In this document: positions 1-64,000 of the stretch, piece after piece | Numbering within the stretch: the stretch's first letter is position 1 | Layout: every line of letters starts with the position of its first letter | IMG/VR virus record: IMGVR_UViG_3300010883_000008 | Location: 2,668-66,667 of that record | Origin: a virus | Lineage: Duplodnaviria; Heunggongvirae; Uroviricota; Caudoviricetes | DNA length: 64,000 nucleotides | Direction: 5' to 3' (one strand) | The notes under the pieces: model-generated | Seen by the model: the letters and a program-made list of their open reading frames with translations, nothing else | What the model was told of the DNA's origin: nothing | Databases searched by the model: none | Position numbers and translations under genes: made by a program

Positions 1-382
1 CCCAGATTTCGAGCTTACTGTCACTGCTACTCATCGGATCTTCCTTTCTACTAATCTACTGACTTGGCTGCTGAGCTTACTGCTGCTGCTGCTGGGGAAT
101 CCCATACAGTTCTCGTTCCTAGCTATAATCATTTCCTTACTTTTATGCATATATGTCATGTAGGGGGGAGGGGCAAGAGCTATAAAAAATGCCCCCCGAC
201 TTCCGAACATTCTGAACGGAAGAAGAGAGGCGTCTCTGTATTTATGTACTAGGACCACAGAGTGAGGTAGCTAGTAGAAGGTGATGTGCCTTAGGCTGGT
301 TTTAATTAGACTCATCCAATTCGGGATAGTTGGAGGCTTATATAAGCCCATCCGGTATATGAACATCACAGCTTACTTCGGG

Positions 383-637
383 TCATTCGGGGAGCGTTTC
401 AGGCTCCTTACAACATTCCATGAGATCGAGCAACTCGTCAGGCATACACGCATGTGGCGTACTCGCCCGCACAACTAAGAGATCAATAGCCATTTCCTGT
501 AAGAATTCGGCATCAGGGGGAACCTCTGCCAATGTCAAACTTACTATCAAATAACCCGGGACCCGCATAGTCTGTTTCTCGGTGTCAGTAATCGTGACGG
601 TAATGCTATACATCAAAGTACTCCAAGCTGCCCCCAA
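383..637 (-). CDS. hypothetical protein (weak)
   Basis: 84-aa minus-strand ORF with protein-like composition (LQEMAIDLLVVRASTPHACMPDELLDLME). No recognisable motif. The left end of the window is poorly coding. Confidence 0.25.
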   Translation of the reverse strand: MGAAWSTLMYSITVTITDTEKQTMRVPGYLIVSLTLAEVPPDAEFLQEMAIDLLVVRASTPHACMPDELLDLMECCKEPETLPE

Positions 638-671
638 GACATCATGCCTCAGGGGAGCTAGAGTGATACGG

Positions 672-1274
672 TTAGCCTTGCGATCCGGTCAAGGCGTCCA
701 GTGCAGGATTGCCTGCGACCCCCCCGGGGGTATCTTTTTCAGGAGTAGCGGCTGGTGTGATACCAGCGTCCTTTTCCGAGGTAGGTTCGACCGAAGTAGA
801 CTCCCCCTCAGTGATAGTATCCCCTCCGGTCGCCGTCTCCATTGAAGGGTTTGGGACAAACGCGTCCTTGGGAATTGTTGCATCTTTGAGAGATGCTTCG
901 AGTTCCTTGATGCGTTTCAGGGCCTTGGCATGTGTCGCCTTGGTGACCCCATCTTTACCGGCCCCGCCACCCTTGAGCGATTTGGCGAGGGCTTTGCTTT
1001 TGTCCGAGAAGCGTATCGAACCTCCGGGCAGGACACGTTCCGCCCCGTCTTCCTTCTCGACACAGGCCACCGCGTCCATAGCAATTATCTGCTCCGCAAG
1101 GGTTTTGAACGAGGCATGGGCTTTTCGCAACCCCTCCTCACGTGTGTCACCATCTGATTCAATAGTGACGTTCAAGATGAACTTCGACATGTCCAGTTCT
1201 CCATAAATTGTGTTGGTACTGCCCCGGATGGGGTCAGATTCATCAAGGTTCAGTCCCTCATTTGTACGCTCCAT
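672..1274 (-). CDS. hypothetical Lys/Glu/Thr-rich protein
   Basis: 200-aa ORF with a basic lysine-rich centre (KALAKSLKGGGAGKDGVTKATHAKALKRIKELEASLK) and an acidic/Thr-Pro-rich tail. The overlapping plus-strand ORF looks like antisense. Confidence 0.45.
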   Translation of the reverse strand: MERTNEGLNLDESDPIRGSTNTIYGELDMSKFILNVTIESDGDTREEGLRKAHASFKTLAEQIIAMDAVACVEKEDGAERVLPGGSIRFSDKSKALAKSLKGGGAGKDGVTKATHAKALKRIKELEASLKDATIPKDAFVPNPSMETATGGDTITEGESTSVEPTSEKDAGITPAATPEKDTPGGVAGNPALDALTGSQG

Positions 1275-1362
1275 GTTGGTGAGTAACGCTTCGGGGTCAG
1301 GTTTCCCATCGAAGACCCCAGCATACCCCCGGATTCTTTACAAGTCAAGGCAGAGATTGAGT

Positions 1363-1836
1363 TTACTTTGGACGTTTATTGGCGAACTTTGCTCGTATCA
1401 GAGCCTTCCACAACAGCAGTACACCCACCCGTTTACTTGTATCTTTGACCGGCACCGTAAAGCTCAGTTGCAACACGTCCCCGAGAACGAGTTCTTCAAA
1501 CTTCATGGTTTGACACTCCATCAAGCCACCAATCGTATTATAGGTGACGTGGTAATGCTCGCCTGCAACGAAATGCTCAGGGGATGTAATGTTCACAACC
1601 TGTCTCATCATGCGTCTCCAGTGTATAAATGTCGGACCACACTCAGGCAAGCACCCGACCATTCTGGTGGGAGAGCCTCGTCCGGGATTATCGCCCCACT
1701 TTGAGGGAGTCGTGCTTTTTTCATGTCCCGCCGACATTATGCTTCTAAACCAGGGAGGCAGGACTCGAACCTGCAAGGATTCAAAGTTGGGCAACGTCAT
1801 TCTGACAACCCGGTTGACTGACCATGAATCAGTCAC
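1363..1836 (-). CDS. hypothetical protein, start uncertain
   Basis: 157-aa ORF. The C-terminal half is protein-like (FVAGEHYHVTYNTIGGLMECQTMKFEELVLGDVLQL). The N-terminal part overlaps the tRNA-like element at 1750-1776, so the true start is probably internal. Confidence 0.25.
   Translation of the reverse strand: MTDSWSVNRVVRMTLPNFESLQVRVLPPWFRSIMSAGHEKSTTPSKWGDNPGRGSPTRMVGCLPECGPTFIHWRRMMRQVVNITSPEHFVAGEHYHVTYNTIGGLMECQTMKFEELVLGDVLQLSFTVPVKDTSKRVGVLLLWKALIRAKFANKRPK
1750..1776 (-). other. tRNA 3'-half-like element (T-arm plus acceptor 3' strand) without a matching 5' acceptor strand
   Basis: The minus strand reads GCAGG-TTCGAGT-CCTGC (canonical T-stem/T-loop), then CTCCCTG plus G. No complementary CAGGGAG is found 60-90 nt upstream. 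So this is either a tRNA fragment, an att-core-like element, or a tRNA I cannot fold by eye. Confidence 0.3.
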
Positions 1837-2144
1837 TTCTATCCCACAACGAGGAGTTGGCCCCCCGCATGTCTACCGATTGCATCACTCCCCGAAAAAC
1901 TAAAGAAGGCGGGGCAGGACTTGCACCTACAAGGGGATCACGATCAATGCCGAGTAGCTATCTCGAACACCGGACTACCAGGGCCTAAAGGTAGTAATCC
2001 GTACCACTTTCCCCATAGGGTTCTACACCCTACGCGTTTACTAATTTCGCCACCCGCCCAGGTGGTCAATGAACGTAGCCTAATTTCTCCGGGGCCGTTG
2101 GCCGACACTACCGAAATCAGGGACTTTAATACCCTACGTTCAAG

Positions 2145-2218
2145 CCCTCAGGGTGGGTATCGAACCCACGCGACTGTCGGGGAATGACCCACGCCAGTTT
2201 GCTCCAAAGTCCCTGAGG
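2145..2218 (-). tRNA. tRNA-like gene (anticodon not resolved)
   Basis: The minus strand has a perfect 7-bp acceptor stem (CCTCAGG/CCTGAGG). It also has a canonical T-arm, GTGGG-TTCGATA-CCCAC, and discriminator G. Total length is 74 nt. The D and anticodon arms are non-canonical when folded by hand. Confidence 0.4.
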
Positions 2219-2284
2219 ATTGTAATCCGCACCACTGCCCGAAGGCCCTCCAAGAGGGATGCGGATCACCTACGTTAGTCGCCA

Positions 2285-2300
2285 GTGCAACTGATTGCAC
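2285..2300. repeat. palindrome family copy: GTGCAACTGATTGCAC
   Basis: Near-perfect 16-bp inverted repeat with half sites GTGCAA/TTGCAC. It lies in the non-coding tRNA-like region. Confidence 0.85.
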
Positions 2301-2480
2301 AAATTAACTAGCCAAGAAGGATTCGATTTCTCGACCCCACATTCGGTGACCGTTGCTCAACACCACGTAGGGGATCAACAACCCGTCTAGGCGTTCCGCT
2401 GCGATAACCTCGACCGTCGCCGTGGACTTACCCCACGAGACCTTACTACCAATTCCCAACAATAACATACCATCCCTTTC

Positions 2481-2801
2481 TCAAAAGATTTCCCATCGAT
2501 CATCGACACGATGATAGCCTATAACGTCGTAAACTTGCCAATTCTTCTGGTATTGACTTAACCATTTGAGGAACGTTCTTCTCTTTTGATAACGTTGCAC
2601 ACGGGTCACTTCCCGCGTTTTTCGTGACACCAGTTCGATCTTAAACATGAGGGTACTTTCATGATGTTTTCTCGAATCAGGTGCAGTTGTATTATGCCGA
2701 ACCTCGCGGACCCCCATCCACTCAAACGGTTCGGCACCTGTCGGAGACCTATTCACGACAGGCGAATTCTCGTAGACCCACACGGACGCTCTTGGGGTCA
2801 A
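2481..2801 (-). CDS. hypothetical protein
   Basis: 106-aa ORF. It overlaps the next gene by 53 nt, so the start is probably internal. Confidence 0.3.
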   Translation of the reverse strand: MTPRASVWVYENSPVVNRSPTGAEPFEWMGVREVRHNTTAPDSRKHHESTLMFKIELVSRKTREVTRVQRYQKRRTFLKWLSQYQKNWQVYDVIGYHRVDDRWEIF

Positions 2802-3159
2802 ACTTGTATTGTTTTTTGTCGCTTAGGCGACGGGCGATAATCGGGTATTTGGGGGCACTCCGATTAGCACCTACGATCTGGAAGGTGTGACCATCATACT
2901 CGAATACCCGATGCATGTCGTCAGCTTCCAGTCCCCACTGAGGGGCCAGTCTTTCAAAGTCGGTGACCGTGCGATCACGAACCTTACCACCTTCGCCCAC
3001 CACAGCGACCTCAAGTTGGAACGTACAGTTCTCCGTGGTGAATTTGCCCCGGCCTACCTTAATGGATAGCCCGAGAGCCAAAGCAGACTTTTCCAGTTCC
3101 GCTTCGATGTGATTTCGTAGTTTCGTTACGACCTCACTGTTTAATTCGTCAATTCTCAT
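2749..3159 (-). CDS. hypothetical protein
   Basis: 136-aa ORF. Composition is protein-like and the arrangement is compact with its neighbours. Confidence 0.45.
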   Translation of the reverse strand: MRIDELNSEVVTKLRNHIEAELEKSALALGLSIKVGRGKFTTENCTFQLEVAVVGEGGKVRDRTVTDFERLAPQWGLEADDMHRVFEYDGHTFQIVGANRSAPKYPIIARRLSDKKQYKFDPKSVRVGLREFACRE

Positions 3160-3161
3160 GA

Positions 3162-3377
3162 TTAGTATACCTCCACCGAGATTTCCGCCATTTCAGACAT
3201 GTCGATGACTTCGACAGGCATTCCGCCAAATTCTTTGGCAATCGCGTCGACTTCGTCCCCGGAGAATTCCGAGGCTTCGTCTCGCTGAGTTGTCCAGCGG
3301 AACCCAAAGTCTGTGGTAGCGACGTACCGGAGGGGCTGGTTTGTGATCAGTAGATACATAGTAGGTCTCCGTAGCAA
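3162..3377 (-). CDS. hypothetical small acidic protein
   Basis: 71-aa ORF. It follows the previous gene with a 2-nt gap. Confidence 0.4.
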   Translation of the reverse strand: MLRRPTMYLLITNQPLRYVATTDFGFRWTTQRDEASEFSGDEVDAIAKEFGGMPVEVIDMSEMAEISVEVY

Positions 3378-3428
3378 GGGGGGTATCGTTTTCCGATGAG
3401 TACAGTATCGCAGGTCAGCTTTTACGTG

Positions 3429-3611
3429 TCAAACATCACTGCTGACAGGTTTTTCAACCAACTCCCCGCGTAATACTCGAATCGACGGATCAGCATCGAT
3501 ACCTAACTTAATGGTGTTTCCTCGTACTTTAGTCACGGTCACTATTACGGGACCGAGGGGGGTCTCAATCATCAGGCTTTCGCCGGGCTTCCGAGATAAA
3601 ATTAACGCCAT
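3429..3611 (-). CDS. csrA: CsrA/RsmA-family post-transcriptional regulator homologue
   Basis: Internal Met start at 3611 with a GGAGGA Shine-Dalgarno sequence 7 nt upstream. The 60-aa product, MALILSRKPGESLMIE..VIVTVTKVRGNTIKLGIDADPSIRVLRGEL, aligns along its length with E. coli CsrA ([47 protein letters not shown]). Confidence 0.75.
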   Translation of the reverse strand: MALILSRKPGESLMIETPLGPVIVTVTKVRGNTIKLGIDADPSIRVLRGELVEKPVSSDV

Positions 3612-3724
3612 GTCCAATCCTCCATGAAAATTACAACTACGTAGGCAACAACACCTATCGTTAAAGCCCCTGTGACCCATAGCAGGGTCGGCAGGGGGAT
3701 GCTAAAGATGAATCCTTCCATCAT
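3602..3724 (-). CDS. small single-pass membrane protein
   Basis: Internal start MMEGFIFSIPLPTLLWVTGALTIGVVAYVVVIFMEDWTWR, one hydrophobic helix. ATGA start/stop overlap with the upstream gene and an AGGAGA Shine-Dalgarno sequence. Its 3' end overlaps the csrA start. Confidence 0.4.
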   Translation of the reverse strand: MMEGFIFSIPLPTLLWVTGALTIGVVAYVVVIFMEDWTWR

Positions 3725-4008
3725 CGATTCTCCTGAAGTTCCTTGAGTGCTTTTTCCAAGATCGCCACGTCCCGGGCTGCTCGTTCGGATACGTCCTTCA
3801 TATCCGGACGTTTGTCCGCAGACCAATTCTTGTAGTGATCCACCCAAAAGGCCAACTCATCGAGGCAGTCCCCGAAGCCTTCGTGAACAACTGCGAATTT
3901 GGCATGGCGGTTGCTGTCGTTCGGGAGCCGCCGAACCTTTAGTCCGGTGTCCTTGAAGAACGTCGTGTTACGAATCTTATCCGCGTGCATATTCCGCCAC
4001 TCCTTCAT
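3721..4008 (-). CDS. hypothetical protein
   Basis: 95-aa ORF with charged composition. Confidence 0.45.
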   Translation of the reverse strand: MKEWRNMHADKIRNTTFFKDTGLKVRRLPNDSNRHAKFAVVHEGFGDCLDELAFWVDHYKNWSADKRPDMKDVSERAARDVAILEKALKELQENR

Positions 4009-4288
4009 CCACCGATTTGCATCCGGTGGTCTGCATGTTGAAGTCGTCCATCTTGACGCCGACCGACATCAGCCAGATAGCTCGTAGCACCTTACGTCGA
4101 TGCGGGGAGGTATTGAACAGCTTGATGGTCGAGGGCTTTTCAAACCCCAGCTTCACACAGGCGTTTTGAATGTCGACTAGTTTGGGTTCGTTGTTAGCCA
4201 TAAGAAAGGTCTCCAGTTGGGGGTGTCGTTTGGCAATCGATTTGCCATATAAAGAGTATCGACGATTCCCTTCCAAAAGTCCAGTCAT
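3977..4288 (-). CDS. hypothetical protein
   Basis: 103-aa ORF. Confidence 0.4.
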   Translation of the reverse strand: MTGLLEGNRRYSLYGKSIAKRHPQLETFLMANNEPKLVDIQNACVKLGFEKPSTIKLFNTSPHRRKVLRAIWLMSVGVKMDDFNMQTTGCKSVDEGVAEYARG

Positions 4289-4306
4289 TTCTGGGGTATA
4301 AAATTA

Positions 4307-4525
4307 TTAGGATTCTGGCTCGATAATGGCCTCAGCCCAGTAATAGATAGCTACAGTTAACACGGGCGGATGACCATCCTCACTTGGGATGCAGTTCTCC
4401 GTGATGCTTTGGATGTTTGCCCGACCTACTCGATGTACGTATCTACGTACTCGATCCATAGTAGGGTTAGCATCCTCATCGTGGGTAGGGTCTTCCTCCG
4501 AGAATTCTTGTCGCCACAGGTTCAT
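4307..4525 (-). CDS. hypothetical protein
   Basis: 72-aa ORF. Confidence 0.35.
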   Translation of the reverse strand: MNLWRQEFSEEDPTHDEDANPTMDRVRRYVHRVGRANIQSITENCIPSEDGHPPVLTVAIYYWAEAIIEPES

Positions 4526-4615
4526 ATCAGTCTCCTAAAGTAAAAGGAGCCTTAGGACGAATCCCAAGGCTCCCCGCGAAGTTCCTCGTTACTCCCAGGT
4601 AACGCGGACTATGTA

Positions 4616-4927
4616 TCAGTCTTTCATCTTTTTGATTTGTTTGTTGTACTTCTCAGCCCAATCGTTGGGTTTTTCTTCCTCTTTGTCCCCGAGCAGTTCC
4701 CGGGGAGTCTTACCCTGTTCCGTGATCGTAGCGACCACCCCAAGACTTTTGCTCCGGGTTCCTCCGAGAACAACCGTTATGTAACCCTTCCTTTTGAGGT
4801 ACTGAACCGTTTGTTCTAAATCCGGGTCCCCGACCTTCAAGTCCAGATCCAGAGCAAGATCCCTGACTGCGATTGTGGACTCATCCGCATCGCGTATCAA
4901 CTTTAGTATTCGGTTCCATTGCAGCAT
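4616..4927 (-). CDS. hypothetical protein
   Basis: 103-aa ORF with a Lys-rich C terminus. Confidence 0.45.
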   Translation of the reverse strand: MLQWNRILKLIRDADESTIAVRDLALDLDLKVGDPDLEQTVQYLKRKGYITVVLGGTRSKSLGVVATITEQGKTPRELLGDKEEEKPNDWAEKYNKQIKKMKD

Positions 4928-4930
4928 GGC

Positions 4931-5269
4931 TTAATCCATAGGGCGAGAGAGTATGTCGTCAGGGGGTTCCTCCACCGAAACCCCGTAGTCCTCGATAGGG
5001 CTAGGAAGTACCAGGGGGCGAAGGGATACCCGTTCAGGTTTTGGCACCTTTACAGGCTCAGTTAAAAGGTAGCCTGAAACAGTGCGTAGGTAGGGGCGTT
5101 TCTTTATGATATAGAGACACTCCCAAGTACAATCCAGACTTCGTATAAAGTCGTCTGCTTCCATCGACGTACTAAAGATGTAGTCGTCAGGGGAACTCAG
5201 GGGGAGGAAGCTCCGCCATTCGGCCATCCGATGGGTAACTTCTATACGGCAGGGTCCGCGTCCGTGCAT
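4931..5269 (-). CDS. hypothetical protein
   Basis: 112-aa ORF. Confidence 0.4.
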   Translation of the reverse strand: MHGRGPCRIEVTHRMAEWRSFLPLSSPDDYIFSTSMEADDFIRSLDCTWECLYIIKKRPYLRTVSGYLLTEPVKVPKPERVSLRPLVLPSPIEDYGVSVEEPPDDILSRPMD

Positions 5270-5319
5270 GTCACTTCCCTAATAATGTATCGTGAACTCC
5301 CCCATCATACCACAAACTT

Positions 5320-5796
5320 CTACTGTTTCATATCCGAGATCTGCACGCCGGGCTTCCCCGATTTGGTTATGCGGGACGCTGAGATAGCCGCAGCGAGTGC
5401 TTTCTCTTCATCAGATCCACCCCCCGCGTCAACCAGCTTAAGTAAGGCATCCACTTTCGATCCCGATTCTTTGTATTCAATCGCAATCATGTGGCCTAGC
5501 AATTTGGTGTGGACCGACAACAACGCTCGAAGGGGATGTTCTTCGCCGGATTCCCGGGGGTAGCTTGCGTTCAGCTTCCGAACCAGTTTGATCATGTGCA
5601 TCTTCCCCGGCAGAGGGACGGTCCCTTTGGTTTTCGTGGACAGCACCAACTCGTTCATCAAGTTCACAAGGTCAGTCTCATCCTGAACAAGGTCGTTCAT
5701 TTGTTTCTTGGTCTTGACATAGGTTTTAGCCAAGCTGTCAACCAGAGCTTCTTGCGAAGTAAATTCTTCCTTAGTGACGGGGTTAACGTGGAGCAT
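5320..5796 (-). CDS. hypothetical protein
   Basis: 158-aa ORF. Confidence 0.45.
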   Translation of the reverse strand: MLHVNPVTKEEFTSQEALVDSLAKTYVKTKKQMNDLVQDETDLVNLMNELVLSTKTKGTVPLPGKMHMIKLVRKLNASYPRESGEEHPLRALLSVHTKLLGHMIAIEYKESGSKVDALLKLVDAGGGSDEEKALAAAISASRITKSGKPGVQISDMKQ

Positions 5797-6073
5797 TCTT
5801 ATTTTCCTCTTGAATAGTTCTCATTAGGTGAGCCGCAAACGACTTTTCGAGATCCCCCAAGGATTTCGCGTCTGAGGTCCAAACTTCTACGGTAGGGGAG
5901 TTTGGCCGAGTCTTATCATGTTCCCGAATCACGTGGAGTTTCTCCCCCTTCATGAACCGGTACATCTGGCCCGTCCGGCGATGCACGTCCTCGTTCATCG
6001 ATTTCACCGGAAATCCTAGATGGTCCTTTAACCATGCCACGAACATCGGTATCAAGCCTGCATCTAAGGTCAT
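5783..6073 (-). CDS. hypothetical protein (may be the 3' part of a frameshifted gene)
   Basis: 96-aa ORF overlapping ORF 5916-6284 by 158 nt in another frame. Its C-terminal part is protein-like. Confidence 0.35.
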   Translation of the reverse strand: MTLDAGLIPMFVAWLKDHLGFPVKSMNEDVHRRTGQMYRFMKGEKLHVIREHDKTRPNSPTVEVWTSDAKSLGDLEKSFAAHLMRTIQEENKNAPR

Positions 6074-6284
6074 CCAAGCGTTCCTTTAATATCACGGCGT
6101 CCAATTCTTCGCCGTTAGTTTCGCCACATAGGGCATTCTTTGCCAAGCGTACCAGTTCATAACTCAAGCTAGTACGAATCCCCGACTCCCGTTTTGCCGC
6201 GACAATTTCAAGCAAGTACTCAAGTACCCACTCGTCAGTCCGACGAAAGGTGATCTCCCGAGTTTGGTTCTTGCCCTTGGGCAC
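5916..6284 (-). CDS. hypothetical protein (N-terminal ~70 aa convincing, tail low-complexity)
   Basis: 122-aa ORF. Residues 1-70 (MPKGKNQTREITFRRTDEWVLEYLLEIVAAKRESG...) look genuine. The part overlapping ORF 5783-6073 turns Gly/Pro/Arg-rich. Confidence 0.35.
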   Translation of the reverse strand: MPKGKNQTREITFRRTDEWVLEYLLEIVAAKRESGIRTSLSYELVRLAKNALCGETNGEELDAVILKERLDDLRCRLDTDVRGMVKGPSRISGEIDERGRASPDGPDVPVHEGGETPRDSGT

Positions 6285-6444
6285 GGTGTCGCTCCAATCC
6301 GATTTTCAGTACTTCAACCGCAGCAGCACCTTGGGACAACGGAATGCCTTGGCGTTCCGCAATGTCCCGTAGTTGCTGGAGGGCATCGAAGATCCATAAA
6401 TCTTCCTTCGGCACCCAGATGGATAGTTTACGGCCTTTGATCAA
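6235..6444 (-). CDS. ribbon-helix-helix (CopG/Arc-like) DNA-binding protein, putative
   Basis: 69 aa. KLSIWVPKEDLWIFDALQQLRDIAERQGIPLSQGAAAVEVLKIGLE fits the RHH beta-strand, helix A, helix B pattern. It sits just upstream of the vWA/MoxR pair. Confidence 0.45.
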   Translation of the reverse strand: MIKGRKLSIWVPKEDLWIFDALQQLRDIAERQGIPLSQGAAAVEVLKIGLERHRAQGQEPNSGDHLSSD

Positions 6445-9263
6445 GATACACTCCGGATTACTTTCTGTAACAGTTTCCTCATGTCATTTACGAGTTGCCG
6501 TAAGTCGAGGAACTGTATGTAATGCTTGAACATGGACGACGATTTGAATCTCGTTATGGCTACCTGAACCACGTCCATTTCCTTTTCCAATTTCCGAACT
6601 TCGTCCCGAGTGGCACGGCGAGCAGTATCTCCACCATAGTCGTTGCCACAGGGGGCTCCGTCAGACAGCACCAGCATCAGACGATTCTCATTGTCGGTGT
6701 TCTCCTTGAACAGTCGACCGGCTTCCCGTATCGCCATGTGGTCATAGTTCTGACCACCGTCGCCGTACCCACCTATCGAGTAGACGTTCTTTTGTCGTTT
6801 GCCGTACAGGTACTTCATGTAGTTGTCGTCATGTCTGTTACACGAGGCATACGAGTAGATCTCAAGTTCGATCTTCGACACGTTAGCCAGAGCTTCGGCG
6901 AACAGGATAGCGATTTGCTTTGCCACCCCCGCTCGACCGTTCCAATCTTGGTAGGAACCCTTGCAGGTCCCCATCGATCCCGACTCATCCAAGAGCAGGC
7001 AGATTGCCAACCCTTTGGACGTGATCTTGGACGTGTTCTTGAACAGCCGTTTGGTGGAGCGGGCTCGTCCCAGTCGACGCCCGTCCAATCGACCCTCGAT
7101 CAGTTCTCGGTTGTCAACCAGTCTGTCCCCACGTCGGAAGGACAAGGCATTCTTGGTCCGGCCAATGAAGGGCTGTACCAATTTCTTCCCCGCCAAGTAG
7201 TCTCGTTTAGCGGACTCGTCCGGTCGTGGGTGAGATATGACAGTTCTTCGTCGAGTGTACTTGTCACACGGGCACGTTTCGGCCTCAACGAATTCCAGAC
7301 GTTCATCTTCGGCCTTAGCCAGTTCACAGGATTCCTCAAGATCCATCGTTCCCCCGTCAAAGGCTTCCATCATCCGAGCTAAGTCGATCAGCCCGAATCG
7401 TTCACCCTCACGGGATTTCTCCAAGGCGTCCGAGGCTTCCTTAAGGTCATCCAGCTTTTTCTCGTCCCGTTTGGCATCGGCCAACCGATCATCTTTCATG
7501 GCCTCCGTCAGATCGGAGAGATCCTTCAACTTTTCCAGGGCTTTCCGCATCCGTTCCCCCGTAGCTTCGATATCCTTTAGTAGAGCTTCCGTGTCGGTAT
7601 CGGTTTCCTTGGCGAGTCTGTGGTCATCCAGCCGCGTCAGGGTATCATCCATCTCGGCCTTCATCACATCGCCATCGTCCCGCCCGGCCAACTCCATCAG
7701 GAAGTCCCCGAAGTCTAGCTCGGGTTCGGGGAGTTCGGGTTCGCCTTCGCCTTCCGGCGTCGGGTGTTCCCCGCCCGTCGTTTCTTCCCCGCGTTCCGTT
7801 GTTTCTTCGTCAGACGTTTCGAGCGAGTCTTCTTTCGTTTCCCCGCTTCCGCCTGTAGTTGATGTTTCATCCGTTGGAAGTCCGTCACCCCCTGGCTCTC
7901 CGGGGCCACCCCCTCGTTCGGATCGACTGGGGTCGGAACCACCCCCGCCAGTTGCATCTGATCCTTCAGTTGATCTGCCGCTTCCGCCATCGTCAGAGGG
8001 TCCGGTGTCGACTCCATCGGTTTCTCCTTCTGGTGTCCCGGAGGAAGATCCACTGGGACCGTCCGGGGTACTTGATTTGCCATCGTCATCCCCGTCGCCT
8101 GCTCCGGGGTCATCGGAGGTTGGGGGCTCACCGGACCCATCGTCGCCAGCTTCGGGGGTTGACTCACTGTCCGACCCGTCTGAGTCCCCGTCACATTCAG
8201 CAGATCCACCTTCGGCGGATTCGTCGGAGGATTCGTCGGAGGTAGATTCTTCTCGTCCATCGTCAGGTTCCTTATCAGGTTCAGTGCAATCAGTTGCACT
8301 AGATTTTTCCTCGGCCCGTTTATCGGCCATTTCTTTTTTAACGTCCTCGATCATTTCGTCAACACGTTCATCGCCCAAGGCTTCACGCAACGCATCTTCA
8401 TCGTCCTTAGCAGCAAGTTTGTCGTAGATGTCCTGCATCCGGTTGAAGTACTCAACCAATCTGGCCCCCGCCATTTCCACGTCGTCCTCAGTCACCGGGG
8501 TGTGGGGTATGACACCCCGCAACTCGTCGAACGCACAGTCGCCTTTCACAGTCTTCCAAGTTTTCATCGCGGGGGATAAATGGTACGGGCACCGGATGGC
8601 TGTAAACATCAACGTGGTGAGTTTGTCTAGGTCCGTCAACTTGTCCCAGTTGGTCAACGATTCAAGGAATTTCTTGGCTTGGAAGATCACCCGTTTCGAC
8701 GCCTGTAGATACGGAGCATACCCCGGGCTGCGTTTACGGGCGAGGTTCTCGATGCGTTCGTCTTCAAGCAGGTTCTCCCACATGATCCGTTTGGGATCAG
8801 AGAGAGCTTTGGATTGCAGACGTAGGCCGAGCTTGCGAGTGGAGATTAGATGTTCCGTCTCATGGATACCTAACCCACAGTAGGCGTCCATCATTTCTTG
8901 ACCATCGGCCAAGTCATAGACGCTCGTGCCCAGGAAGATGAACGGTCCCTCCCATGGGTCCATTCTTTGCCATCCCGCCATGCCGGAAGCGGCTGTCCCG
9001 ATGGACGCCAGTTGGATGTTGGTCTTGGGGGGTGCCCCGTGGATCTTACAGATCGAAGCTACCGCATTGCGTATGCGGATAAGATCGAATACCTTTTGTT
9101 GAGCATCTTTGGCCTTGGTTCGGCCATAGCCCCACCCGCCTGAGGTCGAGGCGGATCGTAGAACTTCGTCCCGTTCAACTTCGGCGGCGGCGAGTTCCGA
9201 TATGAAGTCGTCTCCCTCAACCGTAAGTTCCAGGGGCTCGTATTCATGTGTCCAGTTTGGCAT
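6441..9263 (-). CDS. vWA-domain protein with N-terminal HExxH region and long acidic low-complexity linker (CobT-like / DUF2201-like MoxR partner)
   Basis: 940 aa. C-terminal von Willebrand A domain with MIDAS motif DESGS (LAICLLLDESGSMG). About 170 aa of D/E/S/G-rich sequence and a coiled coil. HETEH motif at about aa 150. Confidence 0.75.
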   Translation of the reverse strand: MPNWTHEYEPLELTVEGDDFISELAAAEVERDEVLRSASTSGGWGYGRTKAKDAQQKVFDLIRIRNAVASICKIHGAPPKTNIQLASIGTAASGMAGWQRMDPWEGPFIFLGTSVYDLADGQEMMDAYCGLGIHETEHLISTRKLGLRLQSKALSDPKRIMWENLLEDERIENLARKRSPGYAPYLQASKRVIFQAKKFLESLTNWDKLTDLDKLTTLMFTAIRCPYHLSPAMKTWKTVKGDCAFDELRGVIPHTPVTEDDVEMAGARLVEYFNRMQDIYDKLAAKDDEDALREALGDERVDEMIEDVKKEMADKRAEEKSSATDCTEPDKEPDDGREESTSDESSDESAEGGSAECDGDSDGSDSESTPEAGDDGSGEPPTSDDPGAGDGDDDGKSSTPDGPSGSSSGTPEGETDGVDTGPSDDGGSGRSTEGSDATGGGGSDPSRSERGGGPGEPGGDGLPTDETSTTGGSGETKEDSLETSDEETTERGEETTGGEHPTPEGEGEPELPEPELDFGDFLMELAGRDDGDVMKAEMDDTLTRLDDHRLAKETDTDTEALLKDIEATGERMRKALEKLKDLSDLTEAMKDDRLADAKRDEKKLDDLKEASDALEKSREGERFGLIDLARMMEAFDGGTMDLEESCELAKAEDERLEFVEAETCPCDKYTRRRTVISHPRPDESAKRDYLAGKKLVQPFIGRTKNALSFRRGDRLVDNRELIEGRLDGRRLGRARSTKRLFKNTSKITSKGLAICLLLDESGSMGTCKGSYQDWNGRAGVAKQIAILFAEALANVSKIELEIYSYASCNRHDDNYMKYLYGKRQKNVYSIGGYGDGGQNYDHMAIREAGRLFKENTDNENRLMLVLSDGAPCGNDYGGDTARRATRDEVRKLEKEMDVVQVAITRFKSSSMFKHYIQFLDLRQLVNDMRKLLQKVIRSVS
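8284..8299. repeat. palindrome family copy: GTGCAATCAGTTGCAC
   Basis: 16-bp inverted repeat inside the acidic region of the vWA gene. Confidence 0.85.
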
Positions 9264-9348
9264 AACACAGGTCTCCTAATTGGGGGTAGGTTCATTTCCA
9301 TACCCATACAATAACCGATATCCTCAGTCACCACAAGGGGTTACTCGA

Positions 9349-10932
9349 TTATCCAATGTCACCCTTCTGGATGATTTGGAGGACTTTCGTGCGATCCGAT
9401 TCTTCCCCACCCTCGTCCGAGAAGTGGCAGAGGATTGAACCCCTACAGGCTAAGTCGAACCGCATACCATCCGCGAGCTTGCGTCCCGTTGCCAACAGCA
9501 TTCTCGTAGATATGAACTCGGGGAATTCTTGGTCCCCGCGAGTCAGTTCCCGCTGTCGTACGGCGATCTTCACTAGTCGAACCGCGTCCACCCGTTTCAG
9601 ACCTTTGCATCGTCCCGTCAGGATGGTCACTTCGTTGGCCTCGGGTGGGAAGAACATCTCGATGATGGTGGAGAAGCGATCTTTCAACGCCTTATCCAAT
9701 GCTTCCGTTCCCGTGTACTCCATGCCGATGTTCGCCGTAGCGGTGATGGAAACTCCCTCACCCATGTTAACTATCGACGCGTCGTCATGCTCGTCCAAAG
9801 CGATGTACCGTTGGCTGTCCAACGCGGGCAGTAAGATATTGAATGCGGCTGGTACGGCACGGGTCAACTCATCCAACATGATGATGCTGTTCCCGAGATC
9901 CCCCCGGTAGGCTTGCACGAATCGGGCATCCGATACATACGTCCCCGCCTCATTCAGTCCTACGTTTCCGATCAGCGAGGTTCGAGGCTCACTCATGGCA
10001 CCGCAGTTGAAGGCCGCTAACTCACGTTCAACCGCACGTGATACAAAGTGTAGCACCTGTGATTTACCTGACCCCGAAGGTCCCACCAGAAGCAAGTTCT
10101 CCCCTGGTGTCAAGATGGTGTAGCAGATCTCTTCCCAATCGTCCTTGGACACGAAGAACTCCGAAGGATGGGGTCGACGTATCGTCTTGTAGAGCGGTGT
10201 CGGTCGATCAGCCGCAAGTTCCTCCATCCGGGCTTTGACCTCATCGGTGGCCGACTTGGCGATTTCCGCAGGTTCCCCGAAGCCCTCTACTGGGTCGACC
10301 GGATCGACCGGGCTGGTAGGGGTCGGTGGCAGGAATTCTTCGTCGGTCGTGTCCTCCGGGGCATCCCCCGGACGAACCGCACTCGCTCCAGCATCCCGAA
10401 CTTCGGGTGATGCCGATGCCTTCTTGAGTCGTAGGGACGCTTGGCATTCAGCATATATGCGAGCCGGATTGAATGGGCGTTCTTTGGCCTCCAGACATGA
10501 CGTGTCCGGGTCCTTGCCGTCCAATAGCCACAGCAGGTTATGTAAGGACACATCTCCGATCCGAGGGGACACAGCCCCTAGAGAGTTCTCACCCTTAGGC
10601 AAGTTCAGCACCACTGCGTAGGTGAGAGGGCTGGATGTTCGCCAGGGGATAACCCCATCTGAATCGATCTCGACGCCCCCGCCCTCGGTCCAAGTGTTCA
10701 GATCCGTTCGGACCACTCGCTCATGGTCGCACTTGGATTCAAACTTGTACATCGCACAGTCGCAAACTGTCGCGTCGGGCGTGATAGATACGTTGGTAAG
10801 CAGTCTGGCAGTATTGCTCACGATTTGGAATACCTCAAATTGGTTTTCGTCCACTTTGAAGCCAATTAAGATAGCCTTGTCCGCCATAACATGATCTCCT
10901 GAAATTGGGGGTTCGTTCGTTTCGTCCAACAA
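9349..10932 (-). CDS. MoxR-family AAA+ ATPase (CobS-like)
   Basis: 527 aa. Walker A LLLVGPSGSGKSQ and Walker B IIMLDELTR. It sits immediately downstream of the vWA partner, the usual MoxR/CobS genetic coupling. Confidence 0.75.
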   Translation of the reverse strand: MLDETNEPPISGDHVMADKAILIGFKVDENQFEVFQIVSNTARLLTNVSITPDATVCDCAMYKFESKCDHERVVRTDLNTWTEGGGVEIDSDGVIPWRTSSPLTYAVVLNLPKGENSLGAVSPRIGDVSLHNLLWLLDGKDPDTSCLEAKERPFNPARIYAECQASLRLKKASASPEVRDAGASAVRPGDAPEDTTDEEFLPPTPTSPVDPVDPVEGFGEPAEIAKSATDEVKARMEELAADRPTPLYKTIRRPHPSEFFVSKDDWEEICYTILTPGENLLLVGPSGSGKSQVLHFVSRAVERELAAFNCGAMSEPRTSLIGNVGLNEAGTYVSDARFVQAYRGDLGNSIIMLDELTRAVPAAFNILLPALDSQRYIALDEHDDASIVNMGEGVSITATANIGMEYTGTEALDKALKDRFSTIIEMFFPPEANEVTILTGRCKGLKRVDAVRLVKIAVRQRELTRGDQEFPEFISTRMLLATGRKLADGMRFDLACRGSILCHFSDEGGEESDRTKVLQIIQKGDIG

Positions 10933-10976
10933 GATAGAGTATCGGTCATTTTCTCAGAAAGATCCAGTCCACACTA

Positions 10977-11477
10977 CTACCCATTTTTCACGTCGTAGAA
11001 TAGCTCAACCATCATCTCCTTTTTGTCCATGAACGTCCGCGTAGCTGCGATCTTGTCGAAAGGTTTGGTCATCTTGTCCAGAATGGGCAGACTTATGCAT
11101 TGGATCGCAGTATCCGGAACCTCCGCTGCCACAAGTTCCCATGCCTTCGAGGACAGGGGTAAGGCATCTGCGGACGTGCGGACTAAGTCCTCCAGCATTC
11201 GCTTCATGTAGTCGGGGCCGACACCTCCGCCTTTCACCCAACTATAGTCCCCGTTGAGCATTTGCAAGTGCTTACACATTTTGGGAGAGTCCTTGGACTT
11301 CATCCACGCCATGCATGTACATTGGGACCCACCTGTGATCAGATACCGCTGTCGTTTGAATGCGGTCTTATCCGGGTCGGTCAGCTTCTCACAATGTATC
11401 CCAGCCGGAGCAGTCTGGAAGACGTAGATCGGAGGATTGAATACCTCGGTCAGTAGCTTCATGTAATGCGAGATCAT
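10977..11477 (-). CDS. SWIM zinc-finger protein, putative
   Basis: 166 aa. The CxCx(n)CxH motif is QCTCMAWMKSKDSPKMCKH. Confidence 0.45.
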   Translation of the reverse strand: MISHYMKLLTEVFNPPIYVFQTAPAGIHCEKLTDPDKTAFKRQRYLITGGSQCTCMAWMKSKDSPKMCKHLQMLNGDYSWVKGGGVGPDYMKRMLEDLVRTSADALPLSSKAWELVAAEVPDTAIQCISLPILDKMTKPFDKIAATRTFMDKKEMMVELFYDVKNG

Positions 11478-11560
11478 AGTCTGTGTCCATAGGTGTGATA
11501 ACTAAAACAGGGCCACTACCCCATGAGAGCAGCGACCCTGAACCAATCCCCCAAGGAAGG

Positions 11561-12568
11561 TTAACTCTCTGTGGTCGGGGCGACAACTACCGGGGTGACG
11601 ACTTCGGCTACCGGAGTAGGTTCAGGCGTTGGGGCAGCTTCGACGACGGGTTCCGGAGCAGCTTCTTCAACCGTTTCGCCCTTGGCCTCAGCATCCGCAG
11701 CTTTCATCTTGGTGTAGCGTTCCTCATCAATCGACTTGATTTCGAGTTTGACCCCGAAGGCCGCTTCCAAGTTTTTGACGCCAACTTCCAGTTTGCTCAA
11801 AGCCCCCGTAAGTCCCGACCCCGCCGAACTAGCCATGAAGTCCGCACAGATCAACTCCAGTGCGAAGTTGTCCTTATCGGACCCCGACATGGTCTTAGCC
11901 AACGTAACGGCCTCGTCCACGATGATGGCTTGGTCTTCGTGCAGGGCGAAGGCTCGTCGAACGATATCCGAAGGTTCCCCGTCGCTACCGGAGGCGAGAC
12001 CCTTCATTTCGCGAACCATTGCCTTGACTTCCGAAACCTTCATCGATTTCAGTTTGTCGAGGATCTCGACCCAGTTGTCTGCATCGATCACGTCTACGAC
12101 TTCTTTCGCCTTCGACCATTCCAGGCCCTTCAAGATGTCAGGGGACAGCCCCAACTCGACGCAGAACTTCTTGTAGATGTTGACCAAGTAGTACGCTTTG
12201 CGTTTCTTGAATCCGAGTTCGTGGAGAGCGTATTCCTCAAAGGATGCGTACTCGCGGGTGTCGTCACCGAATGTGCCGATGTAGGCTTTCCAGTAATCGT
12301 TGCTGTGGACTTCGTAGAGCATCTCGCCCTTGAGAACGTCCAAGCGATCCGGCATGTCGTTGGTCTTGAGCAGTACGTCACGTACCGCGTCTCGACGTTC
12401 CGGAAGGGGCATGTCTTTCGACATTTGAGGGAGACCTGAAAGGCCCCCAGCTAGGATGGTCATACCTTCACCACCGGTGACGATAAGAGCGGTAGTCTCA
12501 GGGGCGGCATCCGCCTCCGGAGGTGTGACAACTTCGGGTGGAGTGATTGTTGCAGCGGCGTCTGTCAT
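11561..12568 (-). CDS. hypothetical protein with acidic TPE-rich termini
   Basis: 335 aa, protein-like with conserved-looking core YALHELGFKKRKAYYLVNIYKKF. The overlapping 318-aa plus-strand ORF is Arg/Phe-rich antisense. AAGGAGA Shine-Dalgarno sequence upstream. Confidence 0.5.
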   Translation of the reverse strand: MTDAAATITPPEVVTPPEADAAPETTALIVTGGEGMTILAGGLSGLPQMSKDMPLPERRDAVRDVLLKTNDMPDRLDVLKGEMLYEVHSNDYWKAYIGTFGDDTREYASFEEYALHELGFKKRKAYYLVNIYKKFCVELGLSPDILKGLEWSKAKEVVDVIDADNWVEILDKLKSMKVSEVKAMVREMKGLASGSDGEPSDIVRRAFALHEDQAIIVDEAVTLAKTMSGSDKDNFALELICADFMASSAGSGLTGALSKLEVGVKNLEAAFGVKLEIKSIDEERYTKMKAADAEAKGETVEEAAPEPVVEAAPTPEPTPVAEVVTPVVVAPTTES

Positions 12569-12609
12569 GGTAAATCTCCTTGGGAGGGTGTAAAGGTTTC
12601 AATAGCGAT

Positions 12610-12638
12610 AGTATAGACCACCGCTGATAGTGTGTCAA
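12610..12638 (-). promoter_or_regulatory. sigma70-like promoter (TTGACA-17-TATACT) reading into gene 11561-12568
   Basis: The minus strand reads TTGACA (12633-12638), a 17-nt spacer, then TATACT (12610-12615). It lies in a 76-nt intergenic gap. Confidence 0.4.
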
Positions 12639-12644
12639 TTGGGG

Positions 12645-13205
12645 CTACTTGATTAAGGGCATCTCAGCATAACTTAGGGAAACGCATACAGGATCGTCCC
12701 CGAACATTTGGACGAAGCTGTGAACTCCAGCAGTGCAATCCCGTCCCGGTTGAAAGATGGCTTCGGTTTTGTTGACCTTCACGATGCGACCGAACCATGC
12801 ACCTTCCTTGAACCCTTGTCCGTCCGTGACATTAATAGAGCCAGGAAACGTGGCCTTTCCCCCGGCGATCCCCATCTGAATGGGACCGCACTCGGGGGCG
12901 TAGACTTTGGCAGCGGTTTCCGCCACCTGAGCGACGATCTCGATGAACGGGGTGGCTAACACGACGTTAGACAAAGCTGTCTCCCCCGTGGCCCCGTTTT
13001 CAACCTTCCAGACCAACAAGTGGACGAACGGCCATTGCTTCTCAGACAAGTCCTTCTTACGAGCGAATTGCTTGACTAGCGATGCGGGGAATTCCCCGGT
13101 TGCTTGTTCATCCTTGACTAGTTTCCCCAACACGCCAATCGCTTCCGCGTTGGTGTGGGGGGACGTAAAAGTTTTTCCTTTTACTTTGTATTCAGTCGAT
13201 GCCAT
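12645..13205 (-). CDS. hypothetical protein
   Basis: 186-aa ORF. Confidence 0.45.
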   Translation of the reverse strand: MASTEYKVKGKTFTSPHTNAEAIGVLGKLVKDEQATGEFPASLVKQFARKKDLSEKQWPFVHLLVWKVENGATGETALSNVVLATPFIEIVAQVAETAAKVYAPECGPIQMGIAGGKATFPGSINVTDGQGFKEGAWFGRIVKVNKTEAIFQPGRDCTAGVHSFVQMFGDDPVCVSLSYAEMPLIK

Positions 13206-13247
13206 GTTGATCTCCTCAGGTCAATGTTAGGTAAGGGTCACAGCTAC

Positions 13248-13904
13248 TTAGTCGGCGTCGGGCAGTCGGATATGGGTGATGGTCATCTCGATGTCATCGA
13301 TATCGATATCCAAGTCTTTGGCGATGCGTAGTTTCGCATCGTTAAGTTCCTGATCCGAGGGAGGTTCTTCTCCCCCCATCAAAGGTACGAGGTGTTCTTG
13401 GAAAGCCACTTCCATGGCAGCAGGATCAATGTCCTTCTTTTTGGTCCCCGGTTCCCCGTCCGCTTCCGAATCGCAGAACGGACAGTCACTTTCCCCGCAG
13501 GAACCAATCGGGGATTTTTCAGCTTTGCGAGGTTGTGCAATCGATTGCACTGGGATGTTGATCGGAGCTTTTCGCGGTTTGGGGTCGTTCCCCGTGATCT
13601 CGCGGTAGAATTGCATTGCCGTGGGGCGAGTCTGCAACATTCGCAACGCTGTGTTGATGCGTTCGTCAATAAGCAGCATCAAATCGAGGTCCTGGGGGGC
13701 ACGGATACCCGAGGCTAACAGTTCCTCGTATCGAGTGGAGTCTTCGTCCAGTCCTTCGATCAGGGAAGCTGTGTCCATTAGCCAGCCTGAGGCGAGTTCC
13801 GAATCGTGGGCTGACAGGGGTTCGTCAAACATGTTCATTTCTCCAGTGGGGTGACGTGTTTTTTCCAACGAAAGTAGTATCGACCATTCACTCGGGAATG
13901 TCAA
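13248..13904 (-). CDS. hypothetical protein
   Basis: 218-aa ORF. It contains a palindrome copy at 13535-13550. Confidence 0.45.
   Translation of the reverse strand: MTFPSEWSILLSLEKTRHPTGEMNMFDEPLSAHDSELASGWLMDTASLIEGLDEDSTRYEELLASGIRAPQDLDLMLLIDERINTALRMLQTRPTAMQFYREITGNDPKPRKAPINIPVQSIAQPRKAEKSPIGSCGESDCPFCDSEADGEPGTKKKDIDPAAMEVAFQEHLVPLMGGEEPPSDQELNDAKLRIAKDLDIDIDDIEMTITHIRLPDAD
13535..13550. repeat. palindrome family copy: GTGCAATCGATTGCAC (perfect)
   Basis: Perfect 16-bp palindrome inside the coding sequence. Confidence 0.9.
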
Positions 13905-14376
13905 GGTAAATTGGTAGGATCTCCTGCATTTTTAATAGGATGCCTTCCTCCGGATATCGGATCTTCCGGACGTGTAAATCGACCACCTGGGAGTCGTCCA
14001 AATAGGCCACTCCTTTAAGTGCATCCTTCACAGGTTTGCTTAGATTGTCGAGGTCTGGGACGGACGTGTAGAAATCCCACCCCAGTCGCTCCGCCCGAGT
14101 CTTCTGTTTTTTGGGCCATTTGAAACAGTAATATATAGTCAGGGATACGGGGCCTGTAGCGGGTTCTTTCCCCGCCCACAAAGACGCAACGTGAGCCCTT
14201 AATTTGCCCACATAAGCCTTCTTCTTTGGATCGGCGTGTACGCTCCCCGAAAAGCCCATGCGAGCGGATTGCTTGGCCTGGGGTCGGATGGGGAAATAGA
14301 CGTATCGAGTATCAACTACTTCGGCAGTCTCATTGATATGGTCAAGTAGAAAGGCTAAGTCATCGCGGCTCGTCAT
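13888..14376 (-). CDS. rusA: RusA-family Holliday junction resolvase
   Basis: 162 aa. PDLDNLSKPVKDALKGVAYLDDSQVVDLHVRK matches the RusA catalytic region DLDNL..K..DAL....DD.QV. Confidence 0.7.
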   Translation of the reverse strand: MTSRDDLAFLLDHINETAEVVDTRYVYFPIRPQAKQSARMGFSGSVHADPKKKAYVGKLRAHVASLWAGKEPATGPVSLTIYYCFKWPKKQKTRAERLGWDFYTSVPDLDNLSKPVKDALKGVAYLDDSQVVDLHVRKIRYPEEGILLKMQEILPIYLDIPE

Positions 14377-14738
14377 GAGTTTCCTCGGTAGTAATTGTAT
14401 AGGTAGACCCTGATCCGTTCCTCCATGAAGTCCGCTATATGTTTAGCGTTATTGGAGTACTCGTCTGTCACAGTAAACGCTACGGTGTGTTCGGTCCCAT
14501 CTATCTCAAATGAAACCAAAAAATCATAGGCCCTATCTCTGACATTCTGGTACATGCGTACCTCAGGGGTACTGAGCCTACGCAAGACTGCTTTGAATTC
14601 CTCGGGTAAGTACCTTATCGATTCGTCTTTCGGCACGAGCAGTACGTCTTTTAACGTTTTGCGGGTGTAGCTTGGTACGCCTTTTATCGGTACAGTTACT
14701 CCAGCAATCGTTGCCGTAGCGTCGTGACCCATACTCAT
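14373..14738 (-). CDS. hypothetical protein
   Basis: 121-aa ORF with a 4-nt overlap to its neighbour. Confidence 0.4.
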   Translation of the reverse strand: MSMGHDATATIAGVTVPIKGVPSYTRKTLKDVLLVPKDESIRYLPEEFKAVLRRLSTPEVRMYQNVRDRAYDFLVSFEIDGTEHTVAFTVTDEYSNNAKHIADFMEERIRVYLYNYYRGNS

Positions 14739-14755
14739 ATCCCGACCCCTTTTCG

Positions 14756-15934
14756 TTATGTCGTGAGCGACTCATCTTTAGGCTCCGCCGTCCATGTGGA
14801 CAGATCAAGTAGTTTTCTTCCCTCAGCCTCGGCCCGGGCCTTCCCGTCCGCGACATACTTCGGCCAATCGAGCTTCCGAGCGTTCATCCAGCAGGTTTCC
14901 CCGTGGGCACATTCTTTAGCTCGCTTGTCCGAAGGTAGCTTACACAGCATCATTGACTCAGGTAAAGACTCGTCCCGAATCGCTTCCCAGATTATCTGGG
15001 CCTTACGTTTCGCCAAGTCCCACCATTTTTGGTCGTACTCGTAGATGAAGGCTTTCGACGTGTAATCGTCTCGCTTCATGTACCAGAACATGGTCTTACC
15101 AATGCCAGTCATGGCTTGGTAAACGTTAGCCTGCATCTTGTAGTATTCAGCGATGGCATCGGGGTTATCAATCTTATCGTAGACGTAGTTCCCCGCCGTC
15201 TTCAACTCAAACAAAATCATCTCTTGATCCAGCCCACACCCCGCCAACTCTCTGTAGGCTTTGAGGGGGTCAGCTTTGTAGAGTTTCCTGTTCTCATAGA
15301 TCCATTTGATGCGGTTCTCACAGATCAGACCATCAGTGTGTCCCCCAATTCTCCATTGAGGGTCCCAGTGTTGGTACTCCACATATCGCCAAGTTAAATC
15401 GGTCTGATGCTGAATCTCATAGATAGACTTCTCAGGGTCCGGATGAAACCCGCGTTTGACCGTCTCAGGATGTACGGTCATCCCCCCAGGAGATAAATGC
15501 TCCTTATGGCAAACCCAATCTCCATGCAAGATCCCCATTGGACCCAACACTTTGTTCTGTACGTAATCATGGATCGAGGTGCCTGTACTCATCATGAACT
15601 GGGACTTCCAGTCAAACGAACGGTTAGCTTTAGGTTGCCAGTAGTTCAACACGAATTCTCGGGGGCAAGTGAAGTACAGACCACTCGCTCTCAGAGCTTT
15701 AGTATTGGATTCCTGATCGGGCCAATTGTCCATGAACGTTTTCATAGACTTTAGCACGTTCACGAACTCAGCCGGTGCCGCGTCCTTAGCTTTGAATGGA
15801 GTTAGCTTCTTCTCGGTAGGATGCTTTGCCGCATCGTCGTCATGGAAGCCTTCAAGTATATCAGTCAGCATCGGTAGGTAATCCTTTCGAGGGGTCCAGA
15901 TGTCCGTCTTGTTCCAGCCGTACCATTTCGGCAA
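14756..15934 (-). CDS. Cas4/RecB-like PD-(D/E)xK exonuclease with Fe-S cysteine cluster
   Basis: 392 aa. Motifs GGHTDGLI (D), ILFELKTAG (ExK) and YYKMQANVYQ (QxxxY). N-terminal Cys (YFTCP) plus C-terminal CKLPSDKRAKECAHGETC. Confidence 0.65.
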   Translation of the reverse strand: MPKWYGWNKTDIWTPRKDYLPMLTDILEGFHDDDAAKHPTEKKLTPFKAKDAAPAEFVNVLKSMKTFMDNWPDQESNTKALRASGLYFTCPREFVLNYWQPKANRSFDWKSQFMMSTGTSIHDYVQNKVLGPMGILHGDWVCHKEHLSPGGMTVHPETVKRGFHPDPEKSIYEIQHQTDLTWRYVEYQHWDPQWRIGGHTDGLICENRIKWIYENRKLYKADPLKAYRELAGCGLDQEMILFELKTAGNYVYDKIDNPDAIAEYYKMQANVYQAMTGIGKTMFWYMKRDDYTSKAFIYEYDQKWWDLAKRKAQIIWEAIRDESLPESMMLCKLPSDKRAKECAHGETCWMNARKLDWPKYVADGKARAEAEGRKLLDLSTWTAEPKDESLTT

Positions 15935-16277
15935 AAACTTCTAGAGGTATAGCCACCCACTTTGCGGGTGTGGTCGCCGCGATCTCGCCCTTGAGAGTGA
16001 GTACAAGACCGGGGAATAGCTGAGACTCGGCAGCGTGGTGGCAAACTTTAGCCAGTTCCTTGCCATCGACTTTAATCTCACCATGAATAGTCTCCTTGGA
16101 GTCGAGTAGGAATCTATCGAGTTTAATATCCGACTTCTTCCCCCCAAAGGCCCCCGATCCCGGCTGGCGTTGACCGCCCAACTCCTCGGCGAGTTCTTGC
16201 TCATGTCGATTCACCGTAGTCTTCTGGTTTTCCCGAGTTTTCTTACTGCCCAGTGCCGTGCCTATCTCCTTAGCCAT
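15861..16277 (-). CDS. hypothetical protein
   Basis: 138-aa ORF. Its start overlaps the previous gene. Confidence 0.4.
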   Translation of the reverse strand: MAKEIGTALGSKKTRENQKTTVNRHEQELAEELGGQRQPGSGAFGGKKSDIKLDRFLLDSKETIHGEIKVDGKELAKVCHHAAESQLFPGLVLTLKGEIAATTPAKWVAIPLEVFAEMVRLEQDGHLDPSKGLPTDAD

Positions 16278-16560
16278 CAGGCCACTCCCCTACTATAGGA
16301 CGGTCCCCTAACGTATCTCTAGTGCCTGGCGGCTGGGGCTGTTGAATCCCATAGAGTTCCGAGTCCTCTCCATAATCATTTTCTTCCTCTTCGCCCTCGT
16401 AAGGCCAGCCGTGTTTCCAGCCCACGATGAGATCGGCCAAAATCTTAAAGCTCCCCAGGATTGCAACAGTTACAAAAAACATAACTACGGACCAAAATAC
16501 TACTGCTGTCCAAATCATTAGACTATCACCCCGCAATGTGCATTGACTACTGAACGCCAT
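16270..16560 (-). CDS. membrane protein with acidic C terminus
   Basis: 96 aa. One long hydrophobic segment (IWTAVVFWSVVMFFVTVAILGSFKILADLIVGW), then EGEEEENDYGEDSE. Confidence 0.4.
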   Translation of the reverse strand: MAFSSQCTLRGDSLMIWTAVVFWSVVMFFVTVAILGSFKILADLIVGWKHGWPYEGEEEENDYGEDSELYGIQQPQPPGTRDTLGDRPIVGEWPDG

Positions 16561-17669
16561 GCCGAGCGGAAGAACACTTCGTTCGACTGCATCTCCTCAA
16601 CCATGGCTTTTTGTGTGGCAAAGAGCCGTGTACCAAATCTCCATTTGGATTTCTCTTTGGTCAGCAGATTGTGTTGCTTCATCCGTTCGATCAACGGGTC
16701 ATAGTTGTTGATCCAACCTTTTGGCCCCTTCTCGTTGTCCACTAGGTTCAGCCTGAACATATACTCGTGGTTGGGCGGATAGGTTTTGTTTTTCTTAAAG
16801 TGTCCCGCCAACTTGGCGATGGATTGGGGAGCCGCTTTGGTATCCTCGTATTTGGTCCCTTCGGTGTAGCCGATAATTGCGGCAGCAAATTTCTGAGCTT
16901 GGCCCCCAGGCATGGTCCGGGGATCTCCAAACATCGCAGCTTTCCCCACCTTGTATCGCCACTGCTGTAGGCAATACAGTGTCGGACCCCCCACGGGGCT
17001 CTGTTGTGTCATTTTGTTAAGTGAGGCAACCCACTTACGAAATGCTTTGTTAAGTAGCCGGGCTTGTAGGCCAACTTGGAAATCCTCAGCAGAGTCTTCC
17101 AATTCCTTGGAGGGGATCAATGCTGCAAGGGAGTCTATGACGACCAAGTCGAACATGTTCTCCCGAATCGCCATGTTCACCACGTCAATAGCTTGCTCGG
17201 CGTATTCCGGGTAAGCTACACAATGCCAATCGGAATCCCAACCGTTTTTCTCAGCCCATCCCATATCGAAAGTCCCTTCGGCATCCAGCCAGAGGCATCT
17301 TCCAGGGATGAACTTTGACTCCTCGCAAAAGTCCCGATGCTTATGGGTGTTGTGGTCGTACTGTTGTACCGACGCAGCCGCCCGTAAGGCTTTCAAAGTC
17401 TTTCCCGTAGATTCGTTCCCAACGTCCTCCACGATTCGACTGAAAGGCCAACCGCCTCCTGTTGCCAAATCGAGTTCGAGGATACCCGTTGAGAATCTTC
17501 GTAGTGTTCCCGTATCCCGCCCCTTCTCGGACGAGACCACCAGACTTCCACCAAAGGTGTCGTTAATTTTCGCCTTAAAGGCGTCCAACAGCGAATCGCC
17601 TTCGGCAACGTCCAGGGGCTCATCGTCGAGTACAGGGGGGATAACTTCCAGGGGGGCATCAGTCGACAT
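16518..17669 (-). CDS. RecA-like recombinase (Sak4/UvsX-like)
   Basis: 383 aa. LDLATGGGWPFSRIVEDVGNESTGKT resembles the RecA Walker A region [20 protein letters not shown]. Later DSLAAL resembles the RecA DSVAAL. Confidence 0.65.
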   Translation of the reverse strand: MSTDAPLEVIPPVLDDEPLDVAEGDSLLDAFKAKINDTFGGSLVVSSEKGRDTGTLRRFSTGILELDLATGGGWPFSRIVEDVGNESTGKTLKALRAAASVQQYDHNTHKHRDFCEESKFIPGRCLWLDAEGTFDMGWAEKNGWDSDWHCVAYPEYAEQAIDVVNMAIRENMFDLVVIDSLAALIPSKELEDSAEDFQVGLQARLLNKAFRKWVASLNKMTQQSPVGGPTLYCLQQWRYKVGKAAMFGDPRTMPGGQAQKFAAAIIGYTEGTKYEDTKAAPQSIAKLAGHFKKNKTYPPNHEYMFRLNLVDNEKGPKGWINNYDPLIERMKQHNLLTKEKSKWRFGTRLFATQKAMVEEMQSNEVFFRSAWRSVVNAHCGVIV

Positions 17670-17675
17670 AGGAAC

Positions 17676-18215
17676 CTAACTTGCGGGGCGTGAATCTCGA
17701 TATTTACGAATGCCCGCCACCTCAGTGTTTAGGCGACCATCCACGAATGCTTTGGCAGCAGTAAAGGCATCATCAATTTCTTCCACCACCGAAGGCAATT
17801 TTACACCAACAGTGAGGGAAACTGACTCGAAGTTGCCTAAGTTCAGAGTCATCTTGCAGTCGTAGGAAACCTCTGCCAAAGGTGTTCCTTCGGGGTACAT
17901 GGCAACGGCGACGATCTCCTCGGTTGAATCCGATTCGAGTACAGGCTTACCGTCAACGTACCGCTTTGTGATTTTGTCCCGCGTAATAGTAGTACGGGCA
18001 CCCACCTCAGGTTCCGGTCCCGGCTCACTGGCATCAGGGTCGACCTTTGTCGGTTCGGTCACAGTAGCCGGGGGGTCTCCCGCAGCAACTCCGGTAGTTT
18101 CCGTGATCTTCTTTTCCAAAGCAGCTTTTTCCGCAGCAAGCAGAGCGGCCTTTTTGGAGGCAACTTCACCAGGGGCGGGAGTAGCGTCTTCTGGGGGTTT
18201 GGCATCAGGTTCCAT
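17676..18215 (-). CDS. hypothetical protein (possible ssDNA-binding role by position)
   Basis: 179 aa with an Ala/Glu/Pro-rich N terminus. It lies between the recombinase and the helicase. No motif. Confidence 0.35.
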   Translation of the reverse strand: MEPDAKPPEDATPAPGEVASKKAALLAAEKAALEKKITETTGVAAGDPPATVTEPTKVDPDASEPGPEPEVGARTTITRDKITKRYVDGKPVLESDSTEEIVAVAMYPEGTPLAEVSYDCKMTLNLGNFESVSLTVGVKLPSVVEEIDDAFTAAKAFVDGRLNTEVAGIRKYRDSRPAS

Positions 18216-18217
18216 GA

Positions 18218-19603
18218 TTAGCTCCGCATTTCTTCAAACTCCAGATCATCGTAAATAGCTCGACGTTTGTTCGCCATAGCCACGCAGACTCCCATCTGGA
18301 ATACAGGGTCCACTATTAACAATTCTCGTTTGTCCCCGAGCCTTTGAATTCGACCCACGGTCTGTTCAACGTCGGATCGGGGAGTACCAAAGAATAACGT
18401 ATCGAGGGTGGGTATGTCTGTTCCTTCGGACATCATTCCGTAAGTAGCTAAGACAATGTCGCACTCTTTGGCCGCATGTAACTGACTTTTCGTTAGTCGC
18501 TTGTTTCGAGGTTTCCCCGAGGCTGTGACTCCGTTAGGGACTGCCCCCACGTATAGTCCCATAGACCCCGTGTATCCAGCACGTCTGATCCGTTCCTGCA
18601 CGTCAACGCATTGGCTCACTCGATCCGAGCATAGGAGTACTCGTCTCCCCGTGCCAGAAGCCGCAACGATTTGCTCAGCTAACCAGCAGTTAAAGGGGAC
18701 GTTCTGTGCAATGGAGTTCACCATCTGAGCCATCAGCAGGGTGTTGCCCCGCTTGAACATGTGATCCGTAAGTGAGGTCTTCCACACAGGTTGGACGTAC
18801 TTCCCCGACAATCGTTCGGCGGTCATCTTGTGAACGATCTCACCTACATGCCAGTCCCAAATGCAGTCCATCCCGTCCTTTCGTCGCCATGTAGCGGAGA
18901 CTCCTAGACGTAAGTGCATAGGTAGACTTCTCAACACGTACTCAAACGTGTCAGCGGGATACCGGTGTCCTTCATCAGTAATCACCATCCCGAACTCGTT
19001 GTGCATCTCCTGTAGCAATGCCGCAGAGTCCCGCCTAGCATAGAGAGTCTGAGCCATTGCGGTGACCATATGCTTGCCTCGATAGTCCCAGTTATTCCCT
19101 TGGATGTGTCCCCCGTCAGCCTCAGGCCAAAACGTGCGTAAAGTCTCGTGCCATTGCTCCGCAAGGTCGTTCTTGTGTACGAGTACTAAGACGGGTTTAT
19201 CTAACTTCGAGGCAATGTCTAATCCCATCAAGGTCTTCCCTGAACCACATGGGGCTGACAAAAGACCTCCTAACCATCCCTTCTCAAAGTGAGTTACTAG
19301 TGCTTCCCGGGCCTGTTTCTGCCCTGATCTGTACCCCCAACTTTCTGGGAACCTGAGCTTCGGCCAGGACCTTGAGGTTCGGACAGTTCTGGTTACTAGC
19401 TGAAATCGTTTTCCATAGCGTTGTAGGCCCCATCTTCTCGGTACGCCAATATGGCTCTCTGACATTTCCCAAGGTTCCAGAAGGCGACCTTCCCCCACAA
19501 CCGCATCGGACATGAGGCGAAGGTCCATCTGAATCCGGTCCCACTCGACATGTTCGAGAGGTAGCCAGAGAAGTCTATCGAGATATGCTGTTGGTTTTGT
19601 CAT
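18218..19603 (-). CDS. superfamily 2 DEAD/DEAH-box DNA helicase
   Basis: 461 aa. Motif I LSAPCGSGKTLMG, motif II VITDEGHRY, with the helicase C-terminal region. Confidence 0.7.
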   Translation of the reverse strand: MTKPTAYLDRLLWLPLEHVEWDRIQMDLRLMSDAVVGEGRLLEPWEMSESHIGVPRRWGLQRYGKRFQLVTRTVRTSRSWPKLRFPESWGYRSGQKQAREALVTHFEKGWLGGLLSAPCGSGKTLMGLDIASKLDKPVLVLVHKNDLAEQWHETLRTFWPEADGGHIQGNNWDYRGKHMVTAMAQTLYARRDSAALLQEMHNEFGMVITDEGHRYPADTFEYVLRSLPMHLRLGVSATWRRKDGMDCIWDWHVGEIVHKMTAERLSGKYVQPVWKTSLTDHMFKRGNTLLMAQMVNSIAQNVPFNCWLAEQIVAASGTGRRVLLCSDRVSQCVDVQERIRRAGYTGSMGLYVGAVPNGVTASGKPRNKRLTKSQLHAAKECDIVLATYGMMSEGTDIPTLDTLFFGTPRSDVEQTVGRIQRLGDKRELLIVDPVFQMGVCVAMANKRRAIYDDLEFEEMRS

Positions 19604-19609
19604 GATCTA

Positions 19610-19626
19610 GTGCAATCCAGTTGCAC
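19610..19626. repeat. palindrome family copy (17-bp variant): GTGCAATCCAGTTGCAC
   Basis: Lies 6 nt upstream of the helicase ATG, in a 61-nt intergenic gap. No Shine-Dalgarno sequence is visible between it and the start codon. Confidence 0.8.
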
Positions 19627-19664
19627 AAACTCAAGTTAAGGTGATCTGGGAGTCCATCCCCCAG

Positions 19665-20312
19665 TTACTTTAAGAACGTGTAATGTGAGTTTGGATGCTC
19701 TTGAGCGTCGTAAGCTCGTAGCATCCCCGAAGTTTCAAGTTGTTTGTTCAGCACGACCGGAGGATTCTTACCGTTGTAGCTTATGCATGAGGGGTCAAAT
19801 ATATGGAAGGACAAGATCCTATCCCCGCCTGGGACAGACCCATACCAATCTCTCTTATTATCGAACAGGTTGACTGAGGTATTTGCCGACCGATGACACT
19901 GATTACAGGATACCCGATCCACGTGGAAAAGCTGTCGATACCCTCTTGGGAAAATGCCCCCTGCTGCGGAGATCACGGGCTGTTTTCCCGAATCCCTCCA
20001 GACCCCCCCGAGGGCACTCTTAAATTTACGGGATAGGAGCCTCTTAACAAGCCGGTCGGGGTACTGCGGAAGTAGCTCCACGGTTCCTTTGATGTTGAGT
20101 TCTTGTCGATCACGATGGTAGGTATCGTGCATCTTACCGGTGTGTAAGACAGGAACGTCTGTAATTCGGGCGGCTTCGTCGTCATATCCTAATTCTTTCA
20201 ATGCAGTAGTTAACTCGGTGTGTGTAGTGAAAGGACGGAACAGATCCACAGACCATTCCCCCGTCTCTCGGGTCCTCACATGACGTAAAGAAACGCTAAC
20301 AGTAGTAGCCAA
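19665..20312 (-). CDS. HNH-like endonuclease, putative
   Basis: 215 aa. FHVDRVSCNQCHRSANTSVN is a Cys/His/Asn cluster of the HNH type. G+C is slightly lower than the flanks. Confidence 0.4.
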   Translation of the reverse strand: MATTVSVSLRHVRTRETGEWSVDLFRPFTTHTELTTALKELGYDDEAARITDVPVLHTGKMHDTYHRDRQELNIKGTVELLPQYPDRLVKRLLSRKFKSALGGVWRDSGKQPVISAAGGIFPRGYRQLFHVDRVSCNQCHRSANTSVNLFDNKRDWYGSVPGGDRILSFHIFDPSCISYNGKNPPVVLNKQLETSGMLRAYDAQEHPNSHYTFLK

Positions 20313-20322
20313 CCAGACTTAA

Positions 20323-20844
20323 TCATTTGTAAACCTCCGAAAAAGAAAAAGATATATCGCCTTCATATTTTTTTTGAATGTGAATAGCGGCAATACCGTT
20401 TCCCATTCCCCATCCCAACTTACTTCCTGTTGCATAGTGTCGTATCTCTTTGATACCGCCATATTCATATATACTTCTAATTAATCCGTCGCTAAGAAAA
20501 AACTTCCAAGTTGGCATAAGCCAAACACTATTATCAGATAAAGTTAGTCCGTGCAAAATAAATTTTCTATACTTTGAAAATGGTGGATTTGTTATTATCC
20601 AATCAACCTTCTCATTGTAATTATAGAAATCTTTTCCCATAGAAATCTCACAAAAGGGTGAGCCTTCGGGCAAAAATTTATGTATATTGCCGATACCATA
20701 ACATGGTTCTAAAACTTTACCTTCGGGTTCAAACCACTTTATCATATCTTTTGCTACGATTTCGGGAGTCCAAGTTTCATCACCGCTCATTTGTAGTGGT
20801 CCTGGGATAGTTGAATAATTGCATCCACCACCGTTATTTCGCAA
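20323..20844 (-). CDS. N6-adenine DNA methyltransferase (gamma-class order, motif I before NPPF), orphan
   Basis: 173 aa. Motif I-like EPCYGIGNI, then ITNPPF. The whole ORF is visibly AT-rich (roughly 36% G+C by eye, the rest of the window about 55%). Confidence 0.6.
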   Translation of the reverse strand: MRNNGGGCNYSTIPGPLQMSGDETWTPEIVAKDMIKWFEPEGKVLEPCYGIGNIHKFLPEGSPFCEISMGKDFYNYNEKVDWIITNPPFSKYRKFILHGLTLSDNSVWLMPTWKFFLSDGLIRSIYEYGGIKEIRHYATGSKLGWGMGNGIAAIHIQKKYEGDISFSFSEVYK

Positions 20845-22756
20845 GTCCCCACGCGTCTACAATCAGAGGCTCAGTCCTGACAGGGACACGTAACTGTACA
20901 GTGTTTTCCATTACTTCCTGCATGGTCGCCGCGTGACGTGCGACGTGTTCTTCGGGAGCCTCGAAGATGATTTCATCATGCACAAAGTTCGACGGGAATA
21001 CCGTCTTCAACCATTCACCTTCCTCGATCCATTGTTCCCGGAGCTTAACCATGGACAACTGGATCAAGTTACAAGCTGATGCCTGAACCGGAAAGTTGAT
21101 GAACATGTTCAGTGAGTGCTTGAACGATTTGGCAATGTCCGACTTCGGAATACGCCGCTTCCGTCCAAAGATATCGGTGCAGACCCCCGACATTTTGAGG
21201 GCTTGCTCCATACGGATGTGCCAAGATCGGACGCCTTTGTACGCGTCGAAGAACTCGTTAATGACTTCCTGCCATTTCCGCATCGACAACTCAGGGTATT
21301 CCATGTGCATTCGTCGAGCGGTGGCTAGGTAGATCAGAGCGAAGTTCGCCATCTTACCGTTTTGCCGGTTCCCGCCGAGTGCTGGGATATTGTCCGTGGT
21401 CATCTGGTGAAGGTCCAGCCCGTGCCAAAAGGCGTCCAACTCCGGGTTTTTCAACAGATCCTCATTCTCCGCCACACCACATGCCGGACAAGAGTGCAGT
21501 ATCTTAGCAGATTGCCCTACGGTCCCACAGGCTCCACATTGGTAGTCAAGATAGGCTTTAAGGAACAAAGGATCTTGGGTGGTATGGGCACACACTCGTA
21601 ACTCAATCTGCGACAGGTCAGAAACGATCAGCTTCCGACCGGGGGCGGGTACTATGTTGTTACGAATGTTTAGGTGAGCGAATGCCTTCTCCCCCAGGGC
21701 GTTCTTGCGTTCATGTAACCATGCAGGAACATTCTGGAAGTTCGGCTTTTCACATCGAGTTCTCCCCGTCGAGGATACAAGCCAAAACGTGCAGTGTACT
21801 CGACCATTAGGGTCATCTATTGCCCATCGAGTGATAGGCTCAACGTAGGTGTTGATCATCTTGTGAGCAGTCCGGAACGTCCGGATGTCATCGCAAACTG
21901 GGTACTTCACCGCAAGCGTGTCCATCTGCTTGGCACCAACCGCGAGTCGCTTACCCGAGTCAGTCATGGGTATGCCCGCAGTATCGTACCCTAATTCCTC
22001 GAATAGTCGTCGAGCTACTTGGTCCCCGCTATTGAGGTTCAAAGGTCCAATCTCGTGGAAGATCTTATTTTTGATGTCCTCCCGAAGTTTTTGGAATCCC
22101 CGAAGCAGTTTCCGGGCTCCCGCAATCGACCAGCCAACACCGCAAGTCTCCATGTCCGCGAATAGCTTGGAGGAAGGCATCAGGATTTTCCAAAACAGCG
22201 GGCTCAATCCATCGGCTTCCAACCGAGGTTTGAGGAACTTCCACAGAAAGAACTCTTGTTGAGCATCGTCCGTAGCATATTCCGCAAACTCCTTCGAGTC
22301 CCCTCCGAAACCCCAGGCAGTCATGAAGTCCATCATCTGGACCCCGAAACCGTCACGCATAATCTTCTTGAGTCCCAACTCCCCCGGGCGACGGTTGTCG
22401 TCTAGAAGGTTGGTCGCAATCATCGGATCGCAGTAGTTCTTGGGGTATTCTACCGAGGTGATTACCCCCGCAGTCACGAGACCTTGCAAGTCGTACTTGC
22501 CGTTGAATGCCACCGCCTCCGACTCAGACGAAAAAAGCGTCTTGATGATTTTGGTATAAACCTCAGGACGCGGTTCGTAGAATGACGTGGTAGCTTTGTC
22601 CCCGGTTCCCGTCGCAAAACTGACCCCACCTAATTTGAAGTCTTTATCATGCAACGAGTCGTCAGGGTTATGCTCAATATCGAATGCATAACAGCCGTTC
22701 TGTATCGCATCTGATATAAATCCGTCAATGTCGACGGAGTGATGAACTGTAGGCAT
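20834..22756 (-). CDS. family A DNA polymerase
   Basis: 640 aa. Motif A DLSQIELRVCAH, motif B RQNGKMANFALIY, motif C VHDEIIFE. AGGAAGGA Shine-Dalgarno sequence upstream. Confidence 0.85.
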   Translation of the reverse strand: MPTVHHSVDIDGFISDAIQNGCYAFDIEHNPDDSLHDKDFKLGGVSFATGTGDKATTSFYEPRPEVYTKIIKTLFSSESEAVAFNGKYDLQGLVTAGVITSVEYPKNYCDPMIATNLLDDNRRPGELGLKKIMRDGFGVQMMDFMTAWGFGGDSKEFAEYATDDAQQEFFLWKFLKPRLEADGLSPLFWKILMPSSKLFADMETCGVGWSIAGARKLLRGFQKLREDIKNKIFHEIGPLNLNSGDQVARRLFEELGYDTAGIPMTDSGKRLAVGAKQMDTLAVKYPVCDDIRTFRTAHKMINTYVEPITRWAIDDPNGRVHCTFWLVSSTGRTRCEKPNFQNVPAWLHERKNALGEKAFAHLNIRNNIVPAPGRKLIVSDLSQIELRVCAHTTQDPLFLKAYLDYQCGACGTVGQSAKILHSCPACGVAENEDLLKNPELDAFWHGLDLHQMTTDNIPALGGNRQNGKMANFALIYLATARRMHMEYPELSMRKWQEVINEFFDAYKGVRSWHIRMEQALKMSGVCTDIFGRKRRIPKSDIAKSFKHSLNMFINFPVQASACNLIQLSMVKLREQWIEEGEWLKTVFPSNFVHDEIIFEAPEEHVARHAATMQEVMENTVQLRVPVRTEPLIVDAWGLAK

Positions 22757-22897
22757 AGGTTAAGATCCTTCCTTGGGGATAAAAATTCTGAGGTGGGGAA
22801 TTGAACCCAGCGTGGCCCTTAGTGGGGGATATTCCCAAGGCTTAACGCAGCAGTTACCGCTACCCGCGTCCCAGCACGGATGACACCTCATTACGCA

Positions 22898-23722
22898 TTA
22901 GTAGGAGATCTTAGATCCAGTACCTTCGGGTCGACCCGCAGCTACATCCCCACCACTTTCGGCCATCAGTCGATCATACATGATCTTCATCTTAGCCGGA
23001 TCAGGTTTCACCAACTTGCCAAGGTCAAGCTGACCATTGGGTTTGATGAACTCCTTGTTGGGGTCGTTGGCAAATCCGTAGTCACTCAGGTTGACCATCT
23101 TGATGAATTCGTAATCTTCCCCGACCGAAGCGGACTTATCCGTAGGTGGTCGGAAGATCTTGAACATGGCACCTGAAAGAGTCTCCCCGGCATCCTTGCG
23201 GGACAAGTACTTCCGCTTGATGATTTCCGAGGTGTCCTTCTTAGCTACAAGTAGTCGACGTTCGTTCTTACGAACCGCACCTTTGCTATCGGTGAATTCC
23301 GACAAGTCAATGACGGTGAAGTACCGAGCTTTGTAGCGTCGGAACTTACCCTTATGGATATTGGAGAACTTGCACCCAGGGCACTCAACACCAAGAGGTT
23401 CTAGGCAAGTACACCAGTTACGCCAACTTCCGCCGATCTGTCCAGAGTGTTCCCATAAGACCGGAGCCTCGTGACCATCGGTTGCAAAGATGACAATCTT
23501 TTCAGCACCTTTGGGAATCCAGAGACGGAGATTGTTCCCCTGATTGGGGTTAACATCACCCTCCATGTCGGTATCAAAACCGGAGCCTAGCATCCAACTT
23601 TCGTCGTCAGCAGCAGCGGGGGAGGGAGTGGGGCTTGGAGTATGCCCAGCAGTTGCGGCACTTTCCGCAGCGGGAACGCTACCTGCGTCGATAGCTTCCC
23701 ATGGAGGTCGTTCGTCAGCCAT
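22898..23722 (-). CDS. zinc-ribbon protein (possible ssDNA-binding protein by position)
   Basis: 274 aa with an Ala/Pro-rich N terminus. CTCLEPLGVECPGCKF is a four-Cys ribbon. It lies between the primase and the polymerase. Confidence 0.35.
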   Translation of the reverse strand: MADERPPWEAIDAGSVPAAESAATAGHTPSPTPSPAAADDESWMLGSGFDTDMEGDVNPNQGNNLRLWIPKGAEKIVIFATDGHEAPVLWEHSGQIGGSWRNWCTCLEPLGVECPGCKFSNIHKGKFRRYKARYFTVIDLSEFTDSKGAVRKNERRLLVAKKDTSEIIKRKYLSRKDAGETLSGAMFKIFRPPTDKSASVGEDYEFIKMVNLSDYGFANDPNKEFIKPNGQLDLGKLVKPDPAKMKIMYDRLMAESGGDVAAGRPEGTGSKISY

Positions 23723-23734
23723 TGTAGTGGCTCC

Positions 23735-24718
23735 TTAACAGAATGGTTTTACAAAGGACTCAAATTGGGGTCTATTCATATCCCCTAAGTCCACACTAAT
23801 GGGAGGCGTGAGACGACGAAGTGTACAAACCCCACCGAGGCGTGTCTTCGCTCGTTCCCAGCCCGTGTTCCCAGCCGAATCGTTATCATAGCAAAATACT
23901 ATGGTAGCGTCAAGCGAGGCTAATTGGTCCGCTTGGTACTCCGAAAGGTCGGCGTGCCAAGTACATACGCTGTCAAATCCTAAGTCCCAGCCCCAGGAGA
24001 CCGTCTTTGAAATATCGAAGTAACCTTCACTGACGAGGACTTTAGGATGACCTTGGCAATGATTGAGTCCTCCGAGAGATTTCCCCGCTGCGAACCCGAA
24101 GTAGTTATAGTACTTCGGGGTAACGTCACGGGTAAGACCTCGGCCAACGGCTCCGTAGAGGTTCCCACCCCCATCGAAAACGGGGAAGACGACTCGATTC
24201 TGACGGGGATCGTACCGCAAGTCAAATCGTAAAACATTCTCAGGCTCCATGTTACGTTCGTCAAACAGATAGGTAGAACTAGCCAAATGGCCGGTAGCTA
24301 AGGGGAATCTCTCGTACGACATCATGTCAGGGTTGAGAACAATAGGCTTGTCCACCGCCACGTCATAGACCCAGTCATCGAGACTTTCTCGGACCCCCGC
24401 CAACGTACTGAGCAGTGAGGGCTTGTCATCAATGAGTAGGTCCATAGACAACTTCCGCAATTCGTCGTTGTCAGTCAACTCAGCGTAGGAGTCTACTAGG
24501 TCAGCCAGCTTCCCCTGTTCCCCGCAAGCAAAGCACTTGAATAGGGAGGGGGTCTTGTCCACCACAATCGAACACCCCGGACGTGCATCGCTTCCGCCAT
24601 CATGCAACCAAGGAGCTAACGGACAATGTATCAGAACTTGCCCCTTGGAGTTAGCCTGCAAGTGAGTAGTGTCTACCCCCAACCGACTTAGTACGAGCTT
24701 CAAGCCATTCAGATTCAT
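23735..24718 (-). CDS. DNA primase, CHC2 zinc finger plus TOPRIM
   Basis: 327 aa. HCPLAPWLHDGGSDARPGCS...FKCFACGEQG (CHC2-type). TOPRIM residues VLVSEGYFD and IVFCYDNDSAGNTG. Confidence 0.65.
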   Translation of the reverse strand: MNLNGLKLVLSRLGVDTTHLQANSKGQVLIHCPLAPWLHDGGSDARPGCSIVVDKTPSLFKCFACGEQGKLADLVDSYAELTDNDELRKLSMDLLIDDKPSLLSTLAGVRESLDDWVYDVAVDKPIVLNPDMMSYERFPLATGHLASSTYLFDERNMEPENVLRFDLRYDPRQNRVVFPVFDGGGNLYGAVGRGLTRDVTPKYYNYFGFAAGKSLGGLNHCQGHPKVLVSEGYFDISKTVSWGWDLGFDSVCTWHADLSEYQADQLASLDATIVFCYDNDSAGNTGWERAKTRLGGVCTLRRLTPPISVDLGDMNRPQFESFVKPFC

Positions 24719-25323
24719 ACTGTATCCTCAGTTAATAGGTCCCCGGCGTCCCGCCTTGCATGGTGGTATCCTACGTACCAATCGATCCAGTTCCGTTCGG
24801 CCTCCTCGTAGTCATAGGGGTTTCCTTCTTCCCCGGCGTTTATCTTGATTTCAGTCATACGTTTCTGGTGCTTTCGGGTCGCCGCGTAATGCGTCCGTCC
24901 CAGCATATAGGGAGCAGCGGCTTCATCATCCTGGTATTTCCGGGCTGCGACGAAATACATCTCGCAACGACTTTTTGGATCGGAGTGGTATGCTTTGTAA
25001 ATTTGGCTGCGTACGGATTGTTCGCCCAGTGCAACTGATTGCACGCGAGGCGTCATCTTCGTCCGTTTTACCTTCACGGAAACCGTAGGGGATTCCGAGT
25101 TGCTCGTTGTAGAAGGTTTCTTCGAGGAAATCTCTTTCGGTAGCAGCCCCAATAGCTGCTCCGACAGACTCAGCGAGTTTTCGGAAGGCTTCGTCGCGAA
25201 GGGATTCGATGAGGGATTTACTGATTTGGACGGAGGGGGAGTACTTTCTACTGTCGTAGACATAGTTGCGGGGTCTGTGGCTTGCAGCAAGCGAGCAATC
25301 GTCTCCGATGGCGTTTCCGACAT
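24715..25323 (-). CDS. hypothetical protein with Ser/Thr/Pro-rich N terminus
   Basis: 202-aa ORF. It contains a palindrome copy at 25029-25044. Confidence 0.4.
   Translation of the reverse strand: MSETPSETIARLLQATDPATMSTTVESTPPPSKSVNPSSNPFATKPSENSLSLSEQLLGLLPKEISSKKPSTTSNSESPTVSVKVKRTKMTPRVQSVALGEQSVRSQIYKAYHSDPKSRCEMYFVAARKYQDDEAAAPYMLGRTHYAATRKHQKRMTEIKINAGEEGNPYDYEEAERNWIDWYVGYHHARRDAGDLLTEDTV
25029..25044. repeat. palindrome family copy: GTGCAACTGATTGCAC
   Basis: 16-bp inverted repeat identical to the copy at 2285. Confidence 0.85.
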
Positions 25324-25349
25324 ATGAGCCCTCCAAGATTTTCAAAGCA

Positions 25350-26258
25350 CTAATCATGGTACAATACTTTGGTTGAACTTAGTAAACGGTGTAATTTTGG
25401 GTTAGCCCCATTATAGCCCAGGTCCCGACGTTGCTGAGTTATAAAATTGTGGTGCCTTTTGGAGTGCTTATCTGGGAGTCCAAAGAAGGGAGTAACTGCA
25501 TACCGGGGGGCCTCTATTTCCGGGAAGCCTGTATACAACCGAGCATCGTGAATAAACACGGACCCTACGGGCACAGCTACTTTAATAGCCTTCTTCTCGT
25601 CCTTTCCCGGTATCAAGTGCGTGTCAGGAATCAGCGACACCTCGTCCTCTTCAACGAACGCCAAAACCCTCACCACTGAGTAAGGGGCATCGTTATCCCA
25701 GCACTCTCCCGTACAGTCTTCCTTACGGTCCACAGAATGTCGGCCCAACTTCGTCGTGGAATTGACCAGAACATCGCAGTGCTGCATGAACATGAAGTCT
25801 TCGCCCAACTCCGAGACCAACGCACCCAGTAACTTAGGGTGCATTACTGCCTCAGCTAACCGGTACGATTTGTTCAAGGCATCGGTAACCGCAGCGGACT
25901 TGGGGAAGTCCGCGTCCTCAATACCGAGCATGTCTTTGATAGCCAACTCAAGATTGAGTAAGTTCTCAGCCCCAAAGACAGAGTCAATTACGCAATAGCC
26001 ATCTTTCACTAGGTCAGTCATTCTTCTTCCTTTGTCGATAACGACACCCCGGGAGGCATCATCAATATCTTGCTGTCGGGAAAGGTCACTGTGAGAGCGT
26101 GAATTATCTGCTCGTGTACCAGCTTCGGGAGAGGTCTCTCCATATGGACACAAACTACATCGCCCCTTTTCACGGATTCGGCGGGGACTACAGACACATT
26201 TAGTTCTAAGTTCATTAGGCATCCTCCAACATAACCTCACCAGACCCGAAGAGATCAT
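25350..26258 (-). CDS. PhyH-like 2OG-Fe(II) dioxygenase, putative, with N-terminal Cys cluster
   Basis: 302 aa. HCDVLVN (HxD) and a later VFIHDARLY His. N-terminal CVCSPRRIREKGRCSLCPY. Confidence 0.35.
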   Translation of the reverse strand: MISSGLVRLCWRMPNELRTKCVCSPRRIREKGRCSLCPYGETSPEAGTRADNSRSHSDLSRQQDIDDASRGVVIDKGRRMTDLVKDGYCVIDSVFGAENLLNLELAIKDMLGIEDADFPKSAAVTDALNKSYRLAEAVMHPKLLGALVSELGEDFMFMQHCDVLVNSTTKLGRHSVDRKEDCTGECWDNDAPYSVVRVLAFVEEDEVSLIPDTHLIPGKDEKKAIKVAVPVGSVFIHDARLYTGFPEIEAPRYAVTPFFGLPDKHSKRHHNFITQQRRDLGYNGANPKLHRLLSSTKVLYHD

Positions 26259-27540
26259 CCTCCACAGGTATAGATCCCGTTTCCAGGGCTCCCAACTCGG
26301 AGAAGTCCATCCGGTTCAGATCCCACGATATCGTGAACTCGCTATGCATTGCATCGCCAGTTGCATCACGTGTCTTAAGTTGATGAATTTCTAACGACTT
26401 CGTCAGTCGTAGATCCTCATCGGCGTATAGTCCGATTACGTTGTCTGGGTTGATTACCCATTCCTTACCATACCGGACACCCCAAGCATGCATCTTGGAG
26501 TCACCTTTCTTTCTTTTCCCGGTTTCGTTGGCGTCACCTTGTTGAGTGGTAACCACCCAAGGGACTTGAGTCACCTCAGCCGCGATCTGTAGGTCGTTAA
26601 CGATCTCAACCGTATTCGCCCACTCACCGGCACCACCCCCGCCCCGGGAACTGAATCGATAACCTCCATCGATGAACACGATATCAGGCTTGTAATCCAT
26701 GACCATGAACAACACGTCAGAGACTCGTTGTACCATCTTCTTGTCGGCTAGGATGATGTCGCCCACGCCTTCCCTATCCTTGAGAATACGTCGTCGCCAT
26801 TCGTCTTCGGTTTCGGGCTCCATATCGCCACCCCGCAGTCGACCGTAAGGGACTTTGTATCGAATAGCTTCGATCCGTTTCCCGATCCGAGGAATGTCCA
26901 TCTCAAGTGTGACCATGAGAACCTTTTTCCCGAGATCTAACGCGTGATCCGCACAATAGCAACAAAACCACGATTTACCTGTGTTCTGCATAGCAGTGAT
27001 AACATTCAGGGTCCCATCACACCAGCCCCCTATGTTCACGTTTAGTCTTTCCCAGGGAGTGGGGAGTCCAATCAGGCCCCCCGCTTCTTTCAAGTCATCG
27101 TAGGCTTTGATTCGGTCGGGACCGGATTCCCGGAAGCTGGTAGGAGTCTCAACCTTTGCCCGAGATCTCAAAGCTAACGAGGCATCGCCCATCAGTTTCA
27201 AGGCTTCATCAGGATTTCGGGCCTCAATCTGTTTGGCAATCGCCGTAGCGGTTTGCTCCAGTCGTTTAGCTAACGACCGTTCCCGCACCAAGTTAGCGAC
27301 GTAATCCGCAGGCTTGTCCTCAATCGGAAGGTCGACCCCGGTCGACTCGGCGACCATGTCCCTATCCGGCCAAGAGCCGTGTTCTCGGAAATACTCAATC
27401 ACCCACGTCAGCGAGGTTCGAGCGTCCCCTAGAACATCCGTCTCATCCAACGAGTGCTTGGGTAGCAACGAGATATCGTCCCCGCTTATCAGAACGGATA
27501 CTAATCTCTTGCCAATATAGTCAGATACAGCCACTACCAA
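26215..27540 (-). CDS. DnaB-like replicative helicase (RecA-fold hexameric helicase)
   Basis: 441 aa. Walker A-like ITAMQNTGKSWF and Walker B DIVFIDGGY. N-terminal DnaB-like helical domain. Confidence 0.6.
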   Translation of the reverse strand: MVVAVSDYIGKRLVSVLISGDDISLLPKHSLDETDVLGDARTSLTWVIEYFREHGSWPDRDMVAESTGVDLPIEDKPADYVANLVRERSLAKRLEQTATAIAKQIEARNPDEALKLMGDASLALRSRAKVETPTSFRESGPDRIKAYDDLKEAGGLIGLPTPWERLNVNIGGWCDGTLNVITAMQNTGKSWFCCYCADHALDLGKKVLMVTLEMDIPRIGKRIEAIRYKVPYGRLRGGDMEPETEDEWRRRILKDREGVGDIILADKKMVQRVSDVLFMVMDYKPDIVFIDGGYRFSSRGGGGAGEWANTVEIVNDLQIAAEVTQVPWVVTTQQGDANETGKRKKGDSKMHAWGVRYGKEWVINPDNVIGLYADEDLRLTKSLEIHQLKTRDATGDAMHSEFTISWDLNRMDFSELGALETGSIPVEDDLFGSGEVMLEDA

Positions 27541-28178
27541 CCCCTGGAAGATCTAGGTTTACGTTTGTCTTTTGGGGCAGCTTTAGGTGTGCCCCTCAGG
27601 TCATCCCCTGGTACGTGCATTTGCCAGAACACCGACTCATGCAGAATAGAGGCTAAGGAATGTGTACGGCCTTGGACCGTCGTGGGGTCGTAGTTACTCG
27701 TGATAATTGTGGCCTTCTTCTTGTCCACCCGATCCCGGATTACTTCCTCAAGATGAGCTTCCTTGAATTTGGCATTCTCCCGGATGATAACTTCGTCGAT
27801 TATCAGCAAAGGAACTAGGGCCGCACGCTCCGCACAGGTCACCCTGCCGTCGAAGTCCGTGCCCTCCATGCATTCATTGATCAGGGTCTCATGCCGCACC
27901 CAATAGCCAATCAGCCCGAATTGGGCCGCTCGCTTTGCAATCAAAGCTGCCATGGACGTTTTGCCTGTCCCGTTCGGTCCATATAAGAACAGTCCCCGAC
28001 CCGAGTCTATATGGTTGGGGGCGTCTTTCCAAAATTCGAGGAACCCGTGTTTATGGGGACCTTCGGGTATTTTGGTAATTGTGGCTGACCAATACTTTTC
28101 AGGCAAGCAGATGACGTGGAAGATCCTCCTCCAATCATCGTTAGTTAATCGTGTCAGTTGGTCTACGAATTTTGCCAT
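27534..28178 (-). CDS. DnaC/IstB-like AAA+ helicase loader
   Basis: 214 aa. LFLYGPNGTGKTSMAALIAK (Walker A) and LLIIDEVII (Walker B). Confidence 0.65.
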   Translation of the reverse strand: MAKFVDQLTRLTNDDWRRIFHVICLPEKYWSATITKIPEGPHKHGFLEFWKDAPNHIDSGRGLFLYGPNGTGKTSMAALIAKRAAQFGLIGYWVRHETLINECMEGTDFDGRVTCAERAALVPLLIIDEVIIRENAKFKEAHLEEVIRDRVDKKKATIITSNYDPTTVQGRTHSLASILHESVFWQMHVPGDDLRGTPKAAPKDKRKPRSSRGW

Positions 28179-29362
28179 TAGCTCCGTCCTCGATCCGCAG
28201 TGGACTCTTCACGTTTTTTCGGTACAGTCCCCGTTTCGTGCCAATGCTTTAGAGCATGGGCAAACTTCTCAGAGTTCAGCAGTAGGTAATCTGGCACCAT
28301 AACGTCCATCGCATCTGAAAACTCGTCCCATCGGGCGAACAGGTAAGTCACAAGTTTAACACACAATTCTCGGTCGTTATCAAGGTAACTCACAAACCGG
28401 GAGAACACTGCCATCTTGGCCGCATATACTCGTCGGCGTTCCGCGTCCGTCAGGCTGGCCCAGTCATCGTCTACATAGGCAAGACTTGTTGGGCGGTATC
28501 CCCACCGGTCTTGGAACGTCTTATCAAAGAGCGTCATTATATCCCGTATCGGCAGAGCAGTAGGCTTCATGGTTTCCGCGTACTTGTTCCAACCCATAAA
28601 CCTAACGATTGCCATCTCAGACCATAGCTTCTTAGACCCCAAGCTATTCCACGTGAATACCCCATGTTCCACGATCTTCTCAGCTACCAATCGATCCCAG
28701 TTGGCAAAGGCCCACCTCATGGCATCCAAAGCCGCTGTGATGTCCCCGCCTGCATACTCCAGCATTCGATCAGCATAGGTACGAATGCTAGACTTTGGAC
28801 TCACGCCTTCCGGGTCCTTTGGGGGTACTCCGAAAGTATCTGTGTGTTCTTGGATGAAACATCGTCGAAGTCGAGCTATATCCTCAGGGCACACCACTTG
28901 AGCTTTGATGCATTTAGTGACAACTTGACGTTGTAATTCCTTAGGCAGTGCCGACCCCGCCCGGGCCTCCTTCGCAGCCATGTGTTCCTGAGAGGATTCC
29001 AAGTGTTTCATCACGCTTTGACTGGGACTCAGCCCCCGAGGGGGTTCGGGTATAGGAACCTCCAGATACCATTGCTCCGGAGTTCCCAACTCCCACAAAG
29101 GTTCCCCCGCAGTAGGAACACGTTTGATAACTCGACGGGTAACAAGCTCCGTCAGGAACATGAAAGCGGACTCAGGTGATATCCCGAGCCGCTTGGCAAG
29201 ATAGACCGAGGTAATCCCCGATGTCCGCTGCCCCGTAGTTTGCCCTAACTGAGCGGCTGGAGTATGGCCGAACTCGATATCCGCCCTAAGCAACGCGTAA
29301 GGCAGGAGTAGTCGAGGGGGCAGAGCTACATACTCAGGGGCAAAGAATAGGTTAGGATTCAT
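28178..29362 (-). CDS. putative replication initiation / primosomal protein with HTH
   Basis: 394 aa. HTH-like SVYLAKRLGISPESAFMFLTELVTRRVI. It sits immediately upstream of the loader and helicase genes. Confidence 0.4.
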   Translation of the reverse strand: MNPNLFFAPEYVALPPRLLLPYALLRADIEFGHTPAAQLGQTTGQRTSGITSVYLAKRLGISPESAFMFLTELVTRRVIKRVPTAGEPLWELGTPEQWYLEVPIPEPPRGLSPSQSVMKHLESSQEHMAAKEARAGSALPKELQRQVVTKCIKAQVVCPEDIARLRRCFIQEHTDTFGVPPKDPEGVSPKSSIRTYADRMLEYAGGDITAALDAMRWAFANWDRLVAEKIVEHGVFTWNSLGSKKLWSEMAIVRFMGWNKYAETMKPTALPIRDIMTLFDKTFQDRWGYRPTSLAYVDDDWASLTDAERRRVYAAKMAVFSRFVSYLDNDRELCVKLVTYLFARWDEFSDAMDVMVPDYLLLNSEKFAHALKHWHETGTVPKKREESTADRGRS

Positions 29363-29368
29363 AGCTAC

Positions 29369-29866
29369 TCAAAAGGGGATAAACGCATCGGCTAGTCGGG
29401 TGACGGACTTACGTAAGTCGGCTTCTCCCAAATTGTTCAATACGACTATATCGCACATGTCGCGGGTAATCGTGTTCGACGCCACTGATTCTGGAGGTAG
29501 TCGAGTATCCGCCTCCACCCAGATAGACAAATCAAATAAATCTTGCTTTTCAGCCGCAGAGAGTTCTTCATGGTTCCGTATTCCCACATACATATCAAAC
29601 TTGCCAAAGATGGCCTTTGATAGTCGTGCCTTATCGTACAAGTTGAATTCGCAGATGGCATCATACCATTCCGCTCGGTGATTTGCTCGATCCTCAAAGC
29701 ATTCTTGAGGGGTCGCGTACCCGTACTTTTCCCGCAACTGCTCGAAGATGAATTCCTCACAAGCAAACATGCTGGAGGATTGAAAGGTTAAGCCCATCAC
29801 CCCTTGTAGGTGTTCGGCGACAGTGTCTTTACCATGGCGTCCATGTCCACAGATCATTAACTTCAT
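29369..29866 (-). CDS. deoxynucleoside monophosphate kinase (T4 gp1-like)
   Basis: 165 aa. The N terminus MKLMICGHGRHGKDTVAEHL mirrors T4 Dnk MKLIFLSGVKRSGKDTTADFI. Confidence 0.6.
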   Translation of the reverse strand: MKLMICGHGRHGKDTVAEHLQGVMGLTFQSSSMFACEEFIFEQLREKYGYATPQECFEDRANHRAEWYDAICEFNLYDKARLSKAIFGKFDMYVGIRNHEELSAAEKQDLFDLSIWVEADTRLPPESVASNTITRDMCDIVVLNNLGEADLRKSVTRLADAFIPF

Positions 29867-30450
29867 GGTCGAAGGTCCTTATCGTGATCGTCAAAGAATA
29901 GGTTAGCTAACTCGGGCCGCATGGCGTCCGATAGCCTAGCTAAGGGAATGTTAGCAAACCCCAAATTTCCCCAAGCCCAAGTAGCGTAGTCTCGCATCAA
30001 CACCTTAGCCTCAGTGTGACACACGAGATTATCGACGTGCTTGATGAGATTCCAGTCTACTTCGGTAGGTAGATTCAGAGCTTGGAAGATCGTAGATTTG
30101 ATTTTGGTCTCAAGGGCACAATACTCAGGCATGTGTCTTTTGATCGGGCGGCACATGTCTCCGACATAGGCTTCCCCGGCATCGTGCCAAAGAGCGGCTA
30201 AGATGCAATCCTTTGAGCCTCCCAGTTTCTCCACTTCCCAAGCAACGTAGACTGAGTGCTGGGCGACCGAGTAGAACTTCTTGACGTGTCCCCCGAATCG
30301 GCAGATATTAGAGAGAGCATGAATTATGTCTTCCCGAACCACCAACTCAGGCTTGGGATCGAACACATCAAACATCACCCCGCTATGGGTAGAAATGGCA
30401 CCTTTACCTTTGGTGTAGATGCCCACGTCGTTAGGTATAGATTCGTCCAT
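29863..30450 (-). CDS. HD-domain phosphohydrolase (YfbR-like 5'-deoxynucleotidase)
   Basis: 195 aa. YSVAQHSVYVA ... ALWHDAGEAYVGD gives the H...HD...D metal ligands. Confidence 0.65.
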   Translation of the reverse strand: MDESIPNDVGIYTKGKGAISTHSGVMFDVFDPKPELVVREDIIHALSNICRFGGHVKKFYSVAQHSVYVAWEVEKLGGSKDCILAALWHDAGEAYVGDMCRPIKRHMPEYCALETKIKSTIFQALNLPTEVDWNLIKHVDNLVCHTEAKVLMRDYATWAWGNLGFANIPLARLSDAMRPELANLFFDDHDKDLRP

Positions 30451-30459
30451 GTTAAGTTC

Positions 30460-31650
30460 CTACTTCTTAGATAGTTTGGCTTCTAAGGATTGGACGATCT
30501 GTCCAATGTTAATAGTGCTTCGGCGATGTTCCCCGAATTCCTTGTGAAGTGTTATCGAGCAGATGTCCCGCTTACTTCGGAACCCGTTCGTGTGAGAGTA
30601 CTGGTCCCGGGGAATTAGGGTCCGGAAACTTTCGATCACCTGCCCGCCAACGTCTACACGTTTTTGGTGGTGGATATGTCCAGTATACCAGTAGCGATGC
30701 TCACACCGACCGCACTCAATACGTTTATCTTCGGCCATGACTTTGTATAATTGTTCAGGTTTGCACTTATGACCGTGATGTACTCCAATGAAGTTGTTAC
30801 CGAACTCATGCCAGTGGAACCCATCAGGGCTCGTGTCAATAGTCACCCGGGGCTCATTCTCGTAAGCCGTCTCCATGGTTAGTCCCAAAAGCTGACTGGT
30901 TTGCTCGTCGTGGTTACCTATGGAGTTGATAACCCGAACCAGTTGGTGTTTCTGTAGGGCAGCTTCGATCATTCGCCGCATCAGACGGATACCCACCCGA
31001 GCTACTTTGGCCCAGCGAGTGTCAACGTCCAAAGAGTGCCCACTAGCTGCGGTCACATTGGCGGGAGTATCCGTATGGAACCAGTCTCCCAAATTGCAAA
31101 TCAGGGCTTCTTCCGTGTCGGGGGTTGCGGCCAAAACTTTCAAGAACCCTTCGGTCATTAAAGCCTCGGCAATGTCCAAATCCCAGTCAGCTTGTACTTC
31201 TTCATGCCAGCAATACAGCCCAATGTGTGCGTCACCTATGGGATAAACCGCCAATTCTTCCGAAGTCGAGTTTTGTGCAATCAGTTGCACTGGGGGGAGG
31301 GGAGTTAGTTCCTGACTGATCCCCGTGGCGAGATCCACAGCGAATTCTTTGAGTCGGTCAGAGTCGACGCTTGATTTGACCCACTGGAGTTTTTGCTCCC
31401 CGTCCGGGCCATAGAGGGTGGAGACTCCTTTTACAAAGTGAGATTCGGGTACTACCTTCGTCATGTCATGGTCAGGACTCCATCCCTGTAGCGAGGCCCT
31501 ACGGCGTACTCGTGAAAGAGTTTTAGTCACCGTATTCCGAGGGAGCTTTAATTTTCTAGCAATCTCAGCCTGTGAAGTTTCCCCCGACTCAAATAGTTCT
31601 ACAATCTTACGTTGAATATCCGTGTTGCAAAAGTCAACTAGTTTGGGCAT
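30460..31650 (-). CDS. HTH domain fused to calcineurin-like metallophosphoesterase (SbcD/Mre11-like motifs)
   Basis: 396 aa. N-terminal HTH (SQAEIARKLKLPRNTVTKTLSRV). Then GDAHIG, GDWFH, GNHDE, GVHHGH, GHIHH. Confidence 0.6.
   Translation of the reverse strand: MPKLVDFCNTDIQRKIVELFESGETSQAEIARKLKLPRNTVTKTLSRVRRRASLQGWSPDHDMTKVVPESHFVKGVSTLYGPDGEQKLQWVKSSVDSDRLKEFAVDLATGISQELTPLPPVQLIAQNSTSEELAVYPIGDAHIGLYCWHEEVQADWDLDIAEALMTEGFLKVLAATPDTEEALICNLGDWFHTDTPANVTAASGHSLDVDTRWAKVARVGIRLMRRMIEAALQKHQLVRVINSIGNHDEQTSQLLGLTMETAYENEPRVTIDTSPDGFHWHEFGNNFIGVHHGHKCKPEQLYKVMAEDKRIECGRCEHRYWYTGHIHHQKRVDVGGQVIESFRTLIPRDQYSHTNGFRSKRDICSITLHKEFGEHRRSTINIGQIVQSLEAKLSKK
31275..31290. repeat. palindrome family copy: GTGCAATCAGTTGCAC
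   Basis: 16-bp inverted repeat inside the phosphoesterase gene. Confidence 0.85.
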
Positions 31651-31670
31651 GGTAACCCTCCAACTAAACC

Positions 31671-32318
31671 CTATTCAGCTTCCGTGATGACATCTGCAAT
31701 ATCAGTCATGTGTAACAGACTCAACCCAGTTGCAAAATCGGCTAAGGACAACCGTATGACCTTGATGCCGAAATGTCTCAGTTCCTCGCGTAATTGGGTA
31801 CTCAGATCTTCCCGACACTTTTTAGAATCGGCCAGTAGTTCACTGTAGTTATTATCGCAGATTACTTTGGAGATAGCAACTAGTGCAAAATCGTGCGAAG
31901 TGTCGTCATAGTCGTGGGTCTCGCATAAAAGTGCCCTTACGTCATGGATCTCATAGATCAGGACTCCCCGAAGGTGGAGCGGTTTATTGTCTCGGGTCGT
32001 GAGTTTCTGCTTAGGCAGATAGGTGGTCTGTCGCTTGATGGGGACGATTGTGGGAACATGGGTCACTAAGGGCCAGTACCAATGGATGCCTGTCAGCCTC
32101 CACCAGTTATCCCACCTACTCCAAAGAACGGGACGGAAAAGACCTTGAAGAAACATCCATCTAGGCCACCACATCCCGTTTGTATGGGTGAGTACTTTCA
32201 CATCCGCACCCCGAGTCCATTTGACCCCGGCTTGCGTAGAGTTAACTACCTCGAAATGAGGCAGAAACAAGACTATAAATTCAAATAGCCTTGTCAAGAC
32301 TGGAAACAATTCACCCAT
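31671..32318 (-). CDS. SPFH/band-7 (stomatin/HflK-like) domain membrane protein, putative
   Basis: 215 aa. N-terminal hydrophobic segment. GVKWTRG...GIHWYWPLV...TTRDNKPLHLRGVLIYEIHD...REDLSTQLREELRHFGIKVIRLSLADF follows the SPFH pattern. Confidence 0.45.
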   Translation of the reverse strand: MGELFPVLTRLFEFIVLFLPHFEVVNSTQAGVKWTRGADVKVLTHTNGMWWPRWMFLQGLFRPVLWSRWDNWWRLTGIHWYWPLVTHVPTIVPIKRQTTYLPKQKLTTRDNKPLHLRGVLIYEIHDVRALLCETHDYDDTSHDFALVAISKVICDNNYSELLADSKKCREDLSTQLREELRHFGIKVIRLSLADFATGLSLLHMTDIADVITEAE

Positions 32319-34255
32319 TATCCCACCTTAGTTTTAGTTAACTTGATCTCCGTCAATTGGGCAGTTATGTCAAATACTGGCATCAGAGCTACAGTGTTAC
32401 TCACCTCATCTGGAGTGAAAGTTAAAGGACTAATTCCTGACGCGTGTACGCCCGAATCTCGAATCTCTAAGTTCACATCCCCGTTAAGGTAGACGTTCTC
32501 AATCTCGATGGTGTAAGTATCCCCTATAGTTAGAGATAACTCTTGTGTGGCCTCAGTACTACCAAGCAAGGTCAATCCGTCCCCGGGGTTAGCCCTAGAA
32601 CCTAACGGGATCGTCCAAGGGACCGACTCAGTGGATTTAGGTACAGGATCTCGCAAGAGATTCGTAGGCGACGTGAACGTAGTCGAACCTATGTCCTCCA
32701 TCGAGTGAACGATTAGAGACATCTTAGCTTTTGGCCCCGGACTATAGTTGACTTTGATGTCCGTCAGCAGACCTGTGATCACGTCACCCTCAGGAGTGGT
32801 AAATGTAATCTTCTGACCCACATCCAAGCAAGTTACATAAGCACTCTCAACATCCCAGGCCTTACGGGCCATTTTCCATTCCTGAAAAGCTCGCACAGCA
32901 ACGTTGTAGGCAATCTCCCGATCAGGGATGTAAGTGTTCTCAATCTCCTCAGGAAGTATGCCCATCTCCGCTTGTAGATCCGGGTCATTAACGATAACCG
33001 CAAGTTGGTATTCAACCTTCTCCATTGCCGAAGCCGAAGGTGAACCTCCACCTTTACCGCCGCCACCTTGGCCCCCCGGACCACCTCCGGCATGCCCGGC
33101 CCCTCGACCGACACCCGCACCCATCTGACGCATGACAGCTTTGATCTGTTCAACGTCCTCTTTACCATGGGCGGCTTGGTGTTTCTCACCCAAGTTGTGG
33201 GCGTTCGCCAACTCAGGGTCTTGGGGGTTATCCAGAGCTTTGGCCGATACAGTTACTTCGTAGTCACCCTTCTGATAATGTGCCGAGTCATCATTGGGGT
33301 CGCCGTTAGTCATCCTTACCCCAGTCTCCCCCGAATTACCGTACATCAGTTCTTCGGTGTAGTCGGCGGGACCTGCATACTCACCGGCCCCTGTGATAAC
33401 AACGTCCAAGGCGTTCACCCTATCGTCGTTGATCTCCTTAAGCAGAATAGCGATCACCTTACGAGGTAAAGCATTGCCGATACAATGCTTCATTTTGGCC
33501 TTCTTCCCCTTCTTCTTAGTGTTCTTGGGGTTACTTTGACCACCTTGGGATTGTTGCTCTTTCTTCCCCCCAAGTTTGTCCTTCCATTCCCAGCAGCCCC
33601 GGACTTGGTATCGAGTAGGGCCTGATTGAATATCACGCTTCCGATTAGCAGACAGGACCGCCTCAGGGGGAAGAACCACGTCCACAGCAGAGTTATGGTC
33701 CTTCCAATCCTGAGTAACTAGGATACCGTTGCGATTGATGAAGAGATCCTGGCAAGCCGCCTGGGCAATCTTCATCATTTCTTGCATCATGTTCGTGCCG
33801 TTAGCGGGACCACATACTGTCTTAGTTGTGGGGGCAAACGCAGTCAAAGCCGGACTCAAGCCCCCCATCTCATGAGCAATGAGTTCCAGGGCATCCTTAG
33901 CGTTAGCCAAAGGCCCAGTAATGACAGGCTTCTTAGCTAGTCGAGACGCATACGAGTTGATGGAGAGTTGGACTTCATCATTCGAGAGTTCATCCTTCTC
34001 ATTGAAGTTCACAACCAGTCCGAAGACCCAACTGATCACCCCGTTAAAGCAGGACTCCACAATACCTTGGGATTCAAGGACCGAAGCGTCCAACTTGACC
34101 TGAAAAGGTTGCCACAAGAAGTTCTCGGGTTCCCACAGCCCATCCTCATTGGTGAGAACTACCGAAGCACTGTAGGACGACCGCATTGAAACGGTGACGT
34201 TCCAACTTACTAAGTTGTTAACCAGAGTCGAGGGGTAGGGTCCGTTACTAGCCAT
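32318..34255 (-). CDS. large Gly-rich protein, probable virion/structural component
   Basis: 645 aa. Gly run GAGHAGGGPGGQGGGGKGGG and Lys patch KNTKKKGKKAKMKH. No enzymatic motif recognised. Confidence 0.45.
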   Translation of the reverse strand: MASNGPYPSTLVNNLVSWNVTVSMRSSYSASVVLTNEDGLWEPENFLWQPFQVKLDASVLESQGIVESCFNGVISWVFGLVVNFNEKDELSNDEVQLSINSYASRLAKKPVITGPLANAKDALELIAHEMGGLSPALTAFAPTTKTVCGPANGTNMMQEMMKIAQAACQDLFINRNGILVTQDWKDHNSAVDVVLPPEAVLSANRKRDIQSGPTRYQVRGCWEWKDKLGGKKEQQSQGGQSNPKNTKKKGKKAKMKHCIGNALPRKVIAILLKEINDDRVNALDVVITGAGEYAGPADYTEELMYGNSGETGVRMTNGDPNDDSAHYQKGDYEVTVSAKALDNPQDPELANAHNLGEKHQAAHGKEDVEQIKAVMRQMGAGVGRGAGHAGGGPGGQGGGGKGGGSPSASAMEKVEYQLAVIVNDPDLQAEMGILPEEIENTYIPDREIAYNVAVRAFQEWKMARKAWDVESAYVTCLDVGQKITFTTPEGDVITGLLTDIKVNYSPGPKAKMSLIVHSMEDIGSTTFTSPTNLLRDPVPKSTESVPWTIPLGSRANPGDGLTLLGSTEATQELSLTIGDTYTIEIENVYLNGDVNLEIRDSGVHASGISPLTFTPDEVSNTVALMPVFDITAQLTEIKLTKTKVG

Positions 34256-36026
34256 CAGTATCTAATATCCCTTGAGGTATGTGTGAGGCGTCATGGCCTA
34301 GCTGCCAAACTTCGTGCAGCATCCCGCCATGTATTCGCTCTCGTATCAGTTCTTCAAGGTCATGCCTTCGAGTATGGGTCTGATTCACCAAAGTGGTGAA
34401 GTCTTCCGCAGATTGTACTGGGATGTTCCAATCGCCTGAGGGCTCGTTCCACAACAAGATCCACTTGTACTCCCCGAGACGAGCTTGAAATTCATCTACG
34501 AAAGATTGCCCCGTACCCGCAGCATCCGCCTCAGCATAGATCAAGTCTCGGACCCCAGTTAGAATCAGTATATCAGCTTTGGGCCAAGTATCAAGCAAGT
34601 CTTGTTCCCGTAGGTTCAATTTTGCGAGCATCCCCGCCTTTTCGATAGCTTTGGCGTTGGGTTCCAGCCCCGTGATGTCTAACCCATGTTCCGAGCAAGC
34701 CTTAACGAGTTCCCCCGAGAAGCTCCCCACCTCAAGGATTTTAGGGTCATCCTCCAATCGTTTCAACACCTCAGGAAGGATCTCCATGGATGCCTTAAAG
34801 TGCATCGCAGGTTTGTACCCCCATCGGGACTCTAGCCAACAGGTCTCCGGAGGATTAGCCGCACAGATTTCAGTGACCGCTTTCTCCCACAGATCCATAA
34901 CAGGGTCAATACTGAAAGTATCCGTCACGTGACGTTGAGCCTTTTCCGTAGCAGTCTTGATCCGTTCAGGGTCCTCAAAGAACCACTGGGTTGTGGCGAC
35001 CATCTGATTCACATCCGGCACCTGCCAAAGCGTTCCCAAACGTTCTTCTTTGAACGCAGGGTTGATTAGCATTGGACAATGCTCCGAGCCCATTAGCTCA
35101 GGCATCGTTGTGGTGTTGTTGAGAATCTGGAGTACTCCCAAGGCCGCAGCCTCAATCGTAGGCACCCCGAATCCTTCACCTTGTGAGGTAGTCAGACGAA
35201 CATCCGACATCTGCATCAGTTCCCCGACCTCCTCGTGTTCCAGTCCCCGACTCCAGTCGAATCCCGTAAAGGTCACATCTTCCCGAACGTCGTACATACG
35301 AGCTACTTTGGACAAATCGTACCCGTCCTGCCCACTGGGACCCTTTTGATGCATTATGGTGTGTGCAATCAAATGCACATCCTTATCCGGCCATGCTTTC
35401 TTTAATTGCCGGATGTAGTCGAAGGTCGCGTCCCACCGCTTGTGCCAAATGTTCCTGTCGCAGTTCAAGACTAAAAAGGTGTCGTCATGCAGAGGAACGT
35501 GGAGCTTCTTAGCCCATTTCCGCCGCAGGGCGTGCTTATCCACTTCAACATTGAGCTTGAACTTCTCAGGGTCCAGCATGTGAGGAATGACCCAATCCGA
35601 AGGGGCCTGTTTCTCCCACATAGTTTGAGCATATTCCGACAGATGAATTACCCGGTCTTTAGGCACCTCCAGAAAATAATCTCGACCATTCCAGGGGAGT
35701 TCGCTACCTTCCCACGGAAGCCAGAACAGTACAGGGATGTTTCTGGGGGCAAACTTTAGAGCCGACATGTCCAGGCATTGTTGAGTGTGATAGAAGACTA
35801 TGACACAGTCCGGTCGAATCTTCTCCAACTCACGGTCAATTACCGCGACCTTATCTAGTTCACGTATATGCCAACAGACAAGGTCATCTTCCTCGAAGGT
35901 GGGGGGGTTATTCGCCAGGATATAAACTTGATGGCCCCGGTCTCGGAATCCCCGAGCCAGCATACCCATCTGCATACCAAATCCTGAGGGTAAGTTAGGA
36001 CTTTCCCCGATCAGCACGATTCTCAT
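34248..36026 (-). CDS. bifunctional glycosyltransferase (GT4-like) plus class I SAM methyltransferase
   Basis: 592 aa. GT-B signature TSQGEGFGVPTIEAAALGV. C-terminal MTase motif I ILEVGSFSGELVKACSEHGLDITGLE. Confidence 0.65.
   Translation of the reverse strand: MRIVLIGESPNLPSGFGMQMGMLARGFRDRGHQVYILANNPPTFEEDDLVCWHIRELDKVAVIDRELEKIRPDCVIVFYHTQQCLDMSALKFAPRNIPVLFWLPWEGSELPWNGRDYFLEVPKDRVIHLSEYAQTMWEKQAPSDWVIPHMLDPEKFKLNVEVDKHALRRKWAKKLHVPLHDDTFLVLNCDRNIWHKRWDATFDYIRQLKKAWPDKDVHLIAHTIMHQKGPSGQDGYDLSKVARMYDVREDVTFTGFDWSRGLEHEEVGELMQMSDVRLTTSQGEGFGVPTIEAAALGVLQILNNTTTMPELMGSEHCPMLINPAFKEERLGTLWQVPDVNQMVATTQWFFEDPERIKTATEKAQRHVTDTFSIDPVMDLWEKAVTEICAANPPETCWLESRWGYKPAMHFKASMEILPEVLKRLEDDPKILEVGSFSGELVKACSEHGLDITGLEPNAKAIEKAGMLAKLNLREQDLLDTWPKADILILTGVRDLIYAEADAAGTGQSFVDEFQARLGEYKWILLWNEPSGDWNIPVQSAEDFTTLVNQTHTRRHDLEELIRERIHGGMLHEVWQLGHDASHIPQGILDTDG
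35363..35378. repeat. degenerate palindrome family copy: GTGCAATCAAATGCAC
   Basis: One half site is altered (ATGCAC). It lies inside the GT-MT gene. Confidence 0.5.
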
Positions 36027-36044
36027 CTACTCATACTCCAAAGG

Positions 36045-36704
36045 TCATGAAATTTTGCGTAAAAATCCATCCGGATTGTAAGTTATTATGTACTTTTCCC
36101 GAGATTTGTCTATTTTGAAATGGTCATCTTCCAAAAGAAATTTGTCAATGCCCCCAAGAGGCCCTCCTCGGGACTTCGGCTTCCCCTTAATAAAGGAGGT
36201 AGCCCCATCTTCTACAATAAAGTAGCACCCTTCAGTCACCAAAGGGGACCACCGAACTAAATCGTCATACACGCCTTGTATGGAGTGATCCGCGTCTTGA
36301 ATGACCATAACTCGATCAGTAGGACGTATCCACTGTAGCACCCTAGAAATAGCCGCCTGATCTGTAGTGTTACCCACAACATGACGAACGTTGGGGTGCT
36401 TAATAGCACACGCTCGATGATCAACTCCGATAACCAGCCCCATAGGATGCTTCGCTTGCATAACGTCGGCTAGGTACATAGTTGACCCTCCGCGATACGT
36501 ACCCAACTCAATAATGATTGACGGGTTAGTCTCGTGAATGATCTCTTGATACACCTGCAAATCTAGGGGACTCTTGATCATTTCGACCCCCCTCCAATGC
36601 ATCTTGGACTTGTGGCGTTTACTACCGTTTACAGGGCACCCCAAAACGTGTTGTTGATGCCACAGTAACCACTCATCCAAATTCATATTCTCGTAAAACG
36701 TCAC
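36045..36704 (-). CDS. TylF/macrocin-type sugar O-methyltransferase (class I SAM MTase)
   Basis: 219 aa. IIELGTYRGGSTMYLADV resembles the TylF family motif (IVETGVYRGGS). Lower G+C towards the 3' end. Confidence 0.6.
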   Translation of the reverse strand: MTFYENMNLDEWLLWHQQHVLGCPVNGSKRHKSKMHWRGVEMIKSPLDLQVYQEIIHETNPSIIIELGTYRGGSTMYLADVMQAKHPMGLVIGVDHRACAIKHPNVRHVVGNTTDQAAISRVLQWIRPTDRVMVIQDADHSIQGVYDDLVRWSPLVTEGCYFIVEDGATSFIKGKPKSRGGPLGGIDKFLLEDDHFKIDKSREKYIITYNPDGFLRKIS

Positions 36705-37471
36705 GGAGTTCTCCTAGGTTTTGGAACTTGCACAGTAGATAGCTCTTTGGGAAATTTCGCAAAGTAATCAGTGTCGGGGGGCAACATACCTTCGTCCGAC
36801 AGCATCTCACGATGAACATCCGAAAACGGAGGGAAGCCTCGCAGATGATGCATGTACGAGTAGAATCTTTGGGAGTGGTGATCCTGACCCCCATACGAGA
36901 GTTGATGAACTACCTTAGCATTGCTCGTAGGCTTACCTCGATGGAGTTGCCTCATATCGAATGCAATAATATCTCCGGGGTTAGCCCTCAAAGTAACTAC
37001 CTTCCCAGGTTGTACCAACTTGGGATTTAGGTCCTTGTAATACGAGCCTGGGATAATCTGTAGAGGTTCGTTGGTAGCCTCAAAATACATGATGACTTTG
37101 AGACACCGGTACTCGACCTCGGGGTTCCAATCTCGGCCTCTACCGAAAACCTTGTTAGAACAGTCTCGATGCCAGTTACTCCGAAACTTTTCAATTTGCG
37201 GGCGGATGTTGTGAATGCTCCAAACTTTAGGCCCAATGCATTGGTGAACCACATCTAAAATCTCAGAACGTACACTAAGCCTATCCAACGCGGACTCAGC
37301 CCCGAAGTGGATCTTAAGGGCGGCCAATTCACGAATGCGGGCACCTAAGTAGAGGGCTTCTTCCTTGGGAATAACTCCCGGAAACAACTCAAAATGTTGG
37401 GCCTTATACGTCATTTTTCTTCCACACAGAGCCTTCCGGATGGTGGCACCCGTATTGCTCGGTCTCCTCAA
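36701..37471 (-). CDS. phytanoyl-CoA dioxygenase (PhyH) family 2OG-Fe(II) oxygenase
   Basis: 256 aa. NWHRDCS (HxD), distal MRQLHRGKPTSN His, IIAFD strand. Confidence 0.6.
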   Translation of the reverse strand: MRRPSNTGATIRKALCGRKMTYKAQHFELFPGVIPKEEALYLGARIRELAALKIHFGAESALDRLSVRSEILDVVHQCIGPKVWSIHNIRPQIEKFRSNWHRDCSNKVFGRGRDWNPEVEYRCLKVIMYFEATNEPLQIIPGSYYKDLNPKLVQPGKVVTLRANPGDIIAFDMRQLHRGKPTSNAKVVHQLSYGGQDHHSQRFYSYMHHLRGFPPFSDVHREMLSDEGMLPPDTDYFAKFPKELSTVQVPKPRRTP

Positions 37472-37766
37472 ATCTGGCTAGGTTTATGAACTTCCGCTCG
37501 GCACTTACGTTACATTTGCAGATTCCACAATGAGCCTCAATGCCTTTCCCTTTCGAGTAGTAGCATTTAGCACACAGCCGGACTCGGGTCTCGAACCGTT
37601 CCCGGGTGACCCCTTTGCCAAAGGCCAGAGCCATGGCTACGGATAGGATCTTCCCGAAAACTGATTCGTTAAACCATCGTCCCACAGGGGCAGCCCAACC
37701 TTTATCGTTCAAACACGAAGCTCTCGATATCGTGATCGCCCGGAAAAATGTCCATATTGACTTCAC
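37404..37766 (-). CDS. small Cys-rich protein (weak)
   Basis: 120 aa. CAKCYYSKGKGIEAHCGICKCN...GCHH. It overlaps the PhyH gene by 68 nt. Confidence 0.3.
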   Translation of the reverse strand: MKSIWTFFRAITISRASCLNDKGWAAPVGRWFNESVFGKILSVAMALAFGKGVTRERFETRVRLCAKCYYSKGKGIEAHCGICKCNVSAERKFINLARFEETEQYGCHHPEGSVWKKNDV

Positions 37767-39078
37767 CGAATTTCATCCTCTCCCAGTATCCCGTATTCAT
37801 ATGGATGCCATGCATACCTATGTATCGGGAGCGGTTAACTATAGGAGTCAAACGACCCCAACCCGCTTGGTAGAAGCCTACCATTGTAGCGGCATCCTGT
37901 CCGGTTGGAGGTTGTCCAAAATACTTGAGTCGTGCCCGGGTGGTGGGGGCTCCCTCAGGCAGTAAGCGGTGACCCAGAACTTTCGGAGGGTCCTTCATAC
38001 TACGTCGGAACCAGTCCACGATAGACCGGTGGGGTCTCTTATTATAATCGCCCCCGAGGAACAGGTCTTGGAATGAGAACATGAACTTGTTCATCGAGTT
38101 CCAAGACTTCTTCGACATCATGTAAGCCCACCAATTGTCATAAGTGGTGCGTACTTTATGGCGATTTTTCGTCTTCCATTCGGTGGGTTCTTTGCATTTG
38201 ATCCACCCTTGAACCGCCCCGCAGTTGTCATAGTTAGCCTCGCCCCAAGTCATGAGGTTACGGCAATACTGCATGTAGTTCGGAGCTACGACCAAGTCGT
38301 CCTCGAAGAACCACCCATAGTCGAAGCCTAACTCGTCAAAGATCTGACGACGGGCGTCAATGATATTACGCCCACACCCGAGGTTGCGATCTCGCTGAAT
38401 AACATAGAGCTTGGGGAAGAGTTTTTGAGCCACGTTAATCTGAGCGTCAGTTACCCGTTGATCCTCGTACTTGTCGAGAAACAGGAACCAAGGCAATGTC
38501 TGGGATTCGGGGTTTTGTGCAATTGATTGCACAACCTCCGTGAAGTAGTCCGTACGGTTCCACCCTAGAATCACCCCGGCTTCCGACTTACCTACTTCTT
38601 GTTTGGGCAGATCGGACAGTTGGATTTCTTGTGCGAGCGACCACCTTTCCTCTTTCGACCAGTCTTTTTGGCGGGGGAGGGGGTCAAGATAGCGGAAATC
38701 GGCTGGAGCCGATTTGGATCGAATGCTGCGAAAATAGGCTGACGGGTCAGCCATTTCCTCCCACTGTTTGTGCCCATCCAGGGGATAAGGTCGTAGCATG
38801 ATAGTGCTTCGAGTTTTGCGGTCCCGGCCCTTCCAGACCCCGTCCTTCTGAATGGTTAGGATGACGATGGGAACTCGGTCAGCCCCCATCAGCCGCATTA
38901 TAAAGACAGCCCGTCCCGCGTCCTCCGTAATCGACCAGTGAGCAATCTCGTGGTCGTCAATGGTGCCTCCTTCTTTAAGGACAACATCCCTAACATCTCC
39001 GGTCCCCGCCACGAATTGAAATTTCTCGACTTCGTGTACTGCTGTAGTTAGTGCAGAGATGTAATCTACAATCGCCAT
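37702..39078 (-). CDS. glycosyltransferase family 2-like (GT-A fold)
   Basis: 458 aa. RDRNLGCGRNIIDARRQIFDELGFDYGWFFEDDLVV resembles the GT2 xRNxG..ARN.G......DDD core. Confidence 0.55.
   Translation of the reverse strand: MAIVDYISALTTAVHEVEKFQFVAGTGDVRDVVLKEGGTIDDHEIAHWSITEDAGRAVFIMRLMGADRVPIVILTIQKDGVWKGRDRKTRSTIMLRPYPLDGHKQWEEMADPSAYFRSIRSKSAPADFRYLDPLPRQKDWSKEERWSLAQEIQLSDLPKQEVGKSEAGVILGWNRTDYFTEVVQSIAQNPESQTLPWFLFLDKYEDQRVTDAQINVAQKLFPKLYVIQRDRNLGCGRNIIDARRQIFDELGFDYGWFFEDDLVVAPNYMQYCRNLMTWGEANYDNCGAVQGWIKCKEPTEWKTKNRHKVRTTYDNWWAYMMSKKSWNSMNKFMFSFQDLFLGGDYNKRPHRSIVDWFRRSMKDPPKVLGHRLLPEGAPTTRARLKYFGQPPTGQDAATMVGFYQAGWGRLTPIVNRSRYIGMHGIHMNTGYWERMKFGEVNMDIFPGDHDIESFVFER
38517..38532. repeat. 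palindrome family copy: GTGCAATTGATTGCAC
   Basis: 16-bp inverted repeat inside the GT2 gene. Confidence 0.85.
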
Positions 39079-39126
39079 GTTTATTTACTCCGTAAGTAGG
39101 TTCACAAGGTCAATATACCATAGTAT

Positions 39127-39552
39127 CTAAGGGAGGGCTATGAACCCCTCCTCGGGTTCCACATCCTGCCAAAGGCCCATCCATCGGGCGTGTTCTTTTT
39201 GGCCTCTAGGTTTCCCCAGTCTAGCCTGTAGTCGTTTCAAGTACAGATCAGTTAGTTCTAGCCCTCCAAAACGTTTTACCTGACGATCCCAAGGGCCTAT
39301 CCAAAAGTCCCGGTCTGATCTGCGGAGGTTCAAGTAGTCTATGACCACCGTCTCTTGTCCCGAGTCAAACAGGCACTCCACAAACAGTCGAGCAGTTGCC
39401 AACACCATAGGCTCCGCCGTAGGTATCTTACCCGCAGTATTCGTCAGCCTTTTCCGTAGGCTATCCATGCAGACAACCACGTGCCCTGAATTTCGGGACC
39501 ACGTGGTCTTGCCTGTATGAGGGTATCCCATCGTGAGGATCAGCTTAAGCAT
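39127..39552 (-). CDS. P-loop kinase (polynucleotide/nucleotide kinase-like)
   Basis: 141 aa. Walker A MGYPHTGKTTW and Walker B VVIDYLN. Confidence 0.5.
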   Translation of the reverse strand: MLKLILTMGYPHTGKTTWSRNSGHVVVCMDSLRKRLTNTAGKIPTAEPMVLATARLFVECLFDSGQETVVIDYLNLRRSDRDFWIGPWDRQVKRFGGLELTDLYLKRLQARLGKPRGQKEHARWMGLWQDVEPEEGFIALP

Positions 39553-42482
39553 TAGGGAGGGGTAGGTCCTCCTGCGACGTTGCAGACTACCGTACCGATG
39601 GGGTCTGATCCGTTAACGCCTTGCCAGTTGGATGCGTTGTCCGGGGACACTATCCCATAAGGCATTTCATCCGACTCATAGAGGACAGTACTGTTTTCCA
39701 AGATCTGCCATCTGATCCCCGTGAGGACCACTGTAAAGGTGGGGTCGTCATCTCCAGTATATATGCCTCCAGATTCTACGTATTCTTGACTAGTCCCCGA
39801 TTCCCCGAAGCTACCAACAAAGATGGTGGCACATAAGGCTTCTGCGGCTTGAGCAACTGCATAGCAGTCTACGTTACAAGCACACGGGCCTAAGTCTACT
39901 TCCGCATCCCAAGTGGTTGCGGCACCCGCAGTAATAGAGATCAAATCTCCGCAGGCATTTTTACCTACCGTCATGGTCTGCCCGGCTAAAGTGATCGTTA
40001 GACCGCAATAGTCCATAGCAGCGGTGAGTCCGGTGACTGCGAAGAAGCTAGTGTTGCTGTCCTCAACCATATCGGTAGCCAACCCACAGGGGCCTTGTGT
40101 GGTCAACCCGCACCCAGCTAAGTCCCCCGGAGCTACAGCCAATCCGCAAGCTCCGTCAGTCGTTAAACCGCAGCCTGCCAGAGCCGTGTTATCCACATGC
40201 AAAGTGTCCCCTACGGCAATCAAACCACATCCGGGCTCCGGAGTGATGTTGTATATCACCTGTAGCCCAATGTTCTGAGTGATGTAATTGCTCGTCGTGT
40301 AGCACGTGATATGCTGATGATAGTGCTGGTGCTGATGAATGTGACTATGCCCATGGTAATGCTCATGAGTGTGGTAGTGAGCATGGCTATGAGAATAGTT
40401 CTGAGTGAGATCTACGTTCGTAGTGTAATTCAGGTTCGTAGTACTGTAACAAGTCTTATGGTAATGAGCATGAAAGTGGTTGCTGATTTCCTGCGTCGTG
40501 TTGTAGTTAGTTGTTGAACTCGTATAGCAAGTAATGTGCTGGTGGTAATGCTGGTGGTTGTGCGTGTGGTTATTTACATGGTAATGGCTGTGCGTGTGGT
40601 AATGAGCGTGATGATGCTCATACGACAGGTTGATGTCGATGTTATTAGTGACGTAACTTGTACCGGTTACGTAGCAGTGCAGCTTACATCCATCCCCGAC
40701 TAAATTCATCCCCGCCAAGTCTGAGGCATTGACCGAGATTGAATCTCCCGAGTACAGACCACAGCCTACGCTAACGGATAGCTTACACCCGTAGTCTGAG
40801 ACAAGTCCGTCCCCCGCCAAGTCTTCCCCGACGACAGAGACATCGGCACCCACGTAAATACCACAGCCTCCGACTACATCCAAAGTGCAATCATACCCCG
40901 CCGTAAGTCCCTCGCCCGCGAGTGCCGCGTTATCAACCTCAAGAGCCCCGCCGTAGGTCTTAAGGCCACAACCTGTATTGATGTACAACTGACACCCGTC
41001 GTAACCTCCCCCCACCGAGAGCCCGTCACCGGCTAAGGCTTGACCGTCAACTCCGATAGTGCAATCCCCGCTGACTTTCAGCCCACAACCTGCCAGCGTG
41101 TAGGCATCCACTTCAAGCTGGTTGCCATACAGTTGAAGACCACAGCCAAAGTCTACGTAAAGGCCGCACTGATCCGACCGTAATCCGGGTCCCGCAAGAG
41201 CCTTGGTATCAATGTTGAGTTCCCCACCTTCACAGGTTAGGCAGTCTCCATAGTTGATATACTGACAATCCCAGGGGATAGGTAGAGGAATTCTCGCTTC
41301 AAATCCCACCCGAGTAACCGTCTCACCTATCTTCATCGAGGGCATAGTTAAATTAGTAGAACACTTATCTTCCGTCAATTCGGCCTCAGATTTACGGGTG
41401 AATCCAAAGGACTGGTTCTTTTGAGATTGACTAACCGTCTTGACCTTAATGACCGGCCCAAATGCGAAGAACTTGTCCCCGTAAGACGAGATCCCCGTCC
41501 CACTAGCAAAGGTGCCCCTCCAGGCGTCTTCCACCGTCATGAAGTCCGATTGATCAAGAACTTCGGTACGAGCGTAAGGGATCGAAGTTTGCGTACTGTC
41601 AGACTTAACGTATCCCCAAGGTTTGTACTGAGCATGTCCGAAATCACAGTCGACTTCGACTTCCTTTTCTTTACAACACGTAAAGAATTCGCCGGACTCA
41701 ATGTGGAAAAACGTCAGACACAGGCATACTGTGAAGTCCTGACTGAAATTACAGTTTGTGGATACCCCAATGGCTTTCTTAGTAGCGTCAAAGGGTTTCA
41801 TCTTGACAGTAGGTTTTAACTGAAATACGTCGTCTTCTGGGTTTTGTTTTAGTTTCCATTCAACCTTGAACAACGCCACTACAGGTACATCGTCTTCCGT
41901 CTTACATTTCCACGACCACAACCCCGCAAAGAGCGAAGTCTCACAGCATAGCATCGTGTCAGGACCATTGATCTTTATGGCAACGTCAAACTCGTCGCAC
42001 ATGTTGTGGAGTTGAATGACTTTCGCGGGGTCGGCTTGTCCCGATTTGCCACCCTTACCCGTCTGTTTTTTAGGGCACTTGTATTTGACCGTTCGAGCCT
42101 CAGACGCATCCGAGACACACCCCGCCTCGTCGTAAGCCATTACTCGCCAATGGAGATCATCCCCGTTCTCGATGTCATCGATGATCTTCATCTCATAGGA
42201 AGTAGCCGTAGTGATTACGGCCTTAAGAGTAGGTCCTTGAAACGATGAATTTCGAGACCACTGCAAGACATACTTAGTAGCTCCCGACACCGCATCCCAA
42301 GAGAGCGTGATCCCTGAGCCACCCCCATCGGCTACCGCGTAGTTATTCGGGCAATGTTCTGACTCGTGTTCCGGGTAGTCAAGGATGGGGGTCTCAAGCG
42401 TACAGTCACGCATCCAATCCACTGCGGGTTGCAGTGGAAAAGTGTAGATATCTTGGACGAGGAAATCGGTAGTGTTATACAT
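39552..42482 (-). CDS. tail fibre / receptor-binding protein with FN3-like, Cys-Gly repeat and His/Tyr-rich repeat regions
   Basis: 976 aa. FN3-like SWDAVSGATKYVLQWSRNS. Repeated LAGxGL..GCGL units. Three tandem His-rich units (HAHYHTHSHYHVNNHTHNHQHYHQHITCYT). Confidence 0.6.
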   Translation of the reverse strand: MYNTTDFLVQDIYTFPLQPAVDWMRDCTLETPILDYPEHESEHCPNNYAVADGGGSGITLSWDAVSGATKYVLQWSRNSSFQGPTLKAVITTATSYEMKIIDDIENGDDLHWRVMAYDEAGCVSDASEARTVKYKCPKKQTGKGGKSGQADPAKVIQLHNMCDEFDVAIKINGPDTMLCCETSLFAGLWSWKCKTEDDVPVVALFKVEWKLKQNPEDDVFQLKPTVKMKPFDATKKAIGVSTNCNFSQDFTVCLCLTFFHIESGEFFTCCKEKEVEVDCDFGHAQYKPWGYVKSDSTQTSIPYARTEVLDQSDFMTVEDAWRGTFASGTGISSYGDKFFAFGPVIKVKTVSQSQKNQSFGFTRKSEAELTEDKCSTNLTMPSMKIGETVTRVGFEARIPLPIPWDCQYINYGDCLTCEGGELNIDTKALAGPGLRSDQCGLYVDFGCGLQLYGNQLEVDAYTLAGCGLKVSGDCTIGVDGQALAGDGLSVGGGYDGCQLYINTGCGLKTYGGALEVDNAALAGEGLTAGYDCTLDVVGGCGIYVGADVSVVGEDLAGDGLVSDYGCKLSVSVGCGLYSGDSISVNASDLAGMNLVGDGCKLHCYVTGTSYVTNNIDINLSYEHHHAHYHTHSHYHVNNHTHNHQHYHQHITCYTSSTTNYNTTQEISNHFHAHYHKTCYSTTNLNYTTNVDLTQNYSHSHAHYHTHEHYHGHSHIHQHQHYHQHITCYTTSNYITQNIGLQVIYNITPEPGCGLIAVGDTLHVDNTALAGCGLTTDGACGLAVAPGDLAGCGLTTQGPCGLATDMVEDSNTSFFAVTGLTAAMDYCGLTITLAGQTMTVGKNACGDLISITAGAATTWDAEVDLGPCACNVDCYAVAQAAEALCATIFVGSFGESGTSQEYVESGGIYTGDDDPTFTVVLTGIRWQILENSTVLYESDEMPYGIVSPDNASNWQGVNGSDPIGTVVCNVAGGPTPP
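40270..40700. repeat. tandem coding repeats (about 3 units) encoding His/Tyr-rich HxHxH segments
   Basis: Repetitive DNA with units such as atggtaatg / gtgctggtg. Composition is visibly AT-richer than the surrounding gene. Confidence 0.6.
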
Positions 42483-42488
42483 AAATGC

Positions 42489-42872
42489 TTAACATGTTGG
42501 TGCAATTGATTGCACAACCCTCATTACCTGAAACTGACCGCCGAAGGTAAATAGCTTGGAGCGTACCTGAGGTTTATCCAGACTGGTGAAGTACACGTCG
42601 TACTCGTCCCCCCAGTATCCCACAAACCGGTATAGGGGGGAAGGGTCAGCTACGTAGAAATCGTGGAGCGTCTGGAATTCCGTAGGCCACGCACTTTCCA
42701 GCGAGAAAGGAATAGTTCCCTCCCCATGGATAATCTCGATAGCAGCAGATTGTACCACAACTGCATTGGCAGTTCTAGTAGTTGATCTACGCTTCGTAGG
42801 AACGTAAGGCTGGTAAGAGAAGTGGATTGGAAGATCCACTCCCTCAAACGTAGCTATGTTAGTAGTCGCCAT
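42489..42872 (-). CDS. tail protein (distal tail/assembly), by position
   Basis: 127 aa between the tape measure gene and the fibre gene. Confidence 0.4.
   Translation of the reverse strand: MATTNIATFEGVDLPIHFSYQPYVPTKRRSTTRTANAVVVQSAAIEIIHGEGTIPFSLESAWPTEFQTLHDFYVADPSPLYRFVGYWGDEYDVYFTSLDKPQVRSKLFTFGGQFQVMRVVQSIAPTC
42500..42515. repeat. palindrome family copy: GTGCAATTGATTGCAC
   Basis: Lies 18 nt upstream of the fibre ATG, overlapping the last codons of the upstream gene. Confidence 0.85.
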
Positions 42873-42874
42873 GA

Positions 42875-45800
42875 CTAAACCCCTGTCCCGTTATTAAATG
42901 CTTCCCCGATACCCTCACCCACAACCCGTGTCACGTCGTCAATATCTACGTTGTTATTCACGTCCATGTTGACCTGTCGGTTGTCGTTGAAGTCTCCCCC
43001 GATTCCGGGTGCAGGATCAATTACGGCTGCGGCATTCGCAAATCCATTCACATCTGGACCTCCGGGCATTGCGGCATCGAGTCGAGGACCTCCCCCAAAT
43101 CCATCCGCCGCCATACCTACAAGTAAGGTTGCTTGATCCAACATATCTTGTATAGCATTCAGTACTTGAGGAATGCCCAAGCGAATACCTGCGGCAAGTC
43201 GCATCATCCAAGTCTGCCCGGCAATTTCAAAGTCCGCACCGATAGCCTCAACCAGAACCTTAAACTTGGTTCTAGCCGCAGCCATATTGCGTTCCATCTC
43301 ACCGACAGCTTGTCCCGCCCCGTTGGCCGCAAGTCCCAATTCCCGAGCAGCTTCGCCCTCAAGGCCAGCTTCACCCGCACGTTTAGCAGCCACACCCTTC
43401 ATCAGGCGTAGTCGAGCCTCTTCGATTTTGATTTCTTGTCGCAATCGAACGTCATCAGGTTTTCCTTCGTTCAGGTTCTTAAAAGCCCGTGCCCGTAGTC
43501 GAGCGACCTTTTCTTCCTGAATGATGGTGTCCCGAGCCGCAGCAAAGGCTCTACGTTCCTGGGTGTCCCGCACGAATGCGATAGCTTGGTAAAGCATCAG
43601 CATATCTTGTAGGGATCGAACCTGACCCGTAAGTTGTTTGGTCACCGACTCTTCGATCTTAACTTCACGTTCAGCCGCACCAATCACCTTACCTTTGGCC
43701 CCGAAAACTTCGTCCTCAGCCTTACGCATAATGTCTTGAGCCCGGCGACGATCAATAGCCCGCTTCTCACCCACGATACGTTGAGCATGAGCCAATTCTT
43801 TTTTACCCGAAGCCTTAGCCGCAGCTAGGATTTCTTGGTTCTTCTCCTCTTCAACTTTAAGGAGTTTCTGAGCTTCCAGTTGAGCCCCTCGGAGCTTATC
43901 CCCCCGGAGCTTAGCGTCGTCGATACGAGCATCTCGAATCAACTCTTCCCGCTTTTTGTGTTCTTCCTTAATCAAGGCGTTCAATTCATTGCGTTGAGCA
44001 ATCTCAATTTGCCTCTTAAGGTTTTCCTCGTCCTTAAGTTGAGACAGTCGACGATTGACCGCCTCAAGACGCTCTTTAGCTTTCGCCGCAGATTCCTCAA
44101 GAGGTTTGATTGCATTGAGGAATTCAATCTCTGTTTTGAGAGCCGCAATACGTCGCTCCGACATGGCAATCTGTTGCCCCCGAACGCCCTTTATCTCAGC
44201 AAGTTCCCCCGCCAATCCGTCAAGCTCTTTCTTTTGAAGTTCCTCTCGTACTTTCGCCATCTCTTTGTCAGTATCCGCCAACGTACGTTGAGCCTCCGCC
44301 CGGGCATCCATCATTTTGGCTAGTTTGAGATCCATTTGCCACGTGCGTTGAAGAGTCTCCTGATTTTCATCCATCACTTTTGTGTGGAGTTCAAGAGCCT
44401 TGGTAGCCATGTCAACTTCCGCACGGTTAGTACGTCGAATCGCCTCCAGTTCCCGGACGCTTTGACCTAGAGCCTGCGTTTTGACAATCTCTTGCTCAGT
44501 GAGGGCCAAATTGTGTTCAGCTTCCGTCAAACCTGCGGCCAATTCAGCCCCGACATCAGCATGGGCCTTCTTTAGATCCGCCAACTCACGAAGTTGTTGA
44601 GCCCCTAGAGTCTTACCAAGGTTCGCCAAGTCCAGAAGTTTTTGTGCTGACGCGATTCGTTCGCCGTTGGCCTTAGCTCGTAACTTCTGATCTGCAACAT
44701 AGGCAGTATTCGACGCGTTCTGGGCAGCTTGAGCCGCAGCCAAAGCATCCGCTGCATCCTGAATAGCTTGGGTATCTTCCTCCGCAGCCTCTTTGATCAA
44801 TCCGAACCACTTCAGGGCTCCAACACCAAACTTCATGATTCCTAATGTCACCGCGTTTAACCCGACCAGAAACCATGTAACTGCGGTTATTAACTTGGTG
44901 ATCAGCATTAGTACAAACATTAAGACCTGCCCGATTGCCCCCCCTAACTGCCCAAACATAGGTCCAGTTTCCGACAGCGAGTCGAACATCTGGAGAATCG
45001 TACCAATCAACCATTCAAGAGCAACTTGCAACTCAGCAAAAGCAGGTTTTAAGAAGGCGTCGTATCCCGACTTAATTCCTGCCCATGTTCCCATGATGAC
45101 AGCTTTGATCGCGTTAAACACGTTCATTGCTGTAGCTTTGATTCGCTCCCACATTTTCACTACGGCATTGAACACGGGGAGGGCTATCAAAGCAATGACC
45201 GCAATGACTGCCAACCAAGGTCCCATAAACGCACTTACGATAGTACCACCTACCGACAGGAGAACCGAACCTAAAGTTCCCAGCATCGTAACTAAGGGAC
45301 CTAAGATCTGTAAAAACATCCCTGTAGGCAGAGCGATAGCACCTAAAGCCACCGAAGCTGCGGTGATTGCTCCCCCAATCTTAAGTATAGAGTTGACCAT
45401 AGGTTGGTTAGCTTCAACCCAAGCCTTGAAGTCTACTATGTTGAGACGTACTTCTTGTCCCAATTTGGCTAATGCCGCAGCAAAGGAATCGGTCTCCTTA
45501 ATATCCCCGATCAGGGTGATGATCAAGTCCTGCAAAGCTGACTTGAGTTTCAGGAGGGTCCCGGTAAGGTTGTCCTCCATAGTTTCCATCATCAATTGAG
45601 CGGCTAACGCAGCCGCCTCGTTCTTCGCGGTAAACTCAGCGACCTTCTCGGAACCTTGGTTCATTAAGGCAAGGAAGGATCGACCGCCTCGAACACCGAA
45701 GATCTGCATAGCATCGCCAGCAGACAAACTGACAGCTTCGAGCTTTTGCAGAATGTCCACAAGGGAGTTAGCCTTGGGATCAACGTCAGCTAAGGTCAGA

Positions 45801-46570
45801 CCGTAGCGACCTAATACTTTAGTGGTTCGAGTCGTTCCCCGAGCCAAGCTATCCATAATACGAGACAGCGACGTACCGGCTGTAGTGCCTTTGATACCCG
45901 CGTTCGCAAGAACACCCAGCACCGCCGTAACTTCTTCCAGAGACGCACCCAAGGCCGCTGCGGTTGGAGAGGCAAACGACAGGGCAAAGCCTAACTGACC
46001 CACTTGGGTGTTAGCATTGGTCGCCGTAACTGCCAGAACGTCCACAACTCGGCCTAAGGACTGAGCTTCCAGACGGAAGGCTCGCATAACGTCCGCAGAG
46101 ATTTCTGCGGCTCGGGCGAGATCCATGGTGCCGATAGCTGCCAGCGACAGAGTAGCTGACAAACCCGCCGCAGCTTCCTTAGCTGAGAAACCGGCACGAA
46201 CGAGGAATGTAGAGGCTTGAGCCACCTGTACGGCAGTGAACCGAGTATCTTGGCCCAACTGACGTACGGTAGTCTGTAGATTTTTGAAGTCTTCCACGGA
46301 GTTACCCGCAGAGTCCGAGGCTTGTTCAACGATAGCCTGGACAGCGTCCATCTGACGTTCAAAGTCAGCCGCAACTTTGATAGCGGGAATGAACGCGATA
46401 CTTAGAGCAGCACCGATGCCGATAGCGGCTCGGGCAAACGTGGTCATTCGAGTACCGACTGAGGTAACAGCCATACCGAATCGTCTGACCACATTCTCTG
46501 CTGTGACCATGCCAACGACGAAAGATCGTACGTCTGCGACGATTCGGAGTATCGCTGTTCCTAGATTCAT
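42875..46570 (-). CDS. tail tape measure protein
   Basis: 1231 aa. N-terminal helical domain, multiple transmembrane helices and an extended coiled-coil region rich in A/E/K/L/R. Confidence 0.8.
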   Translation of the reverse strand: MNLGTAILRIVADVRSFVVGMVTAENVVRRFGMAVTSVGTRMTTFARAAIGIGAALSIAFIPAIKVAADFERQMDAVQAIVEQASDSAGNSVEDFKNLQTTVRQLGQDTRFTAVQVAQASTFLVRAGFSAKEAAAGLSATLSLAAIGTMDLARAAEISADVMRAFRLEAQSLGRVVDVLAVTATNANTQVGQLGFALSFASPTAAALGASLEEVTAVLGVLANAGIKGTTAGTSLSRIMDSLARGTTRTTKVLGRYGLTLADVDPKANSLVDILQKLEAVSLSAGDAMQIFGVRGGRSFLALMNQGSEKVAEFTAKNEAAALAAQLMMETMEDNLTGTLLKLKSALQDLIITLIGDIKETDSFAAALAKLGQEVRLNIVDFKAWVEANQPMVNSILKIGGAITAASVALGAIALPTGMFLQILGPLVTMLGTLGSVLLSVGGTIVSAFMGPWLAVIAVIALIALPVFNAVVKMWERIKATAMNVFNAIKAVIMGTWAGIKSGYDAFLKPAFAELQVALEWLIGTILQMFDSLSETGPMFGQLGGAIGQVLMFVLMLITKLITAVTWFLVGLNAVTLGIMKFGVGALKWFGLIKEAAEEDTQAIQDAADALAAAQAAQNASNTAYVADQKLRAKANGERIASAQKLLDLANLGKTLGAQQLRELADLKKAHADVGAELAAGLTEAEHNLALTEQEIVKTQALGQSVRELEAIRRTNRAEVDMATKALELHTKVMDENQETLQRTWQMDLKLAKMMDARAEAQRTLADTDKEMAKVREELQKKELDGLAGELAEIKGVRGQQIAMSERRIAALKTEIEFLNAIKPLEESAAKAKERLEAVNRRLSQLKDEENLKRQIEIAQRNELNALIKEEHKKREELIRDARIDDAKLRGDKLRGAQLEAQKLLKVEEEKNQEILAAAKASGKKELAHAQRIVGEKRAIDRRRAQDIMRKAEDEVFGAKGKVIGAAEREVKIEESVTKQLTGQVRSLQDMLMLYQAIAFVRDTQERRAFAAARDTIIQEEKVARLRARAFKNLNEGKPDDVRLRQEIKIEEARLRLMKGVAAKRAGEAGLEGEAARELGLAANGAGQAVGEMERNMAAARTKFKVLVEAIGADFEIAGQTWMMRLAAGIRLGIPQVLNAIQDMLDQATLLVGMAADGFGGGPRLDAAMPGGPDVNGFANAAAVIDPAPGIGGDFNDNRQVNMDVNNNVDIDDVTRVVGEGIGEAFNNGTGV

Positions 46571-46869
46571 TACTCACGCTTCCGTTTGCTATATGCGAAT
46601 CCCTTGGGCACAGAGTCCTCACCTCCGACCCGTGATCGCTTACCCCGAGTGCGTAACGGATTGTCTTGCGAAGGCTTTAAGGTGTCCAGATAGCGTTCGT
46701 AGTCGTTCTTCTTCGCGTGGTTAGCAACGCGAATCAGGTTAGCCTGGATGGCCCTATTGAGATAGGTGCGTTCCGCAATTGCCGAACCCAGCGACTTGAT
46801 CTGAAAGTATGTATGCGAAACGATCTTGGCGACTGACCACCCGTACTCTCCCGCAAACATGTCGATCAA
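46570..46869 (-). CDS. tail assembly chaperone (second ORF, possible frameshift extension)
   Basis: 99 aa. Immediately 5' of the tape measure gene, in a different frame from the preceding 165-aa ORF (classic G/GT arrangement). Confidence 0.4.
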   Translation of the reverse strand: MIDMFAGEYGWSVAKIVSHTYFQIKSLGSAIAERTYLNRAIQANLIRVANHAKKNDYERYLDTLKPSQDNPLRTRGKRSRVGGEDSVPKGFAYSKRKRE

Positions 46870-46874
46870 GTTTG

Positions 46875-47372
46875 CTAAGGCGTCTCGGTCAGGTTCTTTA
46901 ACCTTTTTCCGAGCCCGCCGAGAACGCTTGGCGGGACCAGATGTGTAAAAAGCTCGCGGATCTCATCCCAGTTGGTCACTTTCTTGAAAGCAACCGCCCA
47001 CCGCATCCAGTCAGCCAAACCTACCTTAGCTAGTTCGGAGGTAGGTACATCCATGGAGGCGGCACCTACATCTTTCACAGCTTCGAGTAGAGCGGGCTCC
47101 TTCATCATGCGAATGAGAAAGTCATACCCTTGTTTGCCCTCATCGACGGGGTCGTCGGAGGCATCGGTCTGTTTGCGAGACCCTTTGGCGTCAGCAGTTT
47201 CTTCCGCACCCGTCACAGCCTGTAGAACGGCAATCAAAGATGGCCCAAGTTGGACTATCCCTTCAAGGGACAATTCTCTTACGAGAACCGTGTTCCCTTT
47301 GAACTGAATCGATTCCCCTAAGTTGAGCATACGGGCGGAGGTGTCTTCGGTCTTGGGTGCAGTTGCACTCAT
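46875..47372 (-). CDS. tail assembly chaperone (first ORF)
   Basis: 165 aa, acidic. Sits two genes upstream of the tape measure gene. Confidence 0.4.
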   Translation of the reverse strand: MSATAPKTEDTSARMLNLGESIQFKGNTVLVRELSLEGIVQLGPSLIAVLQAVTGAEETADAKGSRKQTDASDDPVDEGKQGYDFLIRMMKEPALLEAVKDVGAASMDVPTSELAKVGLADWMRWAVAFKKVTNWDEIRELFTHLVPPSVLGGLGKRLKNLTETP

Positions 47373-47656
47373 GATTTATTACTCTTTCGTCGTGTACCAA
47401 GTGAAGTATGTAACAGATCCCGCAACTGGCCTTGCCGTTGGCAGAACTTTCCGGGTTCTACCGTGGTTTTACCATTCGCATGATCTATTTGAAGTTGTGC
47501 GAATTCAGTCTCAGATAAAGGTAGCGTAAACGCGAAGTATACGGTACTACCACCACCTTGACTTTTTCCATCCAACTTCGTTAACTCGACCCCGTCCTGC
47601 GACCACAAAAATGCGGCTAGGTTGAGATCTTTTGTACGAAAATCGACAGTATTCAT
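47369..47656 (-). CDS. hypothetical tail-module protein
   Basis: 95-aa ORF with a 4-nt overlap. Confidence 0.4.
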   Translation of the reverse strand: MNTVDFRTKDLNLAAFLWSQDGVELTKLDGKSQGGGSTVYFAFTLPLSETEFAQLQIDHANGKTTVEPGKFCQRQGQLRDLLHTSLGTRRKSNKS

Positions 47657-47698
47657 CTACTCGGCTCCATCCAAAGGTGAGGGTAAAGTCCCGATGCT

Positions 47699-48076
47699 TT
47701 ACACAGTGTCGGCGTAAGGTCGTTCAACTGTGATATTGCCCGTGCTGCTGATGCTTGTCAGAGCAGTCAAAACTACTTCCGCAGCCTTGTCTTCAAACTT
47801 GAAATCGAAGTTTTGGAAACCATCTCCGATTCCCGGGTGAGCATCCTCACCAAGAACGGTAGTGTCCAAGTTCGTGTCCAAGTCCGCTCGTTCTGCAACG
47901 ATCCATTGCTGGATCGCATCGCACAGCACAGAGCGAATCATCTTGCCCTGCGTCAGAAGGTTAGCCGCGTCCGTAATCGTGAATCTCACGATATTGGATA
48001 TGGTAGCCCCACTGAAATCAGTTGCGGGCTGGGACTTCACAACGGTAAAATCGCCGTATTGAAGCGTGTTACCCAT
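47699..48076 (-). CDS. hypothetical tail-module protein
   Basis: 125 aa. GGAG Shine-Dalgarno sequence upstream. A palindrome copy lies 32 nt upstream of the ATG. Confidence 0.4.
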   Translation of the reverse strand: MGNTLQYGDFTVVKSQPATDFSGATISNIVRFTITDAANLLTQGKMIRSVLCDAIQQWIVAERADLDTNLDTTVLGEDAHPGIGDGFQNFDFKFEDKAAEVVLTALTSISSTGNITVERPYADTV

Positions 48077-48104
48077 GAGATCAATTCTCCGTACTAAAGT
48101 GAAT

Positions 48105-48126
48105 CCAGTGCAATCGATTGCACTGG
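48105..48126. repeat. palindrome family copy, extended perfect 22-bp form: CCAGTGCAATCGATTGCACTGG
   Basis: Perfect 22-bp palindrome in a 51-nt intergenic gap. Confidence 0.9.
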
Positions 48127-48127
48127 T

Positions 48128-48370
48128 TTATGAAAAAGTCACGCCTTCACGAATCAAACGCAGCGACATGCTACGAAGACGACGACGGCTGACCCAAACC
48201 ATGTTCAGATTACTTTTGAGGTAGCTGACCGCTGCTGCCATCGTATCCGCTGCCCGATTGGGCTGGTTACGAAAGTTATCAGTGATCGTCTCCTCAGAAG
48301 ACGCAACAGTAGTACCTGCGGCAACAGCCGCCGACACATCTGATTTGCTAACGAAAGCTCGTTTCGCCAT
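48128..48370 (-). CDS. hypothetical protein
   Basis: 80-aa ORF. Confidence 0.35.
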   Translation of the reverse strand: MAKRAFVSKSDVSAAVAAGTTVASSEETITDNFRNQPNRAADTMAAAVSYLKSNLNMVWVSRRRLRSMSLRLIREGVTFS

Positions 48371-48423
48371 GATTATATCTCCTTCGGAGTAGTGTACCCG
48401 ACAACCTTAGCCCCGTCAAGGGT

Positions 48424-48912
48424 TTAGCTGTCGACGATGGTGCCAAACGTACCGTTGGCTAGTTTCAAGACTTCAAATTCGACTTCAAAAGCCGTCTCTT
48501 CATCCCGCTGCATGTTGTACTCACGCGATCCCATAGCGATACACTTGGTGAACGTGAAAGTACGAGTACCACATCCGGGGGATTGACCCACTAGGATAAT
48601 GGCTAATTCTTCGACCCAGCAGGCATTGTTATACCCGATAGTCAAAGTCGATCCGCCACCCGTCAGGTTAGACGCGGGCTGCATAAAGGCTTGACGCATA
48701 CGTTCAAGCGTGACTTCCAATAGCGTAGTCTGTACAAAGACAGACTCGTCCGTACGAGCTTTTCGCACCGTACCGACTGCTTGATCAGCTTTGATTGCGA
48801 GGAACTCGGGTTCGTAACGAACCACGACGCCGCCTTTTGTAAAGCCTACGTCCGAGCCACCAATCGAAACATCAGCAGCACCTACGATGATGTTGTCGGC
48901 ATTTCCAGCCAT
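48424..48912 (-). CDS. major tail (tube) protein, putative
   Basis: 162 aa. Composition is beta-rich with Gly/Thr/Val. Position is upstream of the chaperone and tape measure genes. Confidence 0.5.
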   Translation of the reverse strand: MAGNADNIIVGAADVSIGGSDVGFTKGGVVVRYEPEFLAIKADQAVGTVRKARTDESVFVQTTLLEVTLERMRQAFMQPASNLTGGGSTLTIGYNNACWVEELAIILVGQSPGCGTRTFTFTKCIAMGSREYNMQRDEETAFEVEFEVLKLANGTFGTIVDS

Positions 48913-48927
48913 GATTTGTATTCTCCG

Positions 48928-49428
48928 TTAAGGGCAGGGTTTGTTTACCCAGATCACTTCTGCATCGACCCACAAGGTCCAAAGGTCATTATCTTCGTCG
49001 TAACGACTACCTACCCTACTCTTTCGTGTGGTCGACTTGCAGGAGATATTTGAATCTGAGAAATCCAAGTAGCTGCGATTGGGGGAATTCGCAACTTCCT
49101 GTTCGGGAACCAGCAGATTATCAAGTCTATCAGCAATCTTGTTAGCTGTCAACTCCCCGGACGATTTTGTCTTTGCCGAACAGTAAAACCGTACACGGGT
49201 TTTCTGCAAATGTCCAACATAGCCCCCTTCAATTTTGGGGACACTCCGGAAAAGCCATACGCCCAGATAGCGTTGCTTCTCTTTGTTGTTAGGAAGGTGG
49301 CGACCAATTCGGAAGTCTCGGTCAGAGGTGTATCCTGTTAAGACCTTGAGACCGTCCGCACCTGTATCGGCTCGTAACGTGGTTACGATAGCTCCCAGTA
49401 AATGCATGTCGCTTACGGCTTGAGCCAT
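48928..49428 (-). CDS. tail terminator / neck protein, by position
   Basis: 166 aa between the tube gene and the head-tail joining genes. Confidence 0.4.
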   Translation of the reverse strand: MAQAVSDMHLLGAIVTTLRADTGADGLKVLTGYTSDRDFRIGRHLPNNKEKQRYLGVWLFRSVPKIEGGYVGHLQKTRVRFYCSAKTKSSGELTANKIADRLDNLLVPEQEVANSPNRSYLDFSDSNISCKSTTRKSRVGSRYDEDNDLWTLWVDAEVIWVNKPCP

Positions 49429-49429
49429 G

Positions 49430-49993
49430 TTAGATACCCATCATTCTTAGTTTGAACTTAGCCAATGTAGCTTGAACGAACTGTTTTTTGGTAGCCTCGA
49501 ACTGGGGCATAATAAAGGGATGCGGAACCGTACCGTTCTCCTCAATACTATCCTGAATGGACGCGGCTACCCTACGTGCGGTAGGTTCGTCCACCCCGTT
49601 CTTAACCATAACCCAGTCAACTAGTCTCTCATAGTCCGGAGAATGCGGGTCGGCCCCTTGCTCAACAGCCAAAGCATAGTCAACTTCGGACCCCATCAAC
49701 AAAGTAGCCCCGCCTCGGGTAGTTTGTCCGGCCTCCACAAACAGACTGTTGTACAGTTCCTCGGTGAAGACCATCTTTCCATCAACTACGGCTTCCTGCA
49801 TAGCGGGTAGGAAGATATCGTTTCCGGTCTCCTCCATAACGTCGGACATGAGTACGGTAGCTCCGCCTGCCATAAGGCGTAGTCGACGTATGATCCGGTC
49901 TCGGCCATCGAGCCTTATGGACATTCCAAAATTAGATGCCACTATGCGGCCTCCCCGTCGTCCCCGTGTACGTCCTCTAATTCTATGAAGCAC
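49430..49993 (-). CDS. head-tail joining (head closure-like) protein, by position
   Basis: 187 aa with an Arg-rich N terminus. Confidence 0.4.
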   Translation of the reverse strand: MLHRIRGRTRGRRGGRIVASNFGMSIRLDGRDRIIRRLRLMAGGATVLMSDVMEETGNDIFLPAMQEAVVDGKMVFTEELYNSLFVEAGQTTRGGATLLMGSEVDYALAVEQGADPHSPDYERLVDWVMVKNGVDEPTARRVAASIQDSIEENGTVPHPFIMPQFEATKKQFVQATLAKFKLRMMGI

Positions 49994-50598
49994 ATAGTGT
50001 GATGGTGATTACCAACTACGTCTATTTGAGGCTTGACCCAGATAATGCGAAACGTCTGAATCGGACCAAGCGTTCCGAGAGTTGGCCCGCCACTCCAGCG
50101 ATCCCATACAGCGAAAGGAGAACAATCTCTATCGAGTAGAAAACTGTTACTCCCCAGAGTTCCCGCGAAATCCCAGCTAGGGCTTGAATACTGGAACGTG
50201 TTAGTGGGCGTATCTGAGTCATCAACGTAATACCCTAAATCATAGTCCCAGAACATGTCGACGGCTCCCGCCGCGAATTCTAGAGGGAAGTATTCACCCT
50301 CACCCAGGACACCTACGACATTAGGAAACTGCCCGAAGGGTAGCTCCACAAAGTCGTTCTTGTCCAAGTTAGCAACAGGTTCCCCAGTCATCTTGTACAT
50401 ATTCTTAGCCGAGGGTCCCGCGAACGCGACCTCAGCGTGATCCGAGAGTTCCAATGTCGTCAAACGACAGGCGTACTCGGAATATACCACGTTTCTGTTA
50501 CTGGGAATGATCCCCCCGAAACCATCGTCTGCATCAGTGTGACGAACAATGGTAACTTCGTGAGTCAGCCCAAACAGGGGTACTGAAAAATGTGCCAT
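49942..50598 (-). CDS. head-tail adaptor-like protein, by position
   Basis: 218 aa. A palindrome copy sits 10 nt upstream of its ATG with no visible Shine-Dalgarno sequence. Confidence 0.4.
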   Translation of the reverse strand: MAHFSVPLFGLTHEVTIVRHTDADDGFGGIIPSNRNVVYSEYACRLTTLELSDHAEVAFAGPSAKNMYKMTGEPVANLDKNDFVELPFGQFPNVVGVLGEGEYFPLEFAAGAVDMFWDYDLGYYVDDSDTPTNTFQYSSPSWDFAGTLGSNSFLLDRDCSPFAVWDRWSGGPTLGTLGPIQTFRIIWVKPQIDVVGNHHHTMCFIELEDVHGDDGEAA

Positions 50599-50607
50599 GC
50601 TGGATCA

Positions 50608-50623
50608 GTGCAATCAATTGCAC
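50608..50623. repeat. palindrome family copy: GTGCAATCAATTGCAC
   Basis: Lies in a 29-nt intergenic gap. Confidence 0.85.
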
Positions 50624-50627
50624 AACC

Positions 50628-51344
50628 TTAAATGCGGAAAAATGTACCTAACCCGTTGTCATGCGTTCCCCGCTTATCCGGAACAGCCATGAACAGACTG
50701 GAGTAATTGATGTGATCTTCCAACAATCGATCAACAGCTACGAATCCGGTTCGTCCCCCGAACGCATCCGAGCCTTTGAAGGTTACAGTAAAGTCATTCC
50801 AGACAGCTTGTTTCACGTCAGTGTTAGCCATCTTAGCCGCACCGGGAATCAGAGCTTCCATAGTCAGTAAGATGGTGGCCTTTTTGATTGCCGGAGGAAC
50901 CGCCGCTCGACCCCAAGTTCCTTCCACATGAATGTTCTTTTGACCCCGGGGCCAGATACCTCCCCGACCGAAGCGAACTCGGGGACGATCATGGTCATGA
51001 CCTAGATCCATATCGACCCAATAATCGTACTTGATGAAATCGTCGTTCTCCGTGTAGGTCCGTAAAACCGTAGTCCCATCGATGTCGATCTCCTTGAGGG
51101 AGGTGATCGTCAAAAGTCTGTAGGAGGTGTCCGGGGGGAAGAACAACTTATGTAACCCGTTGCCATCAAACTGGTTAGTTTCCGTCTTCTCATAGAAACA
51201 GTCACCCGTGATAGAGTCAATCACGGCCTCTACTTCCTCAAGGCGGTCCTCAATTTCAGGATCGGTGTACTTGTAGAAGTTTTTGACTACGGTGCCCGCA
51301 ATCTTGTATTCGCGGATATTATCGGCTGTAGCGTAATTAGGCAT
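50628..51344 (-). CDS. head-tail connector (gp6-like), putative
   Basis: 238 aa. Position is immediately after the head genes. Confidence 0.4.
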   Translation of the reverse strand: MPNYATADNIREYKIAGTVVKNFYKYTDPEIEDRLEEVEAVIDSITGDCFYEKTETNQFDGNGLHKLFFPPDTSYRLLTITSLKEIDIDGTTVLRTYTENDDFIKYDYWVDMDLGHDHDRPRVRFGRGGIWPRGQKNIHVEGTWGRAAVPPAIKKATILLTMEALIPGAAKMANTDVKQAVWNDFTVTFKGSDAFGGRTGFVAVDRLLEDHINYSSLFMAVPDKRGTHDNGLGTFFRI

Positions 51345-51541
51345 TATCCAAACCTCGGGGGATTGCGTTCGGCTTCAAGTTCTGTGGCTCGGTCCACAGC
51401 GGATTCAGCATCAGCTTCAAGGTTAGATTCCATTATAGCATACTTGGCAGGATCGTTCCAAGTAGCTTCCTCTTGAGCTTCCATAGCAACTTCCGCAGCA
51501 CACTCCAATAGGGCACACTTGCCAGTCTTTAGAATTCCCAC
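51344..51541 (-). CDS. small acidic protein (GTG start)
   Basis: 65 aa. The start codon is GTG. Confidence 0.3.
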   Translation of the reverse strand: MGILKTGKCALLECAAEVAMEAQEEATWNDPAKYAIMESNLEADAESAVDRATELEAERNPPRFG

Positions 51542-51569
51542 GTAATTGCTCCCAAGTTAGAGTTTGATT

Positions 51570-51585
51570 GGGCAATTGGTTGCAC
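51570..51585. repeat. degenerate palindrome family copy: GGGCAATTGGTTGCAC
   Basis: Two mismatches to the consensus. It lies in a 43-nt intergenic gap. Confidence 0.45.
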
Positions 51586-51872
51586 TAGACAGATTTTGTA
51601 ACTACACCGAACGTGATATCCGCGTCCCCGCCGTCACCCTTAACAGTAACCTTTCGGATACCAATAGGGTTCAACCGAAAGATAATACTCTCCCCCGCGA
51701 CGAGGGGGAAGAATTCTCCCGCATCGTGAAGTCCTGGGATGTTAATCAAAGCCGGGAATCCCGAGCCTGAGGTAACACCCACCTTAAATTCTGTACAACC
51801 TGCGGTGATTCCCGTAGGTTCGTAAATGTCTGTACCTCCAACAGGTACGGTAGCTGATCCGGCAGATGCCAT
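51585..51872 (-). CDS. hypothetical head-associated protein
   Basis: 95 aa, Gly/Thr/Val-rich. Confidence 0.4.
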   Translation of the reverse strand: MASAGSATVPVGGTDIYEPTGITAGCTEFKVGVTSGSGFPALINIPGLHDAGEFFPLVAGESIIFRLNPIGIRKVTVKGDGGDADITFGVVTKSV

Positions 51873-51885
51873 GATTATATCCTAA

Positions 51886-52197
51886 TTAGGGTCGGGGAAT
51901 TTCGGGTACGTCTAGTTCGGGGTTATCTTGCTGTAATTGGGAGGCCCAATTCTGGTGTTCGTGTCTATACCATCGATCCACTTGGAGATTACGAATAGTA
52001 GCCTCCAAAAGAGTGATTCGTTTGTCCTGTGCTGCCGCGTTATGGTTTAGGCGTACAGTCTCTTCCATCAGAGCTTCAATTTTTGAAAGCCGACCTTGCA
52101 TTGTGTAAGCCCAAGGAACTCCTGCCAAAAGTATTGCTACCCCCAACCCTATAAGTGCCGTGAGTATATCTATCCGACTTCTGCCCGGGTTAGTCAT
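51886..52197 (-). CDS. membrane-anchored coiled-coil protein
   Basis: 103 aa. N-terminal helix ILTALIGLGVAILLAGVPWAY, then a heptad-like region. Confidence 0.4.
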   Translation of the reverse strand: MTNPGRSRIDILTALIGLGVAILLAGVPWAYTMQGRLSKIEALMEETVRLNHNAAAQDKRITLLEATIRNLQVDRWYRHEHQNWASQLQQDNPELDVPEIPRP

Positions 52198-52198
52198 G

Positions 52199-53368
52199 TT
52201 AGTTTCCTAGAAGTATCTCACGTATAGCTCGTCGCATTTCTTCGACGTTGCCCATAGCCACGCGGGCGGAACGGAAGGTGGAGGTCACTAGTAGGTGGGT
52301 CTCTTCCAAGATAATCACCCCTTTAGGGGAATCGCTAGGTCCAATATAGTCTCCATAGGTTTTGAAGTCAAAGTGGTCCCCGAGTTGTATCTCAAGTTCC
52401 GAAGTCTCCCCGCGTACCAGTATCAAAGGTCGCTCAGGCGGAGTTATGTCCCCGATTGCTCCGTCTCCCGTAGGGAGGGGTAAAGCGTCGAGTACTTTAG
52501 CCACGGTCACTGCGGCCATGCACTTGAATCCTGTTAAGTCGTCCACACGTAGGCTCCGTGTGGGCACCAAACCTGCGGTGGCATCGAATGCGTGAATACC
52601 GTGCAACGTCGGGTACTGGGCGATTACGTCGTCTGGGTGGGTAACTGAGAACAGCACGTGTCCCGGCACCCCTAACATCCCCGCCATGTGAGCAAAGCCT
52701 GAATCGTTGCCTATGAAGTAGCGACAATTCGAGAGCATCGACAACTGGATGGGAAGGGCCTCAGATTCGTCACTCGCTTTGTGTGAATGTTCGTGAATAA
52801 ACCCGTACTCGTCCGAAGTGCCCAACCAGAGGATACTGGCTCCCCCGACAATCAACCGTTTAGCTACCTCTTCAAATCGAGAGATCGGCCAACGTCGATT
52901 AGGGTTACTCGCTCCGGGGTGAATAGCCACCATGGGGCGACCTTCAAACAGAGTGGGTTGATAGGTCAGTGTAAACTGAGCGGGCCGAATGCTTAGACCA
53001 ATGTGGTCCCCGAACAGCTTGTAGTATTCTCCCTCACGTATTGTTCGGGATGTTGCAATCGCTCCCGAGAAGTCCAGCATGATGTCGAACTTTGATCGGA
53101 CTTGGGCATCGTTTAGTCGTTGGCCCTCCTCAACATAGTCGACCCCTCGAACCAGTCCCATCAAAGCTCCTTGATGGGGCATGACGGACGCCGTGATCTC
53201 ACAGTGATGAAGAGTCTTTAAGGCTTGAGCTACCCCGCCGATCCCCATCAAAACGTCCCCGACTCCCCCGGTATAGTGAAGACAAATCTTCTGACCTTTC
53301 CACGACTCCGGTAGAGTGCGTCGAGGTTCTTTAGGAGCAGCGGCTAAAACTGTGAAAGGTAAAGTCAT
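52199..53368 (-). CDS. glycosyltransferase family 9 (ADP-heptose:LPS heptosyltransferase-like)
   Basis: 389 aa. RYFIGNDSGFAHMAGMLGVPGHVLFSVTHPDD matches the GT9 C-terminal signature GNDSG..H.A.A.G.P...LFG.T.P. Confidence 0.6.
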   Translation of the reverse strand: MTLPFTVLAAAPKEPRRTLPESWKGQKICLHYTGGVGDVLMGIGGVAQALKTLHHCEITASVMPHQGALMGLVRGVDYVEEGQRLNDAQVRSKFDIMLDFSGAIATSRTIREGEYYKLFGDHIGLSIRPAQFTLTYQPTLFEGRPMVAIHPGASNPNRRWPISRFEEVAKRLIVGGASILWLGTSDEYGFIHEHSHKASDESEALPIQLSMLSNCRYFIGNDSGFAHMAGMLGVPGHVLFSVTHPDDVIAQYPTLHGIHAFDATAGLVPTRSLRVDDLTGFKCMAAVTVAKVLDALPLPTGDGAIGDITPPERPLILVRGETSELEIQLGDHFDFKTYGDYIGPSDSPKGVIILEETHLLVTSTFRSARVAMGNVEEMRRAIREILLGN

Positions 53369-53384
53369 GCTAGGTTCCTTAGGT

Positions 53385-53423
53385 ATAGAAAAAGGCCCGA
53401 CTGGCGATTATACCAGCCGAGCC
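53385..53423 (-). terminator. rho-independent terminator downstream of the major capsid gene
   Basis: Minus-strand RNA forms an 11-bp stem (GGCUCGGCUGG/CCAGUCGGGCC, 2 G-U pairs), an 8-nt loop, then UUUUUCUAU. The plus-strand version has C-A and A-C mismatches. Confidence 0.6.
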
Positions 53424-53461
53424 TTGTGTTCACAACTCATTCAGCTTAAGCGTTTGAAGGC

Positions 53462-54481
53462 TTAGCCGGTGTAGTCGGCACCTGACATCGCGACGTTTTT
53501 CGCCAAGATAACCAAGTCTTCGTTCTCAACTTCGCAGTCGATTCGGAAGTGGATAGTGACTTCCCACATATCCTGACGAGGTTTGCGGTCCCACTCGATG
53601 GTGATCTCGCGTTGGACGAAGTAGATCAGGTTGCTCGGAGGAGTCAACCAAACTTCGCTACCATCCGTACCCGCCGAGCCGTAGCTCAAATCTTCGGGCA
53701 TCAGGTAGATTTCTTCCCAAGGAACACCCCAGATGTTAGGGGCAGTACCTTCCGCCATCGAAGCATCGCCTCGGGCGGTTTCTCGGTCGGACCAGTCAAG
53801 CATCAGCTTGTCAGAAGGACCGGAAGGCAAGAGGAACCGGTACTCGGGTTTCGCGACTCGGTATCGCGAAGGAATCTTCCGCTTCATCTCGTAGTAGAGC
53901 AACTTCGAGGGAGCCGCACCCGCAGCATCGATTTGCTGAGCCGCAGGAACTCGATCCTTGAGGATCTTCGAGAAACCATCGTTCACGCCAAGCAAGTTGT
54001 TCTCGTCGGATTGAGCATCGCCAGTAGGCAAAGATGAGTCACCTTCGATCAACGCCAACTCGGTGTCGATAGAGATCCGCTTGCTGAACATGTTCAACAG
54101 CTTGTTACGGACAGCGGATTTCTCGATGTTGTCTTCGAGGAAATCGGTCTTGAGGTCGAACGCCGAACGATACTTCTCGGTATCGTACGTGACGATCCGC
54201 TCAGTCGGGTTGCGAGTACTCGCTTTGGAGGTCGTGTGGGCACCTTCCGTAACGATATTTCCAAGATCCAATTTGTTGATCTCACCCTTGGGGTGGTCAA
54301 CTTTCTTTGTGCGAATCATTTTCAACAGCTTCGACGTATTGACAACAAGGTCAATAAACGCATCGGCTTGCTGACGATTCAACACACTATTCGGCAAGGA
54401 AGTGTCGTCAATAGCAGACTTGCTAATGAGTTCTTCCAAAGGTAGTTTGACAGCAACGTCCATGGTATTTTCTCTCTTCAA
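53462..54481 (-). CDS. major capsid protein (HK97-fold), putative
   Basis: 339 aa. Sits between the scaffold/protease gene and the tail module. Strong terminator downstream. Confidence 0.6.
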   Translation of the reverse strand: MKRENTMDVAVKLPLEELISKSAIDDTSLPNSVLNRQQADAFIDLVVNTSKLLKMIRTKKVDHPKGEINKLDLGNIVTEGAHTTSKASTRNPTERIVTYDTEKYRSAFDLKTDFLEDNIEKSAVRNKLLNMFSKRISIDTELALIEGDSSLPTGDAQSDENNLLGVNDGFSKILKDRVPAAQQIDAAGAAPSKLLYYEMKRKIPSRYRVAKPEYRFLLPSGPSDKLMLDWSDRETARGDASMAEGTAPNIWGVPWEEIYLMPEDLSYGSAGTDGSEVWLTPPSNLIYFVQREITIEWDRKPRQDMWEVTIHFRIDCEVENEDLVILAKNVAMSGADYTG

Positions 54482-54538
54482 GAAGACTAGGTGTTTTCAC
54501 GATTCCGGGCTGGTGGGTTCCTCAGAAATCGACTCAGA

Positions 54539-55618
54539 TTAGAAGGGCCAGAGACCACTTCCATTAAAGACGGCATTCGGGTCAGCAGCTTCGTCAGCGG
54601 CCTTCTTCTCGATAGCAATCTTTTCGTCGCGGTCCTCTACCACAGGAGTGGACTTTGCCACAGCCGTAGCCGATTTCTGGACATCTTCGACTTGCTTGGA
54701 CACAGCCAATAGGCCCGTCGCAAGCTGGTTCAACGTGTCGTTGACACTTGCCAAGTCGGCAGTCTTTGCAGTTTCCGTTTTCCCGGTTTCCGTTTCCGTA
54801 GTCTCATCGGTGTTGTCACCGTCAGGCTTAACCGCTTTGGGCTCTGCCAGTACGGCCAGTGTTTCAGCGGACTTTTGAGTCACTTCCGCTAGAGTTTTCA
54901 TGGTATCAGTGAGAGCTTCAAACGTCGGCTTGAGGCCATCAACAACAGCCGTGGCAGTAGCCGCAGCTACTTGATCCAAAGCGTTAGCTTGTTCGGTTTT
55001 CTTCTCGGCTTCGGCGGTTTTAGCAGCGTCAGCTTTTTTCGCGTCTTCGGCGGTTTTAGCAGCAGCATCGGCAACAGCTTTATCCGCAGCTTTTTTTACA
55101 TCGTCCTTAGTGAGGGATGTATCGGCCATTTCGTTCTCCTCGGAATTAAGTGTAGCGGAGGCAACCGCCTGTTTTGCAACGTCAGTGAGTTCTTGGAGCC
55201 AAGTGATCTGCCCCGGGCCGGATGTATCTTGCGTGACACCGGCCACGAAGAACACGCCTGAGTTCATTTTAGCTCGAACAAAAGTCTCAGCCCGAAACTT
55301 ACGTTCATTCTGGACACACACCCACGTAGAGTCGGCATCTCGAATATGTTCGTGTTGTAGTTTGCGTGACTTGAGATACTCGACGGCTTCTCCCTCAGAC
55401 GAAAAATGCGTTTTGTCTAACATCACATGCGAGAGGATCATAGGATCTCCATCGGCAGATTTTGCTACGACAAACGTCGAGGAGGGATTATCTGGAACAT
55501 TGACCAAGCTGATCTCATAGAGATCGATGTTGGTTAGCATCCGTTGGACGCCAGTTTCTACAGCCTTATACTCTACACGGACAAGTCCTCGCCAAGAGAA
55601 GGCTTGTAACTTGCCCAA
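54539..55618 (-). CDS. prohead protease / scaffold fusion, putative
   Basis: 359 aa. N-terminal approximately 150 aa globular domain. C-terminal approximately 170 aa Ala/Lys/Glu/Thr-rich coiled coil typical of scaffolding proteins. Confidence 0.45.
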   Translation of the reverse strand: MGKLQAFSWRGLVRVEYKAVETGVQRMLTNIDLYEISLVNVPDNPSSTFVVAKSADGDPMILSHVMLDKTHFSSEGEAVEYLKSRKLQHEHIRDADSTWVCVQNERKFRAETFVRAKMNSGVFFVAGVTQDTSGPGQITWLQELTDVAKQAVASATLNSEENEMADTSLTKDDVKKAADKAVADAAAKTAEDAKKADAAKTAEAEKKTEQANALDQVAAATATAVVDGLKPTFEALTDTMKTLAEVTQKSAETLAVLAEPKAVKPDGDNTDETTETETGKTETAKTADLASVNDTLNQLATGLLAVSKQVEDVQKSATAVAKSTPVVEDRDEKIAIEKKAADEAADPNAVFNGSGLWPF

Positions 55619-55746
55619 TTCAACTTCTCGCCAAACGTCGTCCTCCGTTACTTTCGCAACGATGAACAGTCCTCGGTCGCCCGCCTTTAGAGCAGGGACC
55701 TTTTGTTTGGGAAATGTATCAACTTGATCGCCCGTTTGGGCGTCAA

Positions 55747-56043
55747 CTATTCCCAGTCCTCATCGCTGCCGATGTCGGCCAACTTAGCGACGAAAAGCTG
55801 TTCGGGAACACCCACACTAATCTCGTTATCCATCGGGTCTTTCCAGAACCGGTGGTTAACTAGCAGCGTTGGAGCCGCCATGAACTGCTCAATGTTGAAT
55901 TCTTCGGGAGCAACAAGATCCTTGCTGCGGTCGATGGATTCAACCGAGGCGAAACCCTTAACTCGCTGCTCAGTACCCGTAACTAGGATGACTGGGGCAG
56001 CAAGATTCAGAAGTTCTCGCGTAGTTCCGATTTTTGTGGGCAT
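55747..56043 (-). CDS. hypothetical head-module protein
   Basis: 98-aa ORF. Confidence 0.35.
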   Translation of the reverse strand: MPTKIGTTRELLNLAAPVILVTGTEQRVKGFASVESIDRSKDLVAPEEFNIEQFMAAPTLLVNHRFWKDPMDNEISVGVPEQLFVAKLADIGSDEDWE

Positions 56044-56062
56044 GGTTATTCCTTAATCATCA

Positions 56063-56091
56063 AATCTTACACAATCTGAAAAACTTGTCAA
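56063..56091 (-). promoter_or_regulatory. sigma70-like promoter candidate (TTGACA-17-AAGATT with upstream TG)
   Basis: Perfect -35 on the minus strand (56086-56091). The -10 is weak. The palindrome copy at 56111-56132 is centred about 65 nt upstream of the predicted transcription start. Confidence 0.3.
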
Positions 56092-56110
56092 GTCGAAGGT
56101 CTAGTTTCAG

Positions 56111-56132
56111 CCAGTGCAATCGATTGCACAAG
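56111..56132. repeat. palindrome family copy, 22-mer: CCAGTGCAATCGATTGCACAAG
   Basis: Identical 22-mer to the copy at 62880-62901. It lies in an 89-nt intergenic gap. Confidence 0.9.
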
Positions 56133-57053
56133 CTAAAAGCCGAAAGCGTCCGTCAATCCGGAACTTAAATACGGCCCACTGGAACCCTCCCAAGGATCTA
56201 ACATGTCGAGGTCTATGAGGTTGAAAGTCATACTGCATCGGCAGTTGACCGATAATACTCCGTCCCCCGGGTGCATCTGACCTGAGGGGAAAGGTTCATA
56301 GATAGGGACGTAACCCGCTATGGAGTTATCCACATGTTGAAATCTTACCCGATTATCTCCAACTGTCAACCACGACTTTGACCTAATCCCTGACCGGAAC
56401 CCTTGGTCAAACAGTCCCGAGTTAACCCCCGACTGTATCTCAGTTAGAGCAAGTTTCTTAGATTGCCGCAAGGGGATATTCTTGGCCGAGGCCAAAACTG
56501 TGGCGACTTCTTCCGGAGTTTCCCCCCGAAAGTACAGCCTGTCAACGATCAGGCGTCGAGCATCCTCAACCACTGTGGAGGTCACCCGGCGACCAAACTT
56601 GAGAGTCCGTGACTGCATATGAAACAGTAACGTAGGATCGCGTAGCTCAAAAGCTGTTTTTCCCGAGGTCTCACCCGGTCGCATCGTGAAAAGATGCAAG
56701 CCTGTGATAGCCCCCATGCGATAGGCTTCGGGATGTATCTTACTATGCACCCCCATCGTCCGGGTTTCAAACGATGAATTCTCTTGGGCCGTAAAGACTT
56801 CCGAGGCGATAGCATTCACATTTGCATGAGCGAGTGCCCTGCGTTCTCGGCGGGGCATCGAGGCATGCCTATGATGAAAGGCGTGACGAGCTATCCGTTG
56901 AAGATAACCCCCACTCCTCATCTGATCCGACAACTCCCGAAACCAATCCGCCTGAATGCGTTGATACGCCCGAGCCGCCTGGAGTTCCAAGTTCATTCGG
57001 TTTAGGCTGGAGGCTAGTCGAAGTTGGAATTCTTCCTGCACATCGAGGGACAT
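56133..57053 (-). CDS. minor head / head morphogenesis protein, by position
   Basis: 306 aa, immediately downstream of the portal gene. Confidence 0.4.
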   Translation of the reverse strand: MSLDVQEEFQLRLASSLNRMNLELQAARAYQRIQADWFRELSDQMRSGGYLQRIARHAFHHRHASMPRRERRALAHANVNAIASEVFTAQENSSFETRTMGVHSKIHPEAYRMGAITGLHLFTMRPGETSGKTAFELRDPTLLFHMQSRTLKFGRRVTSTVVEDARRLIVDRLYFRGETPEEVATVLASAKNIPLRQSKKLALTEIQSGVNSGLFDQGFRSGIRSKSWLTVGDNRVRFQHVDNSIAGYVPIYEPFPSGQMHPGDGVLSVNCRCSMTFNLIDLDMLDPWEGSSGPYLSSGLTDAFGF

Positions 57054-57055
57054 GC

Positions 57056-58993
57056 TTAGCCTTTCTTAGGTTTAGGCTTGCCCAGTTTTCCAGCCCCGCC
57101 ACCCGTGGGACCTTGCCGTCGACCCTCTTGAGCTTTAGCGGATGCTTGAGCTTTCGCACCCTTATCCTTCACACCTTGAGCGGCATTAGCTCCTTCATCC
57201 TTTACACCCTGCATGGTTTTATCCATGACGGACTGTTGTTTCAGACCTTCGATTTCGTCCTCCATCGCCTGGATGTTTTCGGACTTCATTTCGTCAATCT
57301 CGTCAAGGAAGATTAGACCCCCAGTGGTGTTGAGGAATGGGCGATCTCCGCCTTCCACCGCGTCCCCAAGTTGTCCACGCTTCTTAGCTTGATTGATCGA
57401 CAGTAATCCTTTGTCCACATACGCGATCAAGATATCTTTCTCCGCCGTGCGGTCCCGGATATCTAGGGGTGTATGGTGCATAGCAACCAACTTGACACCC
57501 AGACCTAAGCGGAACAGTCTATTGATGCACCCATCCCACCGTCGTTGGCATGGAGATACTATGCGATCTTTGTAGATTTCCGCTTGGCTCAAACCCTTAC
57601 CCGAGCCGAGTTCGCTAGACTCCGAGATACCGATGATAGCTGGACTGACACCGTGGGAGGTCATGATACCTTGGGCACCCGACTTACGGGTTTCAAGGAA
57701 TGAGCCTTCACGTTGGTCCGCGTCCAGTTTCTCAAACCGTACGGTCACTTCTCCCCGCAAAGCAGGCACGGGAATGATAAGCGTCTTATGCGGTTTACCT
57801 TTCACGTGAGTCGAGAAGTATTCCGCGATCATTCGCTTAACAGGATCAGCGACCTTAGCACCTTCGATGATGACAGCATATCGAGGGACTGTATTATGCT
57901 CAAAGTATTGCAGCAAGAAATCACGAATCTGTACGTTAGCTAGGAGGTGTCCCAAGGCGGGAACTATGTCCGGCATTCCGTAGTAGATCGTATTCGAGTG
58001 CAGCTTAGGTATGTAGACGATCTCGTTGGCAGATTGGTTGAAGTCTTTTGTAGGCTTGCCCGTCTCCCGATGGATCATCTTCCAATCGATCTTGGAGTTA
58101 GACATATCCAGTTCCCCATCCGTTAGGGGACTATAGGGGCGGAACCCACCGGGTTCTTCTTTGTCCACAACCTGGATTTTGTTCCCGAACAGTTGGTAGT
58201 ATCGGAATTTGGTTGGCGACAGGATCTCGACAAAGCCTTTCCAGCCTTTCAAAACCCGTAACCGGGAGGCGGGTAGGTGATTGATTTTACGGACTTTACC
58301 GTCTCGTGATCGGATGATCTCAACGACCCCCCAACCGATACTTTCGTAGTCCATACAGGCTTTAGACAGAACACCTTCAAACCCAATGATTGGGTGGCTA
58401 TCCTGAATGAAGTTTCGGATAAGCCCGATCTCCTCAGCCGCAGCTTTTTGTTGGGCGGTTTTATCGGTCTCTTTGTTACTTTGAGTGGGATCGTGATCCG
58501 TACCATCCTCAGATTGGACAGCTTCGATTTTGTATTCCCGACCGACCGAGTCAGTTACCTTGGTCTGGACGCATCGATAGTGAGTTTCCTCAACCTCCAA
58601 AAAGGCCGACAGGATCTCAGGGGGGTATGGGGGAGGTACAACCTTGATAGCACTTAGACCCAAATCCTCATCCGGGTCCACGTCCCGAAGCTCCTTCTTG
58701 CTTTGAGTCGAACCGTCAATGGACTTAGCCACTACTTCGAGTTCAGGGTGGGGAGCCTTATGCGGAGAATCCGCGTCAAGAGCAATGCGGTCTGAATCAA
58801 AGCATCGCATGGACATCTTGGCAATATCTGCCATGATATCGTCCGAGGATACAACCGTATCTTCGGCCCCCGCAATGAACACCTCTTCAATAGTAGGGAT
58901 CTCCTTGTCAGGGGAGTCCGCAAACTTCTCCATCATAGCCACAATAGGGTGGTCTTCTGACAGGCGTTCTACATCATCTTTGTCGTGAGCCAT
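57056..58993 (-). CDS. portal protein
   Basis: 645 aa, immediately downstream of the large terminase gene. Gly/Lys-rich C-terminal tail. Confidence 0.6.
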   Translation of the reverse strand: MAHDKDDVERLSEDHPIVAMMEKFADSPDKEIPTIEEVFIAGAEDTVVSSDDIMADIAKMSMRCFDSDRIALDADSPHKAPHPELEVVAKSIDGSTQSKKELRDVDPDEDLGLSAIKVVPPPYPPEILSAFLEVEETHYRCVQTKVTDSVGREYKIEAVQSEDGTDHDPTQSNKETDKTAQQKAAAEEIGLIRNFIQDSHPIIGFEGVLSKACMDYESIGWGVVEIIRSRDGKVRKINHLPASRLRVLKGWKGFVEILSPTKFRYYQLFGNKIQVVDKEEPGGFRPYSPLTDGELDMSNSKIDWKMIHRETGKPTKDFNQSANEIVYIPKLHSNTIYYGMPDIVPALGHLLANVQIRDFLLQYFEHNTVPRYAVIIEGAKVADPVKRMIAEYFSTHVKGKPHKTLIIPVPALRGEVTVRFEKLDADQREGSFLETRKSGAQGIMTSHGVSPAIIGISESSELGSGKGLSQAEIYKDRIVSPCQRRWDGCINRLFRLGLGVKLVAMHHTPLDIRDRTAEKDILIAYVDKGLLSINQAKKRGQLGDAVEGGDRPFLNTTGGLIFLDEIDEMKSENIQAMEDEIEGLKQQSVMDKTMQGVKDEGANAAQGVKDKGAKAQASAKAQEGRRQGPTGGGAGKLGKPKPKKG

Positions 58994-60697
58994 TTATCCG
59001 ATCCAAACATCTGAGATTTCGGTCTCTAGAATGATTTGATGTGCGAGCAGATCATACGAGTCGGCGTGACGTTGGTGATCTTTGCACTTCGACCATTCAA
59101 ATTTAAGGTTGCCCTTAGTATCCTCAACGACTTTACGGACAGGTCCGCACATTTCTGCCGTCCACTGTCCTTCAAGTATCGAGTTATAATTTTCGGGAAG
59201 TATTACTTTCCCTCGTCGTAGTGCCGCAAACGACCGGTCTAGACATTCAGTTCGATCCACGTTAATGATTCGATCTCGAACGTCATAATTCTTCCGGCGA
59301 TCTGCACCCTCTCCGCGATAGCGGCAAAGCCACACAGCACAAGGGGCAGTTTCTTGGAAGTCCTGAACGAGTGTGATCTCCGGCATAGAGTCCACAACCG
59401 CGTACTCTACATTGTACCGTTCGATCAGATCGTTAACTTCGTCAAGTTCTTTAAGTTTCCCAACGTAAATCAGCCTCCGAACCCCGCGAGGTTCCAACGC
59501 CGATATCCTAACGTCGAAAACACCCCCTATGTCCATTCCCAGCGAGCAGGGACCGTCATGACGATCATCTTCGATGTGGGCACAGGTATCCTTAATTACA
59601 AGGTTATACCCTTCTTCGACCGATCTGTCAAGAAGTTCAGTCGTAACCTTATTTCCGGATGCATTATAGGGGAGCCCTAAGTACGAGTTATAGAACACCT
59701 GCATCAAGGCAGGGTCCGTAACTGCATCAAGGAACTTTTGCCACATCTCCGACACCGAGTTGATCGGGGAGCAAAGCATCGAGATATGGTAGCCTTCGAT
59801 GTCACAATCTGGGACTAACGCCCGCCATTCCCCGCGAGGACTAGCCCGCTCCAACTCGCCCCCGCAGTCGGGGCAGATGCATTTCACTTCACGTCGACAT
59901 CCGGGTTCCCAATCTTTGTCCCGCAATCGATAGTCTACGATGTTACCATCCCTATCGGTGATATCTTCTACGACTACTTTGAACCAGTCAAGGTCGTGAT
60001 AGTTGTCACAGGCTAGGCAGGGAACGAACCACTTACGTTGATCGGACTTTTGATAGAAAGCATTGATACCCTTGCCCGAAAGTTTCGGGTTGCCCAGGTA
60101 TCGTTTGAACTGGTATCGAGAAGCTCGCAACCGGTCCAACGCGTATTCTACGTTCTCTTGGTCGCATTCGTCCACTTCTTCTACGAAGATGCAATCTGCG
60201 GGGAATTCCTTAAAGTCGGCAAGGACGTTCGACCCCACATACTTAATGACGCCTTTTCCAAAAGACTTAATCGCCACAGAGTCAAAGAACCCTTCGCCCA
60301 CAATTCGCTTGTATTCGGGGATGGTTGCACAGGGTCGGTTGACTCGGTTCTGGACATAGGTAGTACGCATCTCATATTTGGGTAGGACAAAGAAGACTGA
60401 GAGTCCCGCCATTGCACAGGATAGCTGATCAATTACAGCCCACTCAGACTTGAACGATTGTACCGAACCTTGTAGCACGATTACCCTAGCCGTAGAGTTA
60501 TACAACTCCTTGATATGCGGGTAGTGCGTAAAGTCCATCTTCTCACCACGCGTATTCTGGTGGTGATTCAATGCGAAGTCTTGCCGGATTTCCCGGATCT
60601 TCATCAACTTCTCATAGACCATCAACTCACGGCGGTCAGAAAACGGAAGTAGATCGGAGGGTTCTCCGCCTTCGGCAAGTTCCAGTTCGTCAGGCAT
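58994..60697 (-). CDS. terminase large subunit
   Basis: 567 aa. N-terminal ATPase (QGSVQSFKS, FVEEVDECD) and C-terminal nuclease-like region. Flanked by HTH small-terminase-like and portal genes. Confidence 0.7.
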   Translation of the reverse strand: MPDELELAEGGEPSDLLPFSDRRELMVYEKLMKIREIRQDFALNHHQNTRGEKMDFTHYPHIKELYNSTARVIVLQGSVQSFKSEWAVIDQLSCAMAGLSVFFVLPKYEMRTTYVQNRVNRPCATIPEYKRIVGEGFFDSVAIKSFGKGVIKYVGSNVLADFKEFPADCIFVEEVDECDQENVEYALDRLRASRYQFKRYLGNPKLSGKGINAFYQKSDQRKWFVPCLACDNYHDLDWFKVVVEDITDRDGNIVDYRLRDKDWEPGCRREVKCICPDCGGELERASPRGEWRALVPDCDIEGYHISMLCSPINSVSEMWQKFLDAVTDPALMQVFYNSYLGLPYNASGNKVTTELLDRSVEEGYNLVIKDTCAHIEDDRHDGPCSLGMDIGGVFDVRISALEPRGVRRLIYVGKLKELDEVNDLIERYNVEYAVVDSMPEITLVQDFQETAPCAVWLCRYRGEGADRRKNYDVRDRIINVDRTECLDRSFAALRRGKVILPENYNSILEGQWTAEMCGPVRKVVEDTKGNLKFEWSKCKDHQRHADSYDLLAHQIILETEISDVWIG

Positions 60698-61335
60698 TAG
60701 ATTCTACGTCCTCGTTTGATTAACTCGTTGATGTCCTTGAGGATTTCCTCTTCCGACCGATCATCCGGGTGCTTCTCAACAACTTCTGCGGAGTCGTCAC
60801 CTTTAAGGGTGTGGAAGATTTTCTCGGCTTCCTTAGGAATAATGCCCGTATCCTTCATCAGGTCCACAGCCAATTTCTCAGCTTTCAAGGCCCCTTCCAG
60901 CATACGTTGCTTGTTTTGATCGTTGCCCTTAGAGGCTTCCCGGGTGATAGCTCCCGTATCGGGGTCTACCGTAGCGGCCCCTGCCCCGGATTGGTTAGCC
61001 TCAAACATGAAGATATCTCGACACCGTCGCATGAAGATTAGCGACTCTGCGATGATATCCGCAGCAGGCTTGTTCTCCATGCCTTGGCGGTGGATTTTAA
61101 CGCCTTGATCCAGCAGTCGGTAAACAGTACTACTAGAGACTCCGTAGAAAGCCGCGATGCTTTTAACTGGCATACCGTTCATACGGTTCATCCAGACAGC
61201 TTCACATTTCTCCTCGGTAGTCATCGTACTTAGACGTTTACCGTAGACCTTCTCATCTTCCGAAGGTGTATCTACCTCCGGATCACGAGGGGTCGAAGTA
61301 TCGTCTAACGATTCCAGAATATCGAGTATGCCCAT
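60697..61335 (-). CDS. terminase small subunit-like HTH protein
   Basis: 212 aa. HTH MPVKSIAAFYGVSSSTVYRLLDQG. Sits directly upstream of the large terminase gene. Confidence 0.5.
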   Translation of the reverse strand: MGILDILESLDDTSTPRDPEVDTPSEDEKVYGKRLSTMTTEEKCEAVWMNRMNGMPVKSIAAFYGVSSSTVYRLLDQGVKIHRQGMENKPAADIIAESLIFMRRCRDIFMFEANQSGAGAATVDPDTGAITREASKGNDQNKQRMLEGALKAEKLAVDLMKDTGIIPKEAEKIFHTLKGDDSAEVVEKHPDDRSEEEILKDINELIKRGRRI

Positions 61336-61360
61336 ATCTTAACCTCCAAGGGTACACAGG

Positions 61361-62107
61361 TTAGGATACGGCGGGTTCGATAATAGTCTTGAAGAAATCA
61401 GTAACGTTCCCACCATCCGTTCGGACCTTGTCACTGATTTTACGTACGAGCTTGGATAGATCGTCGTCACACAAGACCATCATATGAGTCTTCCCCTTAT
61501 AAGAGAAGATCATATAGCCTTGATCGAGAGTGTCCCCGAAAGACGAGAAGATCTCGTTGATTACGTCACTCAGCCCGTCAATAATGTGCTTGTCGCGGTC
61601 AACTTCGGCCATCAGTCCATCGAGGAACGATTTGTCTTTAGGATCAGCCCGCTCAATAAGTTGCTTATCCATAAGAGTTTCATTCTCGAAACCCATTAGT
61701 CGAGCCATCTCTTCCCGAGGTATCACCCCCGAGAGACCTTCGACCAAGTCCGTAAATTTCCGCTTATCTAATTCGCCCGAGAGCATGTTCTTACGCATGG
61801 TCTGGGTTTTTTGTTTTACTTCGTCCCAATCCTTGATGATGCAGGGTAGTTGAGGTTGGCCCTCAGCTACAGATACCCGCCAACGATGCTCACCGCTGAT
61901 AATCCGGTAGTGATCCCCATCCGGCCAGTCTTCTTCATGAGCATCCGTCAATAGGGGACAGACTACAAGGGCGTGATCAAAACCCTCTTGCACAATCTCG
62001 TCCGCGAGCATGTTAAATACTTCGTCAGATTGACTGTTAGGGTTCCAAGGATTCGCATGTAAATGCGACACTGGGATAAGTACAGGTTCGAGTATCTCAA
62101 AGGGCAT
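61361..62107 (-). CDS. ParB-like nuclease domain protein with HTH
   Basis: 248 aa. Box I LIPVSHLHANPWNPN and box II IISGEHRWRVSVAEG (ParB GERRxRA). HTH-like IPREEMARLMGFENETLMDKQL. Confidence 0.6.
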   Translation of the reverse strand: MPFEILEPVLIPVSHLHANPWNPNSQSDEVFNMLADEIVQEGFDHALVVCPLLTDAHEEDWPDGDHYRIISGEHRWRVSVAEGQPQLPCIIKDWDEVKQKTQTMRKNMLSGELDKRKFTDLVEGLSGVIPREEMARLMGFENETLMDKQLIERADPKDKSFLDGLMAEVDRDKHIIDGLSDVINEIFSSFGDTLDQGYMIFSYKGKTHMMVLCDDDLSKLVRKISDKVRTDGGNVTDFFKTIIEPAVS

Positions 62108-62109
62108 GT

Positions 62110-63477
62110 TTAGCTCCGCTTTTTGTATAGATTTGCTGACCCAATAACCGGATCAGCATTCTCCACCAACCAGCGATGAAGGTTTCTGTGGGCACCAATC
62201 AGTATAACGTAGTTTCCGAAACCTGCATCATACTTCTTTGCCGCCAAATCTGCAAACTCTTTGAGAGTGAACTGTTCCGGCAACTCGGCGACCACCGCCG
62301 TAAACTTGTCGTCCCATTCTCGGAACGGAGTCCACGAACCTGCGATGTCCTCATTCATTATAGCGAGATACCCCGCTGCTGCAACTCCAATGTCGTGTTC
62401 CTCCACGAACTCAGCAACGATGGGAGCTACCATCTTACGAGCCTCGTCGTAATTCTCGAAACAATACTTGAGCAGGGCAAGCAATTCCGACTGACTGGAG
62501 TAGAAAAACGGGTAGTCTTTCCCCACCAGAGCATATGCCCAACTTAAGTTAGGTAGGAGTAGCGGGTTGCCCGTACAGAACTGCTCGGAAAGACCAAACG
62601 AAAAGCCCTCATCCTCGGACATGGAAACAGACACATGACACTGATTCATCAGCTTCAAGTAGTCCATATACGGGAGAGGTTCAAGGTATTGAACCTTCTC
62701 GAATTTATCCAAGTCCCGACGAGTCGCCGAACTGTTGGGATAGACGGACTTGATTTCCACGTCCAGCCCCATCCGGAAAATATCCTCGTAGGCCCCCAAA
62801 ACTTCCTTCCACCGTTTATTCGAGTTGAATCTCGCAGCAAAAAGCATCGTGAATTTGTCAAACTTGGAAACTTCCGGGTCCAGTGCAATCGATTGCACAA
62901 GTTCACAAGGGACTCCCTGGGACCGGATAAGTCCCGTATCCATTATGGACTGGGTGGAAGACGCCGACAAATACCGTCGAGCTTCCGTAATGGCAAACCC
63001 TTTTTCCCGAGCCGTGGGGAAGAACGTTCGACACTCTGACCATGAGACCGCACGTAGCTTAGTCTCCACCGAATTGTCGTTGGAGATAGGTGTCTGCACC
63101 CAGTACTCAGCGATAAACACGGGTATGTTAAGGGCTTCCGACATCTTGAACATGCGTTTGATGTTCGCCGCAATCACGTTCTTGGACGTGATAACCGCGT
63201 CTACTTGATACTTCCCATTGACCGGATTAAACAGAGCGTATAGCTCCGAACCAATGTACCCTTGAGCAGCCGAATAGGGATGCCAATGATCAAGGTAGAT
63301 ATACCTCACATTCGGGAGCTTACAATCGTCAGGGATTTCCGCATCTTTATTGATGGGGATAAAGCAGGTTATCTCGGGCCATTGCCGAGCGAACTGCATC
63401 CATGTCACAAAGTCGGACTCCCGCCATACGGTCTTGCGGGTAGATATCAGGGGTAGAATCAGCAGCTTAGTGATCAT
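62110..63477 (-). CDS. glycosyltransferase (GT-B fold, GT4-like), putative
   Basis: 455 aa. MSEDEGFSFGLSEQFCTGNPLL resembles the GT-B signature. It contains the palindrome copy at 62880-62901. Confidence 0.5.
   Translation of the reverse strand: MITKLLILPLISTRKTVWRESDFVTWMQFARQWPEITCFIPINKDAEIPDDCKLPNVRYIYLDHWHPYSAAQGYIGSELYALFNPVNGKYQVDAVITSKNVIAANIKRMFKMSEALNIPVFIAEYWVQTPISNDNSVETKLRAVSWSECRTFFPTAREKGFAITEARRYLSASSTQSIMDTGLIRSQGVPCELVQSIALDPEVSKFDKFTMLFAARFNSNKRWKEVLGAYEDIFRMGLDVEIKSVYPNSSATRRDLDKFEKVQYLEPLPYMDYLKLMNQCHVSVSMSEDEGFSFGLSEQFCTGNPLLLPNLSWAYALVGKDYPFFYSSQSELLALLKYCFENYDEARKMVAPIVAEFVEEHDIGVAAAGYLAIMNEDIAGSWTPFREWDDKFTAVVAELPEQFTLKEFADLAAKKYDAGFGNYVILIGAHRNLHRWLVENADPVIGSANLYKKRS
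62880..62901. repeat. palindrome family copy, 22-mer: CCAGTGCAATCGATTGCACAAG
   Basis: Identical 22-mer to the copy at 56111-56132. Confidence 0.9.
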
Positions 63478-64000
63478 ATCATCTGTAGGTCGAAGTTACC
63501 CGACTTACTTTCCTGTAGTTGTAGATAGGACTCAACGATATCTGGGGTCAGATTGTAATCGTGCGACCGAGCAAGGGAGAAGTGAGTATCATATTTGTAG
63601 CTGTCAGTGCCTAGTTCGTGCATGGGTTGGGACAAGACCGAGATAATATACCCGTCGAAATCCACGTCTTGACAGAACTCAAGAGTCTGTTGGTATTCTT
63701 CTGGGGTAGTGTCTCCCCCAAGCATCAAGTAGGCCCCGACTTTGATGCCCGCATCTCGCATGATTTCGGTAGCGGTGGCTACCCCGTCTGCAACTTGGTT
63801 CTTTTTCATGCCCTTGTTGAATTGTCGACCGACGTTCTCCACGCCGATCTTGACATAGTCCACCCCAATACTGGCACATATCGGACCCAACTCAGGACTC
63901 TTGTTGATCAGCACCGCCCGACCTTCCGCCGTAAAGCGTAAGTCTTCCATACGTTGCCGCTTCAACTCTTGATCCAGATTCCGAAGACGCGGAGCGTTCC
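63474..64000 (-). CDS. radical SAM enzyme, C-terminal part (gene continues beyond the window edge)
   Basis: The reading frame is open to position 64000. VKIGVENVGRQFNKGMKKNQVADGVATATEIMRDAGIKVGAYLMLGGDTTPEEYQQTLEFCQ matches the C-terminal half of radical SAM domains. Confidence 0.45.
   Translation of the reverse strand, partial: NAPRLRNLDQELKRQRMEDLRFTAEGRAVLINKSPELGPICASIGVDYVKIGVENVGRQFNKGMKKNQVADGVATATEIMRDAGIKVGAYLMLGGDTTPEEYQQTLEFCQDVDFDGYIISVLSQPMHELGTDSYKYDTHFSLARSHDYNLTPDIVESYLQLQESKSGNFDLQMI

Follow-up and report, generated by a model that had tools for sequence, protein, structure and literature searches.

Short DNA motifs repeated many times along a genome are known from several systems. 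Cluster A mycobacteriophages carry 20-30 repressor sites across the genome, which block elongation (PMC6550527), and the consensus of these stoperators co-varies with the repressor across subclusters (PMC6550527, PMC9283540). KorB of RK2 acts from distal OB sites which, like parS and the Noc-binding sites (NBS), are dispersed palindromes of 13-16 bp with action at kilobase distances (PMC11790492). The DNA uptake sequences of Pasteurellaceae (USS) and Neisseriaceae (DUS) are more evenly spaced than random, are common in genes, where they occupy preferred frames, differ in version between lineages, and originate through point mutation and recombination rather than through transposition or insertion (PMC2817400). 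Finally, ChIP-seq of AphA, a PadR-family regulator, yielded the consensus ATGCAA-N4-TTGCAT (PMC6855506). Here we describe a palindrome that shares features with each of these and is spread through the window, that is, the whole 64,000-nucleotide stretch of an uncultured tailed phage genome that was analysed.

The family has the consensus YWGTGCAAY-NN-RTTGCACWR around a core TGCAA-N4-TTGCA and comprises perfect palindromes of 16-20 bp. GTGCAA-N4-TTGCAC is present in 12 perfect and 2 near-perfect copies in the window, where about one is expected. With up to two mismatches, GTGCAATNNNTTGCAC finds 15 sites (expected 1.1 ± 1.3), and the core with a variable centre, TGCAA-N3-7-TTGCA, finds 12 exact ones (expected 0.19). 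Half-sites outside the palindromes are neither enriched (7 and 11 counted, 12-13 expected) nor clustered, which rules out a Chi-like half-site or an iteron cluster. Copies lie on average about 5.5 kb apart across the phage genome, and the gaps between the 12 perfect ones have a coefficient of variation (CV) of 0.238, a value reached by none of 200,000 random placements. Spacing is also even in all eight relatives' loci tested (CV 0.22-0.57, P 0.0008 to 0.05). It is set genome-wide, not by gene starts. A first-pass annotation of this DNA had passed over near-regular spacing, the dominant property of the family. The perfect copies in the window have CG at the centre in four of 12 cases and CA/TG in the others, one copy having an extra central base; neither centres nor flanks show a significant orientation bias, and no Rfam family matches at the copies. 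The phage itself stands far from cultured ones: megablast against phage records found no close cultured relative, and its large terminase (TerL) is at most 25% identical to that of cultured phages. For the analysis the window was extended by 3.3 kb on one side and 2.2 kb on the other; a scan with a 940-aa protein for further extension gave no match.

Eight of the 14 copies lie inside ORFs. They are found at 8284..8299 (GTGCAATCAGTTGCAC, within a 940-aa vWA-like ORF, 6441-9263), 13535..13550 (GTGCAATCGATTGCAC, within ORF 13248-13904, where it codes for P-V-Q-S-I-A-Q), 25029..25044 (ORF 24715-25323), 31275..31290 (an SbcD-like exonuclease gene, 30460-31650), 35363..35378 (GTGCAATCAAATGCAC, a near-copy with one mismatch within a glycosyltransferase gene, 34248-36026), 38517..38532 (ORF 37702-39078), 42500..42515 (the last codons of ORF 42489-42872, V-V-Q-S-I-A-P-T-C-stop) and 62883..62898 (a GT4-like gene, 62110-63477). 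The copy in the SbcD-like gene is truly intragenic, since the match to PHROG 704 covers residues 14-383 of the protein, and the near-copy at 35363..35378 fills the longest gap between perfect copies. Seven of the eight use the frame xTG-CAA-nnn-nTT-GCA, the copy at 8284..8299 being the sole exception. In related phages the intragenic share exceeds 80%; all three frames are used and the same one is preferred (22 of 34), the palindrome encoding Cys in the other two. Such a frame bias is the pattern that would be expected of a DNA motif imposed on coding sequence. The copy at 62883..62898 is kept at the same codon positions in the relative L013, with 29 of 31 nucleotides identical against 63% in the surrounding DNA.

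Outside genes, one copy with perfect arms (GTGCAACTGATTGCAC, 2285..2300) is in a stretch without a convincing ORF and is closely followed, in the coding direction, by a tRNA-like match (1906-2059). Others lie close to gene ends or starts: GTGCAATCCAGTTGCAC at 19610..19626, intergenic and 17 nt long with a centre of five nucleotides instead of four; a 22-bp perfect palindrome, CCAGTGCAATCGATTGCACTGG, at 48105..48126, intergenic and 5 nt past the upstream stop; 50608..50623, which takes up most of a 29-nt intergenic gap; the near-copy GGGCAATTGGTTGCAC at 51570..51585, which touches the stop codon of ORF 51585-51872 and is 29 nt away from a downstream GTG start (51541); and 56114..56129, 4 nt past the stop of ORF 56133-57053. 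Five to six of the 14 copies fall within the roughly 3% of the window that the ORF map leaves as intergenic.

It was this group that the first-pass annotation had put forward, proposing that copies occupy the places expected of ribosome-binding or activator sites, that they replace Shine-Dalgarno sequences or occlude starts as RNA hairpins and serve as RNase III targets, and that one of them is a class I activator site. Several of its observations stand. One copy stops 6 nt short of the ATG of the helicase gene (19603, minus strand), exactly as had been described; the placement recurs in the relative L002, 5 nt before the ATG. The other distances were right to within 1-4 nt: the copy at 50608 ends 9 rather than 10 nt before the ATG at 50598 of gene 49942-50598, that at 42500 ends 17 rather than 18 nt before the ATG at 42482 of a 976-aa ORF (the "fibre" start), and that at 48105 ends 28 nt (22-mer) or 31 nt (16-mer core, 48108-48123) rather than 32 nt before the ATG at 48076. 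The 25 nt upstream of starts 19603, 50598 and 42482 contain none of GGAG, GAGG, AGGA and AAGG, confirming that a recognisable Shine-Dalgarno sequence is missing there; such motifs precede 40 of the 73 window ORFs, against a background of 22%. The absence does not extend to the gene at 48076, where a GGAG is present between palindrome and ATG. As for the activator site, a promoter-like consensus match, TTGACA-16-TAAGAT, is found downstream of copy 56114..56129 (56091-56064, minus strand), and the centre of the palindrome is some 64.5 nt upstream of its implied start site, in agreement with the distance of about 65 bp that had been given. As a promoter this is no more than a pattern: the 20 kb scanned there has 27 such matches where 16.6 ± 4.5 are expected, a background-like frequency, and the TTGACA that follows the copy at 62883 is not kept in L013.

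The RNA-level part of the proposal fares worse. At the translation starts the stems reach 6 bp and leave the AUG unpaired, and the contexts fold no better than their shuffles (z = -0.27, +0.45 and -0.88). RNase III substrates are duplexes of about 20 bp, or about two helical turns of double-stranded RNA. Stems of 6-9 bp fall far short of this, the longest being the 9 bp at 48105-48126 and an interrupted 14-bp hairpin to which the flanks lengthen the copy at 56114..56129. A search of the copies for intrinsic terminators (a GC-rich stem followed by a U run) flagged only 48126-48105, by a weak T-rich tail; genuine terminator-like sites occur elsewhere in the window (for example, 53425-53392). The self-complementary centres of the relatives' palindromes (see below) would also be meaningless in a hairpin loop. 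Altogether, we regard start-site control as a highly improbable function of the family. With copies every 5.5 kb or so and more than half of them intragenic, the palindrome is therefore a genome-wide DNA signal, not a substitute ribosome-binding site, and its placement at starts concerns a minority of copies. The suggestion that the element acts at the DNA level, as an operator-like protein site, is supported by the perfection of the palindrome, by the self-complementary centres in relatives and by an enrichment confined to the whole palindrome.

Related uncultured phages display the same arm-N4-arm design with lineage-specific arms: TGCAA, TCCAA, TCCTA or GCACAC. TGCAA arms flank the centres TCGA, ACGT, GCGC, TCGC or ACGC, and other versions read TCCAA-N4-TTGGA, CCGCACACGTGTGCGG and TCCTAA-NN-TTAGGA. 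Self-complementary NCGN centres would make sense in a duplex read by a symmetric dimer rather than in a hairpin loop. Close relatives (TerL 55-70% identical) have different arms or no motif; none is detectable in the close relatives L005-L008, L135 and L137, and a search of motif-less relatives for a hidden asymmetric motif found nothing above noise. Motif-bearing phage contigs span a GC content of 0.38 to 0.66, and some have no detectable protein in common with the window within the stretches compared; for contig c47159, only two matches are shared, at jackhmmer level. These uncultured phages form a clade with genomes of about 60-100 kb, from marine and other environmental samples.

The palindrome, then, is enriched, is spaced near-regularly, is as frequent in genes as between them, and recurs in relatives with lineage-specific arms and centres. 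Judging from these sequence features, we propose, with a probability of roughly 0.45, that its copies are duplex-DNA sites for a two-fold-symmetric protein and that their role would depend on coverage of the genome rather than on particular genes. Each occupied site would be an operator or a roadblock to transcription. All genes of this genome are on one strand; because they are co-directional, such sites could exert whole-genome control, and a single protein would throttle or silence transcription of the entire genome in segments of 5.5 kb or less, in the manner of stoperators or KorB OB sites. Short intergenic gaps and the one tolerated reading frame would be the cheapest places for a 16-bp palindrome, which would account for the copies beside three starts (helicase, 50598 and 42482). 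The corresponding genes may experience a local side effect; any effect on their translation would be secondary. The protein could be encoded by the phage, for which a gene pair of ribbon-helix-helix (RHH) appearance is a weak candidate, or could be a host regulator of the LacI/GalR or PadR type.

By analogy, a coverage-type role would be most like that of stoperators, KorB OB sites or Noc sites. Like the palindromes, the stoperators of L5 and Bxb1 are tens of copies of one short motif, mostly away from promoters, with a consensus that varies between relatives. They are, however, asymmetric 13-bp sites, oriented with transcription and mainly intergenic, whereas those in the window are symmetric, mostly intragenic and regularly spaced. 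We know of no documentation of regular spacing for stoperators or OB sites. Moreover, the reader of stoperators is a known protein, the monomeric immunity repressor of temperate phages, and neither an integrase nor an immunity repressor was seen in about 70 kb of the present genome, so a role in lysogenic silencing has no direct support. Roadblocks within essential genes would be costly for a lytic phage, which speaks against the coverage model.

What protein might read the palindrome? Essentially all window ORFs were scanned against Pfam, PHROG and NCBIfam, and no LacI, PadR, XRE or other classical DNA-binding domain was detected, the exceptions being the helix-turn-helix of the small terminase (TerS) and a ParB-like protein; the window codes for no protein with PF00356 or Peripla_BP. 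Profiling window proteins and de novo protein clusters against motif type, at TerL and replication-gene loci, singled out no discriminating gene. TerS was discarded as a reader, its recognition-helix residues showing no co-variation with motif type. So was a winged-helix-like ORF (4616-4927), whose putative recognition helix differs between two TGCAA phages and which at the 90%-cluster level has no homologue besides itself. The weak candidate mentioned above is a conserved pair of adjacent small ORFs on the minus strand, 6235-6444 and 5916-6284 (5916..6444 overall), which may be RHH paralogues that bind DNA. Its top fold matches in Foldseek (CdbA, TraM, NikR and the ParB of pCXC100) are all RHH proteins, none of them significant (E ≥ 0.66); no further lineages were recruited, and the palindrome is not found next to the pair's own gene.

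The ParB-like protein (61361-62107) deserves closer scrutiny. It matches Pfam ParB_N with 30.5 bits (cut-off 26.3) and has the motif GEHRWRV; PDB matches to Noc, Spo0J and ParB have E values from 4e-9 to 1e-6, the best of them (Noc, E = 4e-9) reaching into the helix-turn-helix region, and Foldseek places RK2 KorB, Noc and ParB first, for a model with a pLDDT of only 64. One could envision that such a KorB/Noc-family protein loads at the palindromes as at parS or OB, then slides and coats the genome. The size and dispersal of parS, NBS and OB would fit, and sliding on the kilobase scale would explain spacing on that scale (PMC11790492). Homologues are present in most relatives and in a distant motif-bearing contig, 3300032155_000026. 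However, the protein does not track the motif: its gene is present in the motif-less L135-L137, and was not found within 10 kb upstream of TerL in the motif-rich L144 or within 4.5 kb upstream in L140. Where the Noc recognition helix aligns, the protein has an acidic stretch (FENETLMDKQL), which varies among TGCAA phages. No ParA or other Walker-type partition ATPase emerged when the window ORFs, which represent all but about 30 kb of the genome, were scanned against Pfam and PHROG. The lack of co-occurrence and the acidic helix region led us to reject the protein as main reader candidate, and loading of this kind is very unlikely to be the function of the sites. The gene has a glycosyltransferase, a radical SAM protein, an epimerase, an aminotransferase and the terminase as neighbours, a neighbourhood like that of phage ParBs which lack a DNA-binding domain and activate thymine dioxygenases (PMC13229309). 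From its sequence and setting, the protein resembles these activators of DNA modification.

Another alternative is hypermodification of thymines or guanines in the palindrome, with the modified site as the functional mark. Encoded in the window and its 3.3-kb extension are a short-chain dehydrogenase (SDR), an epimerase, a DegT-type aminotransferase, a radical SAM protein, the GT4-like glycosyltransferase, the ParB-like protein, further glycosyl- and methyltransferases and, as recognised by eye, an HxD...H oxygenase-like ORF; in L144, genes for QueC, QueD, QueE and FolE are next to TerS. Sequence specificity is possible for phage thymine dioxygenases, and some may require a longer context (PMC13229309), but known specificities cover 2-3 nt. 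The enzymes differ among phages that share the motif (a ParB/glycosyltransferase module in some, 7-deazaguanine genes in L144), nothing ties them to the palindrome, and modification alone would leave the regular spacing unexplained. We consider this extremely unlikely.

Returning to the symmetric-protein reading, the sequence of the palindrome fits operators of the LacI/GalR type as well as the AphA box. LacI/GalR operators (PurR box, cre, CytR sites) share the palindromic form TGNAA-NCGN-TTNCA over 14-16 bp, with which the NCGN centres of the relatives agree strongly. The generic LacI-family operator is TGNAANCGNTTNCA, a palindrome of 14-18 bp with CG in the middle, and the core is compatible with it. 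The ACGT-centred form of L104, L142, L002 and L133 contains GCAAACGTTTGC, which we take to be the PurR-box core. The AphA box has a core identical to that of the phage palindrome (PMC6855506). Bacterial regulators also make use of the sequence. A Rhizobiales genome has two exact copies of the 16-mer in a promoter region, where a LacI-family regulator and an ABC binding-protein gene diverge, and two copies precede a maltodextrin glucosidase gene. Among 120 exact matches in genomes, at least 15 are in Reyranellaceae, with CG...CG flanks and a CG-flanked TCGA form that these chromosomes have in common with the GC-rich, GC-matched phage contig 3300032155_000026. The Reyranella loci are flanked by ordinary chromosomal genes, and their interpretation as prophages was unsupported. 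A umuD-like gene with two upstream copies in Reyranella (L257) was likewise dismissed as a CI-like repressor: its N-terminal extension turned out to be an artefact of ORF calling, and the protein resembles UmuD.

These matches suggest that the palindromes could be high-affinity operators for a host regulator of the LacI/GalR (PurR-, CytR- or CcpA-like) or PadR type. As decoys, hundreds to thousands of replicated sites would titrate the regulator and lift the repression of a host regulon, such as one for nucleotide supply; as sensors, they would couple phage transcription to the metabolic state of the host. A widely available reader is plausible, given that the motif spans contigs that are diverse in GC content, some of which have no detectable protein in common with the window in the stretches compared, and the scans of window ORFs gave no phage-encoded one. 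However, LacI/GalR and AphA operators are in the promoters of their regulons, whereas the phage sites are spread evenly through coding DNA; the window encodes no such regulator, and only four of 12 perfect copies keep the central CG. The switch of arms, or loss of the motif, among relatives with 55-70% TerL identity is easier to understand with a co-evolving phage protein, titration does not predict regular spacing, and occupied intragenic sites would block the phage's own transcription. A host-directed role thus appears unlikely, although it deserves to be kept in mind.

The statistics of the family recall yet another type of repeat. Over-even spacing, a reading-frame preference within genes and lineage-specific versions are all properties of DNA uptake sequences (PMC2817400), and the palindrome exhibits them as well. 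The palindrome might thus tag the DNA as self, for a nuclease-helicase that stops there or for a recombination or packaging system. Such a machine acts on any stretch of DNA, and hence one tag would be needed every few kilobases; the palindromic form would make the tag readable from either direction. The phage encodes suitable proteins (a RecB/Cas4-like exonuclease, a helicase, a UvsX-like recombinase, the SbcD-like nuclease and RusA), and the motif is common to Reyranellaceae chromosomes and a GC-matched phage contig. Yet these nuclease and recombinase genes are also found in motif-less relatives. Known uptake and Chi sequences are short and lack symmetry, USS and DUS being non-palindromic sites of 9-12 nt in chromosomes of naturally competent bacteria, whose competence receptor recognises them, and half-sites are not enriched here. 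No mechanism is known for such tagging and, to our knowledge, no uptake process exists for these phages. We therefore hold a mark of the uptake or Chi kind to be decidedly unlikely. A bolder version, rather unlikely too, is that the palindromes are a regularly spaced, direction-independent self-tag of phages and some bacterial chromosomes (Reyranellaceae) that is read by a new DNA-processing machine. Candidates would be a nuclease-helicase, a factor for packaging or condensation, or a hypermodification pathway that ParB activates and that writes base-J-like landmarks. If this were true, the lineage versions would enable related phages to distinguish self from foreign DNA.

If the copies are sites for a symmetric protein, as we favor, those near start codons would be the visible tip of a DNA-level system and not evidence of unusual translation initiation. 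The lineage-specific versions provide ready-made specificity controls, and a single 20-bp oligonucleotide could be used as bait to capture the reader; motif type and density could aid phage classification and perhaps the linking of phages to hosts. A whole clade of phages would place the same symmetric binding site for a protein at near-regular intervals in its coding DNA, a layout that would make a mechanism for genome-wide control or organisation directly testable, and the sites would be re-created continually as the phage genes diverge.

The palindrome GTGCAA-N4-TTGCAC (core TGCAA-N4-TTGCA) is strongly over-represented in the window, and the excess is real: 15 sites match GTGCAATNNNTTGCAC with at most 2 mismatches against 1.1 +/- 1.3 expected, and 12 sites match TGCAA-N3-7-TTGCA exactly against 0.19 expected. 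The 12 perfect copies (at 2286, 8285, 13536, 19611, 25030, 31276, 38518, 42501, 48109, 50609, 56115 and 62884) are evenly spaced, with a coefficient of variation (CV) of the gaps of 0.238; none of 200,000 random placements was equally regular. The copy at 19610-19626, adjoining the helicase ATG at 19603, has an unusual 5-nt centre. Half-sites lying apart from the palindromes show no enrichment in the window, which makes the whole palindrome the unit. Of the 14 good copies (perfect and near-perfect), eight are intragenic, and copies sit within regions spanned by family matches, such as those to an SbcD-like exonuclease and a glycosyltransferase. Seven of the eight use the frame xTG-CAA-nnn-nTT-GCA (V-Q-x-I-A); the remaining two frames would give Cys. 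By the ORF map, intergenic DNA makes up about 3% of the window, yet it holds 5-6 copies, and several larger gaps (29-89 nt) contain one, seemingly having made room for it.

Every ORF of substantial size is encoded on the minus strand. Scans against PHROG and Pfam identified a lambda-GpA-type large terminase, TerL (58994-60697), a portal (57056-58993), a tape-measure protein (42875-46570), DNA polymerase A (20834-22756), a primase, a DnaB-like helicase, a DnaC-like loader, a second helicase (18218-19603), a UvsX-like recombinase, Cas4/RecB-like and SbcD-like exonucleases, RusA, a MoxR-type AAA protein with a vWA partner, and many sugar-modifying enzymes. Since cultured phages gave no nucleotide match to the window (TerL being at most 25% identical to that of any of them), short JGI and ENA metagenome contigs encode identical proteins, and a contig of 99 kb appears in the cluster record, the window is about two-thirds of an uncultured siphovirus-like genome. 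Next after the MoxR/CbbQ-type ATPase (9349-10932, minus) comes a 940-aa protein (6441-9263, minus) that weakly resembles CobT/vWA at its C-terminus; the two are kept as a pair in every relative covering that region. Among small genes at the window's distal end lies a CsrA-family RNA-binding protein homologue (3429-3680, minus; Pfam CsrA, 51.7 bits). A small ORF at 20323-20844 (minus) shows by eye EPxxGxG and NPPF motifs typical of N6-adenine/N4-cytosine methyltransferases; it has neither a family match nor a homologue in the relatives examined. Just downstream of the copy at 2285, a tRNA-like match (1906-2059, minus; RF00005, 33 bits, E = 6e-5) stretches a 71-nt model over 154 nt, suggesting a tRNA interrupted by an insert of some 80 nt; neither ARAGORN nor the Rfam gathering run detected it. 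Close by, at 2155-2165, is another T-arm-like sequence, GGTTCGATACC.

The first-pass annotation had placed the palindromes where ribosome-binding or activator sites belong, and had suggested that they could also act as RNA hairpins over translation starts. Its copy-to-start distances were correct within 1-4 nt, and the three genes with a copy 6-17 nt from the start do lack a Shine-Dalgarno-like 4-mer, a feature of 40 of the 73 window ORFs versus 22% of background. At the gene starting at 48076, however, GGAG stands between the palindrome and the ATG, and as a generalisation the placement fails on the eight copies within ORFs. Folding of three start contexts gave 6-bp stems with the AUG unpaired (z = -0.27, +0.45 and -0.88); the only notable folds were those of the 22-bp copy (z = -2.0) and the 56114 context (z = -4.0). 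RNase III requires stems far longer than these. The stems have no U-tracts, and no Rfam family matches at the copies. The occurrence of palindromes at gene starts was partly confirmed; the idea of action at the DNA level has support in broader form, and the interpretation at the level of RNA and translation is not supported. Elsewhere, a strong terminator-like hairpin (53425-53392, minus; 14-bp stem and T-run) lies directly 3' of a conserved capsid-like gene (53462-54481), which suggests that the phage relies on intrinsic terminators of the ordinary kind. The promoter-like match TTGACA-16-TAAGAT occurs twice in identical form (minus), 278 nt apart, once (56369-56342) within ORF 56133-57053 and once (56091-56064) in the gap after it.

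Relatives were sought as syntenic IMG/VR contigs, 35-70% identical in amino-acid sequence, through protein-anchored searches. Many carry the identical palindrome design at higher density than the window: 20 kb of contig L001 hold 14 copies of TGCAA(A/T)CG(A/T)TTGCA, and versions with an ACGT centre (L142, 7-8 copies) or a GCGC centre (L144, 9-10 copies) mark other contigs. The arm itself is altered in other lineages, to TCCAA-N4-TTGGA (L138, n = 8; L139, n = 4), to CCGCACACGTGTGCGG (L140) or to TCTCCTAA-NN-TTAGGAGA (L275, n = 3, spaced 6-7 kb). Fuzzy and Markov-based word searches detected no motif in contigs L005-L008, L135 and L137. More than 80% of the relatives' copies are intragenic; these use all three frames, with a preference for the window's favoured one (22/34). 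Gaps were over-regular in all eight relatives' loci tested (CV 0.22-0.57, P 0.0008 to 0.05). Most site positions are not shared from one relative to the next. Two are kept: the copy in a GT4-like gene (identical to L013 at 29 of 31 nt, in DNA that is 63% identical overall) and that before the helicase, which in L002 lies 5 nt from the ATG. A pattern scan found the motif repeated in contigs with little or no detectable protein overlap with the window, at GC contents of 0.38 to 0.66. Some unrelated viral and bacterial contigs also contain the motif in groups of 2-4 copies packed into 25-270 bp (L056 1417-1696, L086 3681-3768, L190 1576-1612), the classical operator-array arrangement; the layout in the phage clade is dispersed instead.

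The centres (TCGA, ACGT, GCGC, CCGG) are self-complementary, the enrichment concerns the whole palindrome and not the half-site, and the copies ignore gene boundaries and occur in all frames while favouring the cheapest. On these grounds the palindrome fits a candidate duplex-DNA site for a two-fold-symmetric protein. The same four features do not fit an RNA element, and direct folding agrees.

An obvious candidate for that protein was the ParB-family product (Pfam ParB_N) of the gene at 61361-62107, which closely precedes TerS, the gene for the small terminase. It matches Noc (E = 4e-9) into the helix-turn-helix region, and its best fold matches are RK2 KorB, Noc and ParB. We set it aside as the main candidate reader of the palindrome: relatives lacking the motif have the gene, none was found close to TerS in motif-rich L144, the residues aligned with the recognition helix are acidic and vary among TGCAA phages, and the neighbours (a GT4-like transferase, a radical SAM protein, an epimerase, a DegT aminotransferase and the terminase) are of modification type. 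Phage ParBs without a DNA-binding domain were recently described to activate thymine dioxygenases, in a matching gene neighbourhood (PMC13229309), and for these reasons we provisionally assign the protein to a DNA-modification module. The hypermodification-like cluster adjoining the terminase genes (61361-64000, continuing into L272, 3.3 kb past position 64000) comprises SDR, NAD-epimerase, DegT aminotransferase, radical SAM, GT4-like and ParB-like genes, and matches the dioxygenase-ParB neighbourhoods; no TET/JBP domain turned up. ORF 36701-37471 shows HxD...H oxygenase-like motifs by eye. In L144, 7-deazaguanine pathway genes stand in place of the ParB/GT module, with QueC, QueD (PTPS), a QueE-like radical SAM protein and GTP cyclohydrolase I (FolE) at 7027-9327, directly upstream of TerS, and a DUF6884 protein in the same slot.

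The helix-turn-helix of TerS was likewise discarded, as it does not co-vary with motif type, and profiling of every window protein together with de novo clusters yielded no discriminating gene in the regions available. A further scan recovered, from four lineages, the stretch that lies downstream of the vWA gene. Two adjacent conserved small proteins there (6235-6444 and 5916-6284) have ribbon-helix-helix (RHH)-like sequence patterns. The N-terminal strand of the former is nearly identical in two TGCAA phages (RKLSIWVP, RRLCVWIP) and differs in the TCCTA lineage (QEIKIRLN) and a motif-less one (DHVSIWFA). In the AlphaFold model of the RHH candidate, two helices come after an extended N-terminus; a fold search ranked only RHH proteins at the top, none of these matches being significant. 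No palindrome adjoins these genes. With four lineages and phylogeny as a confounder, the pair is a lead only.

Bacterial regulators use the same sequence. The core fits the generic LacI/GalR operator, and it equals that of the ChIP-seq consensus of the PadR-family regulator AphA of Vibrio cholerae, ATGCAA-N4-TTGCAT (PMC6855506). An exact 16-mer scan of GTDB genomes returned at least 120 loci, including paired copies between a divergent LacI-family regulator and an ABC binding-protein gene in a Rhizobiales genome, and upstream of a maltodextrin glucosidase gene in Exiguobacterium. At least 15 loci among the 120 matches listed belong to Reyranellaceae (GC 0.65-0.69; L159, L208, L259, L261, L172, L214, L220, L235, L181, L262, L266, L269, L257, L205 and L268), with CG...CG flanks and ordinary chromosomal genes as neighbours; two copies lie upstream of a umuD-like gene. 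The usual form in this small bacterial family is CGTGCAATCGATTGCACG, and the motif may be chromosome-wide there. The CG-flanked form is also the repeated motif of a phage contig with a GC content of 0.64. Given this bacterial use, a host-encoded reader, or a motif common to host and phage, is conceivable.

We favor the view, at a probability somewhat short of even (about 0.45), that the copies are operator-like sites for a symmetric DNA-binding protein, in a role that needs coverage of the genome. With all genes co-directional, sites occupied by this putative protein would serve as roadblocks, or as points of silencing, at intervals of at most 5.5 kb, a function in transcription rather than in organisation, nuclease control or modification; the start-proximal copies would then be by-products of cheap placement. 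The closest precedents include stoperators (PMC6550527, PMC9283540) and the OB sites of KorB (PMC11790492). A reading of the palindrome as a self-mark is also alive, since its spacing and frame statistics equal those documented for DNA uptake sequences (PMC2817400). The regular spacing is reproducible; the element itself is best filed, as a putative member, among the dispersed operator-type site families.

What the first reader, a model, noticed from the sequence alone, without database searches (positions are those of the whole stretch)
34248..39552. Dense glycosylation, O-methylation and hydroxylation cassette immediately downstream of the tail fibre gene
Six genes are packed between the fibre gene and a large Gly-rich virion-like protein. 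They are a P-loop kinase, a GT2 glycosyltransferase, a Cys-rich ORF, a PhyH-family 2OG-Fe(II) dioxygenase, a TylF-type sugar O-methyltransferase and a GT4-SAM-MTase fusion. GT plus TylF-type O-MTase combinations are known to build methylated deoxyhexose glycans. The placement suggests enzymatic decoration of the fibre or virion with methylated sugars, or a DNA hypermodification route that uses the kinase. Two further GTs (52199-53368, 62110-63477), a radical SAM fragment and a second PhyH-like gene (25350-26258) make this an unusually heavy investment in covalent modification for a phage.
Basis: partly seen in the sequence, partly recalled or inferred. Interest (0 to 1): 0.75.

Follow-up and report, generated by a model that had tools for sequence, protein, structure and literature searches.

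The report
Sugar-modifying gene cassette inside phage tail genes
An uncultured phage, probably marine, carries a real cluster of sugar-adding, sugar-methylating and hydroxylating enzymes wedged between two tail genes; half of it is conserved across the whole phage lineage and most likely decorates tail proteins with methylated sugars, though no experiment shows this.

Summary
The six ORFs exist at 34248-39552 on the minus strand. They are packed (gaps of 48 nt or less, four overlaps) between a fibre-like tail protein (39552-42482) and a second tail protein (32318-34255).

Family calls mostly hold, with corrections:
- The "GT2" is a GT-A enzyme closest to GnT-I (GT13), with an EDD motif.
- The "TylF-type" methyltransferase belongs to the CmcI/rhamnosyl-O-methyltransferase family.
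- The dioxygenase is a divergent PhyH-family enzyme with an intact HxD...H triad. It is not TET/JBP.
- The Cys-rich ORF is a conserved 93-aa zinc-ribbon-like gene.
- The kinase call is marginal and Pnk-like.

New result: about 25 related metagenomic phage contigs share the order tape measure, 127-aa protein, fibre, GT-A, Cys protein, GT4-methyltransferase, tail protein, replication genes. The kinase, dioxygenase and CmcI gene are absent from all relatives. They sit at variable positions where relatives carry GT17, GT2, another methyltransferase, a lectin-like protein or an HNH gene.

No thymidylate-synthase-like, TET or cytosine-methyltransferase gene was found in the window, and no transmembrane segments occur in the cassette.

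Best reading (about 0.5): cytoplasmic glycosylation of tail-tip proteins with a strain-variable, O-methylated glycan. Rivals are host envelope glycan remodelling and DNA glycosylation (unlikely).

The parts
39552..42482 (-). 976-aa tail-tip or fibre protein, immediately upstream of the cassette. It carries eight LAGxGL repeats and a unique His-rich insert at about aa 621-745.
   Evidence: It follows the tape measure (42875-46570) and a 127-aa conserved protein. Its N-terminal ~600 aa are conserved in relatives and its C-terminus is variable. It gives a weak PHROG 'tail protein' hit. Repeats and His-rich insert.
39127..39552 (-). 141-aa P-loop kinase, Pnk-like (Walker A GYPHTGKT; D30-x-x-R33). 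Accessory: absent from relatives at this site.
   Evidence: AAA_33 at 1.4e-6, 29.1 bits against a cut-off of 27. phrog_505 polynucleotide kinase at 3.3e-7. Matches only the N-terminus of T4 Pnk in the PDB, E=0.73. No homologue in any related locus.
37702..39078 (-). 458-aa glycosyltransferase. It has a phage-specific N-terminal beta domain (~aa 1-120), a linker, and a GT-A catalytic domain (aa ~165-455) with an invariant EDD motif. GnT-I (GT13)-like. Lineage core gene.
   Evidence: Cellular homologues share only residues 167-454.
37404..37685 (-). 93-aa Cys-rich, zinc-ribbon-like protein with conserved CxxC...CxxCxC...C. It nearly always accompanies the GT-A gene. Lineage core gene.
   Evidence: Alignment A3 shows six invariant Cys. 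The start was chosen by comparison with L002. The gene was found in nearly all related loci. There are no significant family or PDB hits.
36701..37414 (-). 237-aa divergent PhyH-family Fe(II)/2-oxoglutarate dioxygenase with triad H82-x-D84...H158. Accessory.
   Evidence: Absent from relatives. GC is 0.48 against ~0.51 for core genes.
36045..36704 (-). 219-aa CmcI/rhamnosyl-O-methyltransferase-family SAM methyltransferase. Accessory.
   Evidence: PF04989 at 2.4e-37. CmcI structures at 6e-12, with the D...ED metal-site positions aligned. NCBIfam RhmsylMtase scores 90.6 bits, far below the equivalog cut-off of 400. GC is 0.46.
34248..36026 (-). 592-aa fusion of a GT4 retaining glycosyltransferase (aa 1-~390, EX7E motif E284...E292) and a class I SAM methyltransferase (aa ~400-592). 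Core gene in most of the lineage.
   Evidence: The best solved relative is chlorovirus NY-2A B736L (3oy2, 5.7e-18). Full-length homologues exist in at least 15 related loci.
32318..34255 (-). 645-aa tail protein with a Gly/Lys-rich centre and a variable C-terminal end. It is always adjacent to the GT-A/Cys pair and is the candidate acceptor or partner.
   Evidence: Alignments A2 and A6. 4 of 18 family members hit phrog_1887 'tail protein' at 1.5e-7. Adjacency is kept even where gene order differs.
52199..53368 (-). GT9 (heptosyltransferase-like) gene directly after the major capsid protein gene. Outside the cassette. Present in some relatives only.
   Evidence: PF01075 at 2.1e-13. NCBIfam heptosyltransferase hits below cut-off. 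Homologues at the same place in L044, L047 and L049-51, but not in others.
62110..63477 (-). 455-aa weakly GT-B-like protein next to ParB_N, an HTH protein and the large terminase. Outside the cassette.
   Evidence: Glyco_trans_1_2 at 6.7e-4, below cut-off. Weak NCBIfam GT4 hits.

Best explanation
The region is a glycosylation module embedded in the late tail-tip operon of a virulent-looking siphovirus-type phage of about 100 kb.

The module has a core shared by the whole lineage:
- a soluble inverting GT-A enzyme, GnT-I-like, with a phage-specific N-terminal domain
- a small zinc-ribbon-like partner protein
- a soluble retaining GT4 enzyme fused to a SAM methyltransferase

Inferred mechanism:
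1. Late in infection these enzymes are made together with the tail-tip proteins.
2. They use host nucleotide sugars. No sugar-nucleotide synthesis genes are present here.
3. They build a short O-methyl-capped glycan on a tail protein in the cytoplasm before assembly. The most likely acceptor is the always-adjacent 645-aa protein or the fibre.
4. In this phage, variable positions in the module have gained extra tailoring enzymes: a CmcI-type sugar O-methyltransferase and a PhyH-type hydroxylase. Relatives carry GT17, GT2, another methyltransferase or a lectin-like protein instead. The glycan is therefore predicted to differ between strains.
5. The Pnk-like kinase is an accessory insertion whose link to the glycan is unproven.

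Shown: gene content, enzyme families, catalytic motifs, synteny and conservation. Inferred: the acceptor, the sugars, the order of the steps and the biological role (shielding or tuning of host recognition).
For: **Operon structure.** All genes are co-oriented with gaps of 48 nt or less, and no promoter or terminator excess is seen.

**Conservation.** The order tape measure, 127 aa, fibre, GT-A, Cys protein, GT4-MT, 645-aa protein, replication genes recurs in about 25 contigs. A search seeded with the unrelated 127-aa protein found the module in 18 of 19 loci. The GT-A, Cys and 645-aa genes stay adjacent even where their order is permuted (L005, L011, L032).

**Tail context.** The 645-aa family hits a PHROG tail protein.

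**Variable positions hold glycan-tailoring genes.** Relatives carry GT17 (1.3e-31), GT2, Methyltransf_24 and a ConA-like lectin domain there.

**Catalytic motifs are intact.**
- EDD in the GT-A
- EX7E in the GT4
- HxD...H in the dioxygenase
- D...ED in the CmcI enzyme

**Soluble enzymes.** No transmembrane-grade hydrophobic segment occurs in any cassette protein.

**Phage-specific domain.** The GT-A N-terminal domain is absent from the cellular homologues.

**Closest solved relatives.**
- GT-A: glycoprotein GlcNAc-transferases GnT-I, POMGnT1 and GnT-II
- GT4: chlorovirus B736L

**Precedents.**
- Chlorovirus A64R fuses GT domains to an O-methyltransferase in a capsid-glycan pathway (PMC4691112).
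- Mycobacteriophage capsid and tail-tube glycosylation is cited in PMC12619734 and PMC13313380.
- GT4 with or without MT and GT2 genes lie directly after the capsid gene in Pontimonas phage phiPsal1 and Microcystis phage Mae-JY09.
Against: - No direct evidence identifies the acceptor.
- GT4, GT-A, GT9 and CmcI families are also typical of LPS, O-antigen and exopolysaccharide assembly. That assembly likewise uses soluble or peripheral enzymes at the cytoplasmic face.
- Conserved synteny among relatives may partly reflect common descent rather than functional coupling.
- No homology was found between the GT-A N-terminal domain and the tail proteins.
- No obvious Ser/Thr-rich acceptor tract exists in the 645-aa protein. 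Its maximum is 37% S/T over 30 aa.
- Authors who saw glycosyltransferases among tail-fibre genes of marine myophages favoured host O-chain modification (PMC7029224).
- About 35 kb of this phage genome lies outside the window and was not inspected.
Confidence: 0.5

Rival explanations
1. Host envelope glycan remodelling. The enzymes act on lipid-linked or nascent host surface polysaccharide (O-antigen, capsule or EPS) at the cytoplasmic face. They add and methyl-cap or phosphorylate sugars. This would block superinfection or stop progeny from re-adsorbing to infected cells and debris.
For: - The enzyme families are those of LPS and O-antigen assembly: GT4, GT9 heptosyltransferase-like and CmcI rhamnosyl-O-MT-like.
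- GT4 plus kinase plus methyltransferase recalls polymannan O-antigen assembly and chain termination (WbdA-C and WbdD; from my own knowledge, not tested).
- Pelagimyophage and cyanomyophage host-recognition clusters mix tail-fibre genes with glycosyltransferases, and the authors favour O-chain modification (PMC7029224).
- Bacterial homologues of the GT-A catalytic domain exist.
Against: - Lineage-wide retention at a fixed place between two tail genes, and adjacency to the 645-aa tail protein that survives rearrangement, are not expected for an exclusion function.
- The genes sit in the late structural operon of a phage with its own replisome, and no integrase was seen in the window.
- No Gtr-like membrane proteins and no transmembrane segments are present.
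- The GT-A carries a phage-specific extra domain.
Confidence: 0.25
2. DNA hypermodification. The glycosyltransferases, with the kinase and dioxygenase, decorate a modified base (5hmC or 5hmU) in phage DNA to evade restriction.
For: - Phage GT-A and GT-B enzymes do glycosylate DNA, and such loci often sit near ParB and other DNA genes (bioRxiv 10.1101/2023.12.21.572611).
- This window has a ParB_N gene beside a GT-B-like gene.
- It also has an HD 5'-deoxynucleotidase-like gene and a Pnk-like kinase.
- 35 kb of the genome is unseen.
Against: - The defining partners are missing from the window. No ThyS or dCMP-hydroxymethylase, no TET/JBP and no C5-methyltransferase appeared among the scanned ORFs.
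- The dioxygenase is PhyH-type by sequence profile and by structure, with no TET/JBP hit among the top matches.
- The cassette lies in the tail operon, not with replication or nucleotide genes.
- Relatives keep the GT core without any kinase or dioxygenase.
- The GT-A motif is GnT-I-type EDD, not the R...DDD...EDY/F pattern reported for DNA GT-A enzymes.
Confidence: 0.07
3. Mixed bag. The lineage core (GT-A, Cys protein, GT4-MT) has one function. The kinase, PhyH and CmcI genes are unrelated morons that landed in a permissive insertion site. The kinase could serve nucleic-acid end repair, and PhyH and CmcI could act on a small molecule.
For: - All three genes are absent from every relative.
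- PhyH and CmcI have lower GC than the core genes.
- The same sites hold an HNH endonuclease in L026 and a 9-kb island of tiny ORFs in L041.
- The kinase resembles only Pnk.
Against: - CmcI-family enzymes are sugar O-methyltransferases.
- Several of the closest structural relatives of the dioxygenase act on sugars (HygX, SnoN, EvdO1).
- Most annotated genes at these positions in relatives are glycan enzymes.
- This argues that at least PhyH and CmcI serve the same pathway.
Confidence: 0.15

Closest known systems
Mycobacteriophage virion glycosylation (Che8, Corndog, Myrna; Freeman et al. 2023, known here only through citing papers PMC12619734 and PMC13313380)
   Same: Phage-encoded soluble glycosyltransferases, with methyltransferases in some phages, are inferred or shown to decorate virion structural proteins in the cytoplasm.
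   Different: - There the acceptors are the C-termini of capsid and tail-tube subunits, and the genes are accessory.
- Here the module is lineage-wide, sits between tail-tip genes, has a GnT-I-like GT-A plus a zinc-ribbon partner, and nothing has been shown experimentally.
- No sequence relationship was tested, because that paper could not be read.
Chlorovirus capsid glycosylation machinery (A64R GT-GT-O-methyltransferase fusion; B736L GT4-type enzyme)
   Same: - It is a virus-encoded, cytoplasmic, host-independent glycosylation system.
- It fuses a GT to an O-methyltransferase that caps a terminal sugar (PMC4691112).
- B736L is the best solved relative of the GT4 domain here (5.7e-18).
   Different: - The virus is eukaryotic and the acceptor is the major capsid protein.
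- In A64R the fused GT domains are GT-A, whereas here a GT-B (GT4) is fused.
- Chloroviruses also encode sugar-nucleotide synthesis, which this window does not.
Glycosyltransferases in the host-recognition cluster of marine pelagimyophages and cyanomyophages (PMC7029224)
   Same: Marine phages in which glycosyltransferases lie among tail-fibre genes in a hypervariable region.
   Different: - Those are T4-like myophages, mostly with GT8.
- The genes are scattered and variable rather than forming a fixed core.
- The authors interpret them as host O-chain modification. Neither case has been tested.
Bacterial cytoplasmic adhesin O-glycosylation (SdgA/SdgB, GtfA/GtfB GT4-type; TibC/Aah heptosyltransferases related to GT9). 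From my own knowledge.
   Same: Soluble GT4-like and GT9-like enzymes glycosylate repetitive surface proteins before export or assembly. There is a weak NCBIfam hit to SdgA (E=0.0013).
   Different: No significant homology was found. The acceptors there are Ser-Asp or Ser-rich repeats, which are not seen here.
Phage DNA sugar-hypermodification clusters (C5-MT/TET or ThyS plus GT; bioRxiv 10.1101/2023.12.21.572611)
   Same: Phage GT-A and GT-B enzymes, sometimes with extra sugar-modifying genes.
   Different: The defining base-hydroxymethylating partner is absent from the window. The dioxygenase is PhyH-type. The location is the tail operon.

Membership tests
PhyH family Fe(II)/2OG dioxygenase (PF05721) | Pfam model match above the gathering score | tested here: not met
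   The protein itself gives no Pfam hit. However, 51 of 58 of its remote homologues match PhyH, best 7.2e-19.
PhyH family Fe(II)/2OG dioxygenase (PF05721) | Double-stranded beta-helix fold closest to PhyH-type enzymes | tested here: met
   The AlphaFold model has pLDDT 93.1. Foldseek top hits are HygX, SnoN, human PhyH, proline hydroxylase and EvdO1, at E about 1e-9. The profile hits EctD at 2.8e-16 and PhyH at 2e-14.
PhyH family Fe(II)/2OG dioxygenase (PF05721) | HxD...H iron-binding triad | tested here: met
   H82, D84 and H158 are invariant or nearly invariant in alignment A1 and are present in the window protein.
TET/JBP 5-methylpyrimidine dioxygenase | Sequence or fold similarity to TET/JBP | tested here: not met
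   No TET/JBP appears among the 49 PDB profile hits or among the 50 Foldseek matches listed.
CmcI / rhamnosyl O-methyltransferase family (PF04989) | Pfam match above the gathering score, plus SAM-MT fold and metal-site residues | tested here: met
   129.1 bits against a cut-off of 23.2. The alignment to CmcI structures keeps the D...ED positions.
Mycobacterial-type rhamnosyl O-methyltransferase equivalog (NF045824) | Score above the equivalog cut-off | tested here: not met
   90.6 bits against a cut-off of 400. It is the same family, but the substrate cannot be transferred.
TylF macrocin O-methyltransferase family (PF05711) | Pfam match | tested here: not met
   TylF is not among the hits at E <= 0.01.
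GT4 retaining glycosyltransferase | Glycos_transf_1 match above cut-off and the EX7E motif | tested here: met
   40.8 bits against a cut-off of 26.4. E284 and E292 are invariant in A5. PDB profile hits are B736L, MshA and BshA.
Class I SAM methyltransferase (C-terminal domain of the fusion) | Family model match and motif I | tested here: inconclusive
   Methyltransf_23 scores 22.9 bits, below the cut-off of 27. The profile hits methyltransferase structures at 7e-4 to 0.05 over positions 415-506. The motif VLEVGSFxG is conserved.
GT2 (PF00535) | Pfam match above the gathering score | tested here: not met
   17.9 bits against a cut-off of 23.3.
GT-A fold, GnT-I (GT13)-like | GT-A fold with an EDD metal and nucleotide-sugar motif | tested here: met
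   EDD is invariant. Homologues carry PF03071. Foldseek gives 1foa at 1.9e-10, then POMGnT1 and GnT-II. The sequence-profile hit to GnT-I is only E=0.036, so CAZy family membership itself is not established.
P-loop kinase, AAA_33 / polynucleotide-kinase-like | Family match, Walker A motif and Pnk-type D-x-x-R | tested here: inconclusive
   29.1 bits against a cut-off of 27. phrog_505 at 3.3e-7. The PDB match to T4 Pnk covers only 21 residues, E=0.73. The motifs were seen by inspection of the sequence.
Phage DNA sugar-hypermodification cluster | GT next to ThyS-like hydroxymethylase, or to C5-MT plus TET | tested here: not met
   None was found among the window ORFs scanned with Pfam. The 35 kb of genome outside the window was not tested.
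Gtr-type seroconversion module | Membrane proteins GtrA/B/C in a temperate phage near the attachment site | tested here: not met
   There is no transmembrane-grade segment in the cassette proteins, and no integrase among the ORFs scanned.
Phage virion glycosylation system | Glycan covalently attached to virion proteins | not testable with these tools
   This needs virions or recombinant co-expression followed by mass spectrometry.

The most novel reading that the evidence does not exclude
A whole lineage of uncultured siphoviruses of about 60-105 kb, probably marine, requires glycosylation of its tail-tip or receptor-binding protein. A fixed three-gene core (GnT-I-like GT-A with a phage-specific docking domain, a zinc-ribbon partner, and a GT4-methyltransferase fusion) builds the base glycan. 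Swappable genes (O-methyltransferase, hydroxylase, kinase, GT17, GT2) diversify it. Host range or escape from host defences would then evolve at the level of the glycan rather than the protein sequence.
Probability: 0.3. Interest if true: 0.8.

Novelty: new variant of a known kind. Interest (0 to 1): 0.55.

Why it matters
Virion glycosylation by phage-encoded enzymes has been shown only for a few mycobacteriophages, where it is dispensable. A glycosylation module fixed inside the tail-tip operon of an entire environmental phage lineage would be different. Its exchangeable tailoring genes would make sugars a routine and evolvable part of the phage host-recognition apparatus.

It would also give concrete candidates for experiments: three core enzymes and two candidate acceptor proteins. 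These could settle the standing ambiguity over why marine phages keep glycosyltransferases among their tail-fibre genes.

If the host-remodelling rival is right instead, the module would be a conserved late-expressed exclusion system, which is also poorly documented.

Tried and rejected
- **DNA search of isolated phages.** Megablast of 32000-43000 found no match.
- **Protein search of isolated phages.** tblastn with the 645-aa protein and the GT-A found no match. The terminase reaches 25% identity at most. No cultured relative and no host were identified.
- **Single-protein scans of IMG/VR.** Scans with the dioxygenase and the GT4-MT found nothing. Alignment-based scans were needed.
- **Word-indexed homologue searches.** The dioxygenase returned only itself. 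The 645-aa protein returned itself plus one relative.
- **Structure of the 645-aa protein.** Its fold remains unknown. Its PDB profile search gave nothing significant.
- **Cys-rich protein.** Only non-significant zinc-ribbon (Rpb12) matches and one Lambda_tail_I hit at E=0.008. The idea that it is a gpL-like metal-cluster tail protein is not supported, but it is not excluded either.
- **GT-A N-terminal domain.** hhalign against the tail proteins, the Cys protein, the GT4-MT and the 127-aa protein found no relationship.
- **Reaching the rest of the 99-kb contig.** Look-ups with proteins near the window ends returned only short contigs.
- **Bacterial genomes.** The scan found only catalytic-domain homologues in two MAGs, with no prophage and no host clue.
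- **Radical SAM.** No CxxxCxxC motif occurs in minus-strand ORFs.
- **Key paper.** Freeman et al. 2023 could not be read.
- **Alignment A6.** It was too divergent to seed a locus scan.

Full report
**Setting**

The window is one contiguous stretch of a tailed phage, with every substantial ORF on the minus strand and no tRNA genes. In transcription order it encodes the following.
- Packaging and head: a weakly GT-B-like protein, ParB_N, an HTH protein, a gpA-type large terminase, portal, a MuF-like protein, a probable scaffold and major capsid protein, then a GT9 glycosyltransferase.
- Tail: head-tail and tail genes, a 1231-aa tape measure, a conserved 127-aa protein, and a 976-aa protein.
- The six reported ORFs, then a 645-aa protein.
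- Accessory genes: an SPFH protein, an HTH-phosphoesterase and an HD nucleotidase-like protein.
- Replication: DnaC-like, DnaB, primase, PolA, a helicase, RecA, RusA, and CobS/CobT-like proteins.

The DNA has no match among 50,697 deposited phage genomes. The terminase is at most 25% identical to any isolate. The same sequence occurs on a 99,426-bp metagenomic contig. Sample names suggest Arctic Ocean metagenomes, but that is my reading of the record names and was not tested.

**Check of the observation**

They are packed as an operon, with overlaps of 1, 11, 4 and 8 nt and gaps of 48, 16 and 18 nt. Promoter-like and terminator-like sites do not exceed shuffled expectation.

- **Kinase (39127-39552).** It just passes Pfam AAA_33 (29.1 bits against 27) and hits PHROG 'polynucleotide kinase'. 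Beyond a Walker A motif and a D-x-x-R motif, it resembles only the first 21 residues of T4 Pnk in the PDB.
- **458-aa protein (37702-39078).**
  - It fails the GT2 threshold.
  - It has 24 homologues, several carrying GNT-I (PF03071) or GT2 hits.
  - The motif E259-D260-D261 is invariant.
  - A confident model (pLDDT 91.5) has GnT-I, POMGnT1 and GnT-II as closest solved structures.
  - The first ~120 residues form a separate beta-rich domain. Shorter phage versions and the two bacterial homologues found lack it.
- **Cys-rich ORF.** It is a genuine gene of about 93 aa. Homologues of 89-109 aa align from residue ~28 of the 120-aa ORF. A GTG at 37685 corresponds to the ATG of the L002 homologue. 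Six Cys residues are invariant in a CxxC...CxxCxC...C pattern. Only non-significant zinc-ribbon similarity was found.
- **Dioxygenase.**
  - It is called as 237 aa in public data and has no direct Pfam hit.
  - An exhaustive HMMER search found 82 remote homologues, and 51 of the 58 aligned hit Pfam PhyH.
  - The family profile hits EctD, PhyH, SnoK and HygX.
  - H82, D84 and H158 are conserved.
  - A pLDDT-93 model matches HygX, SnoN, PhyH and EvdO1. No TET/JBP enzyme appears in the listed matches.
- **O-methyltransferase.** It is a clear member of the CmcI/rhamnosyl-O-methyltransferase family (2.4e-37; CmcI structures 6e-12). It is not TylF, and it scores far below the NCBIfam equivalog cut-off.
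- **592-aa fusion.**
  - It is a GT4 enzyme with the EX7E motif, joined to a class I methyltransferase-like C-terminal domain.
  - Both parts are conserved together in at least 15 relatives.
  - Its best solved relative, by a wide margin, is chlorovirus NY-2A B736L.

**Side claims**

- GT9 at 52199-53368 is confirmed.
- 62110-63477 is only weakly GT-B-like.
- 25350-26258 is a PhyH-fold paralogue (hhalign 99.6%), but the iron ligands do not align. It is probably not an active dioxygenase.
- No radical-SAM CxxxCxxC motif was found in any minus-strand ORF.

**What the surroundings add**

The main new result is comparative. Homologues of the GT-A protein lie on long phage contigs with the same architecture:

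tape measure, 127-aa protein, fibre-like protein, [0-2 variable genes], GT-A, Cys protein, [0-2 variable genes], GT4-MT, [0-2 variable genes], 645-aa protein, 394-aa-like protein, DnaC, DnaB, primase.

To avoid circularity I repeated the search with the 127-aa protein.
- Of the 19 loci found, 18 carry the module. Only the most distant (L055, 37% identity) lacks it.
- A tblastn check showed that the Cys gene follows GT-A even where my ORF filter had dropped it.
- In one sub-group the order is Cys, 645-aa protein, GT-A, or 645-aa protein, GT-A, Cys, without the GT4 fusion nearby (L005, L011, L032). The three genes remain adjacent.

The kinase, the PhyH enzyme and the CmcI methyltransferase have no homologue at this site in any relative. 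PhyH and CmcI also have lower GC than the core genes (0.48 and 0.46 against ~0.51).

At the same variable positions, relatives carry other genes:
- a GT17 enzyme (1.3e-31)
- GT2 enzymes
- a Methyltransf_24 enzyme
- a ConA-like lectin-domain protein
- an HNH endonuclease
- in one case, a 9-kb island of tiny ORFs

The cassette is therefore a lineage-wide three-gene core plus a strain-specific set of tailoring genes.

**The flanking proteins**

- **976-aa protein.** It has a conserved N-terminal ~600 aa and a variable C-terminus, eight LAGxGL repeats and a weak PHROG tail hit.
- **645-aa family.** It has conserved N-terminal and central-C domains, a Gly/Lys-rich low-complexity centre and a variable C-terminal end. 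Four of 18 members hit phrog_1887 'tail protein' at 1.5e-7.

The cassette therefore lies inside the tail-tip block, not merely beside it.

**Mechanism**

The shown facts are these.
- The enzymes are soluble, with no transmembrane-grade segments.
- Their catalytic motifs are intact.
- They are co-oriented and tightly coupled with the tail-tip genes.
- The core is conserved across the lineage.
- Variable glycan-tailoring genes occupy defined positions.
- The window holds no sugar-nucleotide synthesis genes, whereas more distant GT-A-bearing contigs carry epimerase/dehydratase and aminotransferase genes.

From these I infer cytoplasmic glycosylation of a tail-tip protein using host nucleotide sugars.
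- The retaining GT4 and the inverting GnT-I-like GT-A add sugars.
- The fused methyltransferase caps a terminal sugar.
- In this phage, CmcI adds a further O-methyl group and PhyH hydroxylates either a sugar or an acceptor residue.
- The 645-aa protein is the leading acceptor candidate because it is invariably adjacent. The fibre and, through the GT9 gene, the capsid are alternatives.

This parallels two systems. One is chlorovirus capsid glycosylation, including a GT/O-methyltransferase fusion (PMC4691112). The other is mycobacteriophage virion glycosylation, as cited in PMC12619734 and PMC13313380. Two isolated phages, Pontimonas phiPsal1 and Microcystis Mae-JY09, also place GT4, with or without MT and GT2 genes, directly after the capsid gene.

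**Rivals**

- **Host envelope remodelling** is the serious alternative. These enzyme families are typical of LPS and O-antigen assembly. Authors who noted glycosyltransferases among tail-fibre genes of marine myophages favoured that reading (PMC7029224). Against it:
  - the fixed position and lineage-wide retention
  - adjacency to the tail protein that survives rearrangement
  - the late-operon context in an apparently virulent phage
  - the phage-specific domain on the GT-A
- **DNA glycosylation** is unlikely for this cassette.
  - The defining hydroxymethylating partner (ThyS-like, or C5-MT plus TET) is what marks such clusters. None was found in the window.
  - The dioxygenase is not TET/JBP.
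  - Relatives keep the GTs without a kinase or dioxygenase.
  - It cannot be fully excluded, because 35 kb of the genome is unseen. The separate GT-B-like gene next to ParB (62110-63477) is a better candidate for a DNA role than the cassette.
- **Mixed bag.** A further possibility is that the three accessory genes, or at least the kinase, are unrelated insertions.

**Novelty and verdict**

The individual enzymes are ordinary families. Phage genes for glycosyltransferases near structural or fibre genes have been noticed before.

What I could not find described is a conserved GT-A / zinc-ribbon / GT4-methyltransferase core fixed between tail-tip genes across a whole uncultured lineage, with exchangeable tailoring genes.

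I rate it a new variant of a known kind and of moderate interest. It has a clear experimental path, but nothing yet shows what is glycosylated.

Noticed in passing
window ~40248-40622 (aa ~621-745 of the 976-aa protein, minus strand): A duplicated His/Tyr/Thr-rich insert ('HHHAHYHTHSHYHVNNHTHNHQHYHQHITCYT...'), 30% His over 60 aa, is embedded between LAGxGL fibre repeats. It is absent from all 11 homologues examined. It may be a metal-binding or pH-sensing element in a tail fibre.
   Followed up: partly
window 25350-26258 (minus): A second PhyH-fold protein (hhalign 99.6% to the dioxygenase family profile) lies between DnaB and the primase. The HxD and distal His positions align to G-R-H and Y, so it is probably a non-catalytic paralogue.
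   Followed up: partly
window 52199-53368 (minus): A GT9 heptosyltransferase-like gene lies directly after the major capsid protein gene. Homologues sit at the same place in some relatives (L044, L047, L049-51) but not in others.
   Followed up: partly
window 61361-63477 (minus): A weakly GT-B-like 455-aa protein lies next to a ParB_N protein, an HTH protein and the terminase. This pairing has been reported near DNA sugar-modification genes in other phages.
   Followed up: no
window 30460-31650 (minus): This 396-aa protein has an N-terminal sigma-70 region-4-like HTH and clear metallophosphoesterase motifs (GDAH, GDWFH, GNHD, GH, GHIHH) that Pfam did not report.
   Followed up: no
window 31671-32318 and 29863-30450 (minus): An SPFH/Band-7 protein and an HD-domain YfbR-like 5'-deoxynucleotidase are inserted between the tail block and the replication block. 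At least the SPFH gene is absent from relatives at this position.
   Followed up: partly
window 6441-10932 (minus): A CobS-like AAA_5/CbbQ_C ATPase (527 aa) and a CobT-like VWA protein (940 aa) form a pair. From my own knowledge, such pairs occur in many marine phages and have no agreed function.
   Followed up: no
L041/L017 (IMGVR_UViG_3300037069_000769), locus L041 ~12900-20000: A ~9-kb island of about 25 very small ORFs (60-200 aa) is inserted between the fibre gene and the GT-A gene. It marks the same junction as an insertion hot spot.
   Followed up: no
L010 and L011 (contigs SUTE22-1 scaffold_591 and Ga0315336_1001093): More distant carriers of the GT-A catalytic domain pair it with NDP-sugar epimerase/dehydratase, a DegT aminotransferase, MptE-like and several methyltransferase genes. 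This amounts to a fuller amino/deoxy-sugar pathway.
   Followed up: no
L020 13411-14964: A 517-aa ConA-like lectin/glucanase (Laminin_G_3) protein sits between the GT4-MT gene and the 645-aa tail protein in two relatives. It may be an extra receptor-binding or glycan-binding tail component.
   Followed up: no

What the first reader, a model, noticed from the sequence alone, without database searches (positions are those of the whole stretch)
39552..42482. Tail fibre with tandem His/Tyr-rich HxHxH repeats and Cys-Gly repeats
Residues encoded around 40270-40700 form three tandem units such as HHHAHYHTHSHYHVNNHTHNHQHYHQHITCYT. The DNA there is repetitive and AT-richer than the rest of the gene. 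Alternating His pairs like these are classic divalent-metal ligands (Ni/Zn/Cu). Upstream are about 10 repeats of LAGxGL..GCGL and an FN3-like domain. A metal-binding module in a receptor-binding protein is unusual. It may mediate metal-dependent adsorption or bind a metal-containing receptor. The repeat count is likely hypervariable.
Basis: partly seen in the sequence, partly recalled or inferred. Interest (0 to 1): 0.65.

Follow-up and report, generated by a model that had tools for sequence, protein, structure and literature searches.

The report
Phage tail fibre with dense histidine array
An uncultured phage's tail-tip fibre carries a unique insert in which histidine occupies every second position for up to 27 residues; it most likely forms a stack of buried metal-ion "histidine cages", a known fibre device that is far more densely packed here than in the fibres compared.

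Summary
ORF 39552-42482 (minus strand, 976 aa) lies after the tape-measure gene of a siphovirus-like genome. 32 of its 40 His lie in aa 623-724. 31 of them sit on one face of three related units holding 13, 4 and 14 His. There are 27 overlapping HxH against 1.6 expected by shuffling.

The AT-richness comes from amino-acid composition (GC3 0.595), not from foreign or slippery DNA. TRF finds no tandem repeat.

Flanking the insert are Cys/Gly shaft repeats (LAGxGL / GCGL) shared with hundreds of metagenomic fibres. None of the 153 relatives examined has more than two HxH. Some carry collagen triple helices or other rod modules in the shaft instead. The module alone has no detectable homologue. 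Its only other occurrence is a 99.96%-identical 2.5-kb metagenome contig.

HxH metal sites on the threefold axis of phage fibres and spikes are well known (T4 gp37, P2 gpV, R-pyocin fibre).

Best reading: an in-line, metal-stapled trimeric rod with up to 15 hexa-His cages. Trimer formation, metal binding and function are inferred, not shown. I rate it a new variant of a known kind, of moderate interest.

The parts
39552..42482 (-). Whole ORF, 976 aa: candidate tail-tip fibre / receptor-binding protein
   Evidence: ORF list. It lies 6 nt after the 127-aa ORF that follows the tape measure. The same gene order is seen in related loci L001 and L123. HMMER finds 691 relatives at E<1e-3.
42078..42395 (-). 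FN3-like beta-sandwich 1 (aa 30-135)
   Evidence: AF2 pLDDT 95-98. Foldseek matches tandem FN3 domains at E = 2e-6, and also phage J-type and minor tail proteins. Weak PHROG 2589 'tail protein' hit at aa 58-133.
41643..42005 (-). Second beta-sandwich (aa 160-280)
   Evidence: AF2 pLDDT about 90. Conserved in relatives over aa 7-290.
41223..41642 (-). Conserved but poorly modelled region (aa 281-420) linking the N-terminal domains to the shaft
   Evidence: pLDDT below 50. Aligned in P0008, P0012 and P0017 up to aa 411-445.
40632..41222 (-). Cys/Gly shaft repeats, block 1 (aa 421-617): alternating LxVDxxxLAGxGL and CxLxVxxGCGL half-units, with Cys pairs spaced C-x7-C
   Evidence: Motif positions. 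43-45% identity to the repeats of P0001 and P0002. Many HMMER hits map to aa 420-617.
40479..40622 (-). His unit 1 (aa 621-668): 13 His and 1 Asn on one face over 27 residues (plus His624 on the other face), then ITCYT and a T/S/N-rich linker
40392..40478 (-). His unit 2 (aa 669-697): short copy, HFHAHYH then KTCYS and a linker
40233..40391 (-). His unit 3 (aa 698-750): 14 His in perfect alternation (aa 698-724), then ITCYT and a linker
40071..40232 (-). Cys/Gly shaft repeats, block 2 (aa 751-804), in the same frame as block 1
   Evidence: AF2 pLDDT 70-85. Aligns with the relatives' repeats.
39819..40070 (-). Conserved fibre cap (aa 805-888): three long beta-strands and a helix; motif F.AVT...GC.L.L....KN.CG
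   Evidence: AF2 pLDDT 87-96 over most of aa 804-863. The motif is shared with P0006, P0013, P0139, P0052, P0110 and others. No PDB fold match.
39555..39818 (-). Orphan C-terminal region (aa 889-976); possible receptor-binding end
   Evidence: Its only match is the identical fragment P0005. pLDDT below 50.
42875..46570 (-). Tape measure protein (context)
   Evidence: PHROG 1533 at 2.8e-77.
42489..42872 (-). 127-aa ORF between the tape measure and the fibre (context, no family)
   Evidence: A 131-aa counterpart sits in L123.

Best explanation
The 976-aa protein is the tail-tip fibre of an uncultured siphovirus-like phage. It is modular. From the N-terminus it has two FN3-like sandwiches, a Cys/Gly-rich repeat shaft, a three-unit histidine insert, two more shaft repeats, a family-conserved cap and an orphan C-terminal region.

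In the insert, His occupies every second residue. Each unit is therefore a beta-strand with an all-His face. The other face is polar or aromatic (Y, Q, T, S, A), and there are no hydrophobic core residues.

In the homotrimer the three His faces would meet on the threefold axis. Each consecutive HxH pair from the three chains would then form an octahedral hexa-His cage around a buried metal ion. Fe is the likeliest by precedent, but Zn or Ni cannot be excluded. That gives up to 6 + 2 + 7 = 15 cages per trimer, about one every four residues (roughly 1.3 nm).

The result would be two thin rods of about 8-9 nm plus a short one, joined by T/S/N-rich linkers that each begin with a conserved T-C-Y. 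The ions would replace a hydrophobic core, set the chain register and stiffen the rod. The module is thus a structural spacer in line with the shaft, doing the job that collagen triple helices or other rod inserts do in relatives. Receptor binding would belong to the parts beyond it.

Shown: the sequence pattern, its statistics, its uniqueness, the modular context and the synteny. Inferred: trimer formation, the axial arrangement, the identity and number of metal ions, and the function.
For: - **Pattern.** Strict period 2: 27 HxH and 2 HH, against 8.2 and 8.3 expected from local shuffles. 31 His lie on one face, while the other face reads HAYTSYVNTNQYQ / SAYTEYGSIQQYQ.
- **Fibre identity.** The gene follows the tape measure, and the order is conserved in L001 and L123. 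The FN3 tandem resembles those of phage J-type and minor tail proteins.
- **Trimer.** Relatives that share the shaft repeats at 43-45% identity carry long collagen GXY tracts. Collagen tracts are obligate trimers (P0001 and P0002; P0119 and P0137).
- **Rod-slot logic.** Relatives hold other modules within or after the shaft: collagen, DPDGCLxC repeats and CDSIQTCIADN repeats. The insert here is flanked on both sides by in-frame shaft repeats.
- **Precedent.** HxH hexa-His cages with buried Fe occur in T4 gp37 (7 sites; I located 7 tip HxH at residues 883-998), P2 gpV, a phi92 spike protein and R-pyocin fibres. Their proposed roles are folding, chain register and stiffness. Destroying the cage unfolds the P2 apex domain.
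- **Selection.** Units 1 and 3 keep 75% amino-acid identity and every aligned His position except one (Asn637 against His712), although 13 of 27 identical-residue codons differ. This points to selection on the protein, not recent DNA duplication.
- **Real sequence.** It is reproduced in an independent contig.
Against: - No oligomeric or metal-aware structure prediction could be run.
- The AF2 monomer gives pLDDT 26-40 and no secondary structure for the module. That result is uninformative rather than supportive.
- There is no sequence similarity to any solved structure, including the gp37 tip.
- In T4 gp37 the tip HxH motifs are isolated, at least 9 residues apart, with small x residues (S, T, G). 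Cages every 4 residues with Tyr or Gln at x have no precedent among the literature and structures I consulted and could be sterically or electrostatically strained.
- The module has no homologues, so there is no conservation or covariation evidence.
- The equal length of units 1 and 3 would also fit an antiparallel hairpin.
Confidence: 0.5

Rival explanations
1. A gp37-like hairpin needle. Units 1 and 3 run antiparallel, giving six strands per trimer. Both His faces line the axis. The segment between them (aa 650-697, including unit 2) forms the distal receptor-binding tip. The C-terminal 225 residues fold back as a collar at the needle base. The metal cages still exist, but the module is then the business end of the fibre.
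For: - Units 1 and 3 have exactly the same length, 14 same-face positions each.
- The T4 gp37 needle is described in the literature as an antiparallel up-and-down structure with 7 Fe along it (topology from established knowledge of PDB 2XGF).
- In gp37 the HxH motifs lie on both sides of the tip segment, at 883-929 and 966-998.
Against: - After unit 3 the chain resumes the same shaft repeats as before the insert, then the family cap that terminates relatives' fibres. Axis-centred repeats are hard to place beside a needle that occupies the axis.
- Relatives with collagen at the corresponding place are necessarily in line.
- The equal length is explained simply by duplication.
Confidence: 0.15
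2. An exposed metal or ligand-binding adhesion module, which is the first reader's view and the 'Ferrojan horse' idea. His side chains are solvent-accessible. They bind free or receptor-held metal (for example at siderophore receptors) or anionic surface polymers in a pH- or metal-dependent way, and so contribute directly to adsorption.
For: - His-rich exposed loops do bind Zn or Ni in cellular proteins. The weak PDB hit PA4063 and its paper are examples.
- The Ferrojan or Trojan horse hypothesis is in the literature for HxH-bearing marine phage fibres.
- The AF2 monomer predicts no fixed structure for the module.
Against: - In all solved phage cases the HxH ions are buried on the axis and are not available to a receptor.
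- Strict alternation with avoidance of HH indicates a one-faced beta-strand rather than a chelating loop.
- The module sits in mid-shaft, with 225 residues including a conserved cap distal to it.
- No iron-uptake-related genes were found among the roughly 30 window ORFs scanned.
Confidence: 0.2
3. A flexible, metal-independent polar linker. It would be a low-complexity His/Tyr/Asn/Thr spacer, possibly glycosylated or acting as a pH-sensitive hinge, with no specific ion sites.
For: - The module is an orphan with low-complexity composition.
- pLDDT is below 40.
- Glycosyltransferase and methyltransferase genes follow the fibre gene here and in relatives.
- T/S/N-rich linkers are present.
Against: - Disordered linkers do not need a strict period-2 His pattern that is preserved between diverged copies.
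- A composition that is His on one face and Y/Q/T on the other is typical of beta structure.
Confidence: 0.1
4. An artefact: a mis-assembly or wrong reading frame through a simple repeat.
For: The composition shift and the mirror-image antisense ORF 40311-40517, which is Met/Val-rich.
Against: - One uninterrupted frame carries homologous repeats on both sides of the insert.
- There is no simple-sequence DNA.
- An independent contig is identical.
- GC3 is normal.
Confidence: 0.02

Closest known systems
T4 gp37 long-tail-fibre needle (PDB 2XGF) and other HxH 'histidine cage' sites: P2 gpV apex, a phi92 spike protein, R-pyocin fibre shaft and spike PA0616, T4 gp12
   Same: Both have HxH motifs in a phage fibre or spike protein. 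The expected arrangement is also the same: three chains each give two His to an octahedral, buried ion on the threefold axis, with a role in folding, register or stiffness.
   Different: - There is no sequence or detectable fold relationship.
- Known sites are single, or isolated as in gp37, which has 7 tip HxH spread over residues 883-998, at least 9 residues apart, with x = S/T/G.
- Here 14 His alternate without a break, twice, with x mostly Y or Q. That would give up to 15 cages in about 100 residues and a rod with essentially no other core.
- The module lies in mid-shaft, not at the tip or apex.
Unnamed metagenomic family of Cys-rich LAGxGL/GCGL-repeat tail fibres (e.g. P0004, P0006, P0007, P0009, P0001/P0002)
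   Same: They share the N-terminal FN3-like domains (35-45% identity over aa 7-411), the shaft repeats (43-48% identity), the C-terminal cap motif and the gene position after the tape measure.
   Different: None of the 153 relatives examined has more than 2 HxH. They carry collagen, other Cys repeats or nothing at the corresponding place.
Collagen-like rod modules in phage fibres (as in P0001, P0002, P0137)
   Same: Both are a thin trimeric rod in a Cys-flanked repeat shaft. In these relatives the rod follows the repeat block rather than interrupting it. I infer the same architectural role of spacer or register-setter.
   Different: The chemistry is entirely different. A GXY triple helix is held by backbone hydrogen bonds, whereas this would be a beta-strand bundle held by metal-imidazole bonds.
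Marine phage fibres proposed as iron ligands (Alteromonas phage R22Y gp12, 6 HxH; the Ferrojan/Trojan horse hypothesis)
   Same: Both are cases of multiple HxH in a fibre, with metal binding inferred from sequence or modelling only.
   Different: R22Y has six dispersed motifs over about 340 residues. Here there are 27 overlapping motifs in 102 residues. No evidence links either to siderophore receptors.

Membership tests
HxH histidine-cage metal site of trimeric phage fibres/spikes | HxH motif(s) in a tail fibre or spike polypeptide | tested here: met
   27 overlapping HxH in aa 623-724. Tail-tip gene position.
HxH histidine-cage metal site of trimeric phage fibres/spikes | Homotrimer with the motif on the threefold axis | not testable with these tools
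Trimer formation is inferred from collagen tracts in relatives that share the shaft repeats.
HxH histidine-cage metal site of trimeric phage fibres/spikes | Octahedral coordination of a buried Fe (or Zn) by six His | not testable with these tools
   Needs ICP-MS, X-ray fluorescence or a structure.
T4 gp37 needle domain (homology) | Sequence similarity to gp37 or other solved fibre tips | tested here: not met
   phmmer against PDB gave 0 hits for the whole protein at E<=10. For the module it gave only chance hits at E>1. The HxH spacing differs from gp37.
Phage tail fibre / tail-tip protein | Encoded directly downstream of the tape measure in the tail module | tested here: met
   Tape measure 42875-46570, 127-aa ORF, then this ORF. 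Same order in L001 and L123.
Phage tail fibre / tail-tip protein | Match to a curated tail-fibre family (Pfam or PHROG) | tested here: inconclusive
   Pfam gave none. PHROG 2589 'tail protein' matched at E = 0.0032, over the FN3-like part only. tblastn against 50,697 phage genomes gave no match.
Cys-rich LAGxGL/GCGL shaft-repeat fibre family (unnamed, metagenomic) | Alternating LAGxGL and CxLxVxxGCGL half-repeats, together with the conserved N-terminal domain and/or the cap | tested here: met
   P0004 at E = 1.5e-126 and 187 hits at E<1e-10. Pairwise 43-45% identity. Cap motif aligned.
FN3 domain | Seven-stranded beta-sandwich of FN3 topology | tested here: met
   AF2 pLDDT above 95 for aa 30-135. 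Foldseek matches tandem FN3 structures at E = 2e-6 to 1e-5. The Pfam FN3 model itself did not hit.
Hypervariable tandem-repeat (slippage-prone) locus | Near-identical head-to-tail DNA repeats | tested here: not met
   TRF found 0 arrays at score 30. The units are 68% identical at DNA level, and the longest exact repeat is 12 nt. The array is identical in the second assembly.
Collagen-like fibre module | GXY triplet repeats | tested here: not met
   No GXY runs are present in this protein (sequence). They are present in relatives P0001, P0002, P0119 and P0137.

The most novel reading that the evidence does not exclude
The module is a protein 'metal wire'. It would be a core-less triple-stranded rod whose interior consists only of stacked hexa-His cages, up to 15 transition-metal ions per fibre at about 1.3-nm spacing. 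This would make fibre assembly, and so infectivity, depend directly on metal (probably iron) supply. It would also give this phage a much higher metal quota per fibre than the T4 fibre tip. The architecture would be a fibre-building principle not seen in any solved structure I compared.
Probability: 0.35. Interest if true: 0.75.

Novelty: new variant of a known kind. Interest (0 to 1): 0.5.

Why it matters
If the array forms stacked histidine cages, it would be the densest metal-stapled fibre segment among those compared here. It would show that metal-imidazole coordination alone can serve as the core of a long trimeric rod.

That would allow a direct test of the long-untested idea that HxH cages set chain register and stiffness. 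Here nothing else is available to hold the rod together.

It would also give a clean model for the debated role of phage fibres as iron ligands: up to 15 ions per trimer against 7 in the T4 fibre tip. And it would offer a compact, genetically encoded scaffold for ordered metal arrays.

If instead the His are exposed, it would be the first fibre with a true metal-affinity adhesion module.

Tried and rejected
- **Pfam and PDB sequence searches** gave nothing for the whole protein or the module.
- **tblastn against 50,697 phage genomes** gave no match. The large terminase is at most 25% identical to any cultured phage, so there is no host clue. No tRNAs were found.
- **Word-indexed search of the module alone** against 5.8 billion proteins gave 0 hits at E<=10.
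- **Relatives in IMG/VR by protein** gave none. The exact protein is not in the gene-position index.
- **DNA pattern for HAHYHTHxHYH** found only the near-identical 2.5-kb contig in the JGI metagenome collection and nothing in IMG/VR.
- **Generic pattern of 7 alternating His codons in IMG/VR.** Nearly all hits were simple-sequence DNA or short ORFs. The only long ORFs were non-fibre: one giant-virus-labelled contig ORF, one HP-repeat ORF, a prohead protease and a ZrgA-like protein.
- **HYHxHxHYH pattern in 185,579 genomes.** This also stopped at 120 rows. Hits were (HY)n simple repeats and an unrelated Streptococcus HTH protein. These two scans are therefore not exhaustive.
- **AF2 monomer of aa 584-976** gave no information on the His module. 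Foldseek of that model against PDB gave nothing below E = 0.2.
- **Sample identifiers** 3300009786 and Ga0114999 appear in no held paper. The Bartual 2010 gp37 paper is not held.
- **Foreign-DNA origin of the AT-rich patch** is rejected because GC3 is normal.


Full report
**1. What is there**

The window is a siphovirus-like phage genome with all genes on the minus strand.
- Recognised genes include the large terminase (58994-60697), the portal (57056-58993), an Ig-like major tail protein (48424-48912) and a 1231-aa tape measure (42875-46570).
- Six bases after a 127-aa ORF that follows the tape measure comes the ORF in question, 39552-42482, 976 aa.
- Its stop overlaps the start of a 141-aa AAA_33 kinase-like gene. 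Glycosyltransferase and methyltransferase genes follow.
- The rest of the window encodes DNA polymerase A, helicases, RecA and a MoxR-type ATPase.
- The terminase is at most 25% identical to that of any cultured phage, so the host is unknown.

**2.

- 32 of the 40 His lie in aa 623-724. There are 27 overlapping HxH and only 2 HH.
- Shuffling the whole protein gives 1.6 HxH on average, with a maximum of 8 in 20,000 trials.
- Shuffling only aa 621-740 gives 8.2 HxH (maximum 17) and 8.3 HH. The signal is therefore a strict period-2 placement, not just His richness.
- Read by parity, one face of unit 1 is HHHHHHHNHHHHHH and one face of unit 3 is fourteen His in a row. The opposite faces read HAYTSYVNTNQYQ and SAYTEYGSIQQYQ.
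- The three units align. Units 1 and 3 share 27 of 36 residues, and unit 2 is a short copy with four His. Each ends with H-x-T-C-Y and a T/S/N/Y-rich linker.

The local drop in GC (0.435-0.455 against 0.54-0.60) lies in codon positions 1 and 2 (0.44 and 0.28). GC3 is 0.595, as high as anywhere in the gene. It therefore reflects His, Tyr, Asn and Thr codons, not foreign DNA.

The DNA is not a tandem repeat in any practical sense.
- TRF finds nothing.
- The two long units are 68% identical, and 13 of 27 conserved residues use different codons.
- The longest exact repeat is 12 nt.

An independent 2518-nt JGI contig (Ga0114999_10100665) matches window 38568-41085 with one mismatch and carries the identical array. 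This rules out an assembly or frame artefact. It also gives no sign of length variation.

**3. The rest of the protein and its relatives**

AF2 with a 39-sequence alignment models two beta-sandwiches, aa 30-135 at pLDDT above 95 and aa 160-280 at about 90. Foldseek matches them to tandem FN3 domains at E = 2e-6, and also to phage host-specificity-J and minor tail proteins.

Residues 421-617 and 751-804 are alternating half-repeats, LxVDxxxLAGxGL and CxLxVxxGCGL, with Cys pairs spaced C-x7-C.

An exhaustive HMMER search of 1.84 billion representatives found 691 relatives.
- Many share the N-terminal domains, for example P0008 at 44% identity over aa 7-411.
- Many share the shaft repeats, for example P0004 with 34 GCGL motifs.
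- Many share a cap motif (F.AVT...GC.L.L...KN.CG) that ends their fibres. AF2 models the cap confidently, at pLDDT 87-96.
- It has no PDB fold match.

Loci encoding two relatives show the same order: tape measure, small ORF, large fibre, then glycosyltransferase. This is a real but unnamed family of Cys-rich tail fibres. Its members contain 2.7-5.5% Cys, against about 1-2% in most other ORFs of this window.

**4. The His module is an orphan insert in a slot used for rods**

- None of the 150 best relatives, nor the three found earlier, has more than two HxH.
- Searching the module alone against 5.8 billion proteins gave no hit even at E = 10.
- A DNA pattern for HAHYHTHxHYH hit only the near-identical contig in the JGI metagenome collection and nothing in IMG/VR.
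- In the alignment with relatives the module has no counterpart.

Relatives carry other elongated modules within or after the shaft.
- P0001, P0002, P0119 and P0137 have collagen GXY tracts.
- P0101 has DPDGCLxC repeats, and P0099 has CDSIQTCIADN repeats.
- Collagen tracts are obligate trimers. The shared shaft is therefore trimeric and the slot accepts in-line trimeric rods. This is inference, but it rests directly on the sequences.

**5. Mechanism**

Established structural work shows that HxH motifs in trimeric phage fibres and spikes form an octahedral cage. Three chains contribute two His each, around a buried ion on the threefold axis.
- Examples are seven Fe in the T4 gp37 needle, one each in P2 gpV, a phi92 spike protein, the R-pyocin fibre shaft and spike, and Zn in the crystal structure of T4 gp12 (PMC6116203; PMC6957217; bioRxiv 10.1101/2023.02.25.529910). 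A His-X7-His variant occurs in phi11 Gp45 (PMC4901313).
- The proposed roles are folding reference points, chain register and stiffness.
- Alanine substitution of the gp37 His is lethal.
- Destroying the P2 cage unfolds the apex domain.

The pattern here is His on one face, polar or aromatic residues on the other, and no hydrophobic core positions. That is what one would expect if the cage were repeated back to back.

Pairing consecutive same-face His gives 6 cages in unit 1, where Asn637 breaks one pair, 2 in unit 2 and 7 in unit 3. That is up to 15 per trimer, one every four residues. For an extended strand this means about 1.3 nm between ions and about 8-9 nm for each long unit (my geometry, not computed).

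I therefore read the module as a metal-stapled rod in line with the shaft. The conserved Cys after each unit may add inter-chain staples.

For comparison, T4 gp37 has its seven tip motifs at residues 883, 915, 929, 966, 980, 989 and 998. They are never closer than nine residues and have S, T or G at x. The density here, with Tyr or Gln at x, has no precedent among the structures and literature I consulted. That is both the interest and the main uncertainty.

**6. Rivals**

- **gp37-like hairpin.** Units 1 and 3 would run antiparallel with the tip between them. This would explain their equal length. It is hard to reconcile with the shaft repeats and family cap that follow unit 3.
This is possible. 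It is disfavoured by the buried nature of all solved sites, by the beta-strand-type alternation and by the mid-shaft position.
- **Plain flexible linker.** This does not explain the preserved period-2 pattern.
- **Artefact.** This is excluded.

**7. What could not be shown**

Only monomer AF2 was available. It leaves the module unstructured at pLDDT 26-40, which neither supports nor refutes a fold that depends on a trimer and on metal.

No conservation evidence exists because the module has no homologues.

My broad DNA-pattern scans for alternating-His arrays were truncated at 120 rows and dominated by simple repeats. 'Unique' therefore means unique among relatives and among close sequence matches. 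It does not mean that no analogous array exists anywhere.

**8. Verdict**

Metal ligation is the best reading, but such sites are a known device of phage fibres. The likely role is structural rather than receptor-related, and hypervariability is unsupported.

This is a new and extreme variant of a known kind, of moderate interest.

Noticed in passing
window 34248-39078 (-); L001 13605-14843; L123 9550-11442: A cluster of glycosyltransferase and methyltransferase genes lies just downstream of the fibre gene, after the 141-aa AAA_33 ORF. It comprises GT1 plus a methyltransferase at 34248-36026, an RMNT_CmcI methyltransferase at 36045-36704, and a 458-aa ORF with no Pfam/PHROG family hit at 37702-39078 that looks GT2-like only by eye (EDD motif). 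Two related phage loci also have GT genes after the fibre. This may indicate glycosylation of virion proteins; the His module's linkers are T/S/N-rich.
   Followed up: partly
window 42489-42872 (-): Only a 127-aa ORF with no family hit separates the tape measure from the 976-aa protein. The large protein starts with FN3-like domains rather than a gp27-like hub. No recognisable distal-tail (Dit) or Tal protein was found in this tail module.
   Followed up: partly
proteins P0001, P0002, P0099, P0101, P0119, P0137 (relatives): The unnamed Cys-rich LAGxGL/GCGL fibre family has hundreds of metagenomic members and no Pfam model. Its members hold interchangeable rod inserts: collagen, DPDGCLxC repeats, CDSIQTCIADN repeats and S/T-rich tails. 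Repeat number varies widely, from 5 to 34 GCGL motifs.
   Followed up: partly
window 40311-40517 (+): This 68-aa Met/Val/Leu-rich antisense ORF is just the reverse complement of the His (CAY) codons, not a gene.
   Followed up: yes
window 39127-39552 (-): A 141-aa AAA_33 / polynucleotide-kinase-like ORF has its start overlapping the fibre gene's stop. It is also present in the independent contig L122. This is an odd neighbour for a structural gene.
   Followed up: no
L065 4639-6111 (+) (IMGVR_UViG_3300032053_000585): A 491-aa ORF with a prohead serine protease (S78) domain carries an acidic HxH-rich array (HTHPHAHEHDHAHEH...HSHEHNHTHAHEH). This is another viral protein with a long alternating-His tract, but not a fibre.
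   Followed up: partly
window 9349-10932, 30460-31650 and 31671-32318 (-): Three accessory genes are unusual for a siphovirus: a MoxR/CbbQ-type AAA ATPase, a 396-aa protein with a sigma-70 region 4 motif, and an SPFH/Band 7 protein.
   Followed up: no
window 39552-42482 (-), aa 439-799: The shaft repeats contain regularly spaced Cys pairs (C-x7-C: 439/447, 466/474, 497/505, 532/540, 566/574, 771/779, 791/799). A single conserved Cys follows each His unit (652, 678, 727). These may be disulfide staples or additional metal ligands.
   Followed up: no
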